DNA of 64,000 nucleotides from Heteronotia binoei (GCF_032191835.1 NC_083226.1:73160001-73224000), one strand, 5' to 3'; positions 1-64,000 are shown, counted from the stretch's first letter. The notes: generated by a model from the sequence alone, not told the origin. Numbers and translations: made by a program.

Positions 1-2349
1 AAAGTGAACCTCAACCAGAAGAGTCAACACGCGATTCCTTTTGCAGGGCTGCAAGCTGCATAATCAGATGAATGCTTTGCCGAAGAGAGCTGGTATTTGG
101 ACTGCTTTGATGCTTATAAGGCTGGAGTTTTTCCAAGTTGCATTTGTCATCAGGTAACATCTTCAGTAAAGGTGCAATGACATCCCATATGAGGAGCTGA
201 TAGCAAACCATAATGCGTTGATAATTAGTGATTTTGAAGCCATGGGCAGAGGAGGCATAGATTTTTCTGCCTACCCTGTCTAGTTTACCACTTCTTTATC
301 AATAGGGGCTGAGTGCCCCTATTCTTCCCTTGAATGTGGACTGCAATCAAAGAACTAGCTGTGGGGAACTGGAAGAGGAAAGAACATCCTTCCTGCTTGG
401 TTATGTATTGATTCTCAATAAGCTTAGTTGAAGGTGGCACTGATGCCAGGCATAACCAAGGTCCAGATGTGATTTCCAGTATGGTATTCATAACAGGAAA
501 GGCAACAGGTCCCATGTTCCTCAGATCCATAACTTTAAATACTGTATCCATGGCCCTTGGAGGTGTGCAGGGTACATCAGTTTAAGGGACTGACCTATTT
601 GGATTGCTTGTTGTATTATGCACAAATCGTTGCTCTGGGAGTATAGATGGTTCAGGCATAGCATCATCAGGTGAGGTTTCAGAGGCATAGACTATCTCTC
701 TGTCCTCATAAACAGGCTGATCATATTCCAAAGCCATCTTACCAAGAGACTGTGCTTCGTAATGTGGCTGTGGATCATTACAGGGGTATCAAACATGAAG
801 TCCAGGGGCTGAATCAGGCCCCCAGAGGGCTCCTTTCAGTCCTCCAAGCAACTGGTTGTCATCTGCTTTCTTCTCCCTCTCTTTTGCTTCCTTCTTCATC
901 ACAACTTGCTTTGCAAGGCTTGCTTAATCACACAAGCCACATTGGCTGAGGCTCCTCCCTTGGGGAAGAAAGGGAAACAGATAGCTTGCTTTGCTAGGCT
1001 CTCTTAATCACAAAGCAGAGCTACTAAGTCTCTCTTCTTTCTATTGGCTGAGGCTCCTCCCCCTCCTGGTCCCCTGGGGAAGAAAGGAAAGATCCAGAGC
1101 TTCCTTCGCCCAGTTCCCTATATCGCACAGGAGAGCACCTTAAAGACCAATGAGTACTAATGTTTTAATCATGCTTTATTTTATGATTTTTAAATATCTT
1201 CGTGTTTGTCTGTATCCTTTATAAAGTTTATATCTCTGCTACCTGGCATTATATTTTATGACATACATGGCCCAGCCCAGTCACATTTATGTCAGATCCA
1301 GCCCTCATAACAAATAAGTTTGACACCACTGATCTAGAAGATAGCAGCTTACTTCTGCTTGATCAGAACCAAGGGGAGCATATGGATCTCAGCCCTAGTC
1401 ATAAAAGTAAGAGTGGAGATCTTGGTATGGTAATCAAGATGAGATTAAATGCAAATCCATGATGTCTGATTGGGGTGGTGGATCTGAACAGCAAGATAGG
1501 GGGTTCAGTTGATGACATGTAATTGGGGGTTTCAAGTCCTGTACTTGGCCTTCCAAGACGGAGTGGAATGAGTACAGTGAGCAAACTGATGCAGAGGAAT
1601 TCTCAGAAAAAGGACTGTCTCCTTGACTGTTTCCAAGGATAGTGAGGAATCGAGTCTTTAGGGTGAATATAGGTAGGGATAGAAAATGACTTTCACTTGG
1701 GATGCTTCTGTGGGTGTTTGGGATGAACTTCTTTAAGTGGTGGATCTGAAAAGCTACTGTTCAGGGATACGGGGAACAACTTTTCCTGGATTTTTTACCA
1801 CACCTCAGGTGGTCAGATTTGACCTTGGAGCCACTAGAACCAAAGATGCTGAGATCTGTCTGTTGGTGTTCAAGGTCAGAGATGCACTTGGATAAAGCCT
1901 CTTCCTGAAGCAAAGCTTTTAAGTGGAAAATTCTATCATGCCTTTCCTTGGGAGTGAACTGGCAACAAGTAGAGCAGCAAGAGTCAAGGCATAAAGGGCA
2001 TTTTTCATGGTCATCCATGTGGGAGATTTTTGACCCACATTTTTGCGCCATTTTCTGGGCATTAAGCTCAGTTTAGGCAGAGGAACTGATGTAGAATTGT
2101 CAGAAGTTTGTGCTCATTGGAGAAGAAACAGAACTTCTACTAAAAAACCTTTCTCAACAGCCGTAGGGAGAGAACTAAGCAATGGGCACTCTGGCCTCTC
2201 TATGTCACACTGCAAAAGGCAGGAAACAGCATGGAGAAAGGAGCTGGAGAGCCCTCAAGGATTTTTTGAGCTTTAAAAACCAGTCAACAGTAGGCCTGTG
2301 TGTATACAGTACCTATGTGTGACTGCACAAGTACCACAAAGATGAAAAC
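1..2349 (-). mobile_element. Degraded DIRS-like retrotransposon (copy C), 5' part with gag remnants; continues off the left edge
   Basis: Minus ORF 1761-2051 (KCGSKISHMDDHEKCPLCL..CCQFTPKERHDR) resembles the Cys/His gag N-terminus of the DIRS at 34480. ORF 11-211 (CYQLLIWDVIAPLL) resembles gag ARYQYSIWEQLTPLL at 32878. The terminus ...gatgaaAAC (2341-2349) resembles the DIRS-A terminus. Confidence 0.7.
781..1331 (+). mobile_element. hAT (Charlie-like) MITE inserted in DIRS-C
   Basis: TIRs CAGGGGTATCAAAC and GTTTGACACCACTG (12/14 match). Same family as 57600-57765. No clean TSD. Confidence 0.6.
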
Positions 2350-3040
2350 TCAGTTTTCAGGAAGCTAAATCCTGCATCTGAGGATACATTCTAAAGTCTT
2401 CTTGGCTATCATGGAATCATTGTATGACAAAGCCATGTGCAGACAGTATGGAATATAGTCAGGATTCAGCCAACCACACAGTTCCTCCTATGGAACAGAA
2501 TTTCTGTTTGCAAAAAGAGGGAGCAGAGGTATCTGCAAATTCCACCTTGTCTTTCCCCCCCCCTATATTCCACTGATTCAGCCTTTTGTTCCTGGAGGCT
2601 GAAAACCCCCAGGAACAAAAGTGTGGGTATAGCAGGCTGCAGCAGGATGGGAAGATCCTGTTCAACCAAGTCTGAAGATAACAAGAAGCACACAATTCAG
2701 TGTTAAAACACTGCCAGTTCCAATAAGGTAACAGGAGGCAGTGAGCTGAAGGAGCAAGCAAGGAAGGAAAGAACATTTACAGACTGCCTAATCAAGTACA
2801 GAGAAAACAGGAGATGAAACATTTGAAATTAGACACTTCTATTTTGGCCTGCTAGTTACAGAACATACTACTTGTCTACTTATCAGATGTAATCATAACA
2901 TTTAATGCGGGGATTTCTGAAGCTACTGAGACAACAGAACTATTTTATTCATGCCATCAGCAATACTGGTTGGTCTTTCTGCCCTTTTCAGACTAGGCTG
3001 GGATTTTGCTTTTATAATTTGCATCAGATGACTATACTTC

Positions 3041-3532
3041 TGTCATGATCCTAGGCGTAGTGTAGCCTACAGGCTGGAAAGTAGCTACAAGGTCTACATT
3101 TCCCAGGATCCCTTCTGTCCCTCTGAATAGGTAGGCAGCAGTTTTGGAGGGAAAACTTGCCTGAGGGGTGGGACCTGGAAGGAAAGAAATAAAAGGTCAG
3201 CTAGGAGAGGAAGAGTTGTTCTCTCTGAAAAGGCTTGGCTGGAAGAAGGCTGCCGTCATGAGAGCTCCCTCATCCAAAGAGTGGTGAGTCAGTTGGAATT
3301 AGAGGAAGGAACCGTATAGCTAGTCGCATCAGGGCTTTTATTCCTTATAACACCTTTACTGTTTCCATGTTCACTATTGTATTAAAAGTTACAAGTCACT
3401 TGTTTATTCTTGAGCACTTACAATAAACTTACTATTGTTATACTGTAGCTAAGAGACACTGCCTAGCTCATGCAAGCACCCCAAAAGGCAGGGGTCCCTA
3501 CTATTGACCAGAACCAGAGATCCCAAAAGACA
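3041..3532 (+). mobile_element. Possible solo LTR
   Basis: TGTCATGA start, CA end, AATAAA at about 3422. No TSD found. Confidence 0.3.
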
Positions 3533-3635
3533 GGCCAAGTGAGAACACTCTATGCCTGAGCCAAAGAGCCAGCCAAGGCTCTATACAAAAGATTTCTGTC
3601 TAAGGTTGCAAAAGGCATCCTCGAGGGATATTTCC

Positions 3636-3910
3636 AGCCAGTTTGGTGTAGTGGTTAAGTGTGGGGACTCTTATCTGGGAGAACCGGGTTTGATTCCCCA
3701 CTCCTCCACTTGCACCTGCTGAGATGGCCTTGGGTCAGCCATAGCTTTGGCAGAGGTTGTCCTTGAAAGGGCAGCTGCTGTGAGAGCCCTCTCCAGCCCC
3801 ACCCACCTCACAGGGTGTCTGTTGTGGGGGAGGAAGGTAAAGGAGACTGTGAGCCGCTCTGAGACTCTTCGGAGTGGAGGGCGGGATAGAAATCCAATAT
3901 CTTCTTCTTC
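3636..3910 (+). mobile_element. tRNA-derived squamate SINE (Squam3-like, long variant)
   Basis: Box A TGGTGTAGTGG, box B-like GGTTTGATTCCC, (CTT)n tail. Homologous to the minus copy at 61101-61352. Confidence 0.85.
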
Positions 3911-5142
3911 ACTCCCCCCCCCCCCACACACACACACCCTGCAATAAAATAACGATAATGAGTTCCATCAGGTAAAGTATCTGCATTCTCAAAGCTGGAT
4001 GGAAACATCTGGCTAATCTCCTGTCTCCAGAACCCCACTCAATCCCTTGTGGGTGATACCTATGCTGATGTACAAATCCATTGTACACAAGCCTATCCCT
4101 CCTGTCTCCTCCCTCAGAATACTGGGATAAAATTAATCTAAAACATTAAACCATTATGATCCTTCCTGAAACCCATCAGGAACCAATTTCCACCTTTTGT
4201 TTAAAACTGGTAATCTATTCAATTTGCTCTGGAAAGCCCATCAACAATCATTAAAACCATTACATTCCAGAAAGAAAGATCACCTGTCAAAATCCTATAA
4301 ATACTGAGAGCGAATCACATCCCAGTGTGCAATCTGAAGGTGTCTAGATGGATTACACCCCCAAAGTCTCTCCTTTCGGTCTCCTTCTTAATGTTACACA
4401 CTGGCCATTCACATTCCCTTCTACGTGGACGTCAGCATATCTGAAAAGGTAGTATCACTCCATAACTGCTCCTAAAAATCTCTATTTTTCACTCTTTATC
4501 TTCCTAGTCCTCGATTGTGTGTATACTTTGATTTCTTAAGTGTGATTGTAACACAACATATTTTTCAAGTAAAATTCTTTAAATCCCTTTAAATCTGGAG
4601 TCTTCTTACTGAGCTCAGACTCACTATACAAAAGTGTTCAATCCCTGTGTCCTCTTGGCTTTCCTGATCTCATAGCTAATCTCTACAACAGAGAGACTGA
4701 GCCATTTTGGGTAACGATACTGCCTGGGTCTGCACACCTCTTCTGTCACAGATAAAAGGTGCTTGCTAAGAAGGAAGTCAGGGGTCGAGTGGGTGCTCTG
4801 GGCCCTTTCAGAAAGACCCTTACCAGAGTGATCGCAGCCAGTAGAAGGCCGTCCCAGGTCCCTTGCTTGTGACAACTTCATAGAGCTTTTGTGCAGCTCC
4901 CAGGAGAGAAAAAAAGGCAGAAACAATTCCAACTTAGAATGGCTATAATAGACCTGCATCTAATGGAACAGAAAAGTGCACTATGAGCCCAAAGTTGGAG
5001 CCTGATATAAAGTGTAAGGAAGCAAGATATTTGTGTCTTGTGAAGGGAAGGGTGTGATACGGAAAGAACAGTGGCTGAAACATAAAATCCAGCCAAAATG
5101 TCAGACCACCCTTCCAGTGGTCAAATATTGATCAGTTTTTTA

Positions 5143-5529
<387 letters not shown>

Positions 5530-5628
5530 TTATTTATAATAGTGGCCAATGACATTTCATGTGGCATCCAGATTCTAACCACTTGGACTATTCTGAGTTG
5601 AAAAGAGCCACTGATAATCCTGTCTCCT

Positions 5629-5855
5629 GAAGAAGAAGGAGGAGGAGAAGATTCACTCCAAGTCTCAGAGTAGTTTACAATCTCCTTCCCTTTCTCTCCC
5701 CCACAAGAGATACCCTGAGGTAGGTGGGGCTGAGATAGCTCTGATAGAACTGTGACTGACCCAAGGTCACCCAACAGCTGCTTGTGGAGGAGTGGGGAAT
5801 CAAACCTGGTTTTCCAGATTAGAGTCCACTGCTGTTAACCACTACAGCAAATTGT
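5629..5855 (-). mobile_element. Squam3-like SINE
   Basis: Reverse-complement homology to 3636-3910; (CTT)n tail. Confidence 0.8.
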
Positions 5856-6839
5856 TCACTAGACCACAGCTAAAGAAATTCATCTTAAATTCTGCCTTTG
5901 AAATATGGCACTCTACTTGGTTTTCAGGAGAATTCCTTCCAACTTATTCCCAAATAAGTTTAGAAAAAAGAACCAGAGACAAGACAAGTTTGCTTTTTAA
6001 AAGGTGCAATACACGGCTATTGCAACCAACCCTACATGAATCATTCTGACTACACCACTAGGCCTTCATTGGTAAGGAGGGGCTCACTTTAGAGAGTTTA
6101 ATTATTAATATCTCAAATTTCATATAGTGAATAATGTTTACTAAAAAACTAAGGAGAAAAAGCATGGGAAACATTCCAGGCCTCAGCTATTACAGGTTTT
6201 AGGCTATAAATGCACTGCTTGTCAAAATTCTCACTTTTAATAGCAACATTAGAGTGCTAAAAATTTTGTTGCAGCCAAAAGGATAAAACCAATAACAAAT
6301 CATGCAGAGCTAGTAAGGGAAAAGGCATTTTTTCCTCAATGTTATACTCCCCATACAAGAGTAGGGAAAAAAATTGTTATTCAAGGAGACTTTGTTCTGA
6401 TCTCATGGGCTGCAAAAAAACAACAGTACATCCTAAAGTTAAAAAAAACTTGGACTGTGCCAGAAATGCATAATTCATAGACATATATTCAAGCAAAGAT
6501 ATTCGGTATCTAGTAATGGGACGTCATGAGAAAAAGGCATAGTAACAAATGCACAAGAAAAAGGCATAGTAACAGACTTGGTGTAACACTCCATGAAATA
6601 TCATCATAAAAATTATTGTTTTTATATGGCTTTATGACTTTGGTACTTTTACAACAACTGGTTTTTATATCTCCACCTTCTTTATCTCCCAAATTTAAAA
6701 ATCACTTACTTTGACACAAGAAGGTGTCAGCCAAAGATCTCTACAGTAGCAACTTACCATAAGAGAGAAAGCTTCATGATGAAAGTTCCTGAACTGTTTA
6801 CTAGTAAACTGAATTTGTTACCAAGCCCATACGTATTGC

Positions 6840-7019
6840 AACACTCAGGCAGGATGGTAGCATACGTAACACCTCATACACATTTTATCTTCCCAACATC
6901 CCTGTGAGGTAGATTACATTGAGAATGTATGATTGGCCCAGTTGCCCAGCAAGCTGCATGCTAGAAAGGGAATTTGAATCCATGTCGCCTCACTCAAGTT
7001 CGCTAAACACACTGGCTCT
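6840..7019 (-). mobile_element. Old degraded tRNA-SINE fragment
   Basis: ccctgtgaggtag and gggaatttgaatcc blocks shared with the other SINEs. Confidence 0.5.
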
Positions 7020-7486
7020 AGGTACCACAGTTAACAAAGCCAGTTGCTTGCTGTTGGTCAGTTTTACATTATATATGAAAATGCCCACATTTTACTGACA
7101 GGCAATGCAATGTCTTTTAAAGAACTAAACAAATTATTCTACTACCATTCTATTATGATTCTCCATCTTTCATGTTCTTCAAATAATTAAATATAAAAAT
7201 CAGATTTTCATGCAACATATCATGTTTGGCAAAATTTTATTTGTCTTACAAATGTGGACAAGGTGAAAGGGCTGAGAATAACCATCATAATTTTTTCACA
7301 CAATCAAAAATATGGAAATGGGGTCTTATAAAATTTTTGCAATATATAAGAGCAGAAATTCAGTCTATCTGCCATTGGCTTGTAATCCTAATAGAAATGC
7401 TGTTCATCTTTAAAGTGCCACTAGACTTCTGTTTTATAATAGAAGCTTTATGAAATTTCTGCACTGGATGCCCAAGGAAAACCTCA

Positions 7487-7789
<303 letters not shown>

Positions 7790-10700
7790 TTAAAAATTCA
7801 CAACTCAAATGCTTCAATTAGTAAATCACATCTGTGGTCTAATTTATACAGTGAGTTGGAGCCCATGTGATGCTGCCATTGATGGAAAGGTTTCTTGCCT
7901 ACCTTCTTGGACTGCAGTTTCTTGCATACCCTCTTGGACTGCATTCCCAACCCCCTCGTGCTTTTCCAAGGAGGGGGCTGTTTCCCTGCAGAAGCAGTTT
8001 GGGGAGTGACATTTTTGGGATGCAGCAAGAACAGAGAGGTAAAAAAGTTGCTCTGTGAGAACCAAGTCATTATGAGCAACAGGACAGAAAGGCCATGGAG
8101 TAGCTGCCTCATCTGAAGAAAGCTAATAATCTGTTCAGAGACACAGTTAATTGCTACAGCAGCACCATCAGCCTTCAGGCCTGATTCTGGGGAAGTAATC
8201 TGGTAACCAGGACTGCTCAAGTGATTTATTTCCTTCAAAGGCAACCAGTACTGTATAAACTGACTTTTAACAAAAATACATCAGCACAAGAAATGCTAAT
8301 CACAAGAGTGGTGACAAACTACAGTATAAAATACTATATTTCAAAGGATATTGTGGCCTTGGTTAAGGCACATGACAGAGTATTTTTTTTAAAAAACAAC
8401 AACCTATATTCCACAAATATGCATTAAATTGGAAAAATAATCACCAAACCCCAGAGTCTAAAGATTAAACTTTTTATTGTTAGAGAAATACAAACACAGA
8501 ATAACTGGTGACCATTAAGGGTCTCTAAACAATGGCCAGTTAGAGTCAAAGTGCTGAGAACATCTGAAGAATCTTTCAGTTGGAAGAGTTTAGATTAATA
8601 AAAATAGAATCAATACAAAACATCTTATTTGAATTTATGTACCATTCTTTTTCTTAAATTCACATCTGCCAACCAGTGAGCACTACATGCAACTGAACAT
8701 GGATGCATCCCTGTGTTTATCTGGTGGTATGGCCTCCCATGACTCCCAGTAAGTATATGACTGTTTCTTGTAATCAGTTTACTGAAAGAAGGGTTTTACA
8801 TGCAAATCAATTCTTAAAGAGGAATTTGGGTCACATGGTTGAGCACTCACTTTCCCTACACCAAGTCCTTAGCTTTCCAGTGATTCACATCTGATGTCAA
8901 AACCTGCTGAGTTATCTTGGGGCATGTAGATATTATGGAGAGAGGCAGGAATCCATGCGGTCATTTGATTCAAAGTCCCAAAGACACCCAAAGAGGAATT
9001 TTAAAAGAAATGGAAATAGAGCCAAATAGAATACTGTCCCTTATTCCTTTCTGTACTGTATTTTCATTTAAATACTTCTCTGTCATTTGCTAAATTATCT
9101 CTGTAGGAAATTGATTCTGTAATTTAGTTAATTAGTTTGCTCTTCCTTCCTTTTTAACAGCCAGGTAGCTGCCAGTCCAGACACACAAATACAATTAGCT
9201 TTCCTATCAACAACAATGGCTTGGAGCATTTTAATTAGATGTTATTGGTTACTTTAGGTCTTTTTACATCTTTTGAAGAACCAAAATGGCCAGATGCCAC
9301 TTTGATCATACAAATGTATTTGTCAGAAAGTTGTATTCTCACACATTACTAAAGTCAGATGTATCAAAAAAAGTTATATGTTATTAGTAGATCCCAAAAC
9401 AAGATGAAATGTAGGTTTTAGAAGGTGTTGATTTGGAAGAGAAAAGACAATTGCAGTGATGTGCCAAAGCAGTGCCAGTTCTCCTTCAGACAATTTACCA
9501 CTTCGAACAGCAGTACACCATCTTAAATTGTATACTATTGTTTTATTGATTTTATTGCTATTTATTAACATTCTGTATTTTAAAAAGTTTTATTGTATAG
9601 TTTAAATTGTTGTTACCCAGTCTGAGCTGATTTTGGGAGAGAGGGATAGAAATTACTTTAAATTTAATATATACATATACATTATCTTTTTCCTGACAGA
9701 ATCATGACCCCAACACATATGACAGTAATAGATACATAAACACAAAAATTATAATCAGCTATATTGAAAAAAAACATTTAATTGAAACAGTTGTCCAAGA
9801 GCCAGTTCAAGCTGCATGATGGACTCTTCCGAATAATCCTGTTTTATGGCCACACCATAAACCCTTCAACCCTTCTGGGAGTCTGTTCAATAGAAGTGGG
9901 GCAGCAACATAAAAGCTCATGGTATGGGCCATCACAGACCATTTCCTTCAGTACAGGGGAACTTTCATGAGTAATGCAAATGGTACAAGTTATTCCCTAA
10001 ACTTAATTATCTGAAAGGGTACAAAAAGGCACTTTAATGATCCATCGCTACTGACAGCTTGATCAATTATTAAAACAATACAAAGAGTTGGAAAGGTCAC
10101 AGAGTTCAATGGGACTTGCCCCTAAAATATGCACAGGACTGTAGCCCAAGTGTGCCAAATACACATAAGAGAGTATATAAAAACAAAGAGTAGTTCTATA
10201 GCAACTTTAGGCATTGATAATATGTATAAACAGATAAAGGATAATTCTCATGCAGCTAATATCTGAGCATATCACTGATGTTGAAAGGCACTCAGTTTTT
10301 AAAAATTGTGGATATTGAATTCTGTTAGCATGTTATTCGAGTGGTGATGAACAACAGAAACTGGTTATCCATGGGTAGTTCTTTCAATAGCAGCAGAATG
10401 GAAAATGAGAATGTATTCCTAAAAGACTTATTAATTAAAAACAAAATGAATAGTGACTAGTTCTCATTGTTGTGAATTTATTTAGAAAGAAGAGCTAATA
10501 AGTATTATTACACAAATGCACACACATGCACACCACAAATGCTAAGAGTTGTTATAGGTAAGAGACAATGTAACACGTCAGCTGAGATGTGAAGATTTTC
10601 TGGGAGGGAATGGGAAATCTCTGCCCTACTAAGCAAAGGATATTCAGCTTGGATGCTGCATCCCATTTACAAAATAAATTCAATGTGACATCTCGATTTG

Positions 10701-11227
10701 TGTGCCTGAAAGAAACTAGCTTTCAAACTGAAGCTGAAAACTCTCCTGCTGTCAATATGAATCTGCAGCAGACAGCACATTATCTGTACTCCTACACCAG
10801 AAATTTTCAATAGACTTATCTATCACAGATAAGGATATGCCATCAGAAAGTTGCTATGGGTAACTGCAGGCATCCTGCTGCCTTGGGGTGATCAGGCATA
10901 ACGTCAGTCTACTTTCAAAGGCAAATAATGAAAGAAGATCAGCTCACCACCTAGGATTCTCAAAGTTTATCTTGTCTATTTATATAGTACATACAGGCTA
11001 AAATGGAAGGAGCTTCCAGCTAAGGGGAGGGAGAAAGCAGACGAAGAGAACTTCAAGTAGTCTGGGTGAAGATGGTTTATAAAGTAAAATTTAAGCAACA
11101 AAGGCTGGGGAACATAGGACATATTGCCTTTCAAGACACAGGTATCCCAGTCTCCTAACTGCTATTGGCTCTACTTCCTGGTTCCTGAGACTTTGCCAGT
11201 CAGACATTTCCAGACACCTTTCCACAA

Positions 11228-11886
11228 TAGGCTTGCCAATCCCAGGGTCCCAGCGGGGTTTCTTCCGCTTTCCCAGGCTGCTTTCCGCCCCCAGTTAGCT
11301 GGCCGGTGGGAGGAAGCCCCGCCCCCAGAGGATCATGTGCCTTTGGAGGCTTCAGTCTCTGATAGAAAGGCTTCCTCTTGGGATGGTGTGTCTGTGTTAC
11401 TTTGAAGAAGTTGGCAGCAACTTGTGAGTAGAGAGGCCAATCTGTCGCTTCAATCGCCAGAAGGTGGGGTGGGGAGGGAAACATCTGCTGAGCACTTCAT
11501 TATTCCCTATGTGGAGATTGATTCTCATAAGATATAATGGGGAATTGATCTGGAGGTTTTGTGGGCTCTGGGGAAGCTGTTTTTTGAGATAGAGGCACCA
11601 GTATAGCATCTAGTGCCTCTCCACAAAGTACCCCCCAAGTTTCAAAATGATTGGACCAGGGGGTCCAATTCTATGAGCCCCAAAAGAAGGTGCCCCTATC
11701 CTTCATTATTTCCTATGGAAGGAAGACATTTAAAAAGGTGTGCTGTCCCTTTAAATGTGACAGCAAGAACTTCCTTGGAGTTCAATTATGCTTGTCACAC
11801 CCTTGTTCCTGGCTCTGCCCTGAATGTCTCCTGGCTCCACCCCCCAAAGTTCCCAGATATTTCTTGAATTGGACTTGGCAACCCTA
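11228..11886 (+). mobile_element. hAT (Blackjack-like TIR TAGGGTTGCCAA) MITE
   Basis: TIRs TAGGCTTGCCAA and TTGGCAACCCTA; perfect 8-bp TSD TTCCACAA (11220-11227, 11887-11894). Confidence 0.9.
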
Positions 11887-12054
11887 TTCCACAACCACAC
11901 AGTCAGAAACCTACTATTTTTAAAAAATGAGTATCAGCAAAATGTTGAAAACTTCAGGATATCAAAATCCACACTAAGTACTATGTTCAGCTGTCAGCTG
12001 CAACAGCCCAGCCTAGGCAAATCCTGTTCTAATGCTTCCAAGGTTAGTGAATAC

Positions 12055-13239
12055 TTAAGAACATAAGAACATAAGAGAAGCCATGTTGGATCAGGCCAAT
12101 GGCCCATCCAGTCCAACACTCTGTGTCACACAGTGGCCAAAAAAATTATATACACACACACACAGTGGCTAATAGCCACTGATGGACCTCTGCCCCATAT
12201 TTTTATCTAACCCCCTCTTGAAGCTGGCTATGCTTGTAGCCGCCACCACCTCCTGTGACAGTGAATTCCACATGTTAATCACCCTTTGGGTGAAGAAGTA
12301 CCTCCTTTTATCAGTTCTAACCTGTCTGCTCAGCAATTCATCGAATGCCCATGAGTTCTTGTATTGTGAGAAAGGGAGAAAAGTACTTCTTTCTCTACCT
12401 TCTCCATCCCATGCATTATCTTGTAAACCTCTATCATGTTACCCCGCAGTCAACGTTTCTCCAAGCTAAAGAGCCCCAAGCGTTTTAACCTTTCTTCATA
12501 GGGAAAGTGTTCCAGCCCTTTAATCATTCTAGTTGCCCTTTTCTGGACTTTCTCCAATGCTATAATATCCTTTTTGAGGTGCGGTGACCAGAACTGCACA
12601 CAGTATTCCAAATGAGACCGCACCATCGATGTATACAGGGGCATTATGATACTGGCTGATTTGTTTTCAATTCTCTTCCTAATCATTCCCCGCATGGCAT
12701 TGGCCTTTTTTATAGCAATCGCACACTGTCTTGACATTTTCAGTGAGTTATCTACCATGACCCCAAGATCTCTCTCTTGGTCAGTCTCTGCCAGTTCACA
12801 CCCCATCAACTTGTATTTGTAGCTGGGATTCTTGGCCCCAATGTGCATTACTTTGCACTTGGCCACACTGAACCTCATCTGCCACGTTGACACCCACTCA
12901 CCCAGCCTCAACAGATCCCTTTGGAGTTCCACACAATCATCTCTGCTTCTTTCCACCCTGAACAATTTAGTGTCATCTGCAAACTTGGCCACTTCACTGC
13001 TTACTCTCAACTCCAAATCATTTATGAACAAGTTAAAGAGCATGGGACCCAGTACTGAGCCCTGCGGCACTCCACTGCTTACTGTCCTCCACTGCGAAGA
13101 CTGCCCATTTATATTCACTCTCTGCTTCCTATTAATTAGCCAGTTTTTGATCCACAAGAGGACCTGTCCTTTTACTCCATGACTCTCGAGCTTACTAAGG
13201 AGCCTTTGATGAGGAACTTTATCAAAAGCTTTCTGGAAG
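12055..13239 (-). mobile_element. 5'-truncated CR1 LINE (RT C-terminal half plus 3' UTR)
   Basis: ORF 12450-13268 has KAFDKV, GVPQGSVLGP and FADD motifs. (TTCTTATG)n 3' microsatellite at 12055-12075. Confidence 0.93.
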
Positions 13240-13815
13240 CTTGGCTGAAGCAATCCACCACACCCCATAAAAATTTACAATGCAAGTCCAGAACTTGGTG
13301 TGGATTTTTATATCTTGGTCTTCAGACCAGCTCTTAGTGCTACAAAGATGGGCTTGAGGAATGTAATGTGTAATGTGATCTCATACATCAGAAGGGAAGC
13401 TAAGCAGGCCTATCATGGCTATAGCTTCAGGGACATCACATTTTACCTTCCCTTACTATTAGCAGAAAGGAAATTATGCAATTAATAAATCTGAGTTTTA
13501 AAACATACACACAAATAATAATCTGCAGCAGTCTACCTACAGTTGCTGCTTACAAGTATCCTTTAACTAAGATGTGTTTCTTCCTGGTATAATAAGAAAG
13601 GGTCAGCAGTACTGTGCCTAAGTCCATTTATGCTTTCTGAAACCTAAAAATAAACAAGCTTCAGGCCATCCTAAAATCAGAAGCAGAGACTTCTCCCATT
13701 ACCTCCTCTAAAGCCATTTCTTCCATTAGAGTTCTATTTTCTACCCCTTCAACACACTTCTAGGGAGGAAAGATAGGAACAGATCTTGGGCTAAACAGGA
13801 AAGGTGGGTTGGAAG

Positions 13816-14004
13816 CAATGCTACCTCTAAGCTGTAGAGTCTTGTGAGCAAAAATTCTGTTTTGTGAGCTACTGGCATTAAAGTTGTGAGTGACTGCATG
13901 AATTAGTTTGCTTTGGGACCATTTATCCTACACGAAGACAAAAATGTGTGAGCCGGAGCCTAAAAAACTGAGCTAACCCACACTCAGTGTTAGAGGGAAC
14001 ACTG
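13816..14004 (+). mobile_element. hAT MITE (TIR CAGTGTTCCCTCTAA family)
   Basis: Homologous to 37220-37413; TSD GTTGGAAG/GTTGAAAG (7/8). Confidence 0.8.
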
Positions 14005-14269
14005 GTTGAAAGTACTTTGAAATAAATAAATATTGCCAATAACTTTTTACTACTAGCCACTACTGGTATATGCTACTGTTAAGAGTAGTATAAAAATACT
14101 AGGCTTCCATAGTGGTGATGTTATTTCTATCTCCGCATTATCAGTAGAAAACTGTCACATCTCTGGAAAAATTCAACATACCATTACCTCTGGATTTCTA
14201 AACCAATGATATAAGGTAAACAAATGAGCTCTGGCTAGTTCAAACTTAACAACATCAGCAGTTACTTAC

Positions 14270-14346
14270 GGTTTTCCTCCAGGGATTCCAGCCAGATTTG
14301 GGGGGATGCCAGGTACTCTCATATGAGGAGGAGGGTCAAATCCAAC
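14270..14346 (-). CDS. TLE1: TLE1 exon 14-equivalent (VGFDPPPHMRVPGIPPNLAGIPGGKP)
   Basis: 77 nt; acceptor ttttcag, donor CC|gtaagt. Not in the ORF track; read by hand. Confidence 0.95.
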
Positions 14347-17300
14347 CTGAAAATGAACAGATGAATACATCTTGTGATTCAGGAAGAAGCCCTGCTCTGC
14401 ACAGCTTCCCTCACTGGCCATATTAATATAAATGTACATACAAAGTACTGTTCAAAAACCAGTTTAAGATACGATGCTGTCTTAAACCATCTATTTATGT
14501 TCATATATACAGAATTATATTATTCATTAGTGTACATTTAACATCTTGCTTTAAAAGCCAGTTAAAATGAACTGCAAGTTCTACTAAAATGTAAAGATGC
14601 ACCATTCTTTTGTGGTAGACAGATCTTGAGTAGAAGATACAGATGCATATATGATATTCTACATGGAGTGCAGGAGCAGAAGGTGATACAAAAGCCCATA
14701 GATGAATCTCTTGCTCAAACCATATAAAGGTTAAGCACTAGGTAAAAGAGTGACAAACATGTGAGTAAAGAGTTTTCAGGCACAATCCACCTAAAGGGTC
14801 TCTACCTAAGAGCCATGGAAATAAAGGAACATCAGTCCTGCACTCTGACAATCCAGTTTGTTTCACTAGATTGTGCCAAACATTAAAAGTGCTGTTCCCT
14901 CCCTTTAAAAATGTTACACTTGAAAATTAAAGGTCAGAGCATTCTGCCTGACAAAAATTTATGGCACAGATTACTCTCTTGTTCTAATGAAGATTATTCA
15001 TTTGTCCATACAAAGAATTTTTAATAACAATATTATATTATGTAAGTAACAGGGCACTTACCTGTCACTGTTGTTCATCCACGATCTTCTGTGCAGGCAC
15101 ACAGGAGGACTGTGCATGAGTAGACCTGCTGCAGAGAGATTTTACAAACTAAAGCCTCCAGGAGGGACTGAGCTTTAGAGCTGGAAGAGGCCATATTCTG
15201 CCCAGATGGTCATGTGCTCCAGGGCTCCATCATCCCCCAACACCCCAGTCCTATAGTGCTGCCGAAGCCAAGAAAGAGAGCATGCAGCAGGGCTGGAAGG
15301 AAGGTATGTGTGCCTGAACAGAATATCCTTGATGAACAACAGTTACAGGTAAGTGCAACCCTGTTTTCATCATTGATCTTCTGTGCAGTCCCACATGGGG
15401 ATTCTAACAAGCTATTCACCACAGGTGGGTAATGCTCTTGTCAGTTGAACAACAATTGGAGAACCATCTTGCCAACTTGAACTTCTGTCTTGCAGATCCA
15501 ATGCATGGTGGCACACAATGGTGTCAGCTAATGACCAAGGTTTAGCACAACAGATTTCTGACAGCAGAACTCCATCCAGGAACAGAGCACAAGAAATCAT
15601 TGGTCTGGTGGAATGGGCATGGACTCCCAAGGGACAGGAAATTTGGCCTGGCCTGGACATAGGAAACCTTGATTGTAGACGCAATCCACCTGGACATTTA
15701 GGACAAAAACCTCTTACCCCTATTAGGGCCAGAAAAACATACAAATAGTACCTTGTCTCTCCTAAAACTAGGGGTCCTTTTAAAATAAAGCAATAAAACT
15801 CTTCTCACATAAAGCATATGTAAGGCCCTTTCATTTCCAAATCCGGTGATGGAAAGAACATCAGCAGAATGATCTCTTGAGAAAAATGAAACAGAGACCA
15901 CTTTGGGTAGAAACTGAATGCTAGGCCTAAGAACCACCTTTCCGGAAAACACTAGTAGGAAACGTGGGTCCACCCATAGATTAGCTGACTCACTGACCCT
16001 CCTAGTGGAGTGATGACCTCCAGAAAACAATCCTTCATAGACAATGGTTCAAAAGACTTGAACATTAACTGAGACAAAACGACAGAAAGGGACCACTGAG
16101 GTACCATAGGGTTCCATGGAGAGTACAAATTAAAAAGATACTTCAGAAACCTTTTAGACAAATGGTGTGAAAAGGCTGACTTCCCTTCTTCTCCCATGTG
16201 ATAACAGGAAAAAGCCTCCAAGTGTGACTTCAGGGAAGAGTGAGCCAATCCATTAGATTTAAGGGAAAGCAGGAACTCAAATATGAATTGCAGCAATCCC
16301 CAAGCAAGCAGAATCTTTATATTTGTACCACTCAAAGAAGTGCTTCCATTTAGAGAGTTTATGAGAATTAGGAGAATCTCATTAACCTGTTGGGAAAAAT
16401 CAGACCTTGATTTGGAGCCTCCAAGCAGCTAACTTGAGGCATGCAACGTTGTGGTGAAATACCTGCCCTATGCTGGTTCATCTGGAAACAGGTGATACTG
16501 AACCTTGGCCATGTCCTTGAGGACCAAGAATCCAATCTGTAATGACCAAAATGGAACCATGTATCATGTTTATACCTTCTCTCCTGTATTCTCTCTAGAA
16601 CCATGATTAGCAGCAGGAAATGCAGGAATGCACAGAACAAGGCCCTTATCCATGGAATCTGAAAAGCGTCTCCTATCGACAGAGCTATCAACCTCAATCA
16701 GGCATGCCAACATATGATGACTAAACTTGCCATTGCTCTAGCTGCAGAATCTGCAAGACTAACCATACTAATTGGTTGCTTTAACAACTTGACAGCCTCA
16801 GTTTGAAACAGATTAATGAGGGATCTTTTATCTTCCAGCAGCGCTCTAGATTGGGGAGAATACTGTCCCACAAGAAAAGTTGGTAACCAGCCATAATGGG
16901 TAGTGGGCCACCCTGAGGCCAAGACTTGCAGAGGAATAGATCTTGTGGCCAATTATATCCAACTTTCTGCCTTTCCAGTCAGTAGGGGCAGCATGGTACA
17001 ATTATCAGCCCTTGGGTTGCATTTTCTCCATCACTAAATAGGCAGGAGACAGGTGCATAGTTAAATAAGCGAGAGTCCTGTTTTATTCTGTCGAAGTTTT
17101 TGACTCTCCTTGATGTAGCCTGGAGAGATGCACGTTTTTACCATAACTCCTGTGTTAAATTGAGTGAGCCTTCCAATATGGGAAAGGCAATAACACCCAG
17201 TGATTCTGCGTAAAGATGCCCCAAAAGCTTGTCCCTTGGTTTATGGTCAAATATGGCTACACCAGTCTTATGAGACTGAGCCATTCTGACCATTTATTCT

Positions 17301-18538
17301 CCATACATGCAAGATTTTTAGTGAGGGGTGCAGAGACAAGATCTCCCACCTGTTCATCGGGGCTAGGGTCAGGTGTAGGGTCCAAGTCAGCCTTTGAACC
17401 AACAGTTCTATTCTCACCATCCTCTTCATCTGACACCAGAATTGGTGAAAGGGGTCTTCTAGAAATTGTGGCCAATGGATGCAATGGGACCTTATATTGT
17501 GAAGCTCAGTATCAACTAAGGTCTGACCTGGATCCAGGGATATAGCCATTAGCCCATTCAGCTAAGTATGCAAGTGACATCAGATGGGGTAGGGATGTGG
17601 TGGCCAAGGTACAATCGCTGGAAGCTGGGACCACAAAATCACTTGACTGGGCTTAGATTTGGAAACATCTGGAACTGAAACAGGCACCTGGTTCCCTTCA
17701 ATCTTTCTTTCAGAAATTGACACAGGGTGACGCTGGCCTGGGAGATGGTATCTTTGGAGGAGGCAAAAAGATAGGTTGCTTACCTGTAACTGATGATCTT
17801 TGAGTGGTCATCTGTGCATTTACACTCATGGGATAGAGTGTCCGTGCTGATCCCTGAATCGGTACCCAAAAAGCCCGGGATTTTTCACACTCAGCACCCA
17901 GTGAGCATGCGCACGAGCCCCAGCATACATGCTCACCCGGGCCGGTGCAAGGATCCTGCCAGTTCCTTCCTGACCGCTGGAAGCCCCTAAAATAGGGAGA
18001 CCGTCAGCAGTGGGGAAGGAGGGCAGGTAGTGTGAATGCACAGATGACCACTCGAAGATCATCAGTTACAGGTAAGCAACCTGTCTATCTTCTTTGCGGT
18101 CTCTGTGCTTCACACTCATGGGAGATTAGCAAGCCAGACATACCTGGAGGCGGGAGCAGACAGTCAACCAGAAGAGACAGCTTGCAGCACCACAGCTCCC
18201 AAACAAGTCCTCTGCTGGGTACGCACATCCAGGGTGTAATGCTTCATGAAAGCATGGGGAGAGGACCAGGTGGCAGCCTTGCAAACGTCCATCAAGGAGA
18301 CACCTTTCAGGAACGCCACTGACGTTGCCATAGCCCTAGTAGAGTGCCCATGGATGGACCCAGGCAACGGCTTCTTTGCCAGCAGGTAACGCAGTTTAAT
18401 AGTTTCAGTAAGCCACTTCGAAAGCCTCTGAGATGAGATTCTGGAAACTAATCGGGGAGCAGCATAGGACACAAAGAGATGCGGATCCTGACGAAAGCCC
18501 TTAGAGCGGCTCAGGTAGAACAGTAACGCACGCTTAAC

Positions 18539-20401
18539 TAGGGATGTCCAAAAAACCTAATTCGGTAGTACACGGATTCGGAAATATATTTTTTTTGGGG
18601 GGGGAATACGGAATCCCGTATATTTCTGAATTCTGTAGTCGGAATAGCCGCATATATGGTAGATGCACAGCTATTTCCGAATATACGGCCCCATTATACC
18701 CTATGGGCCATTGAAATCAATGGCAAATAGGGTATATTTGAAGCCGCCTGGAGAGGAGGGGGTTTGAGGGAGAGCCCCCAAATTTGCAGGGGACCTGCAG
18801 GGAACTCTCCCCTACAAACCCCCCAAGTCCCAAAAAGATTGGGCCAGGGGGTCCAATTCCTGGGGCACCCAAAGCCAAACCTAACTTCACACCAGAGAAT
18901 CTCTATAGGACCCAAATGCACTATATACATCTATCTACTTTATGAACCCTGCCACACAAAACACAATCTGCTCAAGGGGCTGCAGCAAACCCAGATGCCA
19001 GCTCTCCAGCCCTGCCCCAAACAACACAGGGAGAGCTGGCCAAGCACAACAAGCCTGCTGGTTCTGGGTCTCTCACCCAGGTGCCAGCTTCCCTGCCACA
19101 GAACACACAATCTACAGTTGCCAGCTCTCCAGCCCTGCCCCAAACAACACGGGGAGAGCTGGCCAAGCACAACAAGCCTGCTGGTTCTGGGTCTCTCACC
19201 CAGGTGCCAGCTCCCCCCCCTCAAAAAAAAAAACAGAACCAGGAAAAGGGACAACGGGAGAAGGCCAAGAAACTCAACTGTTAAAAAAGTGGCCTTTTAA
19301 ACAATGAAAATTAGGCCAAAAAGCACCCCCCCCCCAAGAACCAGAACCAGAAGAGAAAAGGAACAACAGCAGCACAACACAGCCACAAATCAAACACAGA
19401 ATCCTTTTAAAACAGTAAAAGATGTAACTTTTAACAATACAGGAACTTTGCCAACCCCCCCCCCCCAAAAAAAAACCCTTTCACCCTAATCCCAAGAAAT
19501 CCAAGCCACCCAAATCAGGAAAAGTAAAAGGACACTGCACTTTTAAAAGTCCTCTCACTAAAGTAAGATATGGGCAAATTGGCAAACTCCACCCCCCCAC
19601 CCCAGGCCCCCTTCCCCAGCAGAACCCCCTAACCCTAACCCCAAATAAGCTATTACCCACCACCCAAATCTGGATAAGTAAAGGGACTCTGCGTCTTAAA
19701 AAGTCCTTTTACCAACTAAAATAAAAACAAGAACCCCAAGACTGTCTTATCTTAGACGTCTTCTCTACTCCAGGCAAGTCTGGTAAGGCTGAGAGAGAGC
19801 AGCAGCAGCTGAGGCCAAGGGCCAGCATAGCACAATCTCTCTCACACACCAACACAGCAGCAATGGAGGAGTCCAGCGAGGCAGACTCCTTAAAAAGGTT
19901 ATCTGGCCTTACAGAGAGCAGTTTCAAAAAATAGCACTGCTCTGTGATTGGCCAGACAACAGTGCTTACTTGGATACCCAATTAAGCAAAAGATCAAAAG
20001 AACAACAATGTTGCTGATGGCTGGGGGATCACCTACACAACAGCCCTGCAAAGCATGCATTTGCAATGCATTTTGCAAATGCATGCTTTGGATTGGCTGC
20101 TGGGGCTCCTCTCCCCCCCTCCCCCCCCCCCCTCCCTGATCCCAGGGAGGCTATGGGAGAGGCAGGAAAAGGTGGGAAAGGAGGCAAGCAGCTCCCCTGA
20201 GGCTGCAGAAGCCCCTTTCCCACCTTTTTGCATTGAATTCCGTATACTTCCGAATATCTACATGGAAGTATATGGGGAGCCATACTCTGGTCCCGCATAA
20301 TGGGCCCCAATTGGATTCGGCTGTATGCGATTTCGTATACAGCCGAATAAGGGGTGATTCGGCGGTTGATTTCGTTCAGCTGAACCGAATGCACACCCCT
20401 A
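18539..20401. mobile_element. 1.86-kb non-autonomous hAT-like element
   Basis: TIRs TAGGGATGTCCA and TGCACACCCCTA; subterminal TTCGG/CCGAA repeats; degenerate TSD CGCTTAAC/TGCTTAAA. The YR reading frame rejoins across it. Confidence 0.8.
18996..19215. repeat. Direct duplication, about 123-bp period, inside the hAT element
   Basis: tgccagctctccagccctgccccaaacaacac...cccaggtgccagct occurs at 18996 and 19119. Confidence 0.9.
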
Positions 20402-21019
20402 TGCTTAAAATGAAGGTGTGCAGTCGGCGCTCCTCGTCCGAGGTAGGCATAGAGTAAAACATAGGCAGCCAAACTTTCAACTTAAGGTGAAACTGGGAAA
20501 CCACCTGAGGGAAAAACGAAACATCGGGAGCCAAAAATACTCCTGACTCATGAAAAACCAAGTACAGGTGGTCACAACGCATAGCGATGAGTTCCCCCAC
20601 CCGGCGTGCTGACGTGATTGCCACCAAAAATGCAGTTTTCCAAGACAGGAGTTGCAGGGAACAGGTTGCCATCGGTTCAAAAGGGTGCCTGGTCAACCTA
20701 TCCAAAACTAATGGCAAATCCCACAACTGTGGGGATGATCTAGTCAGAGGGTACAACCTGAGAAGTCCCTTCAGGAATTGCTTCGAGCAAGGATGGGCAA
20801 ACACTGAATGCCCCTCAACCGAATCATGTTGAGCTGATATAGCTGATAAATAAACTTTCACTGAAGAAATGGAAAGGCCAGCATCAACAAGAGACAAAAG
20901 AAAATCAAAAATCACAGGTAAGCCGACCTGTTGGGGTGAGACTGCAGTATCAGCCAAAAAACGTACAAATTTCCCACACTTCCTGTCATAGGAGATTTGG
21001 GTAGACAACTTCCTACTGT

Positions 21020-22519
21020 TCAGAAAAATGTGGTGGACCCTATTCGAAAATCCGCAGGATCAATGAACCATGCCGTCAACTTTAAGTGAGGTATGTTGTG
21101 ATGAAACACTTGACCTTCCTGGGCCGAAAGGAGGTCTGGCTCCACTGGGAAATGATGAAAAATTCCCCGCACTAATTGGAGCAAGATTAGAAACCAATTT
21201 TGTTGAGGCCACCACGGCGTGATTAGTATGCACCTCGGTTCCTCTTGCTTTATTTTGCTGACTACCCTTGTCAGCAGCGAAAGGGGCGGGAACAGGTAAA
21301 GGAAAAAACCCCTCCAAGGGAGCAGTACACCGCCCCCCAAGGAAGCCGGGTCCATCCCCCCGGGTGCAAAACAAGGGACACTTCCGATTCAGGGCTGTGG
21401 CGAAAACATCGATCTGGGGATACCCCCACAGCCGAAACACTGGATGAAGGAAACACCACTGTATCTCCCATTTGTGCGGAGACGTGGCTCCTCTGCTCAA
21501 GGAGTCCACCTGAGGTTTGAGTACCCTGGGGAGATGGGAAGTCTTCACATAGATGCCCTGATTCAAACATTCCAGCCACAGCTCTATCACTAGAGCAGAG
21601 TTTTCAGGAGACTATCCCACCCTGTCTGTTGACATAACACAGGGCTGTAGTATTGTCCCTCAGCACAGTCACAGCCTTTCCTGCTACTAAGGGGCAGAAA
21701 GACCGAAGAGCGAAATGAATCACCAAAAGTTCCAGATAGTTTATATGGCAAAAAGTCAGCTGTAGAGGCCATGGACCCCCCCCCCACACACACACACAGA
21801 GTATCCATGTGAGCACCCCTTCCCCATAGGGATACATCCGTGGTGATCATAACCGTCGTTACTGGCAGATGGAAGGGAGCTCCTTGACAGATGTTGTCTC
21901 TGGAGGTCCACCATTCCAGCGACCGAAGTATCGAGGGTGGAATCTTGAACCTCTTTCGAGGGGAGTCCCGTAGGGGGCAAAACTGTTTGAGAAACCAAAG
22001 TTGAAGCCCTCACATGCAGAGATTCGCGAACAACAACACGTTTGTAGTCGCCACCATCAGTCCCAGCAGCCACTGCAACTGTTGTGCCGTGCCCCATTTC
22101 CTGAGTTGAAAAAGTCGAATGAGGGTTATAATGTCCATTGCCCGCTGCTGGGGCAGAAAGGCAAGATGAAAGTCCGTGTCCAGCAGAGCTCCGATAAATT
22201 GAACTTTCTTTGATGGCAGCAAGTGAGACTTTTTTGTGCTTACCTGCAGACCTAGGGTATGGAGAAGGCGGAGAGTTGTAGCAATATGGCAGGGCAGACG
22301 ATCTTTTGAATCTGCCACAAGGAGCCAATCGTCTATGTACGGGAAGACAACTATGCCTTGAAGCCTGAGGTGTGCTGCTACAACGCTCATCATCTTGGTA
22401 AACACCCGCGGTGCAGTAAAAAGGCCGAATGGGAGGGCTTTGAACTGAAAGTGGTTGGAGCCTATCACAAACCTAAGAAACTGCCTGCAAGATGGATGGA
22501 TGCTGACATGGAAGTAGGC
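21020..22519 (-). pseudogene. DIRS-B pol remnant: RT C-terminal half, RNase H and N6-adenine methyltransferase-like (MT) domain
   Basis: AYFHVSI..FQFKALPFGLFTAPRVFTK..YIDDWLL (RT); RDNTTALCYVNRQGG (RH); IDVFAT and LYLFPP..ILITPWWPQQNWF (MT). Frameshifted. Confidence 0.88.
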
Positions 22520-22580
22520 ATAAGACATAAGAGAAGCCATGTTGGATAAGGCCAATGGCCCATCCAGTTCACCACTCTGT

Positions 22581-22744
22581 NNNNNNNNNNNNNNNNNNNN
22601 NNNNNNNNNNNNNNNNNNNNNNNNNNNNNNNNNNNNNNNNNNNNNNNNNNNNNNNNNNNNNNNNNNNNNNNNNNNNNNNNNNNNNNNNNNNNNNNNNNNN
22701 NNNNNNNNNNNNNNNNNNNNNNNNNNNNNNNNNNNNNNNNNNNN
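22581..22744. other. Assembly gap (164 N) within the CR1 3' region
   Basis: Run of N; both flanks are collinear with the CR1 copy at 12055. Confidence 0.99.
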
Positions 22745-25500
22745 CTGATGGACTTCTGCTCCATATTTTTATCTAACCACCTCTTGAAGCTGGCTATGCT
22801 TGTAACCGCCACCACCTCCTGTGGCAGTGAATTCCACATGTTAATCACACTTTGGATGAAGAAGTGCCTCCCTTTATCCGTTTTAACCCGACTGCTCAGC
22901 AATTTCATCGAATGCCCACGAGTTCTTGTATTGTGAGAAAGGGAGAAAAGTACTTCTTTCTCTACCTTCTCCATCCCATGCATTATCTTGTAAACCTATA
23001 TCATGTCACCTCGCAGTCGACGTTTCTCCAAGCTAAAGAGCCCCAAGCGTTTTAACCTTTCTTCATATGGAAAGTGTTCCAATCCTTTAATCATTCTAGT
23101 TGCCCTTTTCTGGACTTTTTCCAATGCTATAATATCCTTTTTGAGGTGCGGTGACCAGAATTGTACACAGTATTCCAAATGAGACCGCACAATCAATTTA
23201 TACAGGGGCATTATGATACTGGCTGATTTGTTTTCAATTCCCTTCCTAATAATTCCCAGCATGGCGTTGACCTTTTTTATTGCAATTGCACACTGTCTTG
23301 ACATTTTCAGTGAGTTATCTGCCACGGCCCCAAGATCTCTCTCTTGGTCAGTCTCTGCTTGGTTCCAATGTGCATTACTTTGCACTTGGCCACATTGAAC
23401 CTCATCTGCCACATTGACGTCCACTCACACAGCCTCAACAGATCCCTTTGGAGTGCCTCACAAGTCTCTCTGGTTCTCACCACCCTGAACAATTTAGTGT
23501 CATCTGCAAACTTGGCCACTTCACTGCTTACTTCCAACTCCAGATTATTTATGAACAAGTTAAAGAGCATGGGACCCAGTGCTTAACCCTGTGGCACCCC
23601 ACTGCTTACCATCCTCCACTGCAAAGACTGCCCATTTATACTCACTCTCTGCTTCCTATTAATTAGCCAGTTTTTGATCCACAAGAGGACCTGTCCTTTT
23701 ACTCCATGACTCTTGAGCTTATTAAGGAGCCTTTGATAAGGAACTTTATCAAAAGCTTTCTGGAAGTCAAGGTAAACAACATCTATTGGGTCTCCTTTGT
23801 CCACATGTTTGTTCACCCCCTCAAAGAAATGCAACAGGTTAGTGAGGCAAGATCTTTCCTTACAGAACCCATGCTGAGTCTTCCTCAATAACTTGTGTTC
23901 ATCAATGTGCCTACTCATTCTGTCCTTGATAATGGTTTCTACCAACTTTCCCGGTATTGAAGTCAGACTGACTGGCCTGTAATTTCCCGGATCTCCTCTG
24001 GAACCCTTTTTAAAGATGGGGGTGACGTTTGCTACCTTCCAGTCCTCAGGAATGGAGGCAGATTTCAATGAAAGATTACATTTTTTTGTCAGAAGATCCA
24101 CAAGTTCAACTTTGAGTTATTCCAGAACTCTTGGATATATGCTATCCGGACCTGGTGACTTATTAGTTTTTAATTCGTCTATCAGTTGTGGAACCTCCTC
24201 TCTTGTCACCTCAGTCTGACTCAGGTCTTTCAAAAACCCCTCCAAAATAAGTGGTTCTGGAGCAGGCACACACTTCTAATCTTCCACTGTGAAGACGGAG
24301 GCAAAAAATGCATTCAGCTTCTCAGCCATTTCCCTATGCTCATTCAGTAATCCTTTTATCCCTTGGTCATCCAAGGGCCCCTGGCCCCTGCCTCCCTGGC
24401 TGGTTTCCTGCTTCTAATATATTTGAAGAAATTTTTATTATTGGTCTTTATGTTTTTTGCAATATGCTTCTCATAGTCCCTTTTTGCCTGCCTGATTACA
24501 GTCTTGCATTTGATTTGCCACAGCCTGTGTTCCCTTTTATTAATCTCACTGGGACTAGCTTTCCACTGCTTAAATGAGTCCTTCTTACCTTTTACAGCTT
24601 CCATTACTTTGTTTGTTAACCATGCAGGCCTTTTCTTATACCTGTTTGTGCCTTTCCTAACTTGTGGTATATATTTTATCTGAGCTTCTAGGATTGTAGT
24701 TTTAAATAGCCTCCAAACTGTATTTATCTTTCCTTTCAGTTTCCTCTTCACATGCCTCCTCATCTCAGAGAATTTACCCCTTTTAAAGTTAAACGTGGTT
24801 GTGCTTGTCTTTTGGGACAACTCCTTATTTATACAAATGCTGAAATCAGTAACATTATTGTCACTGCTCCCAAGTGGTTCGATCACTTTTACATCTCTCA
24901 CCCAGTCTTGGGCATTACTTAGGACCAAATCCAGGATCGCCCTACCCCTGGTAGGTTCTGTGACCATCTGCTCCACAGCACCGTCATTTAGAGCATCTAG
25001 AAACTCAATCTCTTTCTCTCGACCAGAACACATATTAACCCAATCAATCTGCGGGTGGTTAAAATAACCTATTATGACACAATTTTTACGTTTAGCCACT
25101 ATCTTTTATCCCTCCATCATATTATAATCATTCTCTATCTTTTGATTTGGTGGACGATAACGAACTCCCATAGATAAATTTCCTTTTGGGCCCTCTGTTT
25201 CAACCCAAAGCATTTCTAGAAGGGAATCTAATTATCTGACCTCAGTCTTACTGGACTGTTTACCCTCTCTGACATACAGAGCCATTCCACCTCCAACCCT
25301 TCCCTCCCTATCCTTCTGATATAACTTATATCCAGGAATCACCGTGTCCCACTGATTCTCCTCATTCCACCAAGTTTCTGAAATTCCCATAATGTCTATG
25401 TTTTCTCCCAACACTAAACATTCCAAGTCACCAATTTTACTTCAAACATTTCTAGCATTTGAATACAAACATATATAATTTCCCAGGCAAGCTAGGCCCG
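22745..25500 (-). pseudogene. CR1 ORF2 (APE endonuclease plus RT), disrupted
   Basis: IMGISETWW, LDLVL, YRPVSLTS, YLDFQKAFDKV, FADD motifs; stops, frameshifts and small deletions. Confidence 0.9.
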
Positions 25501-25739
25501 CAACCTTCCTCCTGCCCCCTCGAGACTTTGGCAGACAGTCCATACTGTTGTCACCATCTCAGTGAACAACTCTGATCCATTACCTGGTAGAAAAATAACA
25601 GCTAACCCTTAATCTCTTTGAGATGAGTCCTCCTGAACCAGAGACATTTCATCTCCTGTTGGCTTTCCCTCAAGATTTAGTTTAAAAACTGCTCTGTCAC
25701 CTTTTTGATTTTAAGCGCCAGCAGCCTGATTCCATCTGG

Positions 25740-26590
25740 GGACCGTCTTTTTTGTATAGCTCCCGCTTGTTCCAGAAAGCATCCCAGTGCCTAACAAACT
25801 TAAACTCTTCCTCCTTACACCATCGTCTCATCTACATATTGAGACTTCTAATTTGTGCCTGTCTCTCCAGCCCTGCACGTGGAACAGGTAGCACTTCTGA
25901 GAAGGCTACCTTGGAGGTCCTAGCCTTAAGTCTCCCACCTAGCAGCCTAAATTTTTCCTCCAGGACCTCACGACTGCATTTCCCCACATTGTTGGTGCCA
26001 ACATGCACCATGACCACTGGCTCCTCCCCAGCACTGTCTATCAGCCTATCTACTACATGTGTAATGTCCGCTACCTTCGCACCAGGCAGGCAGGTCACCA
26101 TACGGTCAGCATGAGGTTTTGCCACCCAGCTGTCTACTTGCCTAAGGATCGAATCACCAACTACCAAGATCCCCCCTCTTTCCCTGCCCAGGGATGGTTC
26201 CTTGGCGCAAAAGGATACCCGCTCACCAACTGAAGAAGAGGTCCCTTCTGAGGGAGCATTCCCCTTATCCTCAGCACGGTGCCGTGTTCCCTCTTGACCC
26301 TCATGCTCCCTGGCAGCAACAGGGCTGCCAAGTTCAGAGTGGGGCTCATCTAATACATCCCCGAGAGCCTTCTCCGAGTGCTTAACTGACTGTCTCTGCT
26401 TCTCCAGGTCAGTCACCTCAACCTCAAGGGTACGAACTCGTTCCATGAAAACCAGGAGCTCCTTGCATCGAGAACACACCCAAGACTTCTGTCCTGTGGG
26501 CAGATAGTCATACATGTGACACTCAGTGCAAAACACTGGAAAGCCCCCACCTCCCTGCTGGCATTCTACCTTCATGATAGCTTTTTTCAA
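25740..26590 (-). pseudogene. CR1 ORF1 (C4 zinc finger plus SGNH esterase-like domain), premature stop
   Basis: FCTECHMY..VCSRCKEL; VVGDSILR, CLPGAKV and VHVGTNN blocks. Confidence 0.88.
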
Positions 26591-27264
26591 AAATATACAA
26601 TCCCCTTTTAAATCCTGTTTGTTTATACAGTCCCCTTTTAAATCCTGTTGACCTTCTGGAGGGTTAACTTACCTTATTGGGAGCACAAGGAAATTAGGGA
26701 TCTGGGTTCCTGGTCCTTACAGAGCCCCCTGGCCAAGAGCCCTTTAGCTCTCGCCCTTCGGCTCGCACCAAAGGCTCGCACCTCTGGCAAGGCGCAGCTT
26801 AATAATGCAAAGAGGGTGGGGAACACAGCCACTCCTAATCAATCAGCAACAATCACCTTCAATCACCTTCACCTTCAGCCCACTCAAACCAAACAGACAG
26901 CAGTTCCCCAGCAACCACAAACTCAGAATTTTCAGCAGTCACACAAACTCAGAAACTCTCAGCCATTTCCCCAGCTGCTTAGCCAAACCTCACCCTTATA
27001 TCACTTATTCTCTGCTCTCTCTCAGAGCTCTTTGAAATGTCTTTCAGGTCCAAGGTCGCCATCCAGTCTCCTTGGCAGATAAGGGGAAGGATTGTCTGTA
27101 GAGTGGACATCTGAAATTTCTGATACACGATAAACTTGTTTAAATTTCAGAGGTCCATAACTGGTCTCAGTCCACCATCCCGTTTGGGAACCAGAAAATA
27201 ATGAGAATAGAACCCCGCCCCCCCCCCCCCCATCCTGACTGCTGAGGGGACCGGTTCTATGGCT

Positions 27265-27316
27265 TGTTGGACTGGATGGGCCATTGGCCTGATTCAGCAT
27301 GGCTTCTCTTATGTTC
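27265..27316 (+). mobile_element. 52-bp CR1 3' terminus, inverted relative to the adjacent CR1
   Basis: tgttggactggatgggccattggcctgattcagcatggcttctcttatgttc is the reverse complement of the CR1 tail seen at 12062-12114. Confidence 0.88.
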
Positions 27317-27663
27317 CCCGATAAGGAGATCTACTCTCACTCTGTGATGCACGAGGTCTCCAGGATTGGTCAGGGGAATATTCCTGATAAGGTCTCTTAA
27401 GCCAGGGCTTATGCCACTGCTTAGACTTTCCAGCCTGAGAAGAGGCAGGTACGCCGAGATTCCGTGAGGTTTTAATACTTTTGTCCATTTCCTGTAGGGT
27501 GGCCAGACCGTCCCGGTCACCCGGGAATGTCCCACTTCTGGGTCCTAATTCCCGCCTCCCGACCTGCCTATACCGGGACCATTACAAGTCCCGGTTTAGC
27601 CAGCGAGAGGAGCCGGGCATGGGCGGGGCCAGGAAGCGGGGGGAGGCTGCGCTGCTGCTGCCT

Positions 27664-27732
27664 CTTCTCCGTAGCTGCTCCTCTGAGATGGGCTCAGCCT
27701 GAGCCCATCTCGGAGGAGCAGCTGCGGAGAAG
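27664..27732. repeat. 69-bp near-perfect hairpin (34-bp arms)
   Basis: cttctccgtagctgctcctctgagatgggctcag-c-ctgagcccatctcggaggagcagctgcggagaag; 2 mismatches, both T:G. Confidence 0.92.
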
Positions 27733-28092
27733 CGTGGCAAGCCCCGAATCTGGGTCCTTCTAGGACCCTGAGCAGCAATGCTGGAGGAGCAGGAGCAGGC
27801 CGGACTTGCGCCCCGCCCCTCCACTCCCTGCAGGGGCAAAGGCGGCATGCGTGGGCCTGCTTCACTTCTCCGCCCGGCCCCTCTGCTGTGCGGGCGGCAA
27901 GGGACATGCTGGGCCGGCCTCGGAGGAGAAGGAGGCGGCCGGAGGAGGAGGAGGCGGCATGGCTGCGGCGGAGGCGCGCTGGCCTTCCGAGCCAAGGACT
28001 TGGTAAGTCCGGGGGTGATGCGGAAGGTGGGAGGGGAGCTGTGCTGCGCTGGTAGCCGAGGGAGAGGCCCTCCTCGCCTTCCCTGCTGGCCC

Positions 28093-28883
28093 TAGGCTTC
28101 CCAACCCCCAACCCCCTTCATCCCCCGGTGGGTCTCCAGAAATCAGGAAGCGGGGTGGGGGTGGGGGCTGGAGGGGGGGAGAACATACCTGTAGGTGTAG
28201 CAGTTTGTAAAATGCCTGCCCCTTTAAGGCTGGCCTGGGCAGGAAGGAGGAAACAGGAAGGGCTTCGGAGAACGGCCCCTCCCTTTCTTTGCTTTCGTTT
28301 TCACAGCAGGCAGAGGGAAGAAGACCAAGTGCGGTAGGTGTTTGTGTGTGTGAGAGAGAGGGAGGGGGCCCGGGGCAAGGAGGGGTGATTCCTTGGTATG
28401 GAGGCCCTTCCCCCCCTTTAGAAAGCGTGTGTGTGTGGGGGGGGGAGGGAAATGTCTACTAGGCACTCTATTATTCCCTATGGAGAACAATTCCCATAGG
28501 GAATAATGGGGGATTGATCCGTGGGTATTGGGGGCTCTGGGGGGGCTATTTTTTGAGGTAGAGGCACCAAATTTTTAGTATAGCATCTAGTGCCTCTCCC
28601 CAAAATACCCCCCAAGTTTCAAAACGATTGGACCAGAGGGTCCAATTCTATGAGCCCCAAAAATGGTGCCCCTATCCTTAATTATTTCCTATGGAAGAAA
28701 GGCATTTTAAAAGGTGAGCTGTCCCTTTAAATGTGATGGCCAGAACTCCCTTGGAGTTCAGTTATGCTTGTCACATCCTTGTTCTTGGCTCCACCCCCAA
28801 TGTCTCCTGGTTCCACCCCCAAAGTCTCCTGGCTCTGCCCCCAAAGTCCCCAGATTTTTCTTCAATTGGACTTGGCAACCCTA
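28093..28883 (+). mobile_element. Blackjack-like hAT MITE nested in the 5-kb element
   Basis: Same family as 11228-11886; perfect TSD GCTGGCCC. Confidence 0.9.
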
Positions 28884-29850
28884 GCTGGCCCGGCCTCCAC
28901 AGGGTTTAAACTGGCACTGATATGAACTTTGGAACTGTACTCAGATCAGCTATGATGCCTAGAAACTACCTCTGTGTGCTTGCTGTGTAATAGCACTCAG
29001 GATAGTCCTCTTCAAGCTTCAACATCCAAATTTCCAGGAATTTCCAACCCAGAGTTGGTAACCCTAGCTCTATCACAGATTTAGGAGGTCTTTGATTGCT
29101 GATTTAGGAGGTCTTTGATTGCTGGGGAGGGGGTCAGTAGTAGGAAGTACCCATACAGGGAGCACATACATTGAAGGTGGAGGTATTGTGACTCAATTCA
29201 CACCCTACATTTTTTATAAACATGGCACTTAGGTATGCATTTTGCAGGGACAAATGTAGTCATATTCTAATATGTTAAATGTGCCTATTTGCAGTGTTTG
29301 GTTTAGCATTCCTTGTTAACTGAACTTTCCAGCACTTATGGTAGATGCATTTCTCTGATGCATAAAATACATATATGTTAGACAATAATTTACATGGAAT
29401 TTCCATCTCATTATAAAACATTGGGTGTAATTTTGCATAACTAAAGGTAATGGATTGGGCATGCAATAAAAATCCCAGTTTTATTTGATCATTACTTAAG
29501 TCCTTTCTTTCATATTTGCATAGTGGCATGATAAGAGTTATAATTTGCTTTGTTTTAATTTAGTGTCAATAAAATTGATTCAGACATCTGTTTCCAAAAC
29601 AGAAAAAAGTGTTGTTTTTCCAACATGAATTTTTAAAGTAAAAGATTGCCTGCTTCTTTTAAATTTTGCCCCAGAGGTTTTACTTTAAGAGCATATTCCT
29701 ACAGCTGCAAACCTGGTAGAAATTTGCAAAGTCCCATCCACTCCAATTATCTAATTAACATTGACCAGAGTTTTAATATTGCTGCTTGGTAATTCCATTG
29801 GCCATTCCATCTAAGAATTGTACACAAATTTTAAGTCAGCAGCCAATATG

Positions 29851-30115
29851 GTATTCCTGCAGCACAGATTAGTAAAGCTGCAGTACTACAGTCCAAGCCC
29901 TCTGTTCACGACCTGAGTTTGATCCTGGCGGAAGCTGGGTTCAAGTAGCCAGCTCAAGGTTGGCTCAGCCTTCCATCCTTCCGAGGTCGGTAAAATGAGT
30001 ACTTTCTGGGGGGAAAGTGTAGATGACTGGGGAAGGCAGTGGCAAACCACCCCGTAAAAAGTCTGCCATGAAAAACATTGTGATGTGATGTCACCACAGA
30101 GTCAGAAATTACTGT
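29851..30115 (+). mobile_element. Sauria-type SINE (Squam1-like)
   Basis: ggtaaagctg...cagccttccatccttccgaggtcggtaaaatgagtac...ggggaaggcagtggcaaaccacc blocks recalled as typical of Sauria SINE. Confidence 0.75.
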
Positions 30116-30799
30116 TTTGGAGAATTTGTACCAGTATACCATTAACGTACTACAGTAGCAATTTCTGAAGGTGTGTAAAGCGGAACTAAATTTATTGTGC
30201 TTGGAGCATGAGTAGATGGAAAAATTCAGTTGAAAAAAGGAGGCAAATAACAAGGAACATGTTCAGATACTTGATAGCTCACTATAGGAGCAAGGGAAGA
30301 CATGTACTGAAAGTATATATAATACTGAAATCTGTTGGTTATCTTACAGAATGCAACTAATGGACATGTAGTTTTACTACTTGTGATTGTGGCTTTGGAA
30401 TTACTGTCTAGAAAGCTCCATTAAGTTCTGTATGGTCAGTAACAATAATAAAGTTAAGCACTTTAAAATTAAGCATTGATGCATGCCATTTAAGACCATG
30501 CTTAACTATTTAATTGAAGTTAATAGGACTGAAGTGTTTAGCTCTGGCTAGATTGTGCAAATATATCAGTGTCTTTGCAAATGTTAAAATGCTTCCCAGC
30601 TATGGATCTCTTGATTAAGGGTATGCAAACCCCCTCCCCCCATATTTCTTGGTTCAGGTCTATAGGATTAAAAAAAATCCAGTATTTCTGAAAAATCCCA
30701 GATCCCAGTATCGGTATGGTATTTGGATCCTGGATTCTTCAGAAATCCCAATTTTTTCTGGGTCCAATAGACCCAAGAAGAAAAATATCTGTAGTTTTA

Positions 30800-31121
30800 A
30801 AAAAACCCGCCCTGACTCTGGGGCTTCTCCTTGCAGCATGGTTTAAATTGTGCTTAAAGAAAAACTGGCCCCAGGATCTGCTTGTGGCAAGGAAGGAGAT
30901 CACTCCTTGCTGCACACTGACTTGGCTGGGAGTGCTTCTCCTGGAGAAGCTATCGCCAGGATCCTTCCTTCCTTCCTTCCTTCCTTCCTTCCTTCCTTCC
31001 TTCCTTCCTTCCTTCCTTCCTTCCGTGGCTCTCAAATATCCGATGTTCATGTCTTGCGGCTCTCAAACATCTGACCTTTATTCTGTGTTGCTCTTTTGTT
31101 AAGCAACTCTGGCCACCCCTG
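30800..31121. mobile_element. Partial hAT MITE end
   Basis: Ends in TGGCCACCCCTG, preceded by tgcggctctcaaacatctga subterminal repeats. Other end not found. Confidence 0.45.
30962..31024. repeat. (CCTT)n microsatellite, about 15 units
   Basis: Direct reading. Confidence 0.98.
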
Positions 31122-31269
31122 GAGTAGACAATACTGACTTTGGTGGACCCAAGCACTGATTCAGTGTAAGGGAGCTTTGTGTTTGTGTCTTCTGGTGCTT
31201 TCAGACATACCACCCAAATCCTTTCAGCAAAGGCCAGATAGGAGTTATGGGCAGTGTTTGCCTGCAGTG

Positions 31270-32176
31270 CAATTTTGTTCTCAAATCCTGTATTTACTTC
31301 ATCAGTATATGGGATAAGGCACTTTCTCAACTGTGCTGCATAATGCAGCCTATTTATTTTGTCCTGTTTGCTCTGTTGGCTCTATCTGTGCCACCTTCAT
31401 CACTTTCGGGGTGTGGATCCCCCAGTGGGGTGGTCTCCCGACTCCCTCCGCCGGCTGTTTCTGATAGCCCTGCGCCCCCTCTTTCATTTGATATGTGTCC
31501 CGTGCGGATGCCACCCTCCCGCCGGGAGATGCCGCAAAATGAGCCCCCTTGAGGCTTATGGCGGCAGGGCTTGGGGGAAGCGAGCTAGACTGCTGTTCTT
31601 TTGAGGGGTCATAGAGTGTTTCGAGCCCGTCCCTGTGGCATCGGTCCCATCGTTGTGGGGCCCAGGGGGCCGGCGCAGCGGCATGCTGAAGCAGCCTGTC
31701 GGTCACTTCCGGGTTCCTGTCCTGCATCTCGACCTGTGTTATTAGTGACAGGCTGCTTCGGCGTGCTGCTGCGCCGGCCCCCTGGGTCCCACAACGATGG
31801 GACCGATGCCACAGGGACGGGCTCGAAACACTCTATGACCCCTCAAAAGAACAGCAGTCTAGCTCGCTTCCCCCGAGCCCTGCCGCCATAAGCCTCAAGG
31901 GGGCTCATTTTGCGGCATCTCCCGGCGGGAGGGTGGTACCCGCACGGGACACATATCAAATGAAAGAGGGGCGCAGGGCTATCAGAAACAGCCGGCGGAG
32001 GGAGTCGGGAGCCCACCCCACTGGGGGATCCACACCCCGAAAGTGATGAAGGTGGCGCAGATAGAGCCAACAGAGCAAACAGGACAAAATAAATAGGCTG
32101 CATTATGCAGCACAGTTGAGAAAGTGCCTTATCCCATATACTGATGAAGTATATACAGGATTTGAGAGCAAAATTG
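31270..32176. repeat. 907-bp palindrome: about 431-bp arms, about 46-bp spacer
   Basis: 31270-31700 versus the reverse complement of 31747-32176: 12 differences counted by eye (about 97%). Confidence 0.97.
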
Positions 32177-32208
32177 TTTCCGGCGGTGATATTTGGGGGA
32201 TTTTTGGG

Positions 32209-32485
32209 GACGTCACAGGAAGTGCTGTGAAGTCACTTCCTGTTTCCGGCAGTGGCATTTGGGGGAAATGATGTCATTTGGGGGAAGTGATGTCACAGGA
32301 AGTGATGTCACTTCCTGCTTCCGGCAGGTGGCGCAGGGGGGGAAATGATGTCACAGGAAGTGATGTCACTTCCTGTTTCCGGCAGGTGGCGCGGGGGGGG
32401 GAATGATGTCACAGGAAGTGATGCCACTTCCTTTTCCCGGCGGTGGCATGACATCACCGGAAGTGACGTCACTTCCTGTTTCCGG
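32209..32485. promoter_or_regulatory. Subterminal tandem array (about 5 units of 55-60 bp) of GGAAGTGAYRTCACTTCC palindromes; last unit is an exact ETS-CRE composite CCGGAAGTGACGTCA
   Basis: Exact motif at 32457-32471; other units mostly carry TGATGTCA, the CpG-deamination product. Regulatory activity not shown. Confidence 0.55.
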
Positions 32486-35400
32486 CGGCGCACGCGCTTC
32501 GCGCGCGCACCCCTACCTTCCCCCTCCCCAAGGTGTCCCTGGCTGGCCTTCAGACATTATGGCCACCCTAATTTCCTGTAAAACACTATCGGTAGTGGAA
32601 CTAAATAGACCTTCGCCCTCAAAGGGAAGGTCTTCCACATAAGCTCTAGTGTCAGGCTGAAGGGCTGTCGAACGCAACCAGGAGTGACGGAGTAACGAAA
32701 TGGCAGAAGTTAGAGTCTTAGCAGAGATGTTCACCATATGTTTTAATGTGGCCAACTGTTGTTTAGCCACAGCAAATCCCTCCCTTTGCAGCGTCTTTAC
32801 GAAAGACCGCTTATCCTCACTCAGAGAGGACAATAAAGGTGTGAGTTGTTCCCAAATCGAGTACTGGTAACGTGCCATGCAGACAGCATAATTAGAGGTT
32901 TTTACTCACAAGGCCCCTGCAGAGTAAAAACGTCTGCCAGCATTGTCGATCATTTTACCCTTTTTATCAGGAGGGGTAGAGTGAGTCTTGTGAGCTTTCA
33001 AAGACGAAGATACCACCACCCAATTAGGCTTGGGGTGGTTGAAAAAAACTCAGCACCAGCTTCTTGGACACGATACATGTGGTCTAAACATTGCAAAGAG
33101 ATCGGTGTAGATGCCGGCTTTGCCCATGGTTCCTTCACTGCTTGCAGAATGACCTTGGTACCTGGGAGAGCCACAGCTGTTGACGTGTCCTGCTGCATGA
33201 TGTCAAAAACAGTATCATTGATGACCGGTTGTGGCTGCACCATGGAGAGCGAGAGAGATTGTGCCATACGCTTCACTAGGATCCCATACAACTTGAGATC
33301 CTCTGAGGGAGATATTGGAAGGTCATCTGCAATGTGAAAGTCCGGAGAAGGTTCAGCCTATGCCTTGTCCAGATCATCGGTACTGACTGTGGAATCTATT
33401 GAAGACTCCTCTCTCATCTTAGAGCGTTCCAATAGCTGCAGAGTCAAGGCATGCTCGGGTGGGCAAATCAATGCCAACAGGTGAATTTGTGAGTCCCCAG
33501 ACCTCTCCTTATGCCTTTCCGGGGGAATCGCTATTGATGATGAGGATATATGATGGACTGGCAAATGATGAGAGACCCTCGAGAAGTGGGAAACTTCCGA
33601 GCCAGTCCCAGTCCAGTGGATCTTGGGGGAAGGGGTACCACAGGTATGGCGAAGGATATGGATAAGCTCCAAATGAGCAAGGCCACTGACACTGGTCCCA
33701 CACCTGTGGAGAGAGGCACTTGACTCAATCTCTCTACTCTGAAGATGTCCCGTGCTGGAACGAAGTGGTGCTAGGGGGTTGGTCGGCACCAAAACCTCAG
33801 TCTCCGACACCGAACCACTGGCACAAACCAGACCAATGGGAAAGAGTTTGCTGGGTCAAGTTGATCTTCTGCTCCAACCCCAAAAGATGGGTTGGTTGTG
33901 ACCCAAGCCTGCCCAACACCAATGGACTTCTTCAGCAGCTGGGTGACACAAGGATTTTCTGTGGTGGAGCAGTTTGTGCCAATGCCAAGTCTCTAGAAGC
34001 ATCCCTATAAGGAGAAGGAGTGTGGGAAAGTCTATCCTGCTTCTTGCGCTTGTCCTTCGATTTATGCTTCTTCAGGAGGGACGACCAGGACCCCAAGTCG
34101 TCTCAATGCTTCTTTGTCGGGGTAGACTCCATCGATACTTCAGAGGGTCGCTTTGTAGGCTGATCCTGATCAGTCAGCATAACAGCCGACACTTGAGACA
34201 ACAGGCCCATTGAGGCTGAGGCTGTGGATTGGGTTGCATCACCCATTGATTTCGAAGGGCCCGATGCCATTTTAGGCGGTAGAAGAGCCGATTCAGCTAA
34301 AGCTGCCGATAGCCTGGCCGCTCGATTTTTCGTTTGTTTGGAAGATTTCAAGCAATGTGGACACGAGTCAACACAGTGTCCCTCACCCAGGCACAACAAG
34401 CAGAGGGAGTGTCTGTTTGGGGGAGCAATCTTACTTTCGCACTTCAGGCACTGCTTAAAGAACCCCCAACGTTTTTCCATAGGCAGTGGGAACGGTGACA
34501 AGGGAGAGGGAAAAAATGCCCCGAAGGGCAAAGTCCAACTAAAAGTCCTTTTTAAAAAAAAAAAAAACAAGAATGGAGAACTAAAAAAATCAACAGGCAA
34601 GAAGAGGAAAAACCGAGAAGAAATGGTAAGTACCGACCGGAGCACTGAAGAAAGATCCTTTCAACGCGGCGCTCAAGAAGGAACTGGTGAGATTCTCGTG
34701 CCAGCCCTGGTGAACATGCGTGCTGGGGCTCCTGCATATGCTCATTGGGTGCTGAGCACGAAAAATCCCAGGCTTTTTAGGTACCGATTCGGGGATCAGC
34801 ACGGGCGCTCTATCGCATGAGTGTGAAGCACAGAGACCACGAAGAAGATCCTCCTGCAGTTCAGCAGTCGGCTTTGGTACTTGCACAGGAGTGTGATGTG
34901 AGGACTCTGATTTGCACTTCTCCTTGAGATTAGTCTTAAGCTTAGGTCTTTTAGTCAGTAGTTCTGAAAAATACCTCTGAACTCAAGGGGACTACCATTC
35001 TAAGTGAACCAGTGGGATCATAGGAAGGAGACCTTGATGATCCCTCCAGAGCCAAATCTGGATTCAGTGGATCTGAAGATTTTAGGGCTTTTATTTTTAT
35101 TTTATTTATTTTATTATATTTATATCCTGCCCTCTTTGCCAAGACAGGCTTTTCCCCAAAGTGTTGCTTTGAGCTTCGATGCCTGATCATCTCTAGCTTT
35201 GGGGGTAAAATGCTGGCAAGCTTTGCAAGCAAATACGTTATGCCTCTTGTCCAAACTGAACAAAGCCTGCGCTCTTCAGTCTGAGTCATCTTGGCATCAT
35301 AACGGGTGCATTTTTTCAAATCAAAGCACTGAGCCATGATGGTTCAGAGAAAGATCGCCACCAGCCAGAGACGGAGAAGAGAGGGCGAGACAGCCACTCA

Positions 35401-36232
35401 CAAGAACAACAACAAGGGAGCTACCAGCTCAAACCTTCTCCTTCAGCGGCAAGAAAGAAACTAAGGGTGGGGGCAATGGAGCACCAGAACACATGTCCAT
35501 TTGGGCAGGAATGGTCTCTTCCAATTCCAGTGCTGAGCACCCCCTGGAAGCTTTTGCTTATAAAACCTCTCCATGGCAGGCCTGCTCATGTGCAGTCCCC
35601 CTGCAGTACTGTATAGGAGATTGACAATGAAATTGTATTTATAATGAATGTATTTTGTATCTTTAGTTTAATTATGTACAGTTGGTCTATGAGCATTAAT
35701 AAATGGAATGAAACTAATATCCACAGATCTGATAGTTAAACTGCTCCTCCATTTATACTTATGCTCCCACATTTATGTTTGTAAATTCACACTGTAATTT
35801 GCCTTTATTACAGAGCAGAGGATATATATTGACCAACATTCTCTAATTCAAATGCAAATGAATAAATAAAAGCCTCTTGTCTTACAAGATGAACTTAAAG
35901 TATTCATTAAATATAGGTACTGACATCTTCACAAGAACAAACATAACCCTGTGAAACAATATGTTGCTTTCAAACTACTTTCTTAATGCAAAATAGCTTT
36001 GTGCACTTCAGTGCAGTAAGCAAGGAAGATGCTTACAAAAAAGACAAGACTTACTTCAATATTACACTGGTATCCTTCATTGTCAAGGGGGACAGGTAAC
36101 TAAAACACTGTTATGTAGCAACATGTAGTGGAGCAGTAAAGCCTCCAGCGACAGTACATATTTGAAGTTTGACAATGCTAAATGAAGTATCCAGGTTTCT
36201 CTAAGTGAACCAAGTACACAAAGTAAGCCTAC

Positions 36233-36423
36233 CATAGGAGACCGTCCATAGGCAACCACAGCAGCTGCAGCCGCAGCAGCACTCATCTGCGGGGACATGT
36301 TGTGTAGACTGGCATAGGCTGCACCTGGACTGGTCAGCTCTCCATTCATGCCAGCATGAGGTACCATTCCAAATGGTGCAGGATATGGTCCTGGCACAGC
36401 CAGTGGTGTTCTCAAGCCAGCAG
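36233..36423 (-). CDS. TLE1: TLE1 exon 13-equivalent ([18 protein letters not shown]...AYGRSPM)
   Basis: 191 nt; acceptor ctgcag, donor ATG|gtaggc. Confidence 0.97.
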
Positions 36424-37219
36424 CTGCAGTTTAATGAGATAATGCATGTATGCTGATCACTAGTTTCTTTGTATCTCTCCACTGAAAGCAAAGAGCATGT
36501 CATAATTCCAGATAGACAGTTCTTCTACACAACCCTGTTACACTGTTCCTTACTATTAGCTTAACTGAGAGTCTTTTTAAATACCAGGATTTCAGAAAGT
36601 AAGTTTTGAAGTATCAAAAGAAAATATCAATAGATTTAATTGAAATGAAAAGAAAAATAATCCTCCACTAAGCTCACTGTCCAGGGTGTATTAAATATTT
36701 ATACACCATAGCTTCAGTGCCTACTTGTCCAGAGTTTAATTGGTGACCTTAACATGGAAAACCATTTGGACAGAAGTTTTACCAGTTTTGAACTTTGGGT
36801 GGCTTAACAAAAGAAGCTTAACTGGTCTCTTGTCAGTTGTTTGGATTCTATCAGTTGCTTGGCAAAAATCCTGGTCCAAAAATCTATCCTATGTAAAGAT
36901 AAAACACAATGTATGGACTAATTTATGCTCAATTACACATTCCAAACCTTGTTCTTTTAAAAATGAATGTACAAAATATATACTAGATAACAGATCCAGG
37001 CAGGGGAGGAAGTGGGAAGATCCTTCTAGGTAGCTAGGAGCAGCAAAATAAGAACTGGCTGAGGTTGTTCTCCCCTGCTTACAGATCCTGTCAAGTGAAT
37101 AAGATCTCGCTGAATTTGTTCTTTTCTGCTCACAGGTAAGGCCTTGGTATGCCCCAGGAATGACAACTCTGGCCTGGAAAATTCCTAGATATTTGGGTGT
37201 GATACATTTGGATTGGGAG

Positions 37220-37413
37220 CAGTGTTCCCTCTAAACTGCAGAGTCTTGTGAGCAAAAATTCTACTTTGTGAGCTACTGGTATTAAAGCTGTGAGCTACTG
37301 CATAAATAATTGTGCTCTGGGGCTATTTTTCCTGAGCTAAGACAAAAATGTGTGAGCCAGAGGCTAAAAATCTGTGAGCTAACTCATGCTAACTCAGCTT
37401 AGAGGGAACACTA
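37220..37413 (+). mobile_element. 194-bp hAT MITE
   Basis: TIR CAGTGTTCCCTCTAA/TTAGAGGGAACACTA; perfect TSD ATTGGGAG. Confidence 0.9.
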
Positions 37414-38766
37414 ATTGGGAGCTTGGTGAGGGATTTCTATTATAATACTATAGAGTCTGCCCCCTGAAGCTGCCATTTTCTCCAGGGTAACTGATCCACA
37501 TAGTCTGGAGATCAGTTGCAATTCCAGGAACCCTCATATGTTCATACTGAAATATGCAGAGGAAGCAGCTGGATCACTGAATATATGTGTTTTTAAAACC
37601 CTCTGTAAAAATGAGAATAAGATAATTACATGCCCTCTACCTTTCTTAATAATAAACTTGTTGGATCACACCAAACATTTCTGTAATCCACTGGCCAGCT
37701 AAAGGCCTTTGCAAATCCAATCAGCAGGGAATACAGGCAACAGCCACCCCAAACAGTCCCCCCCCCACAAAAAAACCCCTAGCATTCAAGATTATGTTGC
37801 CACCGAACATGGGGGTTCTATTTGGTCATTATAGGTAATGGCCACTCAGGGTTGAGAAGAAATGAATCAGGAAAGGGAGAGCACACAGAAGAATTAGATG
37901 GTGATGGGAAGGGAAGAGAAATGAAGGCCCACCAGGTTGGCTGATTAGTTTAGGAACAACTGTTTTCCTCAGCCTTGTAGTTAAAATGTTTCCAGTTCAG
38001 GAGAGTTTTCTTTAAAAATCACTACTTTAAAAAGGCAGCAAACCGCACCAGCCAGGAAGAGCATATGCCTATTTGCTCTGCTCTGCCTTGCCTGTGCCGT
38101 GACTGCAGTGCTGAATTTCACTAAAATACACCCATTTGATACAGGATGATTCTAGCTTCACTGGACCTTCAAGCTGACTTGAACCCCAGGAATTTTGTAT
38201 CCCCAGCAGCTCTGTGATTGACATGTTAAAATTCTGCTTCTCTTGTTATATATTGTAACAGCATGTATATTACTGAGGAATTTAAATATCGTTTGCCAGC
38301 CTGTACTGATGCATATTATGACAAATTTAAAATAAAAGTTTAAAACAATAACCAGGCTACATTCCAGAGTGACTGTGTAAATGAGAACTATCTGCCTAGT
38401 TCTCCCTTACTGCTTCCCTTAGTCCTTATGCATGTTGCTTAATGATTTATGTACTGTGTTTGTGTGTGTGTGTCCTGAGTGTCATTCTGCATTTATCATG
38501 ATGTACAGTTCAATAAAAATATGCTGCCTCAGTCTCAAATGTGGCATAATAGGAGGAGGAACAAGTTGCACTCTGAAAAAAGATCAGAAACTACACTGTT
38601 TTTATTCCAATTGGTACTGTTTGGGAAGGTAACAGAGCAAACAGATCAGAGAAAAACAAGTATAAAATATGATAGTTAAAAACAGGAAATTTTAACACAT
38701 GAAATCTTCTGAATAGAGAAGCTGAGAACGACAAAGAGTGCAAAATATTAACAAAAGGTGTATTAC

Positions 38767-38911
38767 CAGCTTGATTGACCAGAGGGTCCATTGTTGGAGG
38801 TTTGCCAAGACCTGCACGAAGTCCTGGCGTAGCGCTTGTTCCTGGGGTCGGCACATCGCTTCGTGGAGTTGGTGTGCTGGACTTCAGAACAGGTGTGCTG
38901 GCTTTTTCATG
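38767..38911 (-). CDS. TLE1: TLE1 exon 12-equivalent ([20 protein letters not shown]...DPLVNQA)
   Basis: 145 nt; acceptor ttctag, donor G|gtaata. Confidence 0.96.
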
Positions 38912-39901
38912 CTAGAAGCAAATTATTTATGTATTATTTTTTAAAGTATGCTGCTCCCAGAGATCCCTACCCAAGGAAGCTTTCAAAATAAAGCATAACA
39001 CATAATTGCTATATTTAAAATAAACTATAATACATAATTTATCACAAACACAAATGGACTGCAGGGTACTGAAAGTCTCCTCCCTTGCTCAAGTTTCAGA
39101 AAATTCAAGTAAAGTTTACAGAGTTTACCTTAAAGCAGGGCTTTATAAATACCAGGTGCCAGGTCAACATGGTGCCCAGAAATGCCATTGTAGTGTCATT
39201 TATTTTCAGCAGTTATTTTATTGTAGTGACTTGTTGGAGTCTTCAATAGTATGGAGCTTATTTATAATTTCACATCAAAATGTTTTGTTGTATTACATAA
39301 AAATGCATGTGCATGAAGTTCTTGTTATTGCTTCTTTATATGTTTAACTTTACACCATTCAGTGGAGACAGATGAATTACTGTAATAACATCATTTGTTT
39401 TCCTTACTATTCAATAAAAATCTTGCTCTATGCAACTTACATTTCAAACACACACGAACCACATATAAAAATCTTAAAAATACAATCAGAGATCCATGAG
39501 AAATTCATGAGGGTATTCCCTCACTGATCCTTGCTTTCTTCTCTAGTTTCTGAGTTGTTTGGGCTAGAAGGGAACCCATGGCTGGCTGTAGACTTTAATA
39601 GAAGAAATCATTTTAATGGAGGGAAAAAGCTGTTTAAACACCTTCTTCAAGCAGTGAATTTACCCAGAAGGCATTTAAAGGGATTGCAATCCCTTTAAAT
39701 GCCCTTTAACTTTGATTATCTGGCAGTTTCAAGAAACCCTGAATATTTTTGGGATTTGGGGGGCTTGGCCATCTTGGATAGCTGAAAAAAAAAAACCCCA
39801 AATCGTATTTTTCAATATATTTTTTTGCTCAGATATAGCCAAAGGCCCACCCCCTAGTTCACACACCTGAATAATCATCAATGTGTTCAGAAAATGCTTA
39901 C

Positions 39902-40054
39902 CAAACCTATTTCTTTGGATTTCATGGAAGCAGAACTTCCTGATGAAGCTGTGGATGCAGGACTGCTAGAAGCATCCTTCTTCAGTAGGCGACTTTTATC
40001 TATGCCATTCTCACGAGGTGAATGAGCAGGACTTGCTCTTGGAGATGAAGGGTC
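39902..40054 (-). CDS. TLE1: TLE1 exon 11-equivalent ([20 protein letters not shown]...SKEIGL)
   Basis: 153 nt; acceptor actcag, donor TTG|gtaagc. Confidence 0.96.
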
Positions 40055-41217
40055 CTGAGTGGATTGAAGAGAGACAACAGCAAAACTATTACTGACCTAT
40101 ATGAAGTATTGTTGTACAAGAATAAAAAATTATCAGTAATTTAAGGTGCACTAATGTAAATACTGGAATTTTTCATAATTTGTTCATTTCATTCAAGCTT
40201 AGCTACAACATTTATCACTTCTCAGCCTTATGGCTAAGATCAAATGTAGTAGATATGTCATTTATATGCAGCCCAGTGGATAAAGATAAAATATCCTTAG
40301 ATTGCATAGTAATTTGAGTAATGTAGAGGCAATAAAACTGGATTTCAGATTAATTTTCTCAATTAATCTAAACACTGCCTATATTAGGAACTAACAAATT
40401 GAACTTGATGACAAAACAACAGTAACAATAGGATACTGCCTCCTACCATTCATAACTTTCAGTTTCAGATTCAGATTGTTTATTGTTATGGTACATAACC
40501 AATAAAAACAATTTAAGAAGCCAATCCATTTAAATCCAATGTACAAAGTACTTGAACATTTAGGGTTGTTGTATTAGCACAAAAATATTCAAAAAAGGCT
40601 TTGCAAAACTTTAAAATATTCAAAAAAGATAAAAATGGTCTATCAGTTTTCAAATGGTTAAACATTACAGTAATCCATTATAGTAATCACTGCTGTCAGA
40701 AGTGCCCCAAATGAACCCAGCTTTCCAGCATCATGGAGCCATATACCCCCATTTTTTCCTGAAATATTCTCAACTTACACAAAGCCCATTAATCAAAGGC
40801 AGTTCAAGGAATGTAAGTGGATGACACCTCAGCACTACTGGTTCACCCCTCCCCTTAAAACCTTATATATTTTTGTTCTTCCTTCCCTTCATTGGCTAGC
40901 CTAGGTTATCACTTTTAACAAAGCAAATAACTGGTATGTTGTGGTAGAAGTATAGTAATTTATATATCTGTGGTGTGCAAAAAAAAATCCTCACACCCTT
41001 GCCCAGCTCCTCCAGTCCAAAGTAACAGGTACCCAGTAGGTTAAGTTAGTCTAACACAGGTATTCAACAGGAGACTGACAGTGGTATCCAGTGGGCTTCA
41101 ACGGGAGTAAATAAGATTGAACTGGCAATAACCCACAGCTTTTGGGGATATAGCTAAGAGCCATAACAGTAGAGTCTTCTTGCTCCAATTAAACCAATAC
41201 AAATACAAAGCAATTAC

Positions 41218-41271
41218 CTCATTGGATACATCAACAACTAAGTTGTCATCACTTTTGTCACCGTCACTGTC
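41218..41271 (-). CDS. TLE1: TLE1 exon 10-equivalent (DSDGDKSDDNLVVDVSNE; CcN domain)
   Basis: 54 nt; acceptor atctag, donor GAG|gtaatt. Confidence 0.96.
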
Positions 41272-41744
41272 CTAGATTAAACACAATGGTCAGTGCTATC
41301 AATAAGCTATTTATTGTATTTTAAAACACACATAAACAAATTAAGAGAAAAGGATTTTGAGTATTTACATCTGAGAATACATTTTCTTTGTCATTGCTAA
41401 AAACAAGAGTTGATCTTGCCACATAATATGTTGAAATATCAAAAACATAAATGTATTTGCAATTATTTAAAATCCAGTTTCTCTTCAACAGTTCTACTAA
41501 TATAATTAATGGAACTGCTTTGGAAAAGCATTCTAGAAAATAATTATGTATATAGATAGATGCTGGACCTTACACGCAAAGTCATTCATGCAAGACATAC
41601 AGAAACTTACAGCTTTCCTTGTTACAATCTAAAAATCTGAGAAGTTAACAACAGTAGGTGCAGTTGAAAACCTTTGAAAAATTACTTTGTTTCTGAAAGC
41701 AAGATGGAGATAGTCAGAATGTATTCACTCCCTGGAATATTCAT

Positions 41745-41964
41745 TCATTCATTCATCCATCCATCCATTTATTTACCCCAGCCTTCTCAACAGCTTACAA
41801 CATCACTCTCCCTTCCTCCATTTCATCCTCAATACAGCTTTGTGAGATAGGTGAGGATAGGAGAGAATGACTGGGCGAAGATCACTAGAAAATATTCATG
41901 GTAAAGCAGGGACTGGAACTCGTTTTGCCAGCTTCTAGTCTGATATTCAAACTGCTACACTACT
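41745..41964 (-). mobile_element. Old tRNA-SINE, head-to-head with the next SINE
   Basis: cagcttacaacatc..tgtgagataggtgagg..actgctacacta blocks; (ATTC)n-like tail. Confidence 0.55.
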
Positions 41965-41966
41965 TG

Positions 41967-42330
41967 AGAGTCAGTGTGCTGTAGAGGTTAGGATGTAAAG
42001 ACTAGAGTCCTTTCTACACTGCCCCGGGATATATGGATGCTATTTTTCTCAGGGTTTTCCTGCAAGGTAAATGAACACAAGTCAAACTCAGAGACAACCC
42101 AGTTGGAGGTCCAAGTGTAGAAAGGGCCTTCAATCCCTGAGACTCAGGTTTGAATCCTCACTTTGCCATGGAAGCTCACTGGGTGCCTTGTGCCAGTCAC
42201 ACACTCTCAGTTTAACCTAACTCGTACTGTTGTTGTGAGGATAATATGGAGAAATGGAGAAGGATGTATGTTGCTTTGGGGCCCCAATGGGGAGAAAGGC
42301 AGGGTATTAAATGAAGTAAATAAATAAATA
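41967..42330 (+). mobile_element. tRNA-SINE interrupted between box A and box B by a MITE
   Basis: gagagtcagtgtgctgtagagg head, ggtttgaatcctc box B at about 42147, (TAAA)n tail. Confidence 0.7.
42007..42127. mobile_element. 121-bp MITE (PIF/Harbinger-like TIR)
   Basis: GTCCTTTCTACACT / AGTGTAGAAAGGGC (13/14 inverted match). Confidence 0.6.
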
Positions 42331-43252
42331 CATGTGCATGATAATACTGGGTAATGATCTTCAGCTTATGTGCCTCCTTTCTTGCCATTCTCTGTACACA
42401 GACCAGAGCAGCCACATGACAGTGTAGAACCCTCATTTGACTGTATCCCCACAAAACAAATTACAATTTAATAATCTGAATAAATCTATAATCTTGAAAC
42501 CTGAGGCGTTTTCTCATTCAAAATATAATCTTTGTGTAATCAACAAATATAAATGTATGTACCAAGTAGACTAGCAGTTAGTCTAGTTTCTGTAGAAACA
42601 GAACATAGGCATACTCCACTGCCCAACAAGACTATCAACCAACAATTCGTATGGCAATCACAATCTGAGATGTTTGACAGAAAATATTCAAGTATTCATT
42701 TTACCATAGGAAGTGTTCCATTTCTAAAGATTCATTGTTTCATAAATTAGTAAGAATGAATGGATGCCATTTGCCAGGACAACATTAGTCAAGCTTGGCA
42801 GTTTCAAAGTTATAATTAATGTCTTTCAGGTGATTTTTCCCTAGTGATTGCGTCAGAGCATGCACACATGTTTTATTAATATGTAAACCAGGGTGGGGGG
42901 CGGACAAAATCACAAATATACATAATAATCCAAATTTTAAAAGTTTTTAAAACCACCACCCAAGCTAAAATTCTTATTTATGTTTCTCATCTCACATGAT
43001 GGAAGAGAAATTGTAATGACCAATCTAGCATGGTGGAACAAGTAATTCAAGTGATACAACAGAGAGTAACAATGAAGTTGAAGTGCTACAGTGAACTCAA
43101 AGGGTAAGAGTTACATTTTGTTGAAATAATTCAGTAGACTACTATGTCCTATTATACACAGTTCTTTGGGGTGTCTCAACAGTTTTCAATGCCTTTTTTC
43201 TTAATTATTAATTAGTAAAGGAAATACACTATCTGTCCAAGATGCCTTATCC

Positions 43253-43433
43253 CAGGGCCTTTTTTGTAGCAGGAACTCCTTTGCATATTAGGCCACACAC
43301 CCCGTTGTAGCCAATCCTTCAAGAGCTTACAGTAGGCCTTGTAATAACAGTCCTGTAAACTCTTCGAGGATTGGCTACATCAAGGGTGCGTGGTCTAATA
43401 TGCAAAGGAGTACCTGCAACAAAAAAAGGTCTG
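43253..43433. mobile_element. 181-bp palindromic hAT MITE
   Basis: Self-complementary; perfect TSD CCTTATCC; same family as 48642-48822. Confidence 0.9.
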
Positions 43434-43797
43434 CCTTATCCTACTGGTAGTATCAATATGCATGATCTGCTTTATGATATTTAGAACAAGGAAGTCAAAA
43501 GTTAGGACATAAAGCTGATTCCTACACAAGAACCTTGGGATTGTTCAGGGCTCCTGTTGGGCTTGCAACTTGGTAGCACTGACGCACGGCACAGTTACAT
43601 ATAGGAACCAGGAGGAGACAGGATAAAGGAGAGATCTGGAATTGTGAAGTACAGTCAAGTGACCCATAAGCATCATAAAAATGGCATGCTTAGTATTCAC
43701 ACTTGCATGTACTAAACATGAAAATTAAAAATGCATAATAATTTCTCCACATACACAATAATCTCAAAATAACAATAATTTCTGACACATTACTTAC

Positions 43798-43914
43798 ATA
43801 GTGGCTTGAATCCTTATCATCCACTTTCCTTTTTTTCATGTCACTGGAATAGTCAGGGCCATTCCTACGTTTATCTGTGCTCCGCAGGCTGTCCGGAACC
43901 AAGAGTGAATTACT
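43798..43914 (-). CDS. TLE1: TLE1 exon 9-equivalent (SNSLLVPDSLRSTDKRRNGPDYSSDMKKRKVDDKDSSHY; NLS)
   Basis: 117 nt; acceptor ttgcag, donor TAT|gtaagt. The peptide is diagnostic of TLE1 versus TLE3/4. Confidence 0.97.
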
Positions 43915-44338
43915 CTGCAAAGACAAAAGTAAGGTCAATAAACATGTCTTTTGAGAGTCCCTTTGTACAAATACCAAAGCCAGCATGCTTTGGGGGTTTT
44001 AAAGAAGTTTTTTTAAAGAAAACTATTTTTTCATTAATTGACTTGCTAACAGCAACTCAGGCCAGTGTAAACATTTTTTTTTAAATGAACTTAAAAGGCG
44101 AAATTCTCAGCATACTTATGAGGCAATGAAACTCACTGAATGCAGTCAGTTACTGCTGAGTAAACATACATAGGCTTAAACTATAAAACATTTAATATAA
44201 ATTGCAAATTAAAGTCAATTGTTTGAGAAAGATGTATGATACACAACAAACTGGTCTCTGAACTTTGAAAGGTTCAATAAAAATCTATACAAATGACAAA
44301 TTTTAAAAGTATAATGGTTATGGTTGGGTGGTTATAAG

Positions 44339-44480
44339 CAGGGGTCATTTTGTAGAAAAATAGGTGGTGAAGCTCATCCAGGGATTGTTGTGCACATACT
44401 ATTCAATGGAAAAGGAGGTGGAACTCTCAGAAAGGTTCAGGAGCTGCACTCCTGTGAGCTCCCACTGAATCCGAGGCTTG
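44339..44480 (+). mobile_element. 142-bp hAT MITE
   Basis: Perfect TSD GTTATAAG; homologous in reverse to 45677-45792. Confidence 0.8.
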
Positions 44481-45676
44481 GTTATAAGCATACAAACAAC
44501 ACAGAGAATTTGGTAAACATGGATGAAGCACTAATTTGTGTGCAAATATAAGATACATGCACAATTTTATTTATGAGTACATAAATAAATGCGAACTACA
44601 AAACATCATGTTCTAACTTTTAAAAACTGGCTGAGACTTTCAGCCTATGCAGTGTGTTTTAATCATGAACATAACTCTGTCTTAAAGGAAGACCCTATAA
44701 AAACAAGTCAACACTCACAAAGTTCAAGAACAAGGAATAATATTTTCCATGACCCATGGGCTACTTTTTAAAGAGTAATGCCGTTGATCCAAAGGCGGAA
44801 AGAGGCATTTGAGATTTTTTGGGTCACATGAAAATATGACATGCCAATTTTCTTCTCCCCTCCAGCTAAAGCATTAAACATGTCACAATGGTCTCTTTTA
44901 AATTCAGGATTAGCATAATGAAGAAAGCAATTTGTTCAATGGTGTGTTAATGCCATGAACAATGCTGAATGAAGGATGGGATGCAACACTCATGAAAGTT
45001 AATATTGCTAACCAAAGAGCTGCCCAATTAAAAAACAACTGAGCCTACAAGCTTTGTAGTAGTTTCTACATATATATTCTGAACTACATATATATTCTGA
45101 ACTACATATATATTCACAACACATAACAAAAGCAATATAAAGTTTCTTCATCACTCCGAAATCAGATTTTAAAGCAAGCTTTTATTTCTAACTATTCAGG
45201 CTCAAACACACACTAGGAATCTTATAAAAAGCATAGAGCATAATGAAATCTAGTACAAAGCGGTTTGCAATCATGTTTTCACTACTGCATTTTGTGTGCA
45301 AAGGCAAGTTTTGTCAAATTGCTGAACCAATTAGCTTAATATACAGATGAAGGATCTCTTTATTTTTTAAAAAATGTTAACTTGAATTAAAGAACCTTGA
45401 AAAGCTGCAGGAGAGAATTTAGGACCAATATTAAATTTCCTATTTTAAAATAACTTTTTCATATTGATTATACACATTTTACAAGAATTTGACAGCTCAA
45501 TTTTTAATGGTGTAACTTGAATTGGAAAGAATCTGGTTTCTAGAGATTCTTGGACCAGTAAATCATTCTAATAAGTTTCTAACAACCAATCTTAACAGAG
45601 ATTTAGAAGCTGGAATACTATGACAACAAATAAGATATTAAAGACCAGAAATGTTTTTAAGAGACTTACTAATTAT

Positions 45677-45792
45677 CAGGCCTCAGATTCAGTGGGAGTT
45701 CTGCAAGTTCCACCTCCTTGTCCAGTGAATAGTAAGTGCAGCTGCATAACAATCCCTGGGTGAGCTCCTATTTTTCTACAAAACCGCCCCTG
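45677..45792 (-). mobile_element. 116-bp hAT MITE, same family as 44339-44480, opposite orientation
   Basis: TSD CTAATTAT/CTCATTAT (7/8). Confidence 0.78.
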
Positions 45793-47070
45793 CTCATTAT
45801 TGCCTATCCCAACTAAGAAACAGTCCAAATACATGCATTTTAATAGCTCGTTCTGTCCTCACTCTGACTCTAACACACTCAGCCTCTCTAAGATATCCTG
45901 TTCAATTAAATTACTATACCAGTTCTCCTTTAGTCTCAGTTTTCCCCTGAAGTGCCATTTTTATTGCTTCCCTTAGATTCCAGTTCATGCTTCACCTATT
46001 CCACAAAGCCTCTGGATTTATCTTGTAGTCCCCCTCACAAACTAAAATCAAGCTAAACATGTGTAGTTGCATTTGTTTGCATTTACTTCTTATTACAAGT
46101 TCCCTACTGGTGTCTTCTTCCTCAGCAAGTTTGTGCAAACTCCTTGCAACAGGGATTTGCTTTTTGTTTGTATTACTCAGCACAGTATCATGAACCCCAA
46201 AGGTACTATATAAGCAACTACTGAAACATGCACATTGGACTTTGATTCACAGCAAGCAATCCCCCATATCCTAAGATTTATGTGCTATACAATGCAGTAC
46301 ACTAAGAAGAATGTTGGTAATTAAAACATCTTTAGAAAGTAGTCTTCTGACTAAAAGCGTATAAATAAGACAATGCAAAAAGCAATCCTGACTAGAGAGA
46401 AAATGAGAAAGATTTTGCTGGCAGAAGCCGATGGCAGCCAACTAACATCCAGGATCAGCTTTCTCCTCTCCACAGGTCTAACCCCCACCAAACATGTAGC
46501 TAGGAAATTTTAAGAGAGGAACTGGGGAAAGTGGTGGGGGGCTAAGGGGTCTCAAATGATGCCACAAAAAAATCCTGGCTGCCTGGCTGGCGTTGTTTTC
46601 GCCTGGGAGTTGCCAGAGTGGGCCTTGAAAAATGAAACTGGACTAGCCCCCACCAGATGCTCTTTGCTAGAGCAGGAAATTTTTCAGTTTCCTTTCCTTC
46701 TCTTCCTACTCAATGCCTCTCCCCCAGCCCTTCTGAAGAACTACAACTAACACCATGCACAGTGCTGCAGAGCTTCCATGTCCTTCTAGTCTTCTACATT
46801 GGCAGGCAGGGCTGTCCTCTTTGTGGGAAACTACAATTCCCATGAAGCCTCACAGCATGGCCAGGGCTTTTAAAGTTGCCTTAGTTCCTTCTGCTGAATA
46901 GGTAACAGCTGATTAAGAGGCAGACAATGACTGCAGTCAGTGCTGCTGATGCGGGAGCAAAGGCAGGTGAACTGGGAGATGAGTCAAGGGTGAGGCTAGG
47001 CAGGCAGGCAGGCAGGCCTTGGTCTGGCTGATTGGCAAGTGGCTCGGGGCCGCTGGCAGAGTGGCGGGAG

Positions 47071-47552
47071 TAAGGTTGCTAATCCCCAAGTGGGGGCAGG
47101 GGATCCCCCGGTTTGGAGGCCCTCCCCCCGCTTCAGGGTCATCAGAAAGTGAGGGGAGGGGAGGGAAATGTCTGCTGGGGACTGTTATTCCCTATGGAGA
47201 TTTATTCCCATAGAAAATCATGGATAATTGATCCGCGGGTATCTGGGGGGGGCTGTTTTTTGGGGTAGAGGCACCAAATTTTCAGTATAGCATCTAGTGC
47301 CTCTCCTCAAAATACCCCCCAAGTTTCAAAAAGATTGGACCACGAAGTCCAATTCTATGAACCTCAAAAGAAGGTGCACCTATCCTTCATTATTTCCTAT
47401 GGAAGGAAGGAATTGAAAAGGTGTGCCTTAAATGTGATGGCCAGAACTCCTTTTGGAGTTCAATTATGCTTGATCTTGGCTCCACCCCTAATGTCTCCTA
47501 GCTCCACCCCCAAAGTCCCCAGATATTTCTTGAACTGGACTTGGCAACCCTA
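47071..47552 (+). mobile_element. Blackjack-like hAT MITE
   Basis: TAAGGTTGCTAA/TTGGCAACCCTA; perfect TSD GGCGGGAG. Confidence 0.9.
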
Positions 47553-48641
47553 GGCGGGAGCAAGGCAATTTCCAGGGCACCCAGCAGCAGAAAATGAAAG
47601 GATGCACAGCAGGATGTGTGAGATGGTGAGTGGCTCATCCTCTGGGGGAGGGCAGGAGAGAGCCACAGCCAGGCTCTAGGGGACCCACCCACCAGCGAAA
47701 GTCAGGGGTGGTAAGTGGGAGAGCCAGGGCCCTGACCTTGGTGTTTACATGGTGGGGTTGGGGGATCCTGTTGGCCCCACAATGGGTACAGGCCTGACCC
47801 CCCCCCTCCCCACACACATGGATTTTTTGGCTCTTGAAAATGAGCATGAAGGGAACTAAAGGTAACCAGTCCTGCTGCGTTGTGGGCCCAATAAATATCA
47901 GGCTCTTGCAGCATTTTTAAATGGCCCTTGTTGAACTCTGAAATAGCTGTGGCATCCATAGGCTGGATCCATGGAAGTTATAAGATCAAATTGTGTCCAC
48001 AGTATGGGCAGAGGCATGAACTCTTGGCACGTGATGAAAGGAAAGTGTTAATGGGCTCTTGGCCTGTGACTTACAACCTGCAGTTTGCAAATATGCTTAT
48101 GTTGTCTTGTTCATTTAAATGGTTTCTGTAATTCTGAACTTCCTGTTAGGCACTTCGAGTTTCTTTGGAGAGAAAAGTGGCATAGGAATGAATAAATAAT
48201 TTGCTGAAATTTATTTCTTCATTTATACCACACTTTTCACACCAATGGGGACCCAAAGTGTTCTACAGTATTCTCTCCTTTTCCATTTAGTTCTACCTAT
48301 GTAATCTCTTTAATCCATAATTATTCTTAGAGAACTGAGTTAAATTTCAAAGCAGGCCTCTATGATGATATCAAGAATACATTCAGATGAGAGGTTACTG
48401 AAGTAAGTTATCCTTCATGCTGTTCACTGAATGCTTCCTGCTGACTCTGGAACTATCCGAAGTGTTGGAACAGATGGCACCATGTTCACACAGCTGGACT
48501 AGAGAATTGTCTCAGGATTCTGTGCTCCTTCCACTCTCCTTTCTGACTTCTTGGCTCATTAGACAAATGCTAAAGTAAAAGGAAGACGGAGGAGGAGAGG
48601 AGCTGTTGTCTGAGCAGTTCCCTTTCAGCAATACCAATTGT

Positions 48642-48822
48642 CAGGGCTTTTTTTGTAGCAGGAACTCCTTTGCATATTAGGCCACACACCCCTGAGGTAG
48701 CCAATCCTCTAAGAGCTTACAGGACTCCTAGTACAGGGCCTACTGTAAGCTTCAGGAGGATTGGCTACATCAGGGGTGTGCGGCCTAATATGCAAAGGAG
48801 TTCCTGCTACAAAAAAGCCCTG
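48642..48822. mobile_element. 181-bp palindromic hAT MITE
   Basis: CAGGGCTTTTTT...AAAAAAGCCCTG; TSD degenerate. Confidence 0.85.
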
Positions 48823-49261
48823 CCTATTAATCAGCCAGAGGCTGATTCATTCATCCTATTTATTGGTTAGTTCTCAATCAGTGTGATTGGCTCCAGCGGA
48901 GGGGTAGAGTTTTGGCCCAATAAATTTATTTAGAGTTCGTACAAGCAGAGCTCTGCTCTGATGCCAAAGTGTCTGGAACAAAGGAATACACATACGAGTT
49001 TTATCAGATGTGTGAATTCAGCACCGGGGGAAGAAGCCAGGGCACTAGATTCAGATGTTCTAAAAATGATAAGCAAATGTTCCATAAACAGATCTACATA
49101 AATAGGAAAATTATAAATTGGGAGAGAGTACAAAACCAATTATGAATGTAGATTGTCAAGAGGGGGTTGGGGGCTATCCAATGTATTGCACTGAGTGCAA
49201 CATTTCATGGGTGTGTGCTTTCACATTAACCTTTGGGGGGGGATAGGGAAAGTGCTTTGTT

Positions 49262-49522
49262 CCATAGAAAGTGTTCCATCCTCATAATCATTTTAGTAGC
49301 CCTTTTTTCTCATTTTCCAATGCTATATAATCTTTTCTGAGGTTCAGTGACCAGAACTGTATACAATATTCCAAATGAGGCCACATCACAGATTTATGCA
49401 GGGGCATTATGATACTGACTGAATTGTTTTCAACACCATCCTAATAATCCCCAGCATGGCATTCATCTTTTTTTATTGCAGTTGTATACTGAATCAACAT
49501 TTTCAGTGAGTTATCTACCATG
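49262..49522 (-). mobile_element. Old CR1 RT fragment
   Basis: Collinear with 12500-12760 in the same orientation. Confidence 0.75.
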
Positions 49523-49559
49523 GCTTCTCTCTTCTACTACCAGCTTGGACTCCATCAAT

Positions 49560-49880
49560 AAAGATGCCCCCCCCCTTAGTTAAAAGCCCGGGCAAACAGA
49601 AATATTTTGGCCTGGTGACTAACAAAGAATAGAACAGGTATCAGGGAAGACTCAAGGGGGCCATCATTCAAAAGGCAAGGTGCTGGGTGCCACCACCAAA
49701 AAGGCCTGTCTTTAGTCACCACCTGCCTCACCTGTGAAGTCACTGACACAAGAGAGCAGGGCTTCAGAAGATTTCCATTGGAGTGCCGGACAAGATGAGA
49801 GCTCAGTGTTATCCTTCAAGGCTAGTATGAAGGTTGGTGAAAGTATAGCCCTAAAATCATTAATACTGATGGCAGAATAT
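49560..49880 (-). mobile_element. Probable old L2 3' fragment
   Basis: gggtgccaccaccaaaaaggcc block resembles the L2 region at about 52100-52140. Confidence 0.4.
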
Positions 49881-51744
49881 CTGTTTAAGCAGAACCACTT
49901 GCCACTGGTTTAACTTAAGTAGCCTTAATAACCCTTGATAAAAAAACCAACAATGTAAGTGCTTTCTATTGACCAAGGTTTTTAGGTGCTTAGCACTGAA
50001 ATTTGGGAAAGCACATTTAAAATGCATTCCATCTGGTAATATAACAAGCTGTTTAGTTTCTGATATAAGATCACCATCAGAGTCATCATTTGTGTTAACA
50101 TGTATGTTGCAATGCTATCATAGTATCTTTGCATCACTGACCTAATTCTACATGTAATTAATACATCAGAAGTAGTTTCAGTTTCAGTAAAAATTATTGC
50201 ATAAAGCCATTGGCCATTACAATTACAGCAATTTACAAGTTAAAAGCAGTCAAGGACTCTAAAATTAACATATTCAGATTTAGATTATTCACAATCTTAG
50301 TTACATACAGCATCCCCATGATTCCATAATCAGGCTCCAATAGTCTAGTTAACAACATCATTTTACTGTCTACTGGATACTGCCTTTGCCCTGATTTTGC
50401 TAGCAGCCAAAAAAAAAAAGTGCTAAACATCAGAAGTAAGAGCAAAGGCCTTAACCACTGGAAATATTACATAATCACATATTACTAGGCTGACTTCCAG
50501 CAATGGCAAGTGGAAAGATGCCTTGGAAGAAAGCTCCAGTTTTTAATTACGATTTCTTAGTTTTATAAGGTTTTATCTGACTCTTTTAAGACAGCCGACA
50601 CAACATTTTATAGCATAGCATATTACCAGACCTAGATATAATCTAATGATTGGCAATTTTTTGCAACCACCATGCACTCAAATAGCCACTAAAAGCATGT
50701 CTGTTCCCAGCTCATCTCGTGCAGCCACCCATGGGCACAAAACAATATGACCATGAGTGATACAAAATGCATATTTCCAGCCAGATGACAGAAGCCTGAC
50801 TGAACATGGCAATGATGGCACAAGATGGCTGAGTGACCACAAAAAGAAAGAACTTTTTCACACATTGCAACCTTATCCTTAAGGTAATGAATTCACTGTC
50901 ATAAGTTCATGATGGCCACTAGCTTTAAAGGAGATTTGACAAATTAACAGTAGAAGGATCAAGCAATGGCTTGAGGTGTGATAGTTAAATGGAGCAACTA
51001 TAGTCAACCAGCCGTTGAGTGGCAACCCTTCATTCAATGTTCCAGACTTCCTAAGGGCACTGTATTGAGGCTGCCAAATAAGATGAACCTTTGGTGTGCT
51101 CTTAACAGGGTTTTCTTATGTTAATTTCAGGTAATCAATTTTAATTTAACCTTGTGATTCCACTTAGTCTGGCAAGTGTTATGGATCAGCATATAATTTT
51201 GGTTTCTTCTAGTTGAAGCAGGCATCACTATGATTATTTCTCCCATCATGTGGCATATTAGTTTCGTTTGGAAGGTTTACTGTGTGTATTTGAACCTCAG
51301 GAACCTACCTTTTTTCTTCTATTTATTTAAAACATTTCTATTCCACCTTTCCACCCAAATCACGATTTCCAACGCCACAAGTGATATAAACATTAAAACA
51401 GCATTTAACATACAAATATATCAAAATAGTTAAAATTAAATAAAATGTATAAACACATTGACACAAAATCAAAGGAAAGGGCTAATAAGAATTAGTGAGG
51501 CAATGCCAAATAAAGCCAAACTCATCTACTGGTGGAAGATGAGAGAGAGAGAGAAGAGAGAGAGAGATCTTCTTGAGAAGGCAATTCCAAAATTGCAGCA
51601 CAACAAAGAAGGCCCTTTCTTAGTTTGCCACTCAGATGGCAAGGATCCCTGAAGCAGAGTCTCTAAAGATGACCAGGGTGGTTGAGAATAGACGGTCCTT
51701 AATTTATGCTGTCCCCAATGATGATGACGATGATATTGGATTTA

Positions 51745-54720
51745 TATTTTTATTTTATTTATTTGAGTAGATTTATAGTCCACCCTTCCCCATAGCAAGC
51801 TCAGGGCGGATCACAACAGTAAAAAATAAAACAGTAAAAAATCCAACAATAAAACCATAAAACAACCAATAATCAAAATATTCAGCATAAATGATACAAC
51901 CCATTTTATAGATTTAAGATATAGATATCATGAGTGTCATAGCTCTAGGCATCCGAATAGTTGGTCAGATGATGTGAGCAGTAAGGTGAGGAAGCCTGCT
52001 TGCCTCAACCAAAAGCCCGGCAGAATAGCTCTGTTTTGCAGGTCCTACAGAATGGTAGTAAATCTGGTAGGGCCCAAATTTCCATAAGGAGATGATTCCA
52101 CCAGCTTGGGGCCAGGGCCAAGAAGGTCCTGGTCCTGGTTGAGGCAAGCTGGACATCCTTTGGACCAGGGATGGTCAGAAGATGTTGATTTGCTGATCAT
52201 AGCAATCCCCGGGGCTCATATGGGGAGAGGCAGTCCAATAGGTATGTTGGTCTCAGACCATGCAAGGCTTTAAATGTCAGTACTAGTACCTTAAAATGGA
52301 TCCGGTACTCGATTGATAGCCAGTGCAAATTGTACAGCATCGGCTGCCTGCCTGCCCATACAGGCAGTTCAGTCAACAATTGTGCTACCACATTCTGCAC
52401 CAGATGGAATTTCCGGATCAGTCCCAAGGGCAAGCCTGCATAGAGAGAGTTACAGTAGTCCAGCCTGGAAGTTACCATTGCATGGATCACAGTAGCTAAG
52501 TCCCAGAAGGCTAGATAGGGTGCTAGCCGTTTAACCTGCTGAAGATGGTAAAAGGCAGATCGCGCAACTGCTGTATTTTGGGCCTCCATGGAAAGGGTGG
52601 TATCCAGCATCACACCTGAACTCCTCACCTCCTGGGCTGGCATGAGAGGTGCCCCATCCAGGGTGGGGAGTTGGATGCCCAGTTGTGGGCCCCCTTGACT
52701 CAGGTGCAGGACCTCTATCTTAGTTGGACTGAGCTTCAGCTGACTTAGTTGTAACCAACCAGCCGTGGCTTCCAGTGCCCTGGTCAGATGGTCTGGGGCG
52801 GAGTCTGGATGGCCATCCATCAACAGATAGAACTGGGTGTCACCTGCATACTGGTGACAACTCAGCCCAAAACCTCTGGCAATCTGGGCAAGGAGGTGCA
52901 TATAGATGTTAAACTTCATTGGCGAGAGAATAGCTCCCTGTGGTACACCACATTCTAGTGGATAATGCAGGGAGGTCTGCTTGCCAATCACTACCCTTTG
53001 TCCCTGACTACAGAGAAAGGAGAAAAACCACTGTAGGGCAATCCCCCGAACTCTAATATTGGCAAGGCGGTGGGTCATTATATCATTATCAACTGTGTTA
53101 AATGCTGCTGAGAGTTCTAGAAGCAACAGCAGTGCTGACCTGCCTTGATCCAGATGCCTTCTGAGATCATCCATGAGGGCACCAAAGCAGTCTCCAATGA
53201 CCAGGCCAAAAGCCAGACTGGAAGGGATCAAAGGTAAATGTACCTTCCAGGAACACTTGGAACTGCTCTCAATCACCTTTCCCAGAAATGGTAAATTCAA
53301 GACTAGGCGGTAATTGGCTAGGACCATTGGGTCCAAAGATGGTTTCTTCAAACGTGGGCAGACCACTGCCTCTTTAAGCTTAGCTGGAAATGTCCCTGAT
53401 GACATGGATAAGTTGATAATCTCAGCTAAGAGACCCTGGATACCATCTTCACCCACTTTAATAAGCCAGGATGGACATGGATCCAGAGGACAAGTGGTAG
53501 GCTTCACCGCAGCCAAGATCTTGTCCACATCCTCCAAAGAAAGACGGCTGAAGTAGTCCATCATGGGACCAGAAAATGGACAATGGGCTTCCAGTTCCTG
53601 TACTGTGTCAACTGTGGCTGGAAGATTTTGGTGGAGGCTCGAGATCTTATCTGCAAAATGAGTTGCAAAAGCCTCACAGTCAATATTCAATTCCCTACCT
53701 TTTTGATTGCCTGTCGGCACCGTAGTCAAAGATTGAATTGTTCTAAACAATTGGGCCAGGCATGATTTCACAGACGCAATGGAGGCTGCATAGAAATCTT
53801 TCTTAGCAGACTTCACTGCCTTCTCATAGACCTTCAAAAATGTTCTATAAGAAGTTCTAGACTCCTCATCAAAAGATCTCCGCCACACTCACTCTAGTCA
53901 TCTTCATTCTCTGCAGCTCCAGAGTGTACCAAGGGGCTGCTTTGGTGCGACTACAAAGAGGGTGCCGGGGGGCGATGCCATCGATGGCAGCAGAGAACCA
54001 AGAATACCAGTCCTCTACCAACTCATCTAGTGACCCGCCAAGGGACATCGGATCCTGCAAAATCTGCTCGCTGCCTAAGCAGGAGAGGACTGCAGGTCCA
54101 GTCAGACTTTCAGAGCATAATGATCTGACCATGGAACCATATCAACGTTTATCAGATCCAGTGTTATCCCAGACCCAAATACCAAATCCAGCATGTGGCC
54201 AGCCTGATGAGTAGAGACCGATACTATTTGGCTGAGTCCTAGTGTTCCCATGGTCCTGAGCCTGCAAGGATGCAGCATCATCAACATGGACATTGAAATC
54301 CCCCAGGATCAATAGTCTGGGGAAGTTCAATGCCCAGGTCCACACCACGTCCAGCAGAACAGGCAGGCTCTCTGGGGATCCGTTAAGTAGCCAGTACACC
54401 ACCCAGATGGCCAAACTCTCCTCAGCTTCCCATTTCAGGCCAACACATTCAATGCCAGCTATGTTTGGGGCGAGAAGAGCCCTGAAAGAAAAAGACTCAC
54501 AAATGAGCACTGCAAACCCTCCCCCACCCGGTAGTCTGAGATTGGTGGAGGACTGAGAACCTGGGTGGGATAAGCTGATTCAAGGCAACAGTCTCACCCT
54601 CCCGGATCCAGGTCTCAGTCACACATGCCAGATCTATCTGTTGCTCTATAAAATAATCCCATAGAGTATAGGTCTTATTATTAATAGACCTGGCATTAAT
54701 CAGCACCAATGTCAGAGCTG
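51745..54720 (-). mobile_element. L2 LINE: disrupted ORF2 (APE plus RT) and 3' UTR; may extend to about 56060
   Basis: LINARSINNK, ACVTETW, LGDFNVH, SDH (APE); LSAAFNTVD, GVPQGAILSP, YAGDTQ (RT, YADD mutated); AT-rich tail. Confidence 0.92.
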
Positions 54721-56064
54721 AGTGATTTCTCCTAGCCCCACAACCAACATGCCTTGGGTTGGGACATAGGTGGGAAGAGGTTTGAGCATTCCTATATCTC
54801 TGGCCTCTTCCAGACCTCTAAGACCTTGTCCCACCACTATATCTTCCCTGCCCCATATGATCTCTCCCTCAAAGTGCTATAGAATCAAGATAATCCACCT
54901 AGCCTGTACCCATCACCATATAACATTCTACTATATAATCCACCCACCCTATACCCACTACAATATATCACACTACAAAATATCAATCTAATTACTAGCC
55001 CATTAATTACATAGTCTAATTTCTCCAATTTAAATTGATCGCAACTACTGGTTACAACCCTAAATATACCCAATTAATATAAAATTTTAACCAACCAACC
55101 CCCCACCCCCCACCCCCCCGGTCTTAATTTCCTGGTCAAAATCAACCCTCCCCAAGTTAATCAACCCAATTAATTAGCTAAACAGAACAATCAATTTAAG
55201 TAGCAGTTATATAGTTTCAATTTAACTAACGGAACTAAATCCCACTAATTAATTAAATGCCTCCCTACATCCTATATATTTAAACATTTTACCAGATTAA
55301 ACTAAAATTAATTAGTGATGAACAACATTGACGGTTCAGCAATATTAAACCAATTAGCTAAAAAAAATTCACCAAAGTGCAGAGTGAAAGTGCTAGGTGG
55401 TAAGATGTTAAGTGCTACAAGTAGTCAGTTTAAAGTACAGGCATAGTACAGGGCAGCTCTCCATTTGTCCCTTTTATATCAGCGGTTTTCTTCCTTCTTG
55501 GACTTTTTTTTTAAAATAAGCAACTGAGTCTTTCCAAATGCCAGGCAAGGCTCTCATCTCCAACAGCCACCAGTTCTCTTTGGCTAGCTCAAGCAAATCA
55601 GGGGGATAGCAATCCTCCCAGAGTCCCTTAGTTGTGAAGTCGGGGTGTAATGATGATAATAGAATGAGTAGCAGCCCATTCACTTCTCCAGTGGCACCTG
55701 CAGCCGGTGCTGGGCTGTCTGGCAAATCTAATTTTCAAGATGAAACACCCCATGCTGCTGCAATGCCCAAGCACCTCTAACTCCACCTCCAAGTCCATCC
55801 CAGCTTCTAGCAGTGCTCAGTAGTTGCCGGCACTGGCGGTCTCCAATCACTGCACTGGTGAGTTTCCACGTTGTGCCACAGCTGCTCCAGTCCTTTGCAG
55901 CACAACCAGGCCAACACAGCAGCGTATTGTGTTGATTTTTAGGTGGTCCTAGCATGCTAATGAGGGCACAAATTTTCCTCTGCAGTTGACAAAAGACTGT
56001 ACTGGCACACCACTGAAAGTGGTAATAAGTCCAAATAGAAAAAAAATTAAGTAATGGTTGTAGG

Positions 56065-56730
56065 TAGGGTGTGCAAAAGAAAAAAAATTGGAAAAATTCG
56101 GATATGGGGGTATTCAGGGCTAAAAAATACAAAAGGCTGTATATCTTCTAATGGCAGATTCGGGAGCCGAATCTGATTTGGAAGATATATGGCTATTCCT
56201 GAATATACAACCCTATTATACCCTATGGGCCATTGAAATCAATAGCAAAATAGGGTACAATGAAGTGTGGCTGGGGGGCAGGGGATTTGAGGTAGAGGCT
56301 CCAAATTTTCTGGGTTGCTTCAGGGGACTCTCTCCTACAGAACCCCCAAGTTTCAAAAAGATAGGACCAAAAAGGGTGCCGCTATCTCTCCATTATTCCC
56401 TATGGGCCACTGAAGTAAATGGCAAAATAGGGTATAATGAAGCGTTGCTGGAGGGGCAGGGATTTGAGGTAGAGGCCCCAATTTTGCAGGGCAGCTGAAA
56501 GGGTCTCTCCCCTACATAGCCCCTAAGTTTCAAAAATATTGGACCAGGGGTTCCCATTCTAGAGGCACCCAAAATGGCCCATTTTCCCCAGTGGTGGGGG
56601 GAAAGCAATCAGTCAGTTTTCCCACTAATAACAGTAGGAAAACTGAGTCTGGGGAGCAAACGGTTTGAGGGAGAGCCCCCAGATCTTCAGATCAGCTGCA
56701 GGGGCCTCTCCCCCACAGGTAGTGCCATGC
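56065..56730. mobile_element. Partial copy of the 18539-20401 hAT-like family, with internal about 180-bp duplication
   Basis: TAGGGTGTGCA start; ccctatgggccattgaaatcaat block shared with 18699-18722; block repeated at about 56222 and 56398. Right end not found. Confidence 0.6.
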
Positions 56731-57599
56731 CCCTGAGCAGAACTAGTGCCACCATGCTACCACCATTGGCACAAGCAGCACATTAGATCAAACTAGAGAA
56801 TCCCTCTCATTCAACAATTGGGGTGCAGGCTCGCTGCAAGGATTGCTGCACAGAACCAGTGCATTGAATGCACTACAGCCATGCAGCCATAAAATTATAA
56901 TTATTATAATTATTTTTATAATTTTAAATGTTTTTAAATTTTAAAACTTAAAATAAAGCATGCTTAAAAGACTAGCACTCTTGTAATATTTTGTTTATTT
57001 AACAGTCTCTGATAACTGACACCTCTTGCTCTGAATTACTGCATAAAGATCTGGAGGCACTGTCTGTGCTGCAGCAATCTTGAGTATGCTGTTCAGGTGT
57101 TGTTCAAATGAGTATGTGTATGTTGCAAACTTACTTTTGATTTAGTGACATGGTCTCATGGTCAATACTTGGAGCCTAGGGCCCAGGAGAAATGGCTGGG
57201 TATTGTGAGCTTTTGCACATAAATTGTTTTGTGTGCATGCAGAGGCATCATGACAGAGTGAGGGCTATGTATTTGTCTACAAAACTATAGTCTTTCCAGA
57301 AAATAACTGCAGCTCCTATGAGGCACTGCAAGAATAGAGAGACAGCCATGTTAGTGATCAGGATCAGTCTACTTATCTGGGAAGCCAAGGTTAAAAATCC
57401 TCAGTCTCCAAAGGAAATGTGCTAGGTGAACTAGCTCTGGACACACACACTCAGCCTCATCCACCTCACTGGCTTGTTGTTATTCCTCATCTAAATAGTT
57501 CACATTGCTTTCCTACTGAGAAAGACTGGATCATGAAGACATGAATACAGTGAAAAGAGGGAGGCAACTCAGCAACTGAGTTGCACCCAGGACAGCTAT

Positions 57600-57765
57600 T
57601 TGCTCTGCAGCTCCTGTGTGCTTGAACAATCCTGGCAAAGCAAGCTGTGTTGAAGAAGGAAGCAAGAGAGAAGGAGAAGGATGCAGACAACAGCCATCTA
57701 GCAGGCCTGATAGGACCCCTCCGGGGGCCTGATCCATCCTGTGGGCTGCATGTTTGACACCCCTG
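57600..57765 (-). mobile_element. hAT (Charlie-like) MITE end
   Basis: TGTTTGACACCCCTG followed by GTCTAGAG; homologous to 781-940. Confidence 0.65.
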
Positions 57766-58120
57766 GTCTAGAGTTTATAACCTAAGGTAAAAATGTTGGT
57801 TGCCAGGAGACACAGGGGGCCCCCCGACAACTATAAGGCTATCATTTAATTGTTATAAGAAATAAAGAAAATTTTCAAAAAAATACGTAAGTGGAAAAAA
57901 GGTACAATTAAAACTTTTCAGAAATATATATATAAGTAATTACAGTGTACATATATTGTACATATTAATGGCAGTATACAGTAGACACGAAATGTAAATA
58001 CAGATTGCATTTTCTCCAGGGGAGCTGATCTTTGCCAGCTGCAGATCAGTTGTAAAGCGGCAGATCCTCAGGTCCCACCTGGAGGCTGTGCAACCCACAA
58101 GGAGAATCACAGCAATTATA

Positions 58121-58740
58121 GGCAGAGCAATCCAAAGCACAAGGCTTTAATAATTACAAAAGCATATATTAGTTCATAATGGACCATTCAATTAGTCCTT
58201 AACACAAAAGGGAACGTGTTCACCAAGAATCAATCCAGTCTTTATAGCAACCAATGCTAAGTTCATTCCAAGGAGTCCTGGTGAAATAGTTGAGAAATTG
58301 ATCAGTGCCTCTCAATATATGCAGCCAGCAATCCAAAAAGTTGAAAAGAACAAGGTCGTACCATGCAAGTGCCTTTCAATATTGTAATGGAATGGAGTTT
58401 TTTGCCCAGGGTATAAAAATGTTGTAAAAAGCTTGAAGAAGCCTGTGTGAAACAAGGGTTCCAGTATGATCTTGTTCTGTTTTGGATTGCTGGCTGCATA
58501 TATTGAGAGACACTGATCAATTTCACAACTATTTCACCAGGACTCTTTGGAATGAACTGAGCATTGATTGCTATAAAGAATGGATTGATTCTTGATGAAT
58601 ATGTTCCCTTTTGTGTTAAGGACTAATTGGATGGTCTATTATGAACTAATATATGTTTTTGTAATTATTGAATTGTTGAGTTTGTTGGTTGTACAGAGGC
58701 TGGTTTTCACGGAAAGCCTTGTGCTTTGAATTTCTCTGCC
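58121..58740. repeat. 620-bp inverted-repeat element (arms 58121-58361 and 58464-58740), possibly Penelope-like inverted pseudo-LTR
   Basis: Arms roughly 88-90% identical by eye; about 41-bp indel; 102-bp spacer. Family assignment is inference. Confidence 0.8.
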
Positions 58741-59553
58741 CACGTGGAGGTTGGCAACCCTAAATACAACATAAATTTTAATTACATTGCAGTAATAATA
58801 TTGGAACTTCTATTATATTTTCAAGCTACTAAAAGGTCATTAACATTTTTAACATATTGTCTATTGTTTAAGGGGGTCCACTGGGCCCGCTTGCCATTGA
58901 GCAAGCCGGCACCCTGGCCAGTCTGCCACTGTTCTCTGCAGTTTACCAAAGCCAAATAATGCATAGAGGAGTACTGAAAGCAGAGATTTTTCAGAACAGG
59001 AATATGCATATTCCTAAACCCGACCTGCAGTAGGCTAGATTAGTTTACAATAAGAAAGTAAATGCAGTATCAGCTATCAAAGGTTTAGCAACAACAATAA
59101 TTCATTATGAAAGAAACTGGTTTATTTAAGAAAAGGCCTAATTTTGGAGTAATAAAAGATCAGCTATAACCATAGTTAGATAAATATCTTTTCTTTTCCA
59201 TTCAATTGACCAGTTCTTTGAAACATGTTTGAACTGAGTACTGATAGGTAACAAAACCAGAACATATGAAATACTGGAAAACTGTTTTGCTTGAAAATAT
59301 CACAAAGATGATTCTCCAAAGTTATTCATGTGTTACTTTTGTCATGTAACTGTAACTGGTAAGAAAGCCATGGCCGGGAAGAACCACAGCTGTTGTTATT
59401 GTTACTGAATACCCAGCTGCTGGTTTGTTATAACCGACATCCAGGCCCAGAGTGTTCACCACGCCCTAAAGGCCTGCTAAATGAAAGGGAAAAACTAAAA
59501 TAAAATAACTAGGAAAACTTAAAAGAATATCACGTAGGTTCTTTTGGTCAGTG

Positions 59554-60196
59554 TGTTATTAGGTTCCAGGTCTACCAAGTAAAAGGCAAAACTTATAGAA
59601 AAATATATAAACTTTATTTACAAGATAAGAGGTAAAGGGAAACACAAAATGGGATGATAAAAACCAAGTAAAACAAACATACTGTGCACAGAGGAACACC
59701 AAATAAAGTCCTGAGGCAATTTGCCTGCTTTCCTACACTGGACTGTGTAGTCAATTAGCTAATTACCTAAGCTATACTCACTGACGCTTATGCTGTCAGG
59801 CCCACAATATCAAAGAGACGTCTTCAAAGTCCTGTCCTCCTTCAACCTTGCTGTGTTGGTACCTTCTTATTGATGTGCTGAGGAAGACTTCTGGCTTCTG
59901 ACTTGAACAAGCTCCTTTCTTGGTGGGCACCTAACCTAATTTATCTTGGCTAGTTGATTGGCTAACCAATCGCTGATGCAATCTAATCTAAAAGCTGTCA
60001 TCTAGCCTTGTCAAGGCTAGATCTAAACAATCTATGTCACTGTGGGCTGACTTCACAGGTGTGACAAATTAGTTACCACCATAATTGGTTAATTGCCTAT
60101 TACCTTAACACAATGCTAGTGCAAATCCTGAAAAACTTCCAAAGACATACAGATACTGAATACGCAAACACTTAGGTGTCTCTCAGTTTCTTGACA
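59554..60196 (-). mobile_element. Solo LTR-like element
   Basis: TGTTA...TGACA ends; near-TSD CAGTG/CAGGG; minus-strand AATAAA at about 59612. Confidence 0.5.
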
Positions 60197-60313
60197 CAGG
60201 GCATTACCAAGTTTTAAAATACCAATGAAAACCACACTAATACCAGTGGCTCCTCAGGCAATACAGGGAAGAAGGAGGAGGAGTCGGTGGAGGAGAAGAA
60301 GAATTGCAGATTA

Positions 60314-61100
60314 TGAGGCTTGCAGCCTGCAGCTTCGTTGATAGGCTGCTACAGCCTATTTTGCCACCCAGAAAAGAATAGAGTCAGTCTTCGCCCGTTT
60401 GGGCACGCAAGGTGGTGGGCGGGGCCTGGCTGTCTTAATGGCCAGACCTCCGCCCTTTGCTGACAGTCCTGCGGATGATCAGCCCTCCCGCCCGCCCTGT
60501 CTGTTATGTAGGCGGTTGCTGGTTGCCTCATTTGGTAGGGGCCGGGTAGGAATTTTTTACGCCCCAGCTGATTGGCAGTTGCTGGGGTGTGTTTTTTGCC
60601 TACCCTACATAGCAGTGCAGTGGATTGTGGAATTGGCTATCGGGAGGCGCTGTTAAATAGGCGGTCACTTTAGTTGGCAGGTTTTTGGGGTTTAGGACAC
60701 TATGTGGCTAGGGGAGGACTGTGAAGCATCCCCCTTTTGGGGAATTAGGGGTCTGGCATGATCAACCTTGGGGTTTGGTGACCTGGGGTGTGGAGAATGC
60801 AGACCATCCTAGAGGCTCGACTAGAGGGTGCCTTTCCATCGAGACGTGCGTCTGGGTTTGGGCCCTCTGGTGCGTGCCTCCCTGCTGGGCCTGCCTGGCG
60901 AGAGCTGAGTCATACAGCTCCGGCTGGGGGGCTGGGTCTCTCGCCCGCTAATGACAGGGGAGTGGTCGCGGTGACCCCTAGCCCTGGCCAGGCTGCTGGT
61001 TGGGTGCCCTTGCCATTTATTATGATGTTTAATAAAGTGGCCCAATTTTATACCAATGCATTGTGTTTGACTCTTTATTCCCACCTTGGGGGGCAATACA
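60314..61100 (+). mobile_element. Solo LTR-like element inserted in a SINE tail
   Basis: TG...CA ends, AATAAA at about 61030. It separates the SINE body (61101) from its (CTT)n tail (60270-60313). TSD unresolved. Confidence 0.6.
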
Positions 61101-61352
61101 TCCCGCCCTTCTCTCTGAATCAGAGACTCAGAGCTGCTTACAATCTCCTTTATCTCCTTCCTCCACAACAGAGACCCTGTGAGGTAGGTGGGACTGAGAG
61201 TGCTCTTACAGCAGCTGCTCTTTCCAGGACAACTCCTACAAGAGCTATGGCTAACCCAAGGCCATTCCAGCAGCTGCAAGTGGAGGAGTGGGGAATCAAA
61301 CCCGGTTCCCCAGATAAGAGTCCACACACTTAACCACTACACCAAATTGGCT
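61101..61352 (-). mobile_element. Squam3-like SINE (long variant)
   Basis: Reverse homolog of 3636-3890. Confidence 0.85.
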
Positions 61353-61385
61353 CACTACACCAAGAAGCACTTGCTATTGATAGAT

Positions 61386-61745
61386 CCAAGTAGGCAGCCC
61401 TGTTGGTCTGAAGTAGTAGAACAAAATAGGAATCAATAGCACCTTTAAGACCAACTTAGTTTTATTCAGAACGTAAGCTTTCGTGTGCTCTAAACACACT
61501 TCATCAGATGAGGAATCGAGCACAGTTAGCAGAGCCACACATAGCTGGTAGGCAATGATTCAGAATGTAAAATGATACAGATTTAAGATCAAATGACAGA
61601 ATAGTAAAATTATCTGGTAGGCAGTGGCTTAGAATGTAAAATGGTACAAATATAAGATCCAATGACAGAATAGTAAAATTAACAAATTGAGCAAACCTTT
61701 GATCTGAGTAGCATGAGCATGGATCTCAACCATTTGGAAATGGGC
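61386..61745 (-). mobile_element. Penelope-like retroelement 3' fragment (pseudo-LTR), with 69-bp tandem duplication at 61545-61680
   Basis: ggcagcc.tgttggtctgaag...gcacctttaagaccaac...tttattc...aagctttcgtgtg block recalled as typical of reptile PLE termini; contains the hammerhead core. Confidence 0.75.
61472..61510 (-). ncRNA. Minimal type I hammerhead ribozyme motif
   Basis: Minus strand reads CAT-CTGATGA-A-GTGTG-TTTAGAG-CACAC-GAAA-GCTT-ACG: core boxes, stem II and palindromic AGCT stem III. Stem I has a mismatch. Confidence 0.65.
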
Positions 61746-62546
61746 TTTTTTTCCCCCAGCAACAGCTACACTGCAGCAATGATGATAAGAAGCTCCTCTC
61801 TGAGCTTGCAGAACAGTAGAAGCATCTAGCACTGATTTTTAATATTTAAAGTACCATATTTGCTGGCAATTCTGACTTGCCACCTGGGCTATTAACAGGC
61901 AGTATTCTGTGACATGGTCCTATGTAATAGTTGCAAATTTTAAAACTAACCTCTACAAATGCAATATTTAAAGTCAAAATCATTATCAACCAGAAGCTTA
62001 CAAATCAATGTGCAATTTATCTATGAATGTGCAATTAGTCCCATTATTCTTTTGTAGTTAACTACGCACAGCAAAGGGATGGGGGAGCTATGCTACAGTG
62101 GGTGATTGATTTGACATGTTGGCCAAAGCACTAATTTCCCCCTAGAGTATGGTACACTTTATTAAAAGCAAAATATTTTTTGTTGCTTTACAGTCTAGAG
62201 TGTGAACTAATTTGGTTGCATGGTTGTCAAAGAATTGTTAAGCCTCACTAAGAAAAACAACATGAAACCAGTCATTTTGTCTTAATTTCAGTAGACTAGA
62301 CAGTTTAATTGAGGATAATCCTTGCTTTCATGGTTAGAAGACAATTTATCAAGGATTAAGAATATGAAGCCTACATTATTTATCCAGATTGGCCTAAACA
62401 ATTAAATAAATTTTATGTGCAATATTTATATTTTACCCATGTATTTCAATGCTGTTATTCAGAATGCTTTCTATTATGATTCAAGATCGGGTATTTCAAG
62501 TACGTCAGCTGTACATTGCCTATTGTGATAAATGGGATTTACTATT

Positions 62547-63370
62547 TGTGGCGAAACCGGCCCGATTCTGCCTTCAGACCCGGTCCCGTCAGCTTCCCTA
62601 TGGAGTCGCCAACTCCTGGAGGGAGCTATTCCTCCTCCTGCCCCTTGGGCTCGCTGCCACCACCTGCTCAGTCTTGGGGTTCAGATTGAGAGGAACAGGA
62701 CTCCCAATCCCCCTCTCCAGCTGTGAGGCTAGGCCTCAAGGTCCTCTGCCACCCTGCACTTGGGTTTCACAGAGACCTCAGCGCTTCTTTGGGGCACCCC
62801 TGGAGGATTGGCACCTTATCCACCTGCATGCCTTCCCCCTTCCCCGGGGCCCCCTTTATAAAAACAGCGCGGTCTAAAGCAGTCTGGGGATCTAGGTGGT
62901 ACAGAGATTAACTGCCAGCATTTAAAACAGAAAAAAACATTTATTTAAAAGGGAAAAGGATAGGGGAAGAAAAACAAAACAAAAACAGTTGCATCTACCA
63001 AATTAGCACAGCACAGCCCAGCACAGCAAAGCACAGCAAACAGCATAACAAAATAAAGGTGGTTTTTAAACGCATCGTATTGTCCCTGGTCTATACTTGA
63101 TCTGCCTAAGAGAATGACTTACTTTGTCTTACTGCCTGGAGGCCTCATTTTCCTGAGCAGGCCTCCCCCACAGGCCGGAGCCCACAGGCCAGCAGCCTCC
63201 CTTCCCGAGCGCCTGCTGCAAACTGAGAAACTCTTCCTGTCTAGCACATGGCCAGAACAACAGCCCTTCCTGCCTCTCTAGGAGACTTTCCCCCTAGCAT
63301 TGTTGGTTTGGCTCTGGAAGGGAGGGGGGGAGTGAGGGGAAGGCTACAAAGCCTGCTGAATGGATTTACT
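62547..63370. mobile_element. LTR-like/leader region preceding the Gypsy remnant
   Basis: Abrupt TGTGGCG start after AT-rich intron; boundaries and orientation uncertain. Confidence 0.4.
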
Positions 63371-63387
63371 GATCCCTGCCTTTTTGG

Positions 63388-64000
63388 ATGAAGCACCAAC
63401 ACTCTCAGATGGCGTGGGGGATTGCAGAGGAGGACTATATGTCTTACCTCTGTAGCAACCTGACTGGAGAGCTTTCAGCCATCTATTACAGCATGCCTAT
63501 GGAAGATGGGGGGATAACTTTTGCGGCCTATAAAGCCACTGTATTTAAAAGGTTTAAACTGGGGCCAGACCACTCCCGAAAGCAGTTCAGGGGTTTGGCT
63601 CCACAAGAAGGTAAATCCTATTCTGAATGTGGGGTAATGAAGGAACAAACAGTTCCAGTGTTATTGGGCCGGGATTTGTGGGTTGGCCAGTACTCTATCA
63701 ATGCTGTAACCTGCAGCCAAACCCCCAGGGAAAAGTGGGAGGAGGAAGGCAACTTTAAGGAAGCCACCTCACCACCAACCAGGGAGGGGGAAATAGCCCA
63801 GGTTACTGAGGACGAAGAGAGGGCAGTCACCCAGGAGGGGGAGGACCAGCCTGTCTCAAGTCCTGGAGTAGGGTGTTCCCAAGGGGAAGAGGGGTGTAGC
63901 TTTCCCCAAGTGCAGCAAGGGGCTGTGGATGTTCCTAGCGAGGAAGGGAACCTGTCTAGCGTAAAGGATGTGCATCCTGAAGAGACCGAGGTGGAGGGTG
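63388..64000 (+). pseudogene. Gypsy-type gag N-terminus fused in frame to the protease C-terminus/linker; open to the window edge
   Basis: Hand translation: WGIAEEDYMSYLCSNLTGELSAIY..YKATVFKRFKLGPDHSRKQFR (gag-like), then VPVLLGRD..AVTCSQ (protease end). 204 codons without a stop. Confidence 0.65.

What the first reader, a model, noticed from the sequence alone, without database searches (positions are those of the whole stretch)
14347..36232. Four-level nested transposon stack inflates one TLE1 intron about 17-fold
Seen: the intron is 21,886 nt. Removing DIRS-A (15048-35633) leaves about 1.3 kb. Order inferred from rejoined reading frames and TSDs: DIRS-A, then DIRS-B, then the 1.9-kb hAT, CR1 and 5.1-kb hAT, then MITE 28093-28883. 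Each layer landed in a previous TE rather than in host intron. Established: Dictyostelium DIRS-1 preferentially inserts into other DIRS-1 copies. Inference: a TE sink or safe harbour in a dosage-sensitive developmental gene.
Basis: partly seen in the sequence, partly recalled or inferred. Interest (0 to 1): 0.7.

Follow-up and report, generated by a model that had tools for sequence, protein, structure and literature searches.

The report
Nested transposon pile in TLE1 intron
One intron of a reptile TLE1 gene is 94% jumping-gene DNA, inserted one element inside another to four levels; this is real, but it is what neutral accumulation predicts and does not show a special landing pad.

Summary
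The intron (14347-36232, minus strand, GT/AG) is 21,886 nt. A DIRS1-like element (A, 15048-35633) takes up 20,586 nt of it. A second, unrelated DIRS1-like element (B, 17769-34849) sits inside A's gag region. B is broken by a 1.9-kb hAT-like element, a full-length CR1-type LINE, a 56-bp LINE-tail fragment and a 5.1-kb hAT-ended element. The 5.1-kb element carries a 791-bp hAT-like MITE.

Corrections:
- The LINE ends at 27038, not 27320. Removing it rejoins B's reverse transcriptase codon to codon.
- The second "tail" (27265-27320) is a separate small insertion.
- The 1.9-kb element splits the recombinase within one residue, but with a 1-nt frame offset.
- A lacks its RT/RNase H, an internal loss of about 2 kb.

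The N gap lies at the end of the LINE's ORF2. Short reads cannot bridge it. Four pairs of matching features straddle it, which argues for a correct join.

The "TE sink / safe harbour" reading is not supported. With insertions spread uniformly over the intron, all later insertions land in TE DNA 43-51% of the time. This is an ordinary nested TE cluster. Ortholog and long-read tests could not be run. Other notes of this scan cover sub-parts of the same stretch.

The parts
14270..14346 (-). TLE1 exon downstream of the intron (SP-domain end)
   Evidence: Read. Splice donor and acceptor flank it. The neighbouring WD40 exon 7487-7789 matches human TLE1 structure 1GXR at E=3.7e-56.
14347..36232 (-). 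The intron, 21,886 nt
   Evidence: GT/AG ends read.
14347..15047 (-). Host intron remainder, acceptor side (701 nt)
   Evidence: No repeat match inside the window.
15048..17768 (-). DIRS-A 3' part: right ITR, ICR 15307-15401, recombinase 15475-16284, MT-like end 16412-16673, gag C-terminus 16680-17308. RT/RNase H are absent.
17769..34849 (-). DIRS-B with all its inserts (17,081 nt; 5,551 nt of its own sequence)
   Evidence: The ICR halves 18029-18086 and 18087-18123 complement the two tips 17769-17826 and 34813-34849. It is collinear with an intact Sceloporus DIRS, L001.
18539..20401 (.). hAT-like non-autonomous element, 1,863 nt; target duplication 18531-18538 / 20402-20409 (6/8)
   Evidence: Recombinase homologue P0005 residues 13-221 map to 21038-20412 and residues 223-340 to 18538-18185.
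20410..22519 (-). DIRS-B recombinase N-part, MT-like, RNase H region and RT C-part
   Evidence: Pfam RVT_1 E=9e-17 on 22013-22519. Phage_int_SAM_1 E=1.4e-3. 48 vertebrate recombinase homologues.
22520..27038 (-). Full-length CR1-type LINE (ORF1, endonuclease, RT, 3' tail), 4,519 nt as assembled
   Evidence: Pfam RVT_1 and Exo_endo_phos_2. Limits are set by the Sceloporus pol alignment, which runs 27263-27039 and then continues at 22519.
22581..22744 (.). Assembly gap (164 N) at the end of the LINE's ORF2 / start of its 3' UTR
   Evidence: Letters were not read or filled.
27039..27263 (-). DIRS-B pol N-part (RT fingers)
   Evidence: 53% identity over 76 columns to Sceloporus pol residues 72-142, E=8e-26.
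27265..27320 (+). About 56-nt LINE 3'-tail fragment in opposite orientation: a separate, heavily truncated insertion
   Evidence: 50-nt inverted match to 22525-22574. DIRS homology stops at 27263.
27321..27494 (-). Unassigned 174 nt, presumably the DIRS-B gag-pol linker
   Evidence: No detectable homology. It lies between two defined insert ends.
27495..32570 (.). hAT-ended 5,076-nt non-autonomous element; duplication 27487-27494 = 32571-32578 (8/8)
   Evidence: No transposase domain.
28093..28883 (.). hAT-like MITE, 791 nt; duplication 28085-28092 = 28884-28891 (8/8)
   Evidence: Its right end is shared with copies at 11464-11886 and 47099-47553.
32579..34849 (-). DIRS-B gag and left ITR (34669-34849)
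   Evidence: tblastx/tblastn to Sceloporus gag, E=2e-37. ITR pair 83% identical.
34850..35633 (-). DIRS-A 5' part: start of gag and left ITR (about 35465-35633)
   Evidence: The ITR pair is 79.6% identical. The tip matches the second ICR half at 78%.
35634..36232 (-). Host intron remainder, donor side (599 nt)
36233..36423 (-). TLE1 exon upstream of the intron
   Evidence: Read; open frame.

Best explanation
This is an ordinary nested transposon cluster built by successive independent insertions. None of them needs targeting or selection in its favour.

1. A DIRS1-like retroelement (A) integrated into a 1.3-kb intron, about 600-700 nt from either splice site. Either it already lacked RT/RNase H or it lost them later.
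2. A second DIRS1-like element of a different family (B, full length, about 5.55 kb) integrated into A's gag.
3. B was then hit by a hAT-like element, a full-length CR1-type LINE, a tiny LINE-tail fragment and a 5.1-kb hAT-ended element. That last element holds a hAT-like MITE.

After the first hit most of the intron was dead TE DNA. Later hits therefore fell there by target size, and were tolerated because they touch no splice signal.

Shown: the anatomy, the ends and the containment order. Inferred: neutrality and timing.
For: - Ends and duplications of every DNA element are.
- The DIRS termini are fixed by the ICR halves.
- B is collinear with an intact Sceloporus DIRS across all three breaks.
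- The RT rejoins codon to codon at 27039|22519.
- The recombinase is split between residues 221 and 223.
- A and B are different families. Their ITRs share only a 39-nt stretch at 77%, and their recombinases are about 40% identical.
- A is more decayed than B.
- The uniform-target null gives P=0.43-0.51 for every later insertion landing in TE.
- Other introns of the same gene in the window also carry LINE and MITE copies directly in host DNA: 12062-13274, 11464-11886 and 52200-54579.
Against: All four mid-level insertions lie in B's own 5.55 kb. None lies in A, in host DNA or in another insert. This has P=0.011-0.032 under the same null, but the statistic was chosen after seeing the data.

All three retroelements are in the sense orientation of TLE1, which is usually the less tolerated one.

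Contiguity over the gap is inferred, not read. The ancestral intron length was not checked in any outgroup.
Confidence: 0.85

Rival explanations
1. Targeted nesting. The DIRS recombinase preferentially integrates into resident DIRS DNA, as reported for Dictyostelium DIRS-1. Alternatively the locus acts as a selected 'safe harbour' that draws insertions away from functional intron sequence.
For: B lies inside A. PMC7192593 cites Cappello et al. that many DIRS-1 copies sit in pre-existing DIRS-1. All mid-level inserts lie in B (P=0.01-0.03, post hoc).
Against: There is one DIRS-in-DIRS event, with P=0.73 by target size alone. The target in A's gag does not resemble B's circle junction. The later inserts use three unrelated integration mechanisms, so no single targeting rule can explain them. 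TEs also lie in host DNA of neighbouring introns.
Confidence: 0.08
2. Assembly artefact. The scaffold was joined wrongly across the N gap inside a very high-copy LINE tail, so the two halves come from different loci and the intron length is false.
For: Both gap flanks are repeats at about 450-1,300-fold depth in about 1x data. No read or pair bridging was reported. The N length (164) differs from the 54 nt separating the same flanks in the second copy.
Against: Four independent pairs of matching features straddle the gap in the right order and orientation:
- the two TLE1 exons;
- A's ITR pair with its ICR;
- B's ITR pair with its ICR;
- B's RT, split codon to codon by the LINE.
A chimeric join would not reproduce this symmetry.
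Confidence: 0.04
3. The depth of nesting at this locus is three, not four. The MITE entered a copy of the 5.1-kb element elsewhere and came here as part of it.
For: Both have perfect 8/8 duplications, so no relative age can be read. DNA transposons move with whatever lies between their ends.
Against: Nothing. No other copy of the 5.1-kb element was available for comparison.
Confidence: 0.3

Closest known systems
Nested transposon clusters (for example nested retrotransposons between maize genes; Dictyostelium DIRS-1 clusters)
   Same: There are successive insertions into earlier insertions. The order can be read from containment, and the older layers are more decayed.
   Different: The cluster lies within one intron of a conserved vertebrate gene. 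It mixes YR retroelements, a LINE and hAT elements, and it is small (20.6 kb).
DIRS1-like retrotransposons of squamates (Anolis: 775 sequences in 42 families, PMC3266345)
   Same: Both have inverted terminal repeats and two adjoining ICRs complementary to both tips. The gene order is gag, RT, RNase H, MT-like, tyrosine recombinase. There is no target duplication.
   Different: Copy A lacks RT/RNase H. Both copies are decayed. The 3-bp junction rule could not be read.
Non-autonomous hAT elements and hAT MITEs
   Same: They share 8-bp target duplications and short inverted ends starting with the hAT-type pentamer.
   Different: No transposase remnant is present. The 5.1-kb element carries unrelated GC-rich DNA, a 907-nt palindrome and a 58-nt tandem array.
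CR1/L2-clade LINEs of reptiles
   Same: It has an AP-type endonuclease, an RT and a short repeated 3' tail. Most copies are heavily 5'-truncated, like the 56-nt fragment.
   Different: This copy is full length. The clade was not tested by phylogeny.

Membership tests
DIRS1-like (YR retrotransposon) | Inverted terminal repeats | tested here: met
   The A pair is 79.6% identical over 137 nt and the B pair 83.2% over 184 nt.
DIRS1-like (YR retrotransposon) | Two adjoining ICRs complementary to the outer tips of both ITRs | tested here: met
   B is 95% and 92% complementary, A 91% and 78%. The definition comes from PMC3266345.
DIRS1-like (YR retrotransposon) | Reverse transcriptase | tested here: met
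   B: Pfam RVT_1, E=9e-17. A: absent through an internal loss of about 2 kb.
DIRS1-like (YR retrotransposon) | Tyrosine recombinase in place of an integrase | tested here: met
   Pfam hits are below cut-off: SAM-like E=1.4e-3 and catalytic E=0.13. There are 48 homologues, some named Tyr recombinase or core-binding domain proteins. Alignment covers the full protein length in both A and B.
DIRS1-like (YR retrotransposon) | RNase H and MT-like domain | tested here: inconclusive
   There is no Pfam hit. The region is collinear with the Sceloporus pol at 31-52% identity.
DIRS1-like (YR retrotransposon) | No target-site duplication; shared 3-bp junction | tested here: inconclusive
   No duplication flanks A or B. 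The trinucleotide could not be assigned because the tips carry small indels.
hAT superfamily | 8-bp target-site duplication | tested here: met
   The three elements score 6/8, 8/8 and 8/8.
hAT superfamily | Short terminal inverted repeats of hAT type | tested here: met
   The three elements score 9/11, 11/11 and 10/13 (same calls).
hAT superfamily | hAT transposase with dimerisation domain | tested here: not met
   No Pfam domain is found in any internal ORF, so the elements are non-autonomous at best. The superfamily is assigned from the ends only.
CR1-type LINE | AP endonuclease plus RT | tested here: met
   RVT_1 E=1e-19 and Exo_endo_phos_2 E=2e-4.
CR1-type LINE | Placement in the CR1 clade rather than L2 or another clade | not tested
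No phylogeny was run.
TLE1 (Groucho co-repressor) | TLE WD40 domain and SP-region exons in order | tested here: met
   Exon 7487-7789 matches human TLE1 chain 1GXR at E=3.7e-56, against 1e-8 for TLE6. The paralogue call (TLE1 rather than TLE4) rests on my memory of the human protein. The joined exon model was not searched.

The most novel reading that the evidence does not exclude
Squamate DIRS1-like recombinases home into resident DIRS DNA as in Dictyostelium. DIRS copies in introns would then seed growing TE nests that shield host sequence from further hits.
Probability: 0.07. Interest if true: 0.45.

Novelty: already known. Interest (0 to 1): 0.12.

Why it matters
It matters little beyond annotation. 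It documents precisely how one intron of a conserved developmental gene grew 17-fold, and it gives clean breakpoints for six TE copies. It also shows that the 'TE lands in TE' pattern needs no special mechanism. The only wider question is whether vertebrate DIRS elements prefer DIRS targets, and that needs a genome-wide count, not this locus.

Tried and rejected
Its 0 hits mean nothing for the element.

2. My reading by eye of 27321-27494 as the RT N-terminus was wrong. The Sceloporus alignment puts that part at 27039-27263.

3. Short reads (three runs of one sample, about 1x each) gave depth 0.2-1.3 on unique DIRS-B bins, so the copy is present. They gave only repeat noise at the gap flanks and no bridging information. 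The loose-end letters printed there come from other copies and were not used to fill the gap.

4. Mapping A's gag across the B insertion failed. Only weak, non-collinear hits were found, so 'rejoined frame' for B in A stays untested.

Exons were read from ORF listings instead.

7. No target duplication was found for the 907-nt palindrome.

8. No tool here holds vertebrate genomes, so the orthologous empty site could not be examined.

Full report
GENE AND INTRON. The gene runs on the minus strand. The exon at 14270-14346 and the exon at 36233-36423 are separated by an intron with a consensus donor and acceptor at 36231-36232 and 14347-14348. That gives 21,886 nt as stated. A WD40 exon further down (7487-7789) matches the solved human TLE1 domain at E=3.7e-56. 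The other exons seen in ORF listings follow the TLE1 order as I remember the human protein. Other introns of the gene inside the window measure about 1 to 6.5 kb. The one upstream of about 44 kb appears to run past the window end, although short exons under 45 codons were not screened there.

THE GAP FIRST. The only N run is 22581-22744.
- Both flanks belong to the 3' end of one LINE copy.
- They are collinear, in the same order and strand, with a second copy of that LINE family at 12062-13239. There the matching flanks lie 54 nt apart. I did not read or use those letters.
- By position in the second copy, the gap covers the last codons of ORF2 and the start of the 3' UTR. 'In frame' therefore has no bearing on the nest.
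- Short reads from three runs of one sample were laid on 17200-23190. Unique DIRS-B bins have depth 0.2-1.3 per direction, which fits a single-copy locus at about 1x. The gap flanks reach about 450-1,300, so nothing can be said about bridging.
- Continuity rests on four pairs of matching features that straddle the gap in the right order: the two exons, A's ITRs and ICR, B's ITRs and ICR, and B's reverse transcriptase, split at one codon boundary.

THE TWO DIRS ELEMENTS. Repeat finding and pairwise alignment show the DIRS1 signature described in PMC3266345. That signature is inverted terminal repeats plus two adjoining internal complementary regions that pair with both outer tips.
- For B, 18029-18086 pairs with 17769-17826 (95%) and 18087-18123 pairs with 34813-34849 (92%). 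This fixes the ends at 17769 and 34849.
- For A, 15307-15365 pairs with 15048-15103 (91%) and 15370-15401 pairs with the tip near 35630 (78%). This fixes 15048 and 35633 to within about 2 nt.
- Both elements have the ICR at the low-coordinate end, so both are on the minus strand, the sense strand of TLE1.
- A recombinase ORF of B found 48 vertebrate homologues, several named Tyr recombinase or core-binding proteins.
- From one of them (Sceloporus, P0005) I fetched an intact DIRS locus, L001. Its gag, pol and recombinase map collinearly onto B, from 34851 down to 18185, with three clean breaks.
- B's own sequence adds up to 5,551 nt, the size of the Sceloporus element.
- A maps only over its recombinase (about 30% identity, against 47-51% for B), the end of the MT-like region and the gag C-terminus. 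These last two abut at about 16675-16680, so RT and RNase H (about 2 kb) are missing.
- A and B are different families. Their ITRs share only a 39-nt stretch at 77%, and their recombinases are about 40% identical. They are therefore two events, not a concatemer.
- B lies in A's gag. Whether A's frame rejoins could not be tested, because A's gag is too decayed.

INSERTS IN B.
(i) hAT-1.9 (18539-20401). It has hAT-type ends (9/11) and an 8-bp duplication with two mismatches. P0005 residues 13-221 end at 20412 and residues 223-340 start at 18538. The break is therefore exact to one residue, but 2 nt rather than 3 remain for residue 222, a 1-nt frame offset.
(ii) LINE (22520-27038). It carries an endonuclease and RT. 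The Sceloporus pol alignment runs to 27039 and resumes at 22519 on consecutive residues. Removing the LINE thus restores the RT frame with no loss and no duplication. The companion note's end at 27320 is 282 nt too far.
(iii) LINE-tail fragment (27265-27320). This 50-56-nt copy of the LINE tail lies in the opposite orientation. DIRS homology stops at 27263, and about 60 or more nt of pol N-terminus are missing there. I read it as a separate, extremely truncated LINE insertion with a small target loss.
(iv) hAT-5.1 (27495-32570). It has 11/11 inverted ends and a perfect 8-bp duplication, and no transposase.
(v) MITE (28093-28883), inside hAT-5.1. It has a perfect 8-bp duplication. Two other copies in the window stop at exactly the same base.

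ORDER AND DEPTH. Containment gives A before B, B before (i)-(iv), and hAT-5.1 before the MITE. That is four TE levels. Decay agrees for A against B. The order among (i)-(iv) is open. The imperfect duplication of hAT-1.9 hints that it is older than hAT-5.1. The MITE may have arrived as a passenger, which would make the local depth three.

INTERPRETATION. Element A covers 94.06% of the intron, a 16.84-fold growth. If each new insertion falls uniformly within the intron as it then stood, B lands in A with P=0.73. All later events land in TE DNA with P=0.43-0.51, depending on order.
- A post hoc oddity remains: all four mid-level inserts hit B's own sequence (P=0.01-0.03). I give it little weight.
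- The inserts use three unrelated integration chemistries, so a common targeting rule is unlikely.
- The Dictyostelium preference for DIRS-into-DIRS is indeed reported (PMC7192593). One event here cannot test it, and B's target in A's gag does not resemble B's circle junction.
- Neighbouring introns carry LINE and MITE copies directly in host DNA.

VERDICT. The anatomy is real and now mapped to the base, with corrections to the LINE limits and one added small insert. The mechanism is ordinary sequential insertion and neutral retention. The safe-harbour reading is not supported. Ortholog comparison and long-read confirmation remain to be done.

Noticed in passing
window 18030-18084: The first ICR half of DIRS-B has read depth of about 60 per direction, while the rest of the element is about 1x. 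Loose ends on both sides are heterogeneous. This 55-nt tip/ICR module is kept at 97% or more in 100 or more otherwise diverged copies, which hints at functional constraint.
   Followed up: partly
window 15048-17768 and 34850-35633: DIRS-A lacks RT and RNase H but keeps gag, the recombinase, the ICR and both ITRs. It may have been a non-autonomous copy moved in trans. PMC7192593 shows that DIRS-1 RT acts in trans.
   Followed up: partly
window 15048-27038: DIRS-A, DIRS-B and the full-length LINE all lie in the sense orientation of TLE1, the orientation usually selected against in introns.
   Followed up: no
window 31270-32176: A 907-nt palindrome with nearly perfect arms (97-98%) lies inside the 5.1-kb element. 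It has no target duplication at its edges.
   Followed up: partly
window 32205-32498: A tandem array of 58-nt units, each itself palindromic, lies next to the right end of the 5.1-kb element.
   Followed up: no
window 18600-20200: The interior of hAT-1.9 reaches depth 100-270 per direction in about 1x data, so it belongs to a high-copy family. It shares a 69-nt stretch with the MITE family.
   Followed up: no
window 52200-54579: Another LINE on the minus strand has a 563-codon open frame and an endonuclease-like ORF. It lies directly in host DNA of an upstream TLE1 intron.
   Followed up: no
L001 2690-8300: The Sceloporus undulatus DIRS copy used as reference has long open gag, pol and recombinase frames, up to 506 codons. 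It may belong to a recently active family.
   Followed up: no
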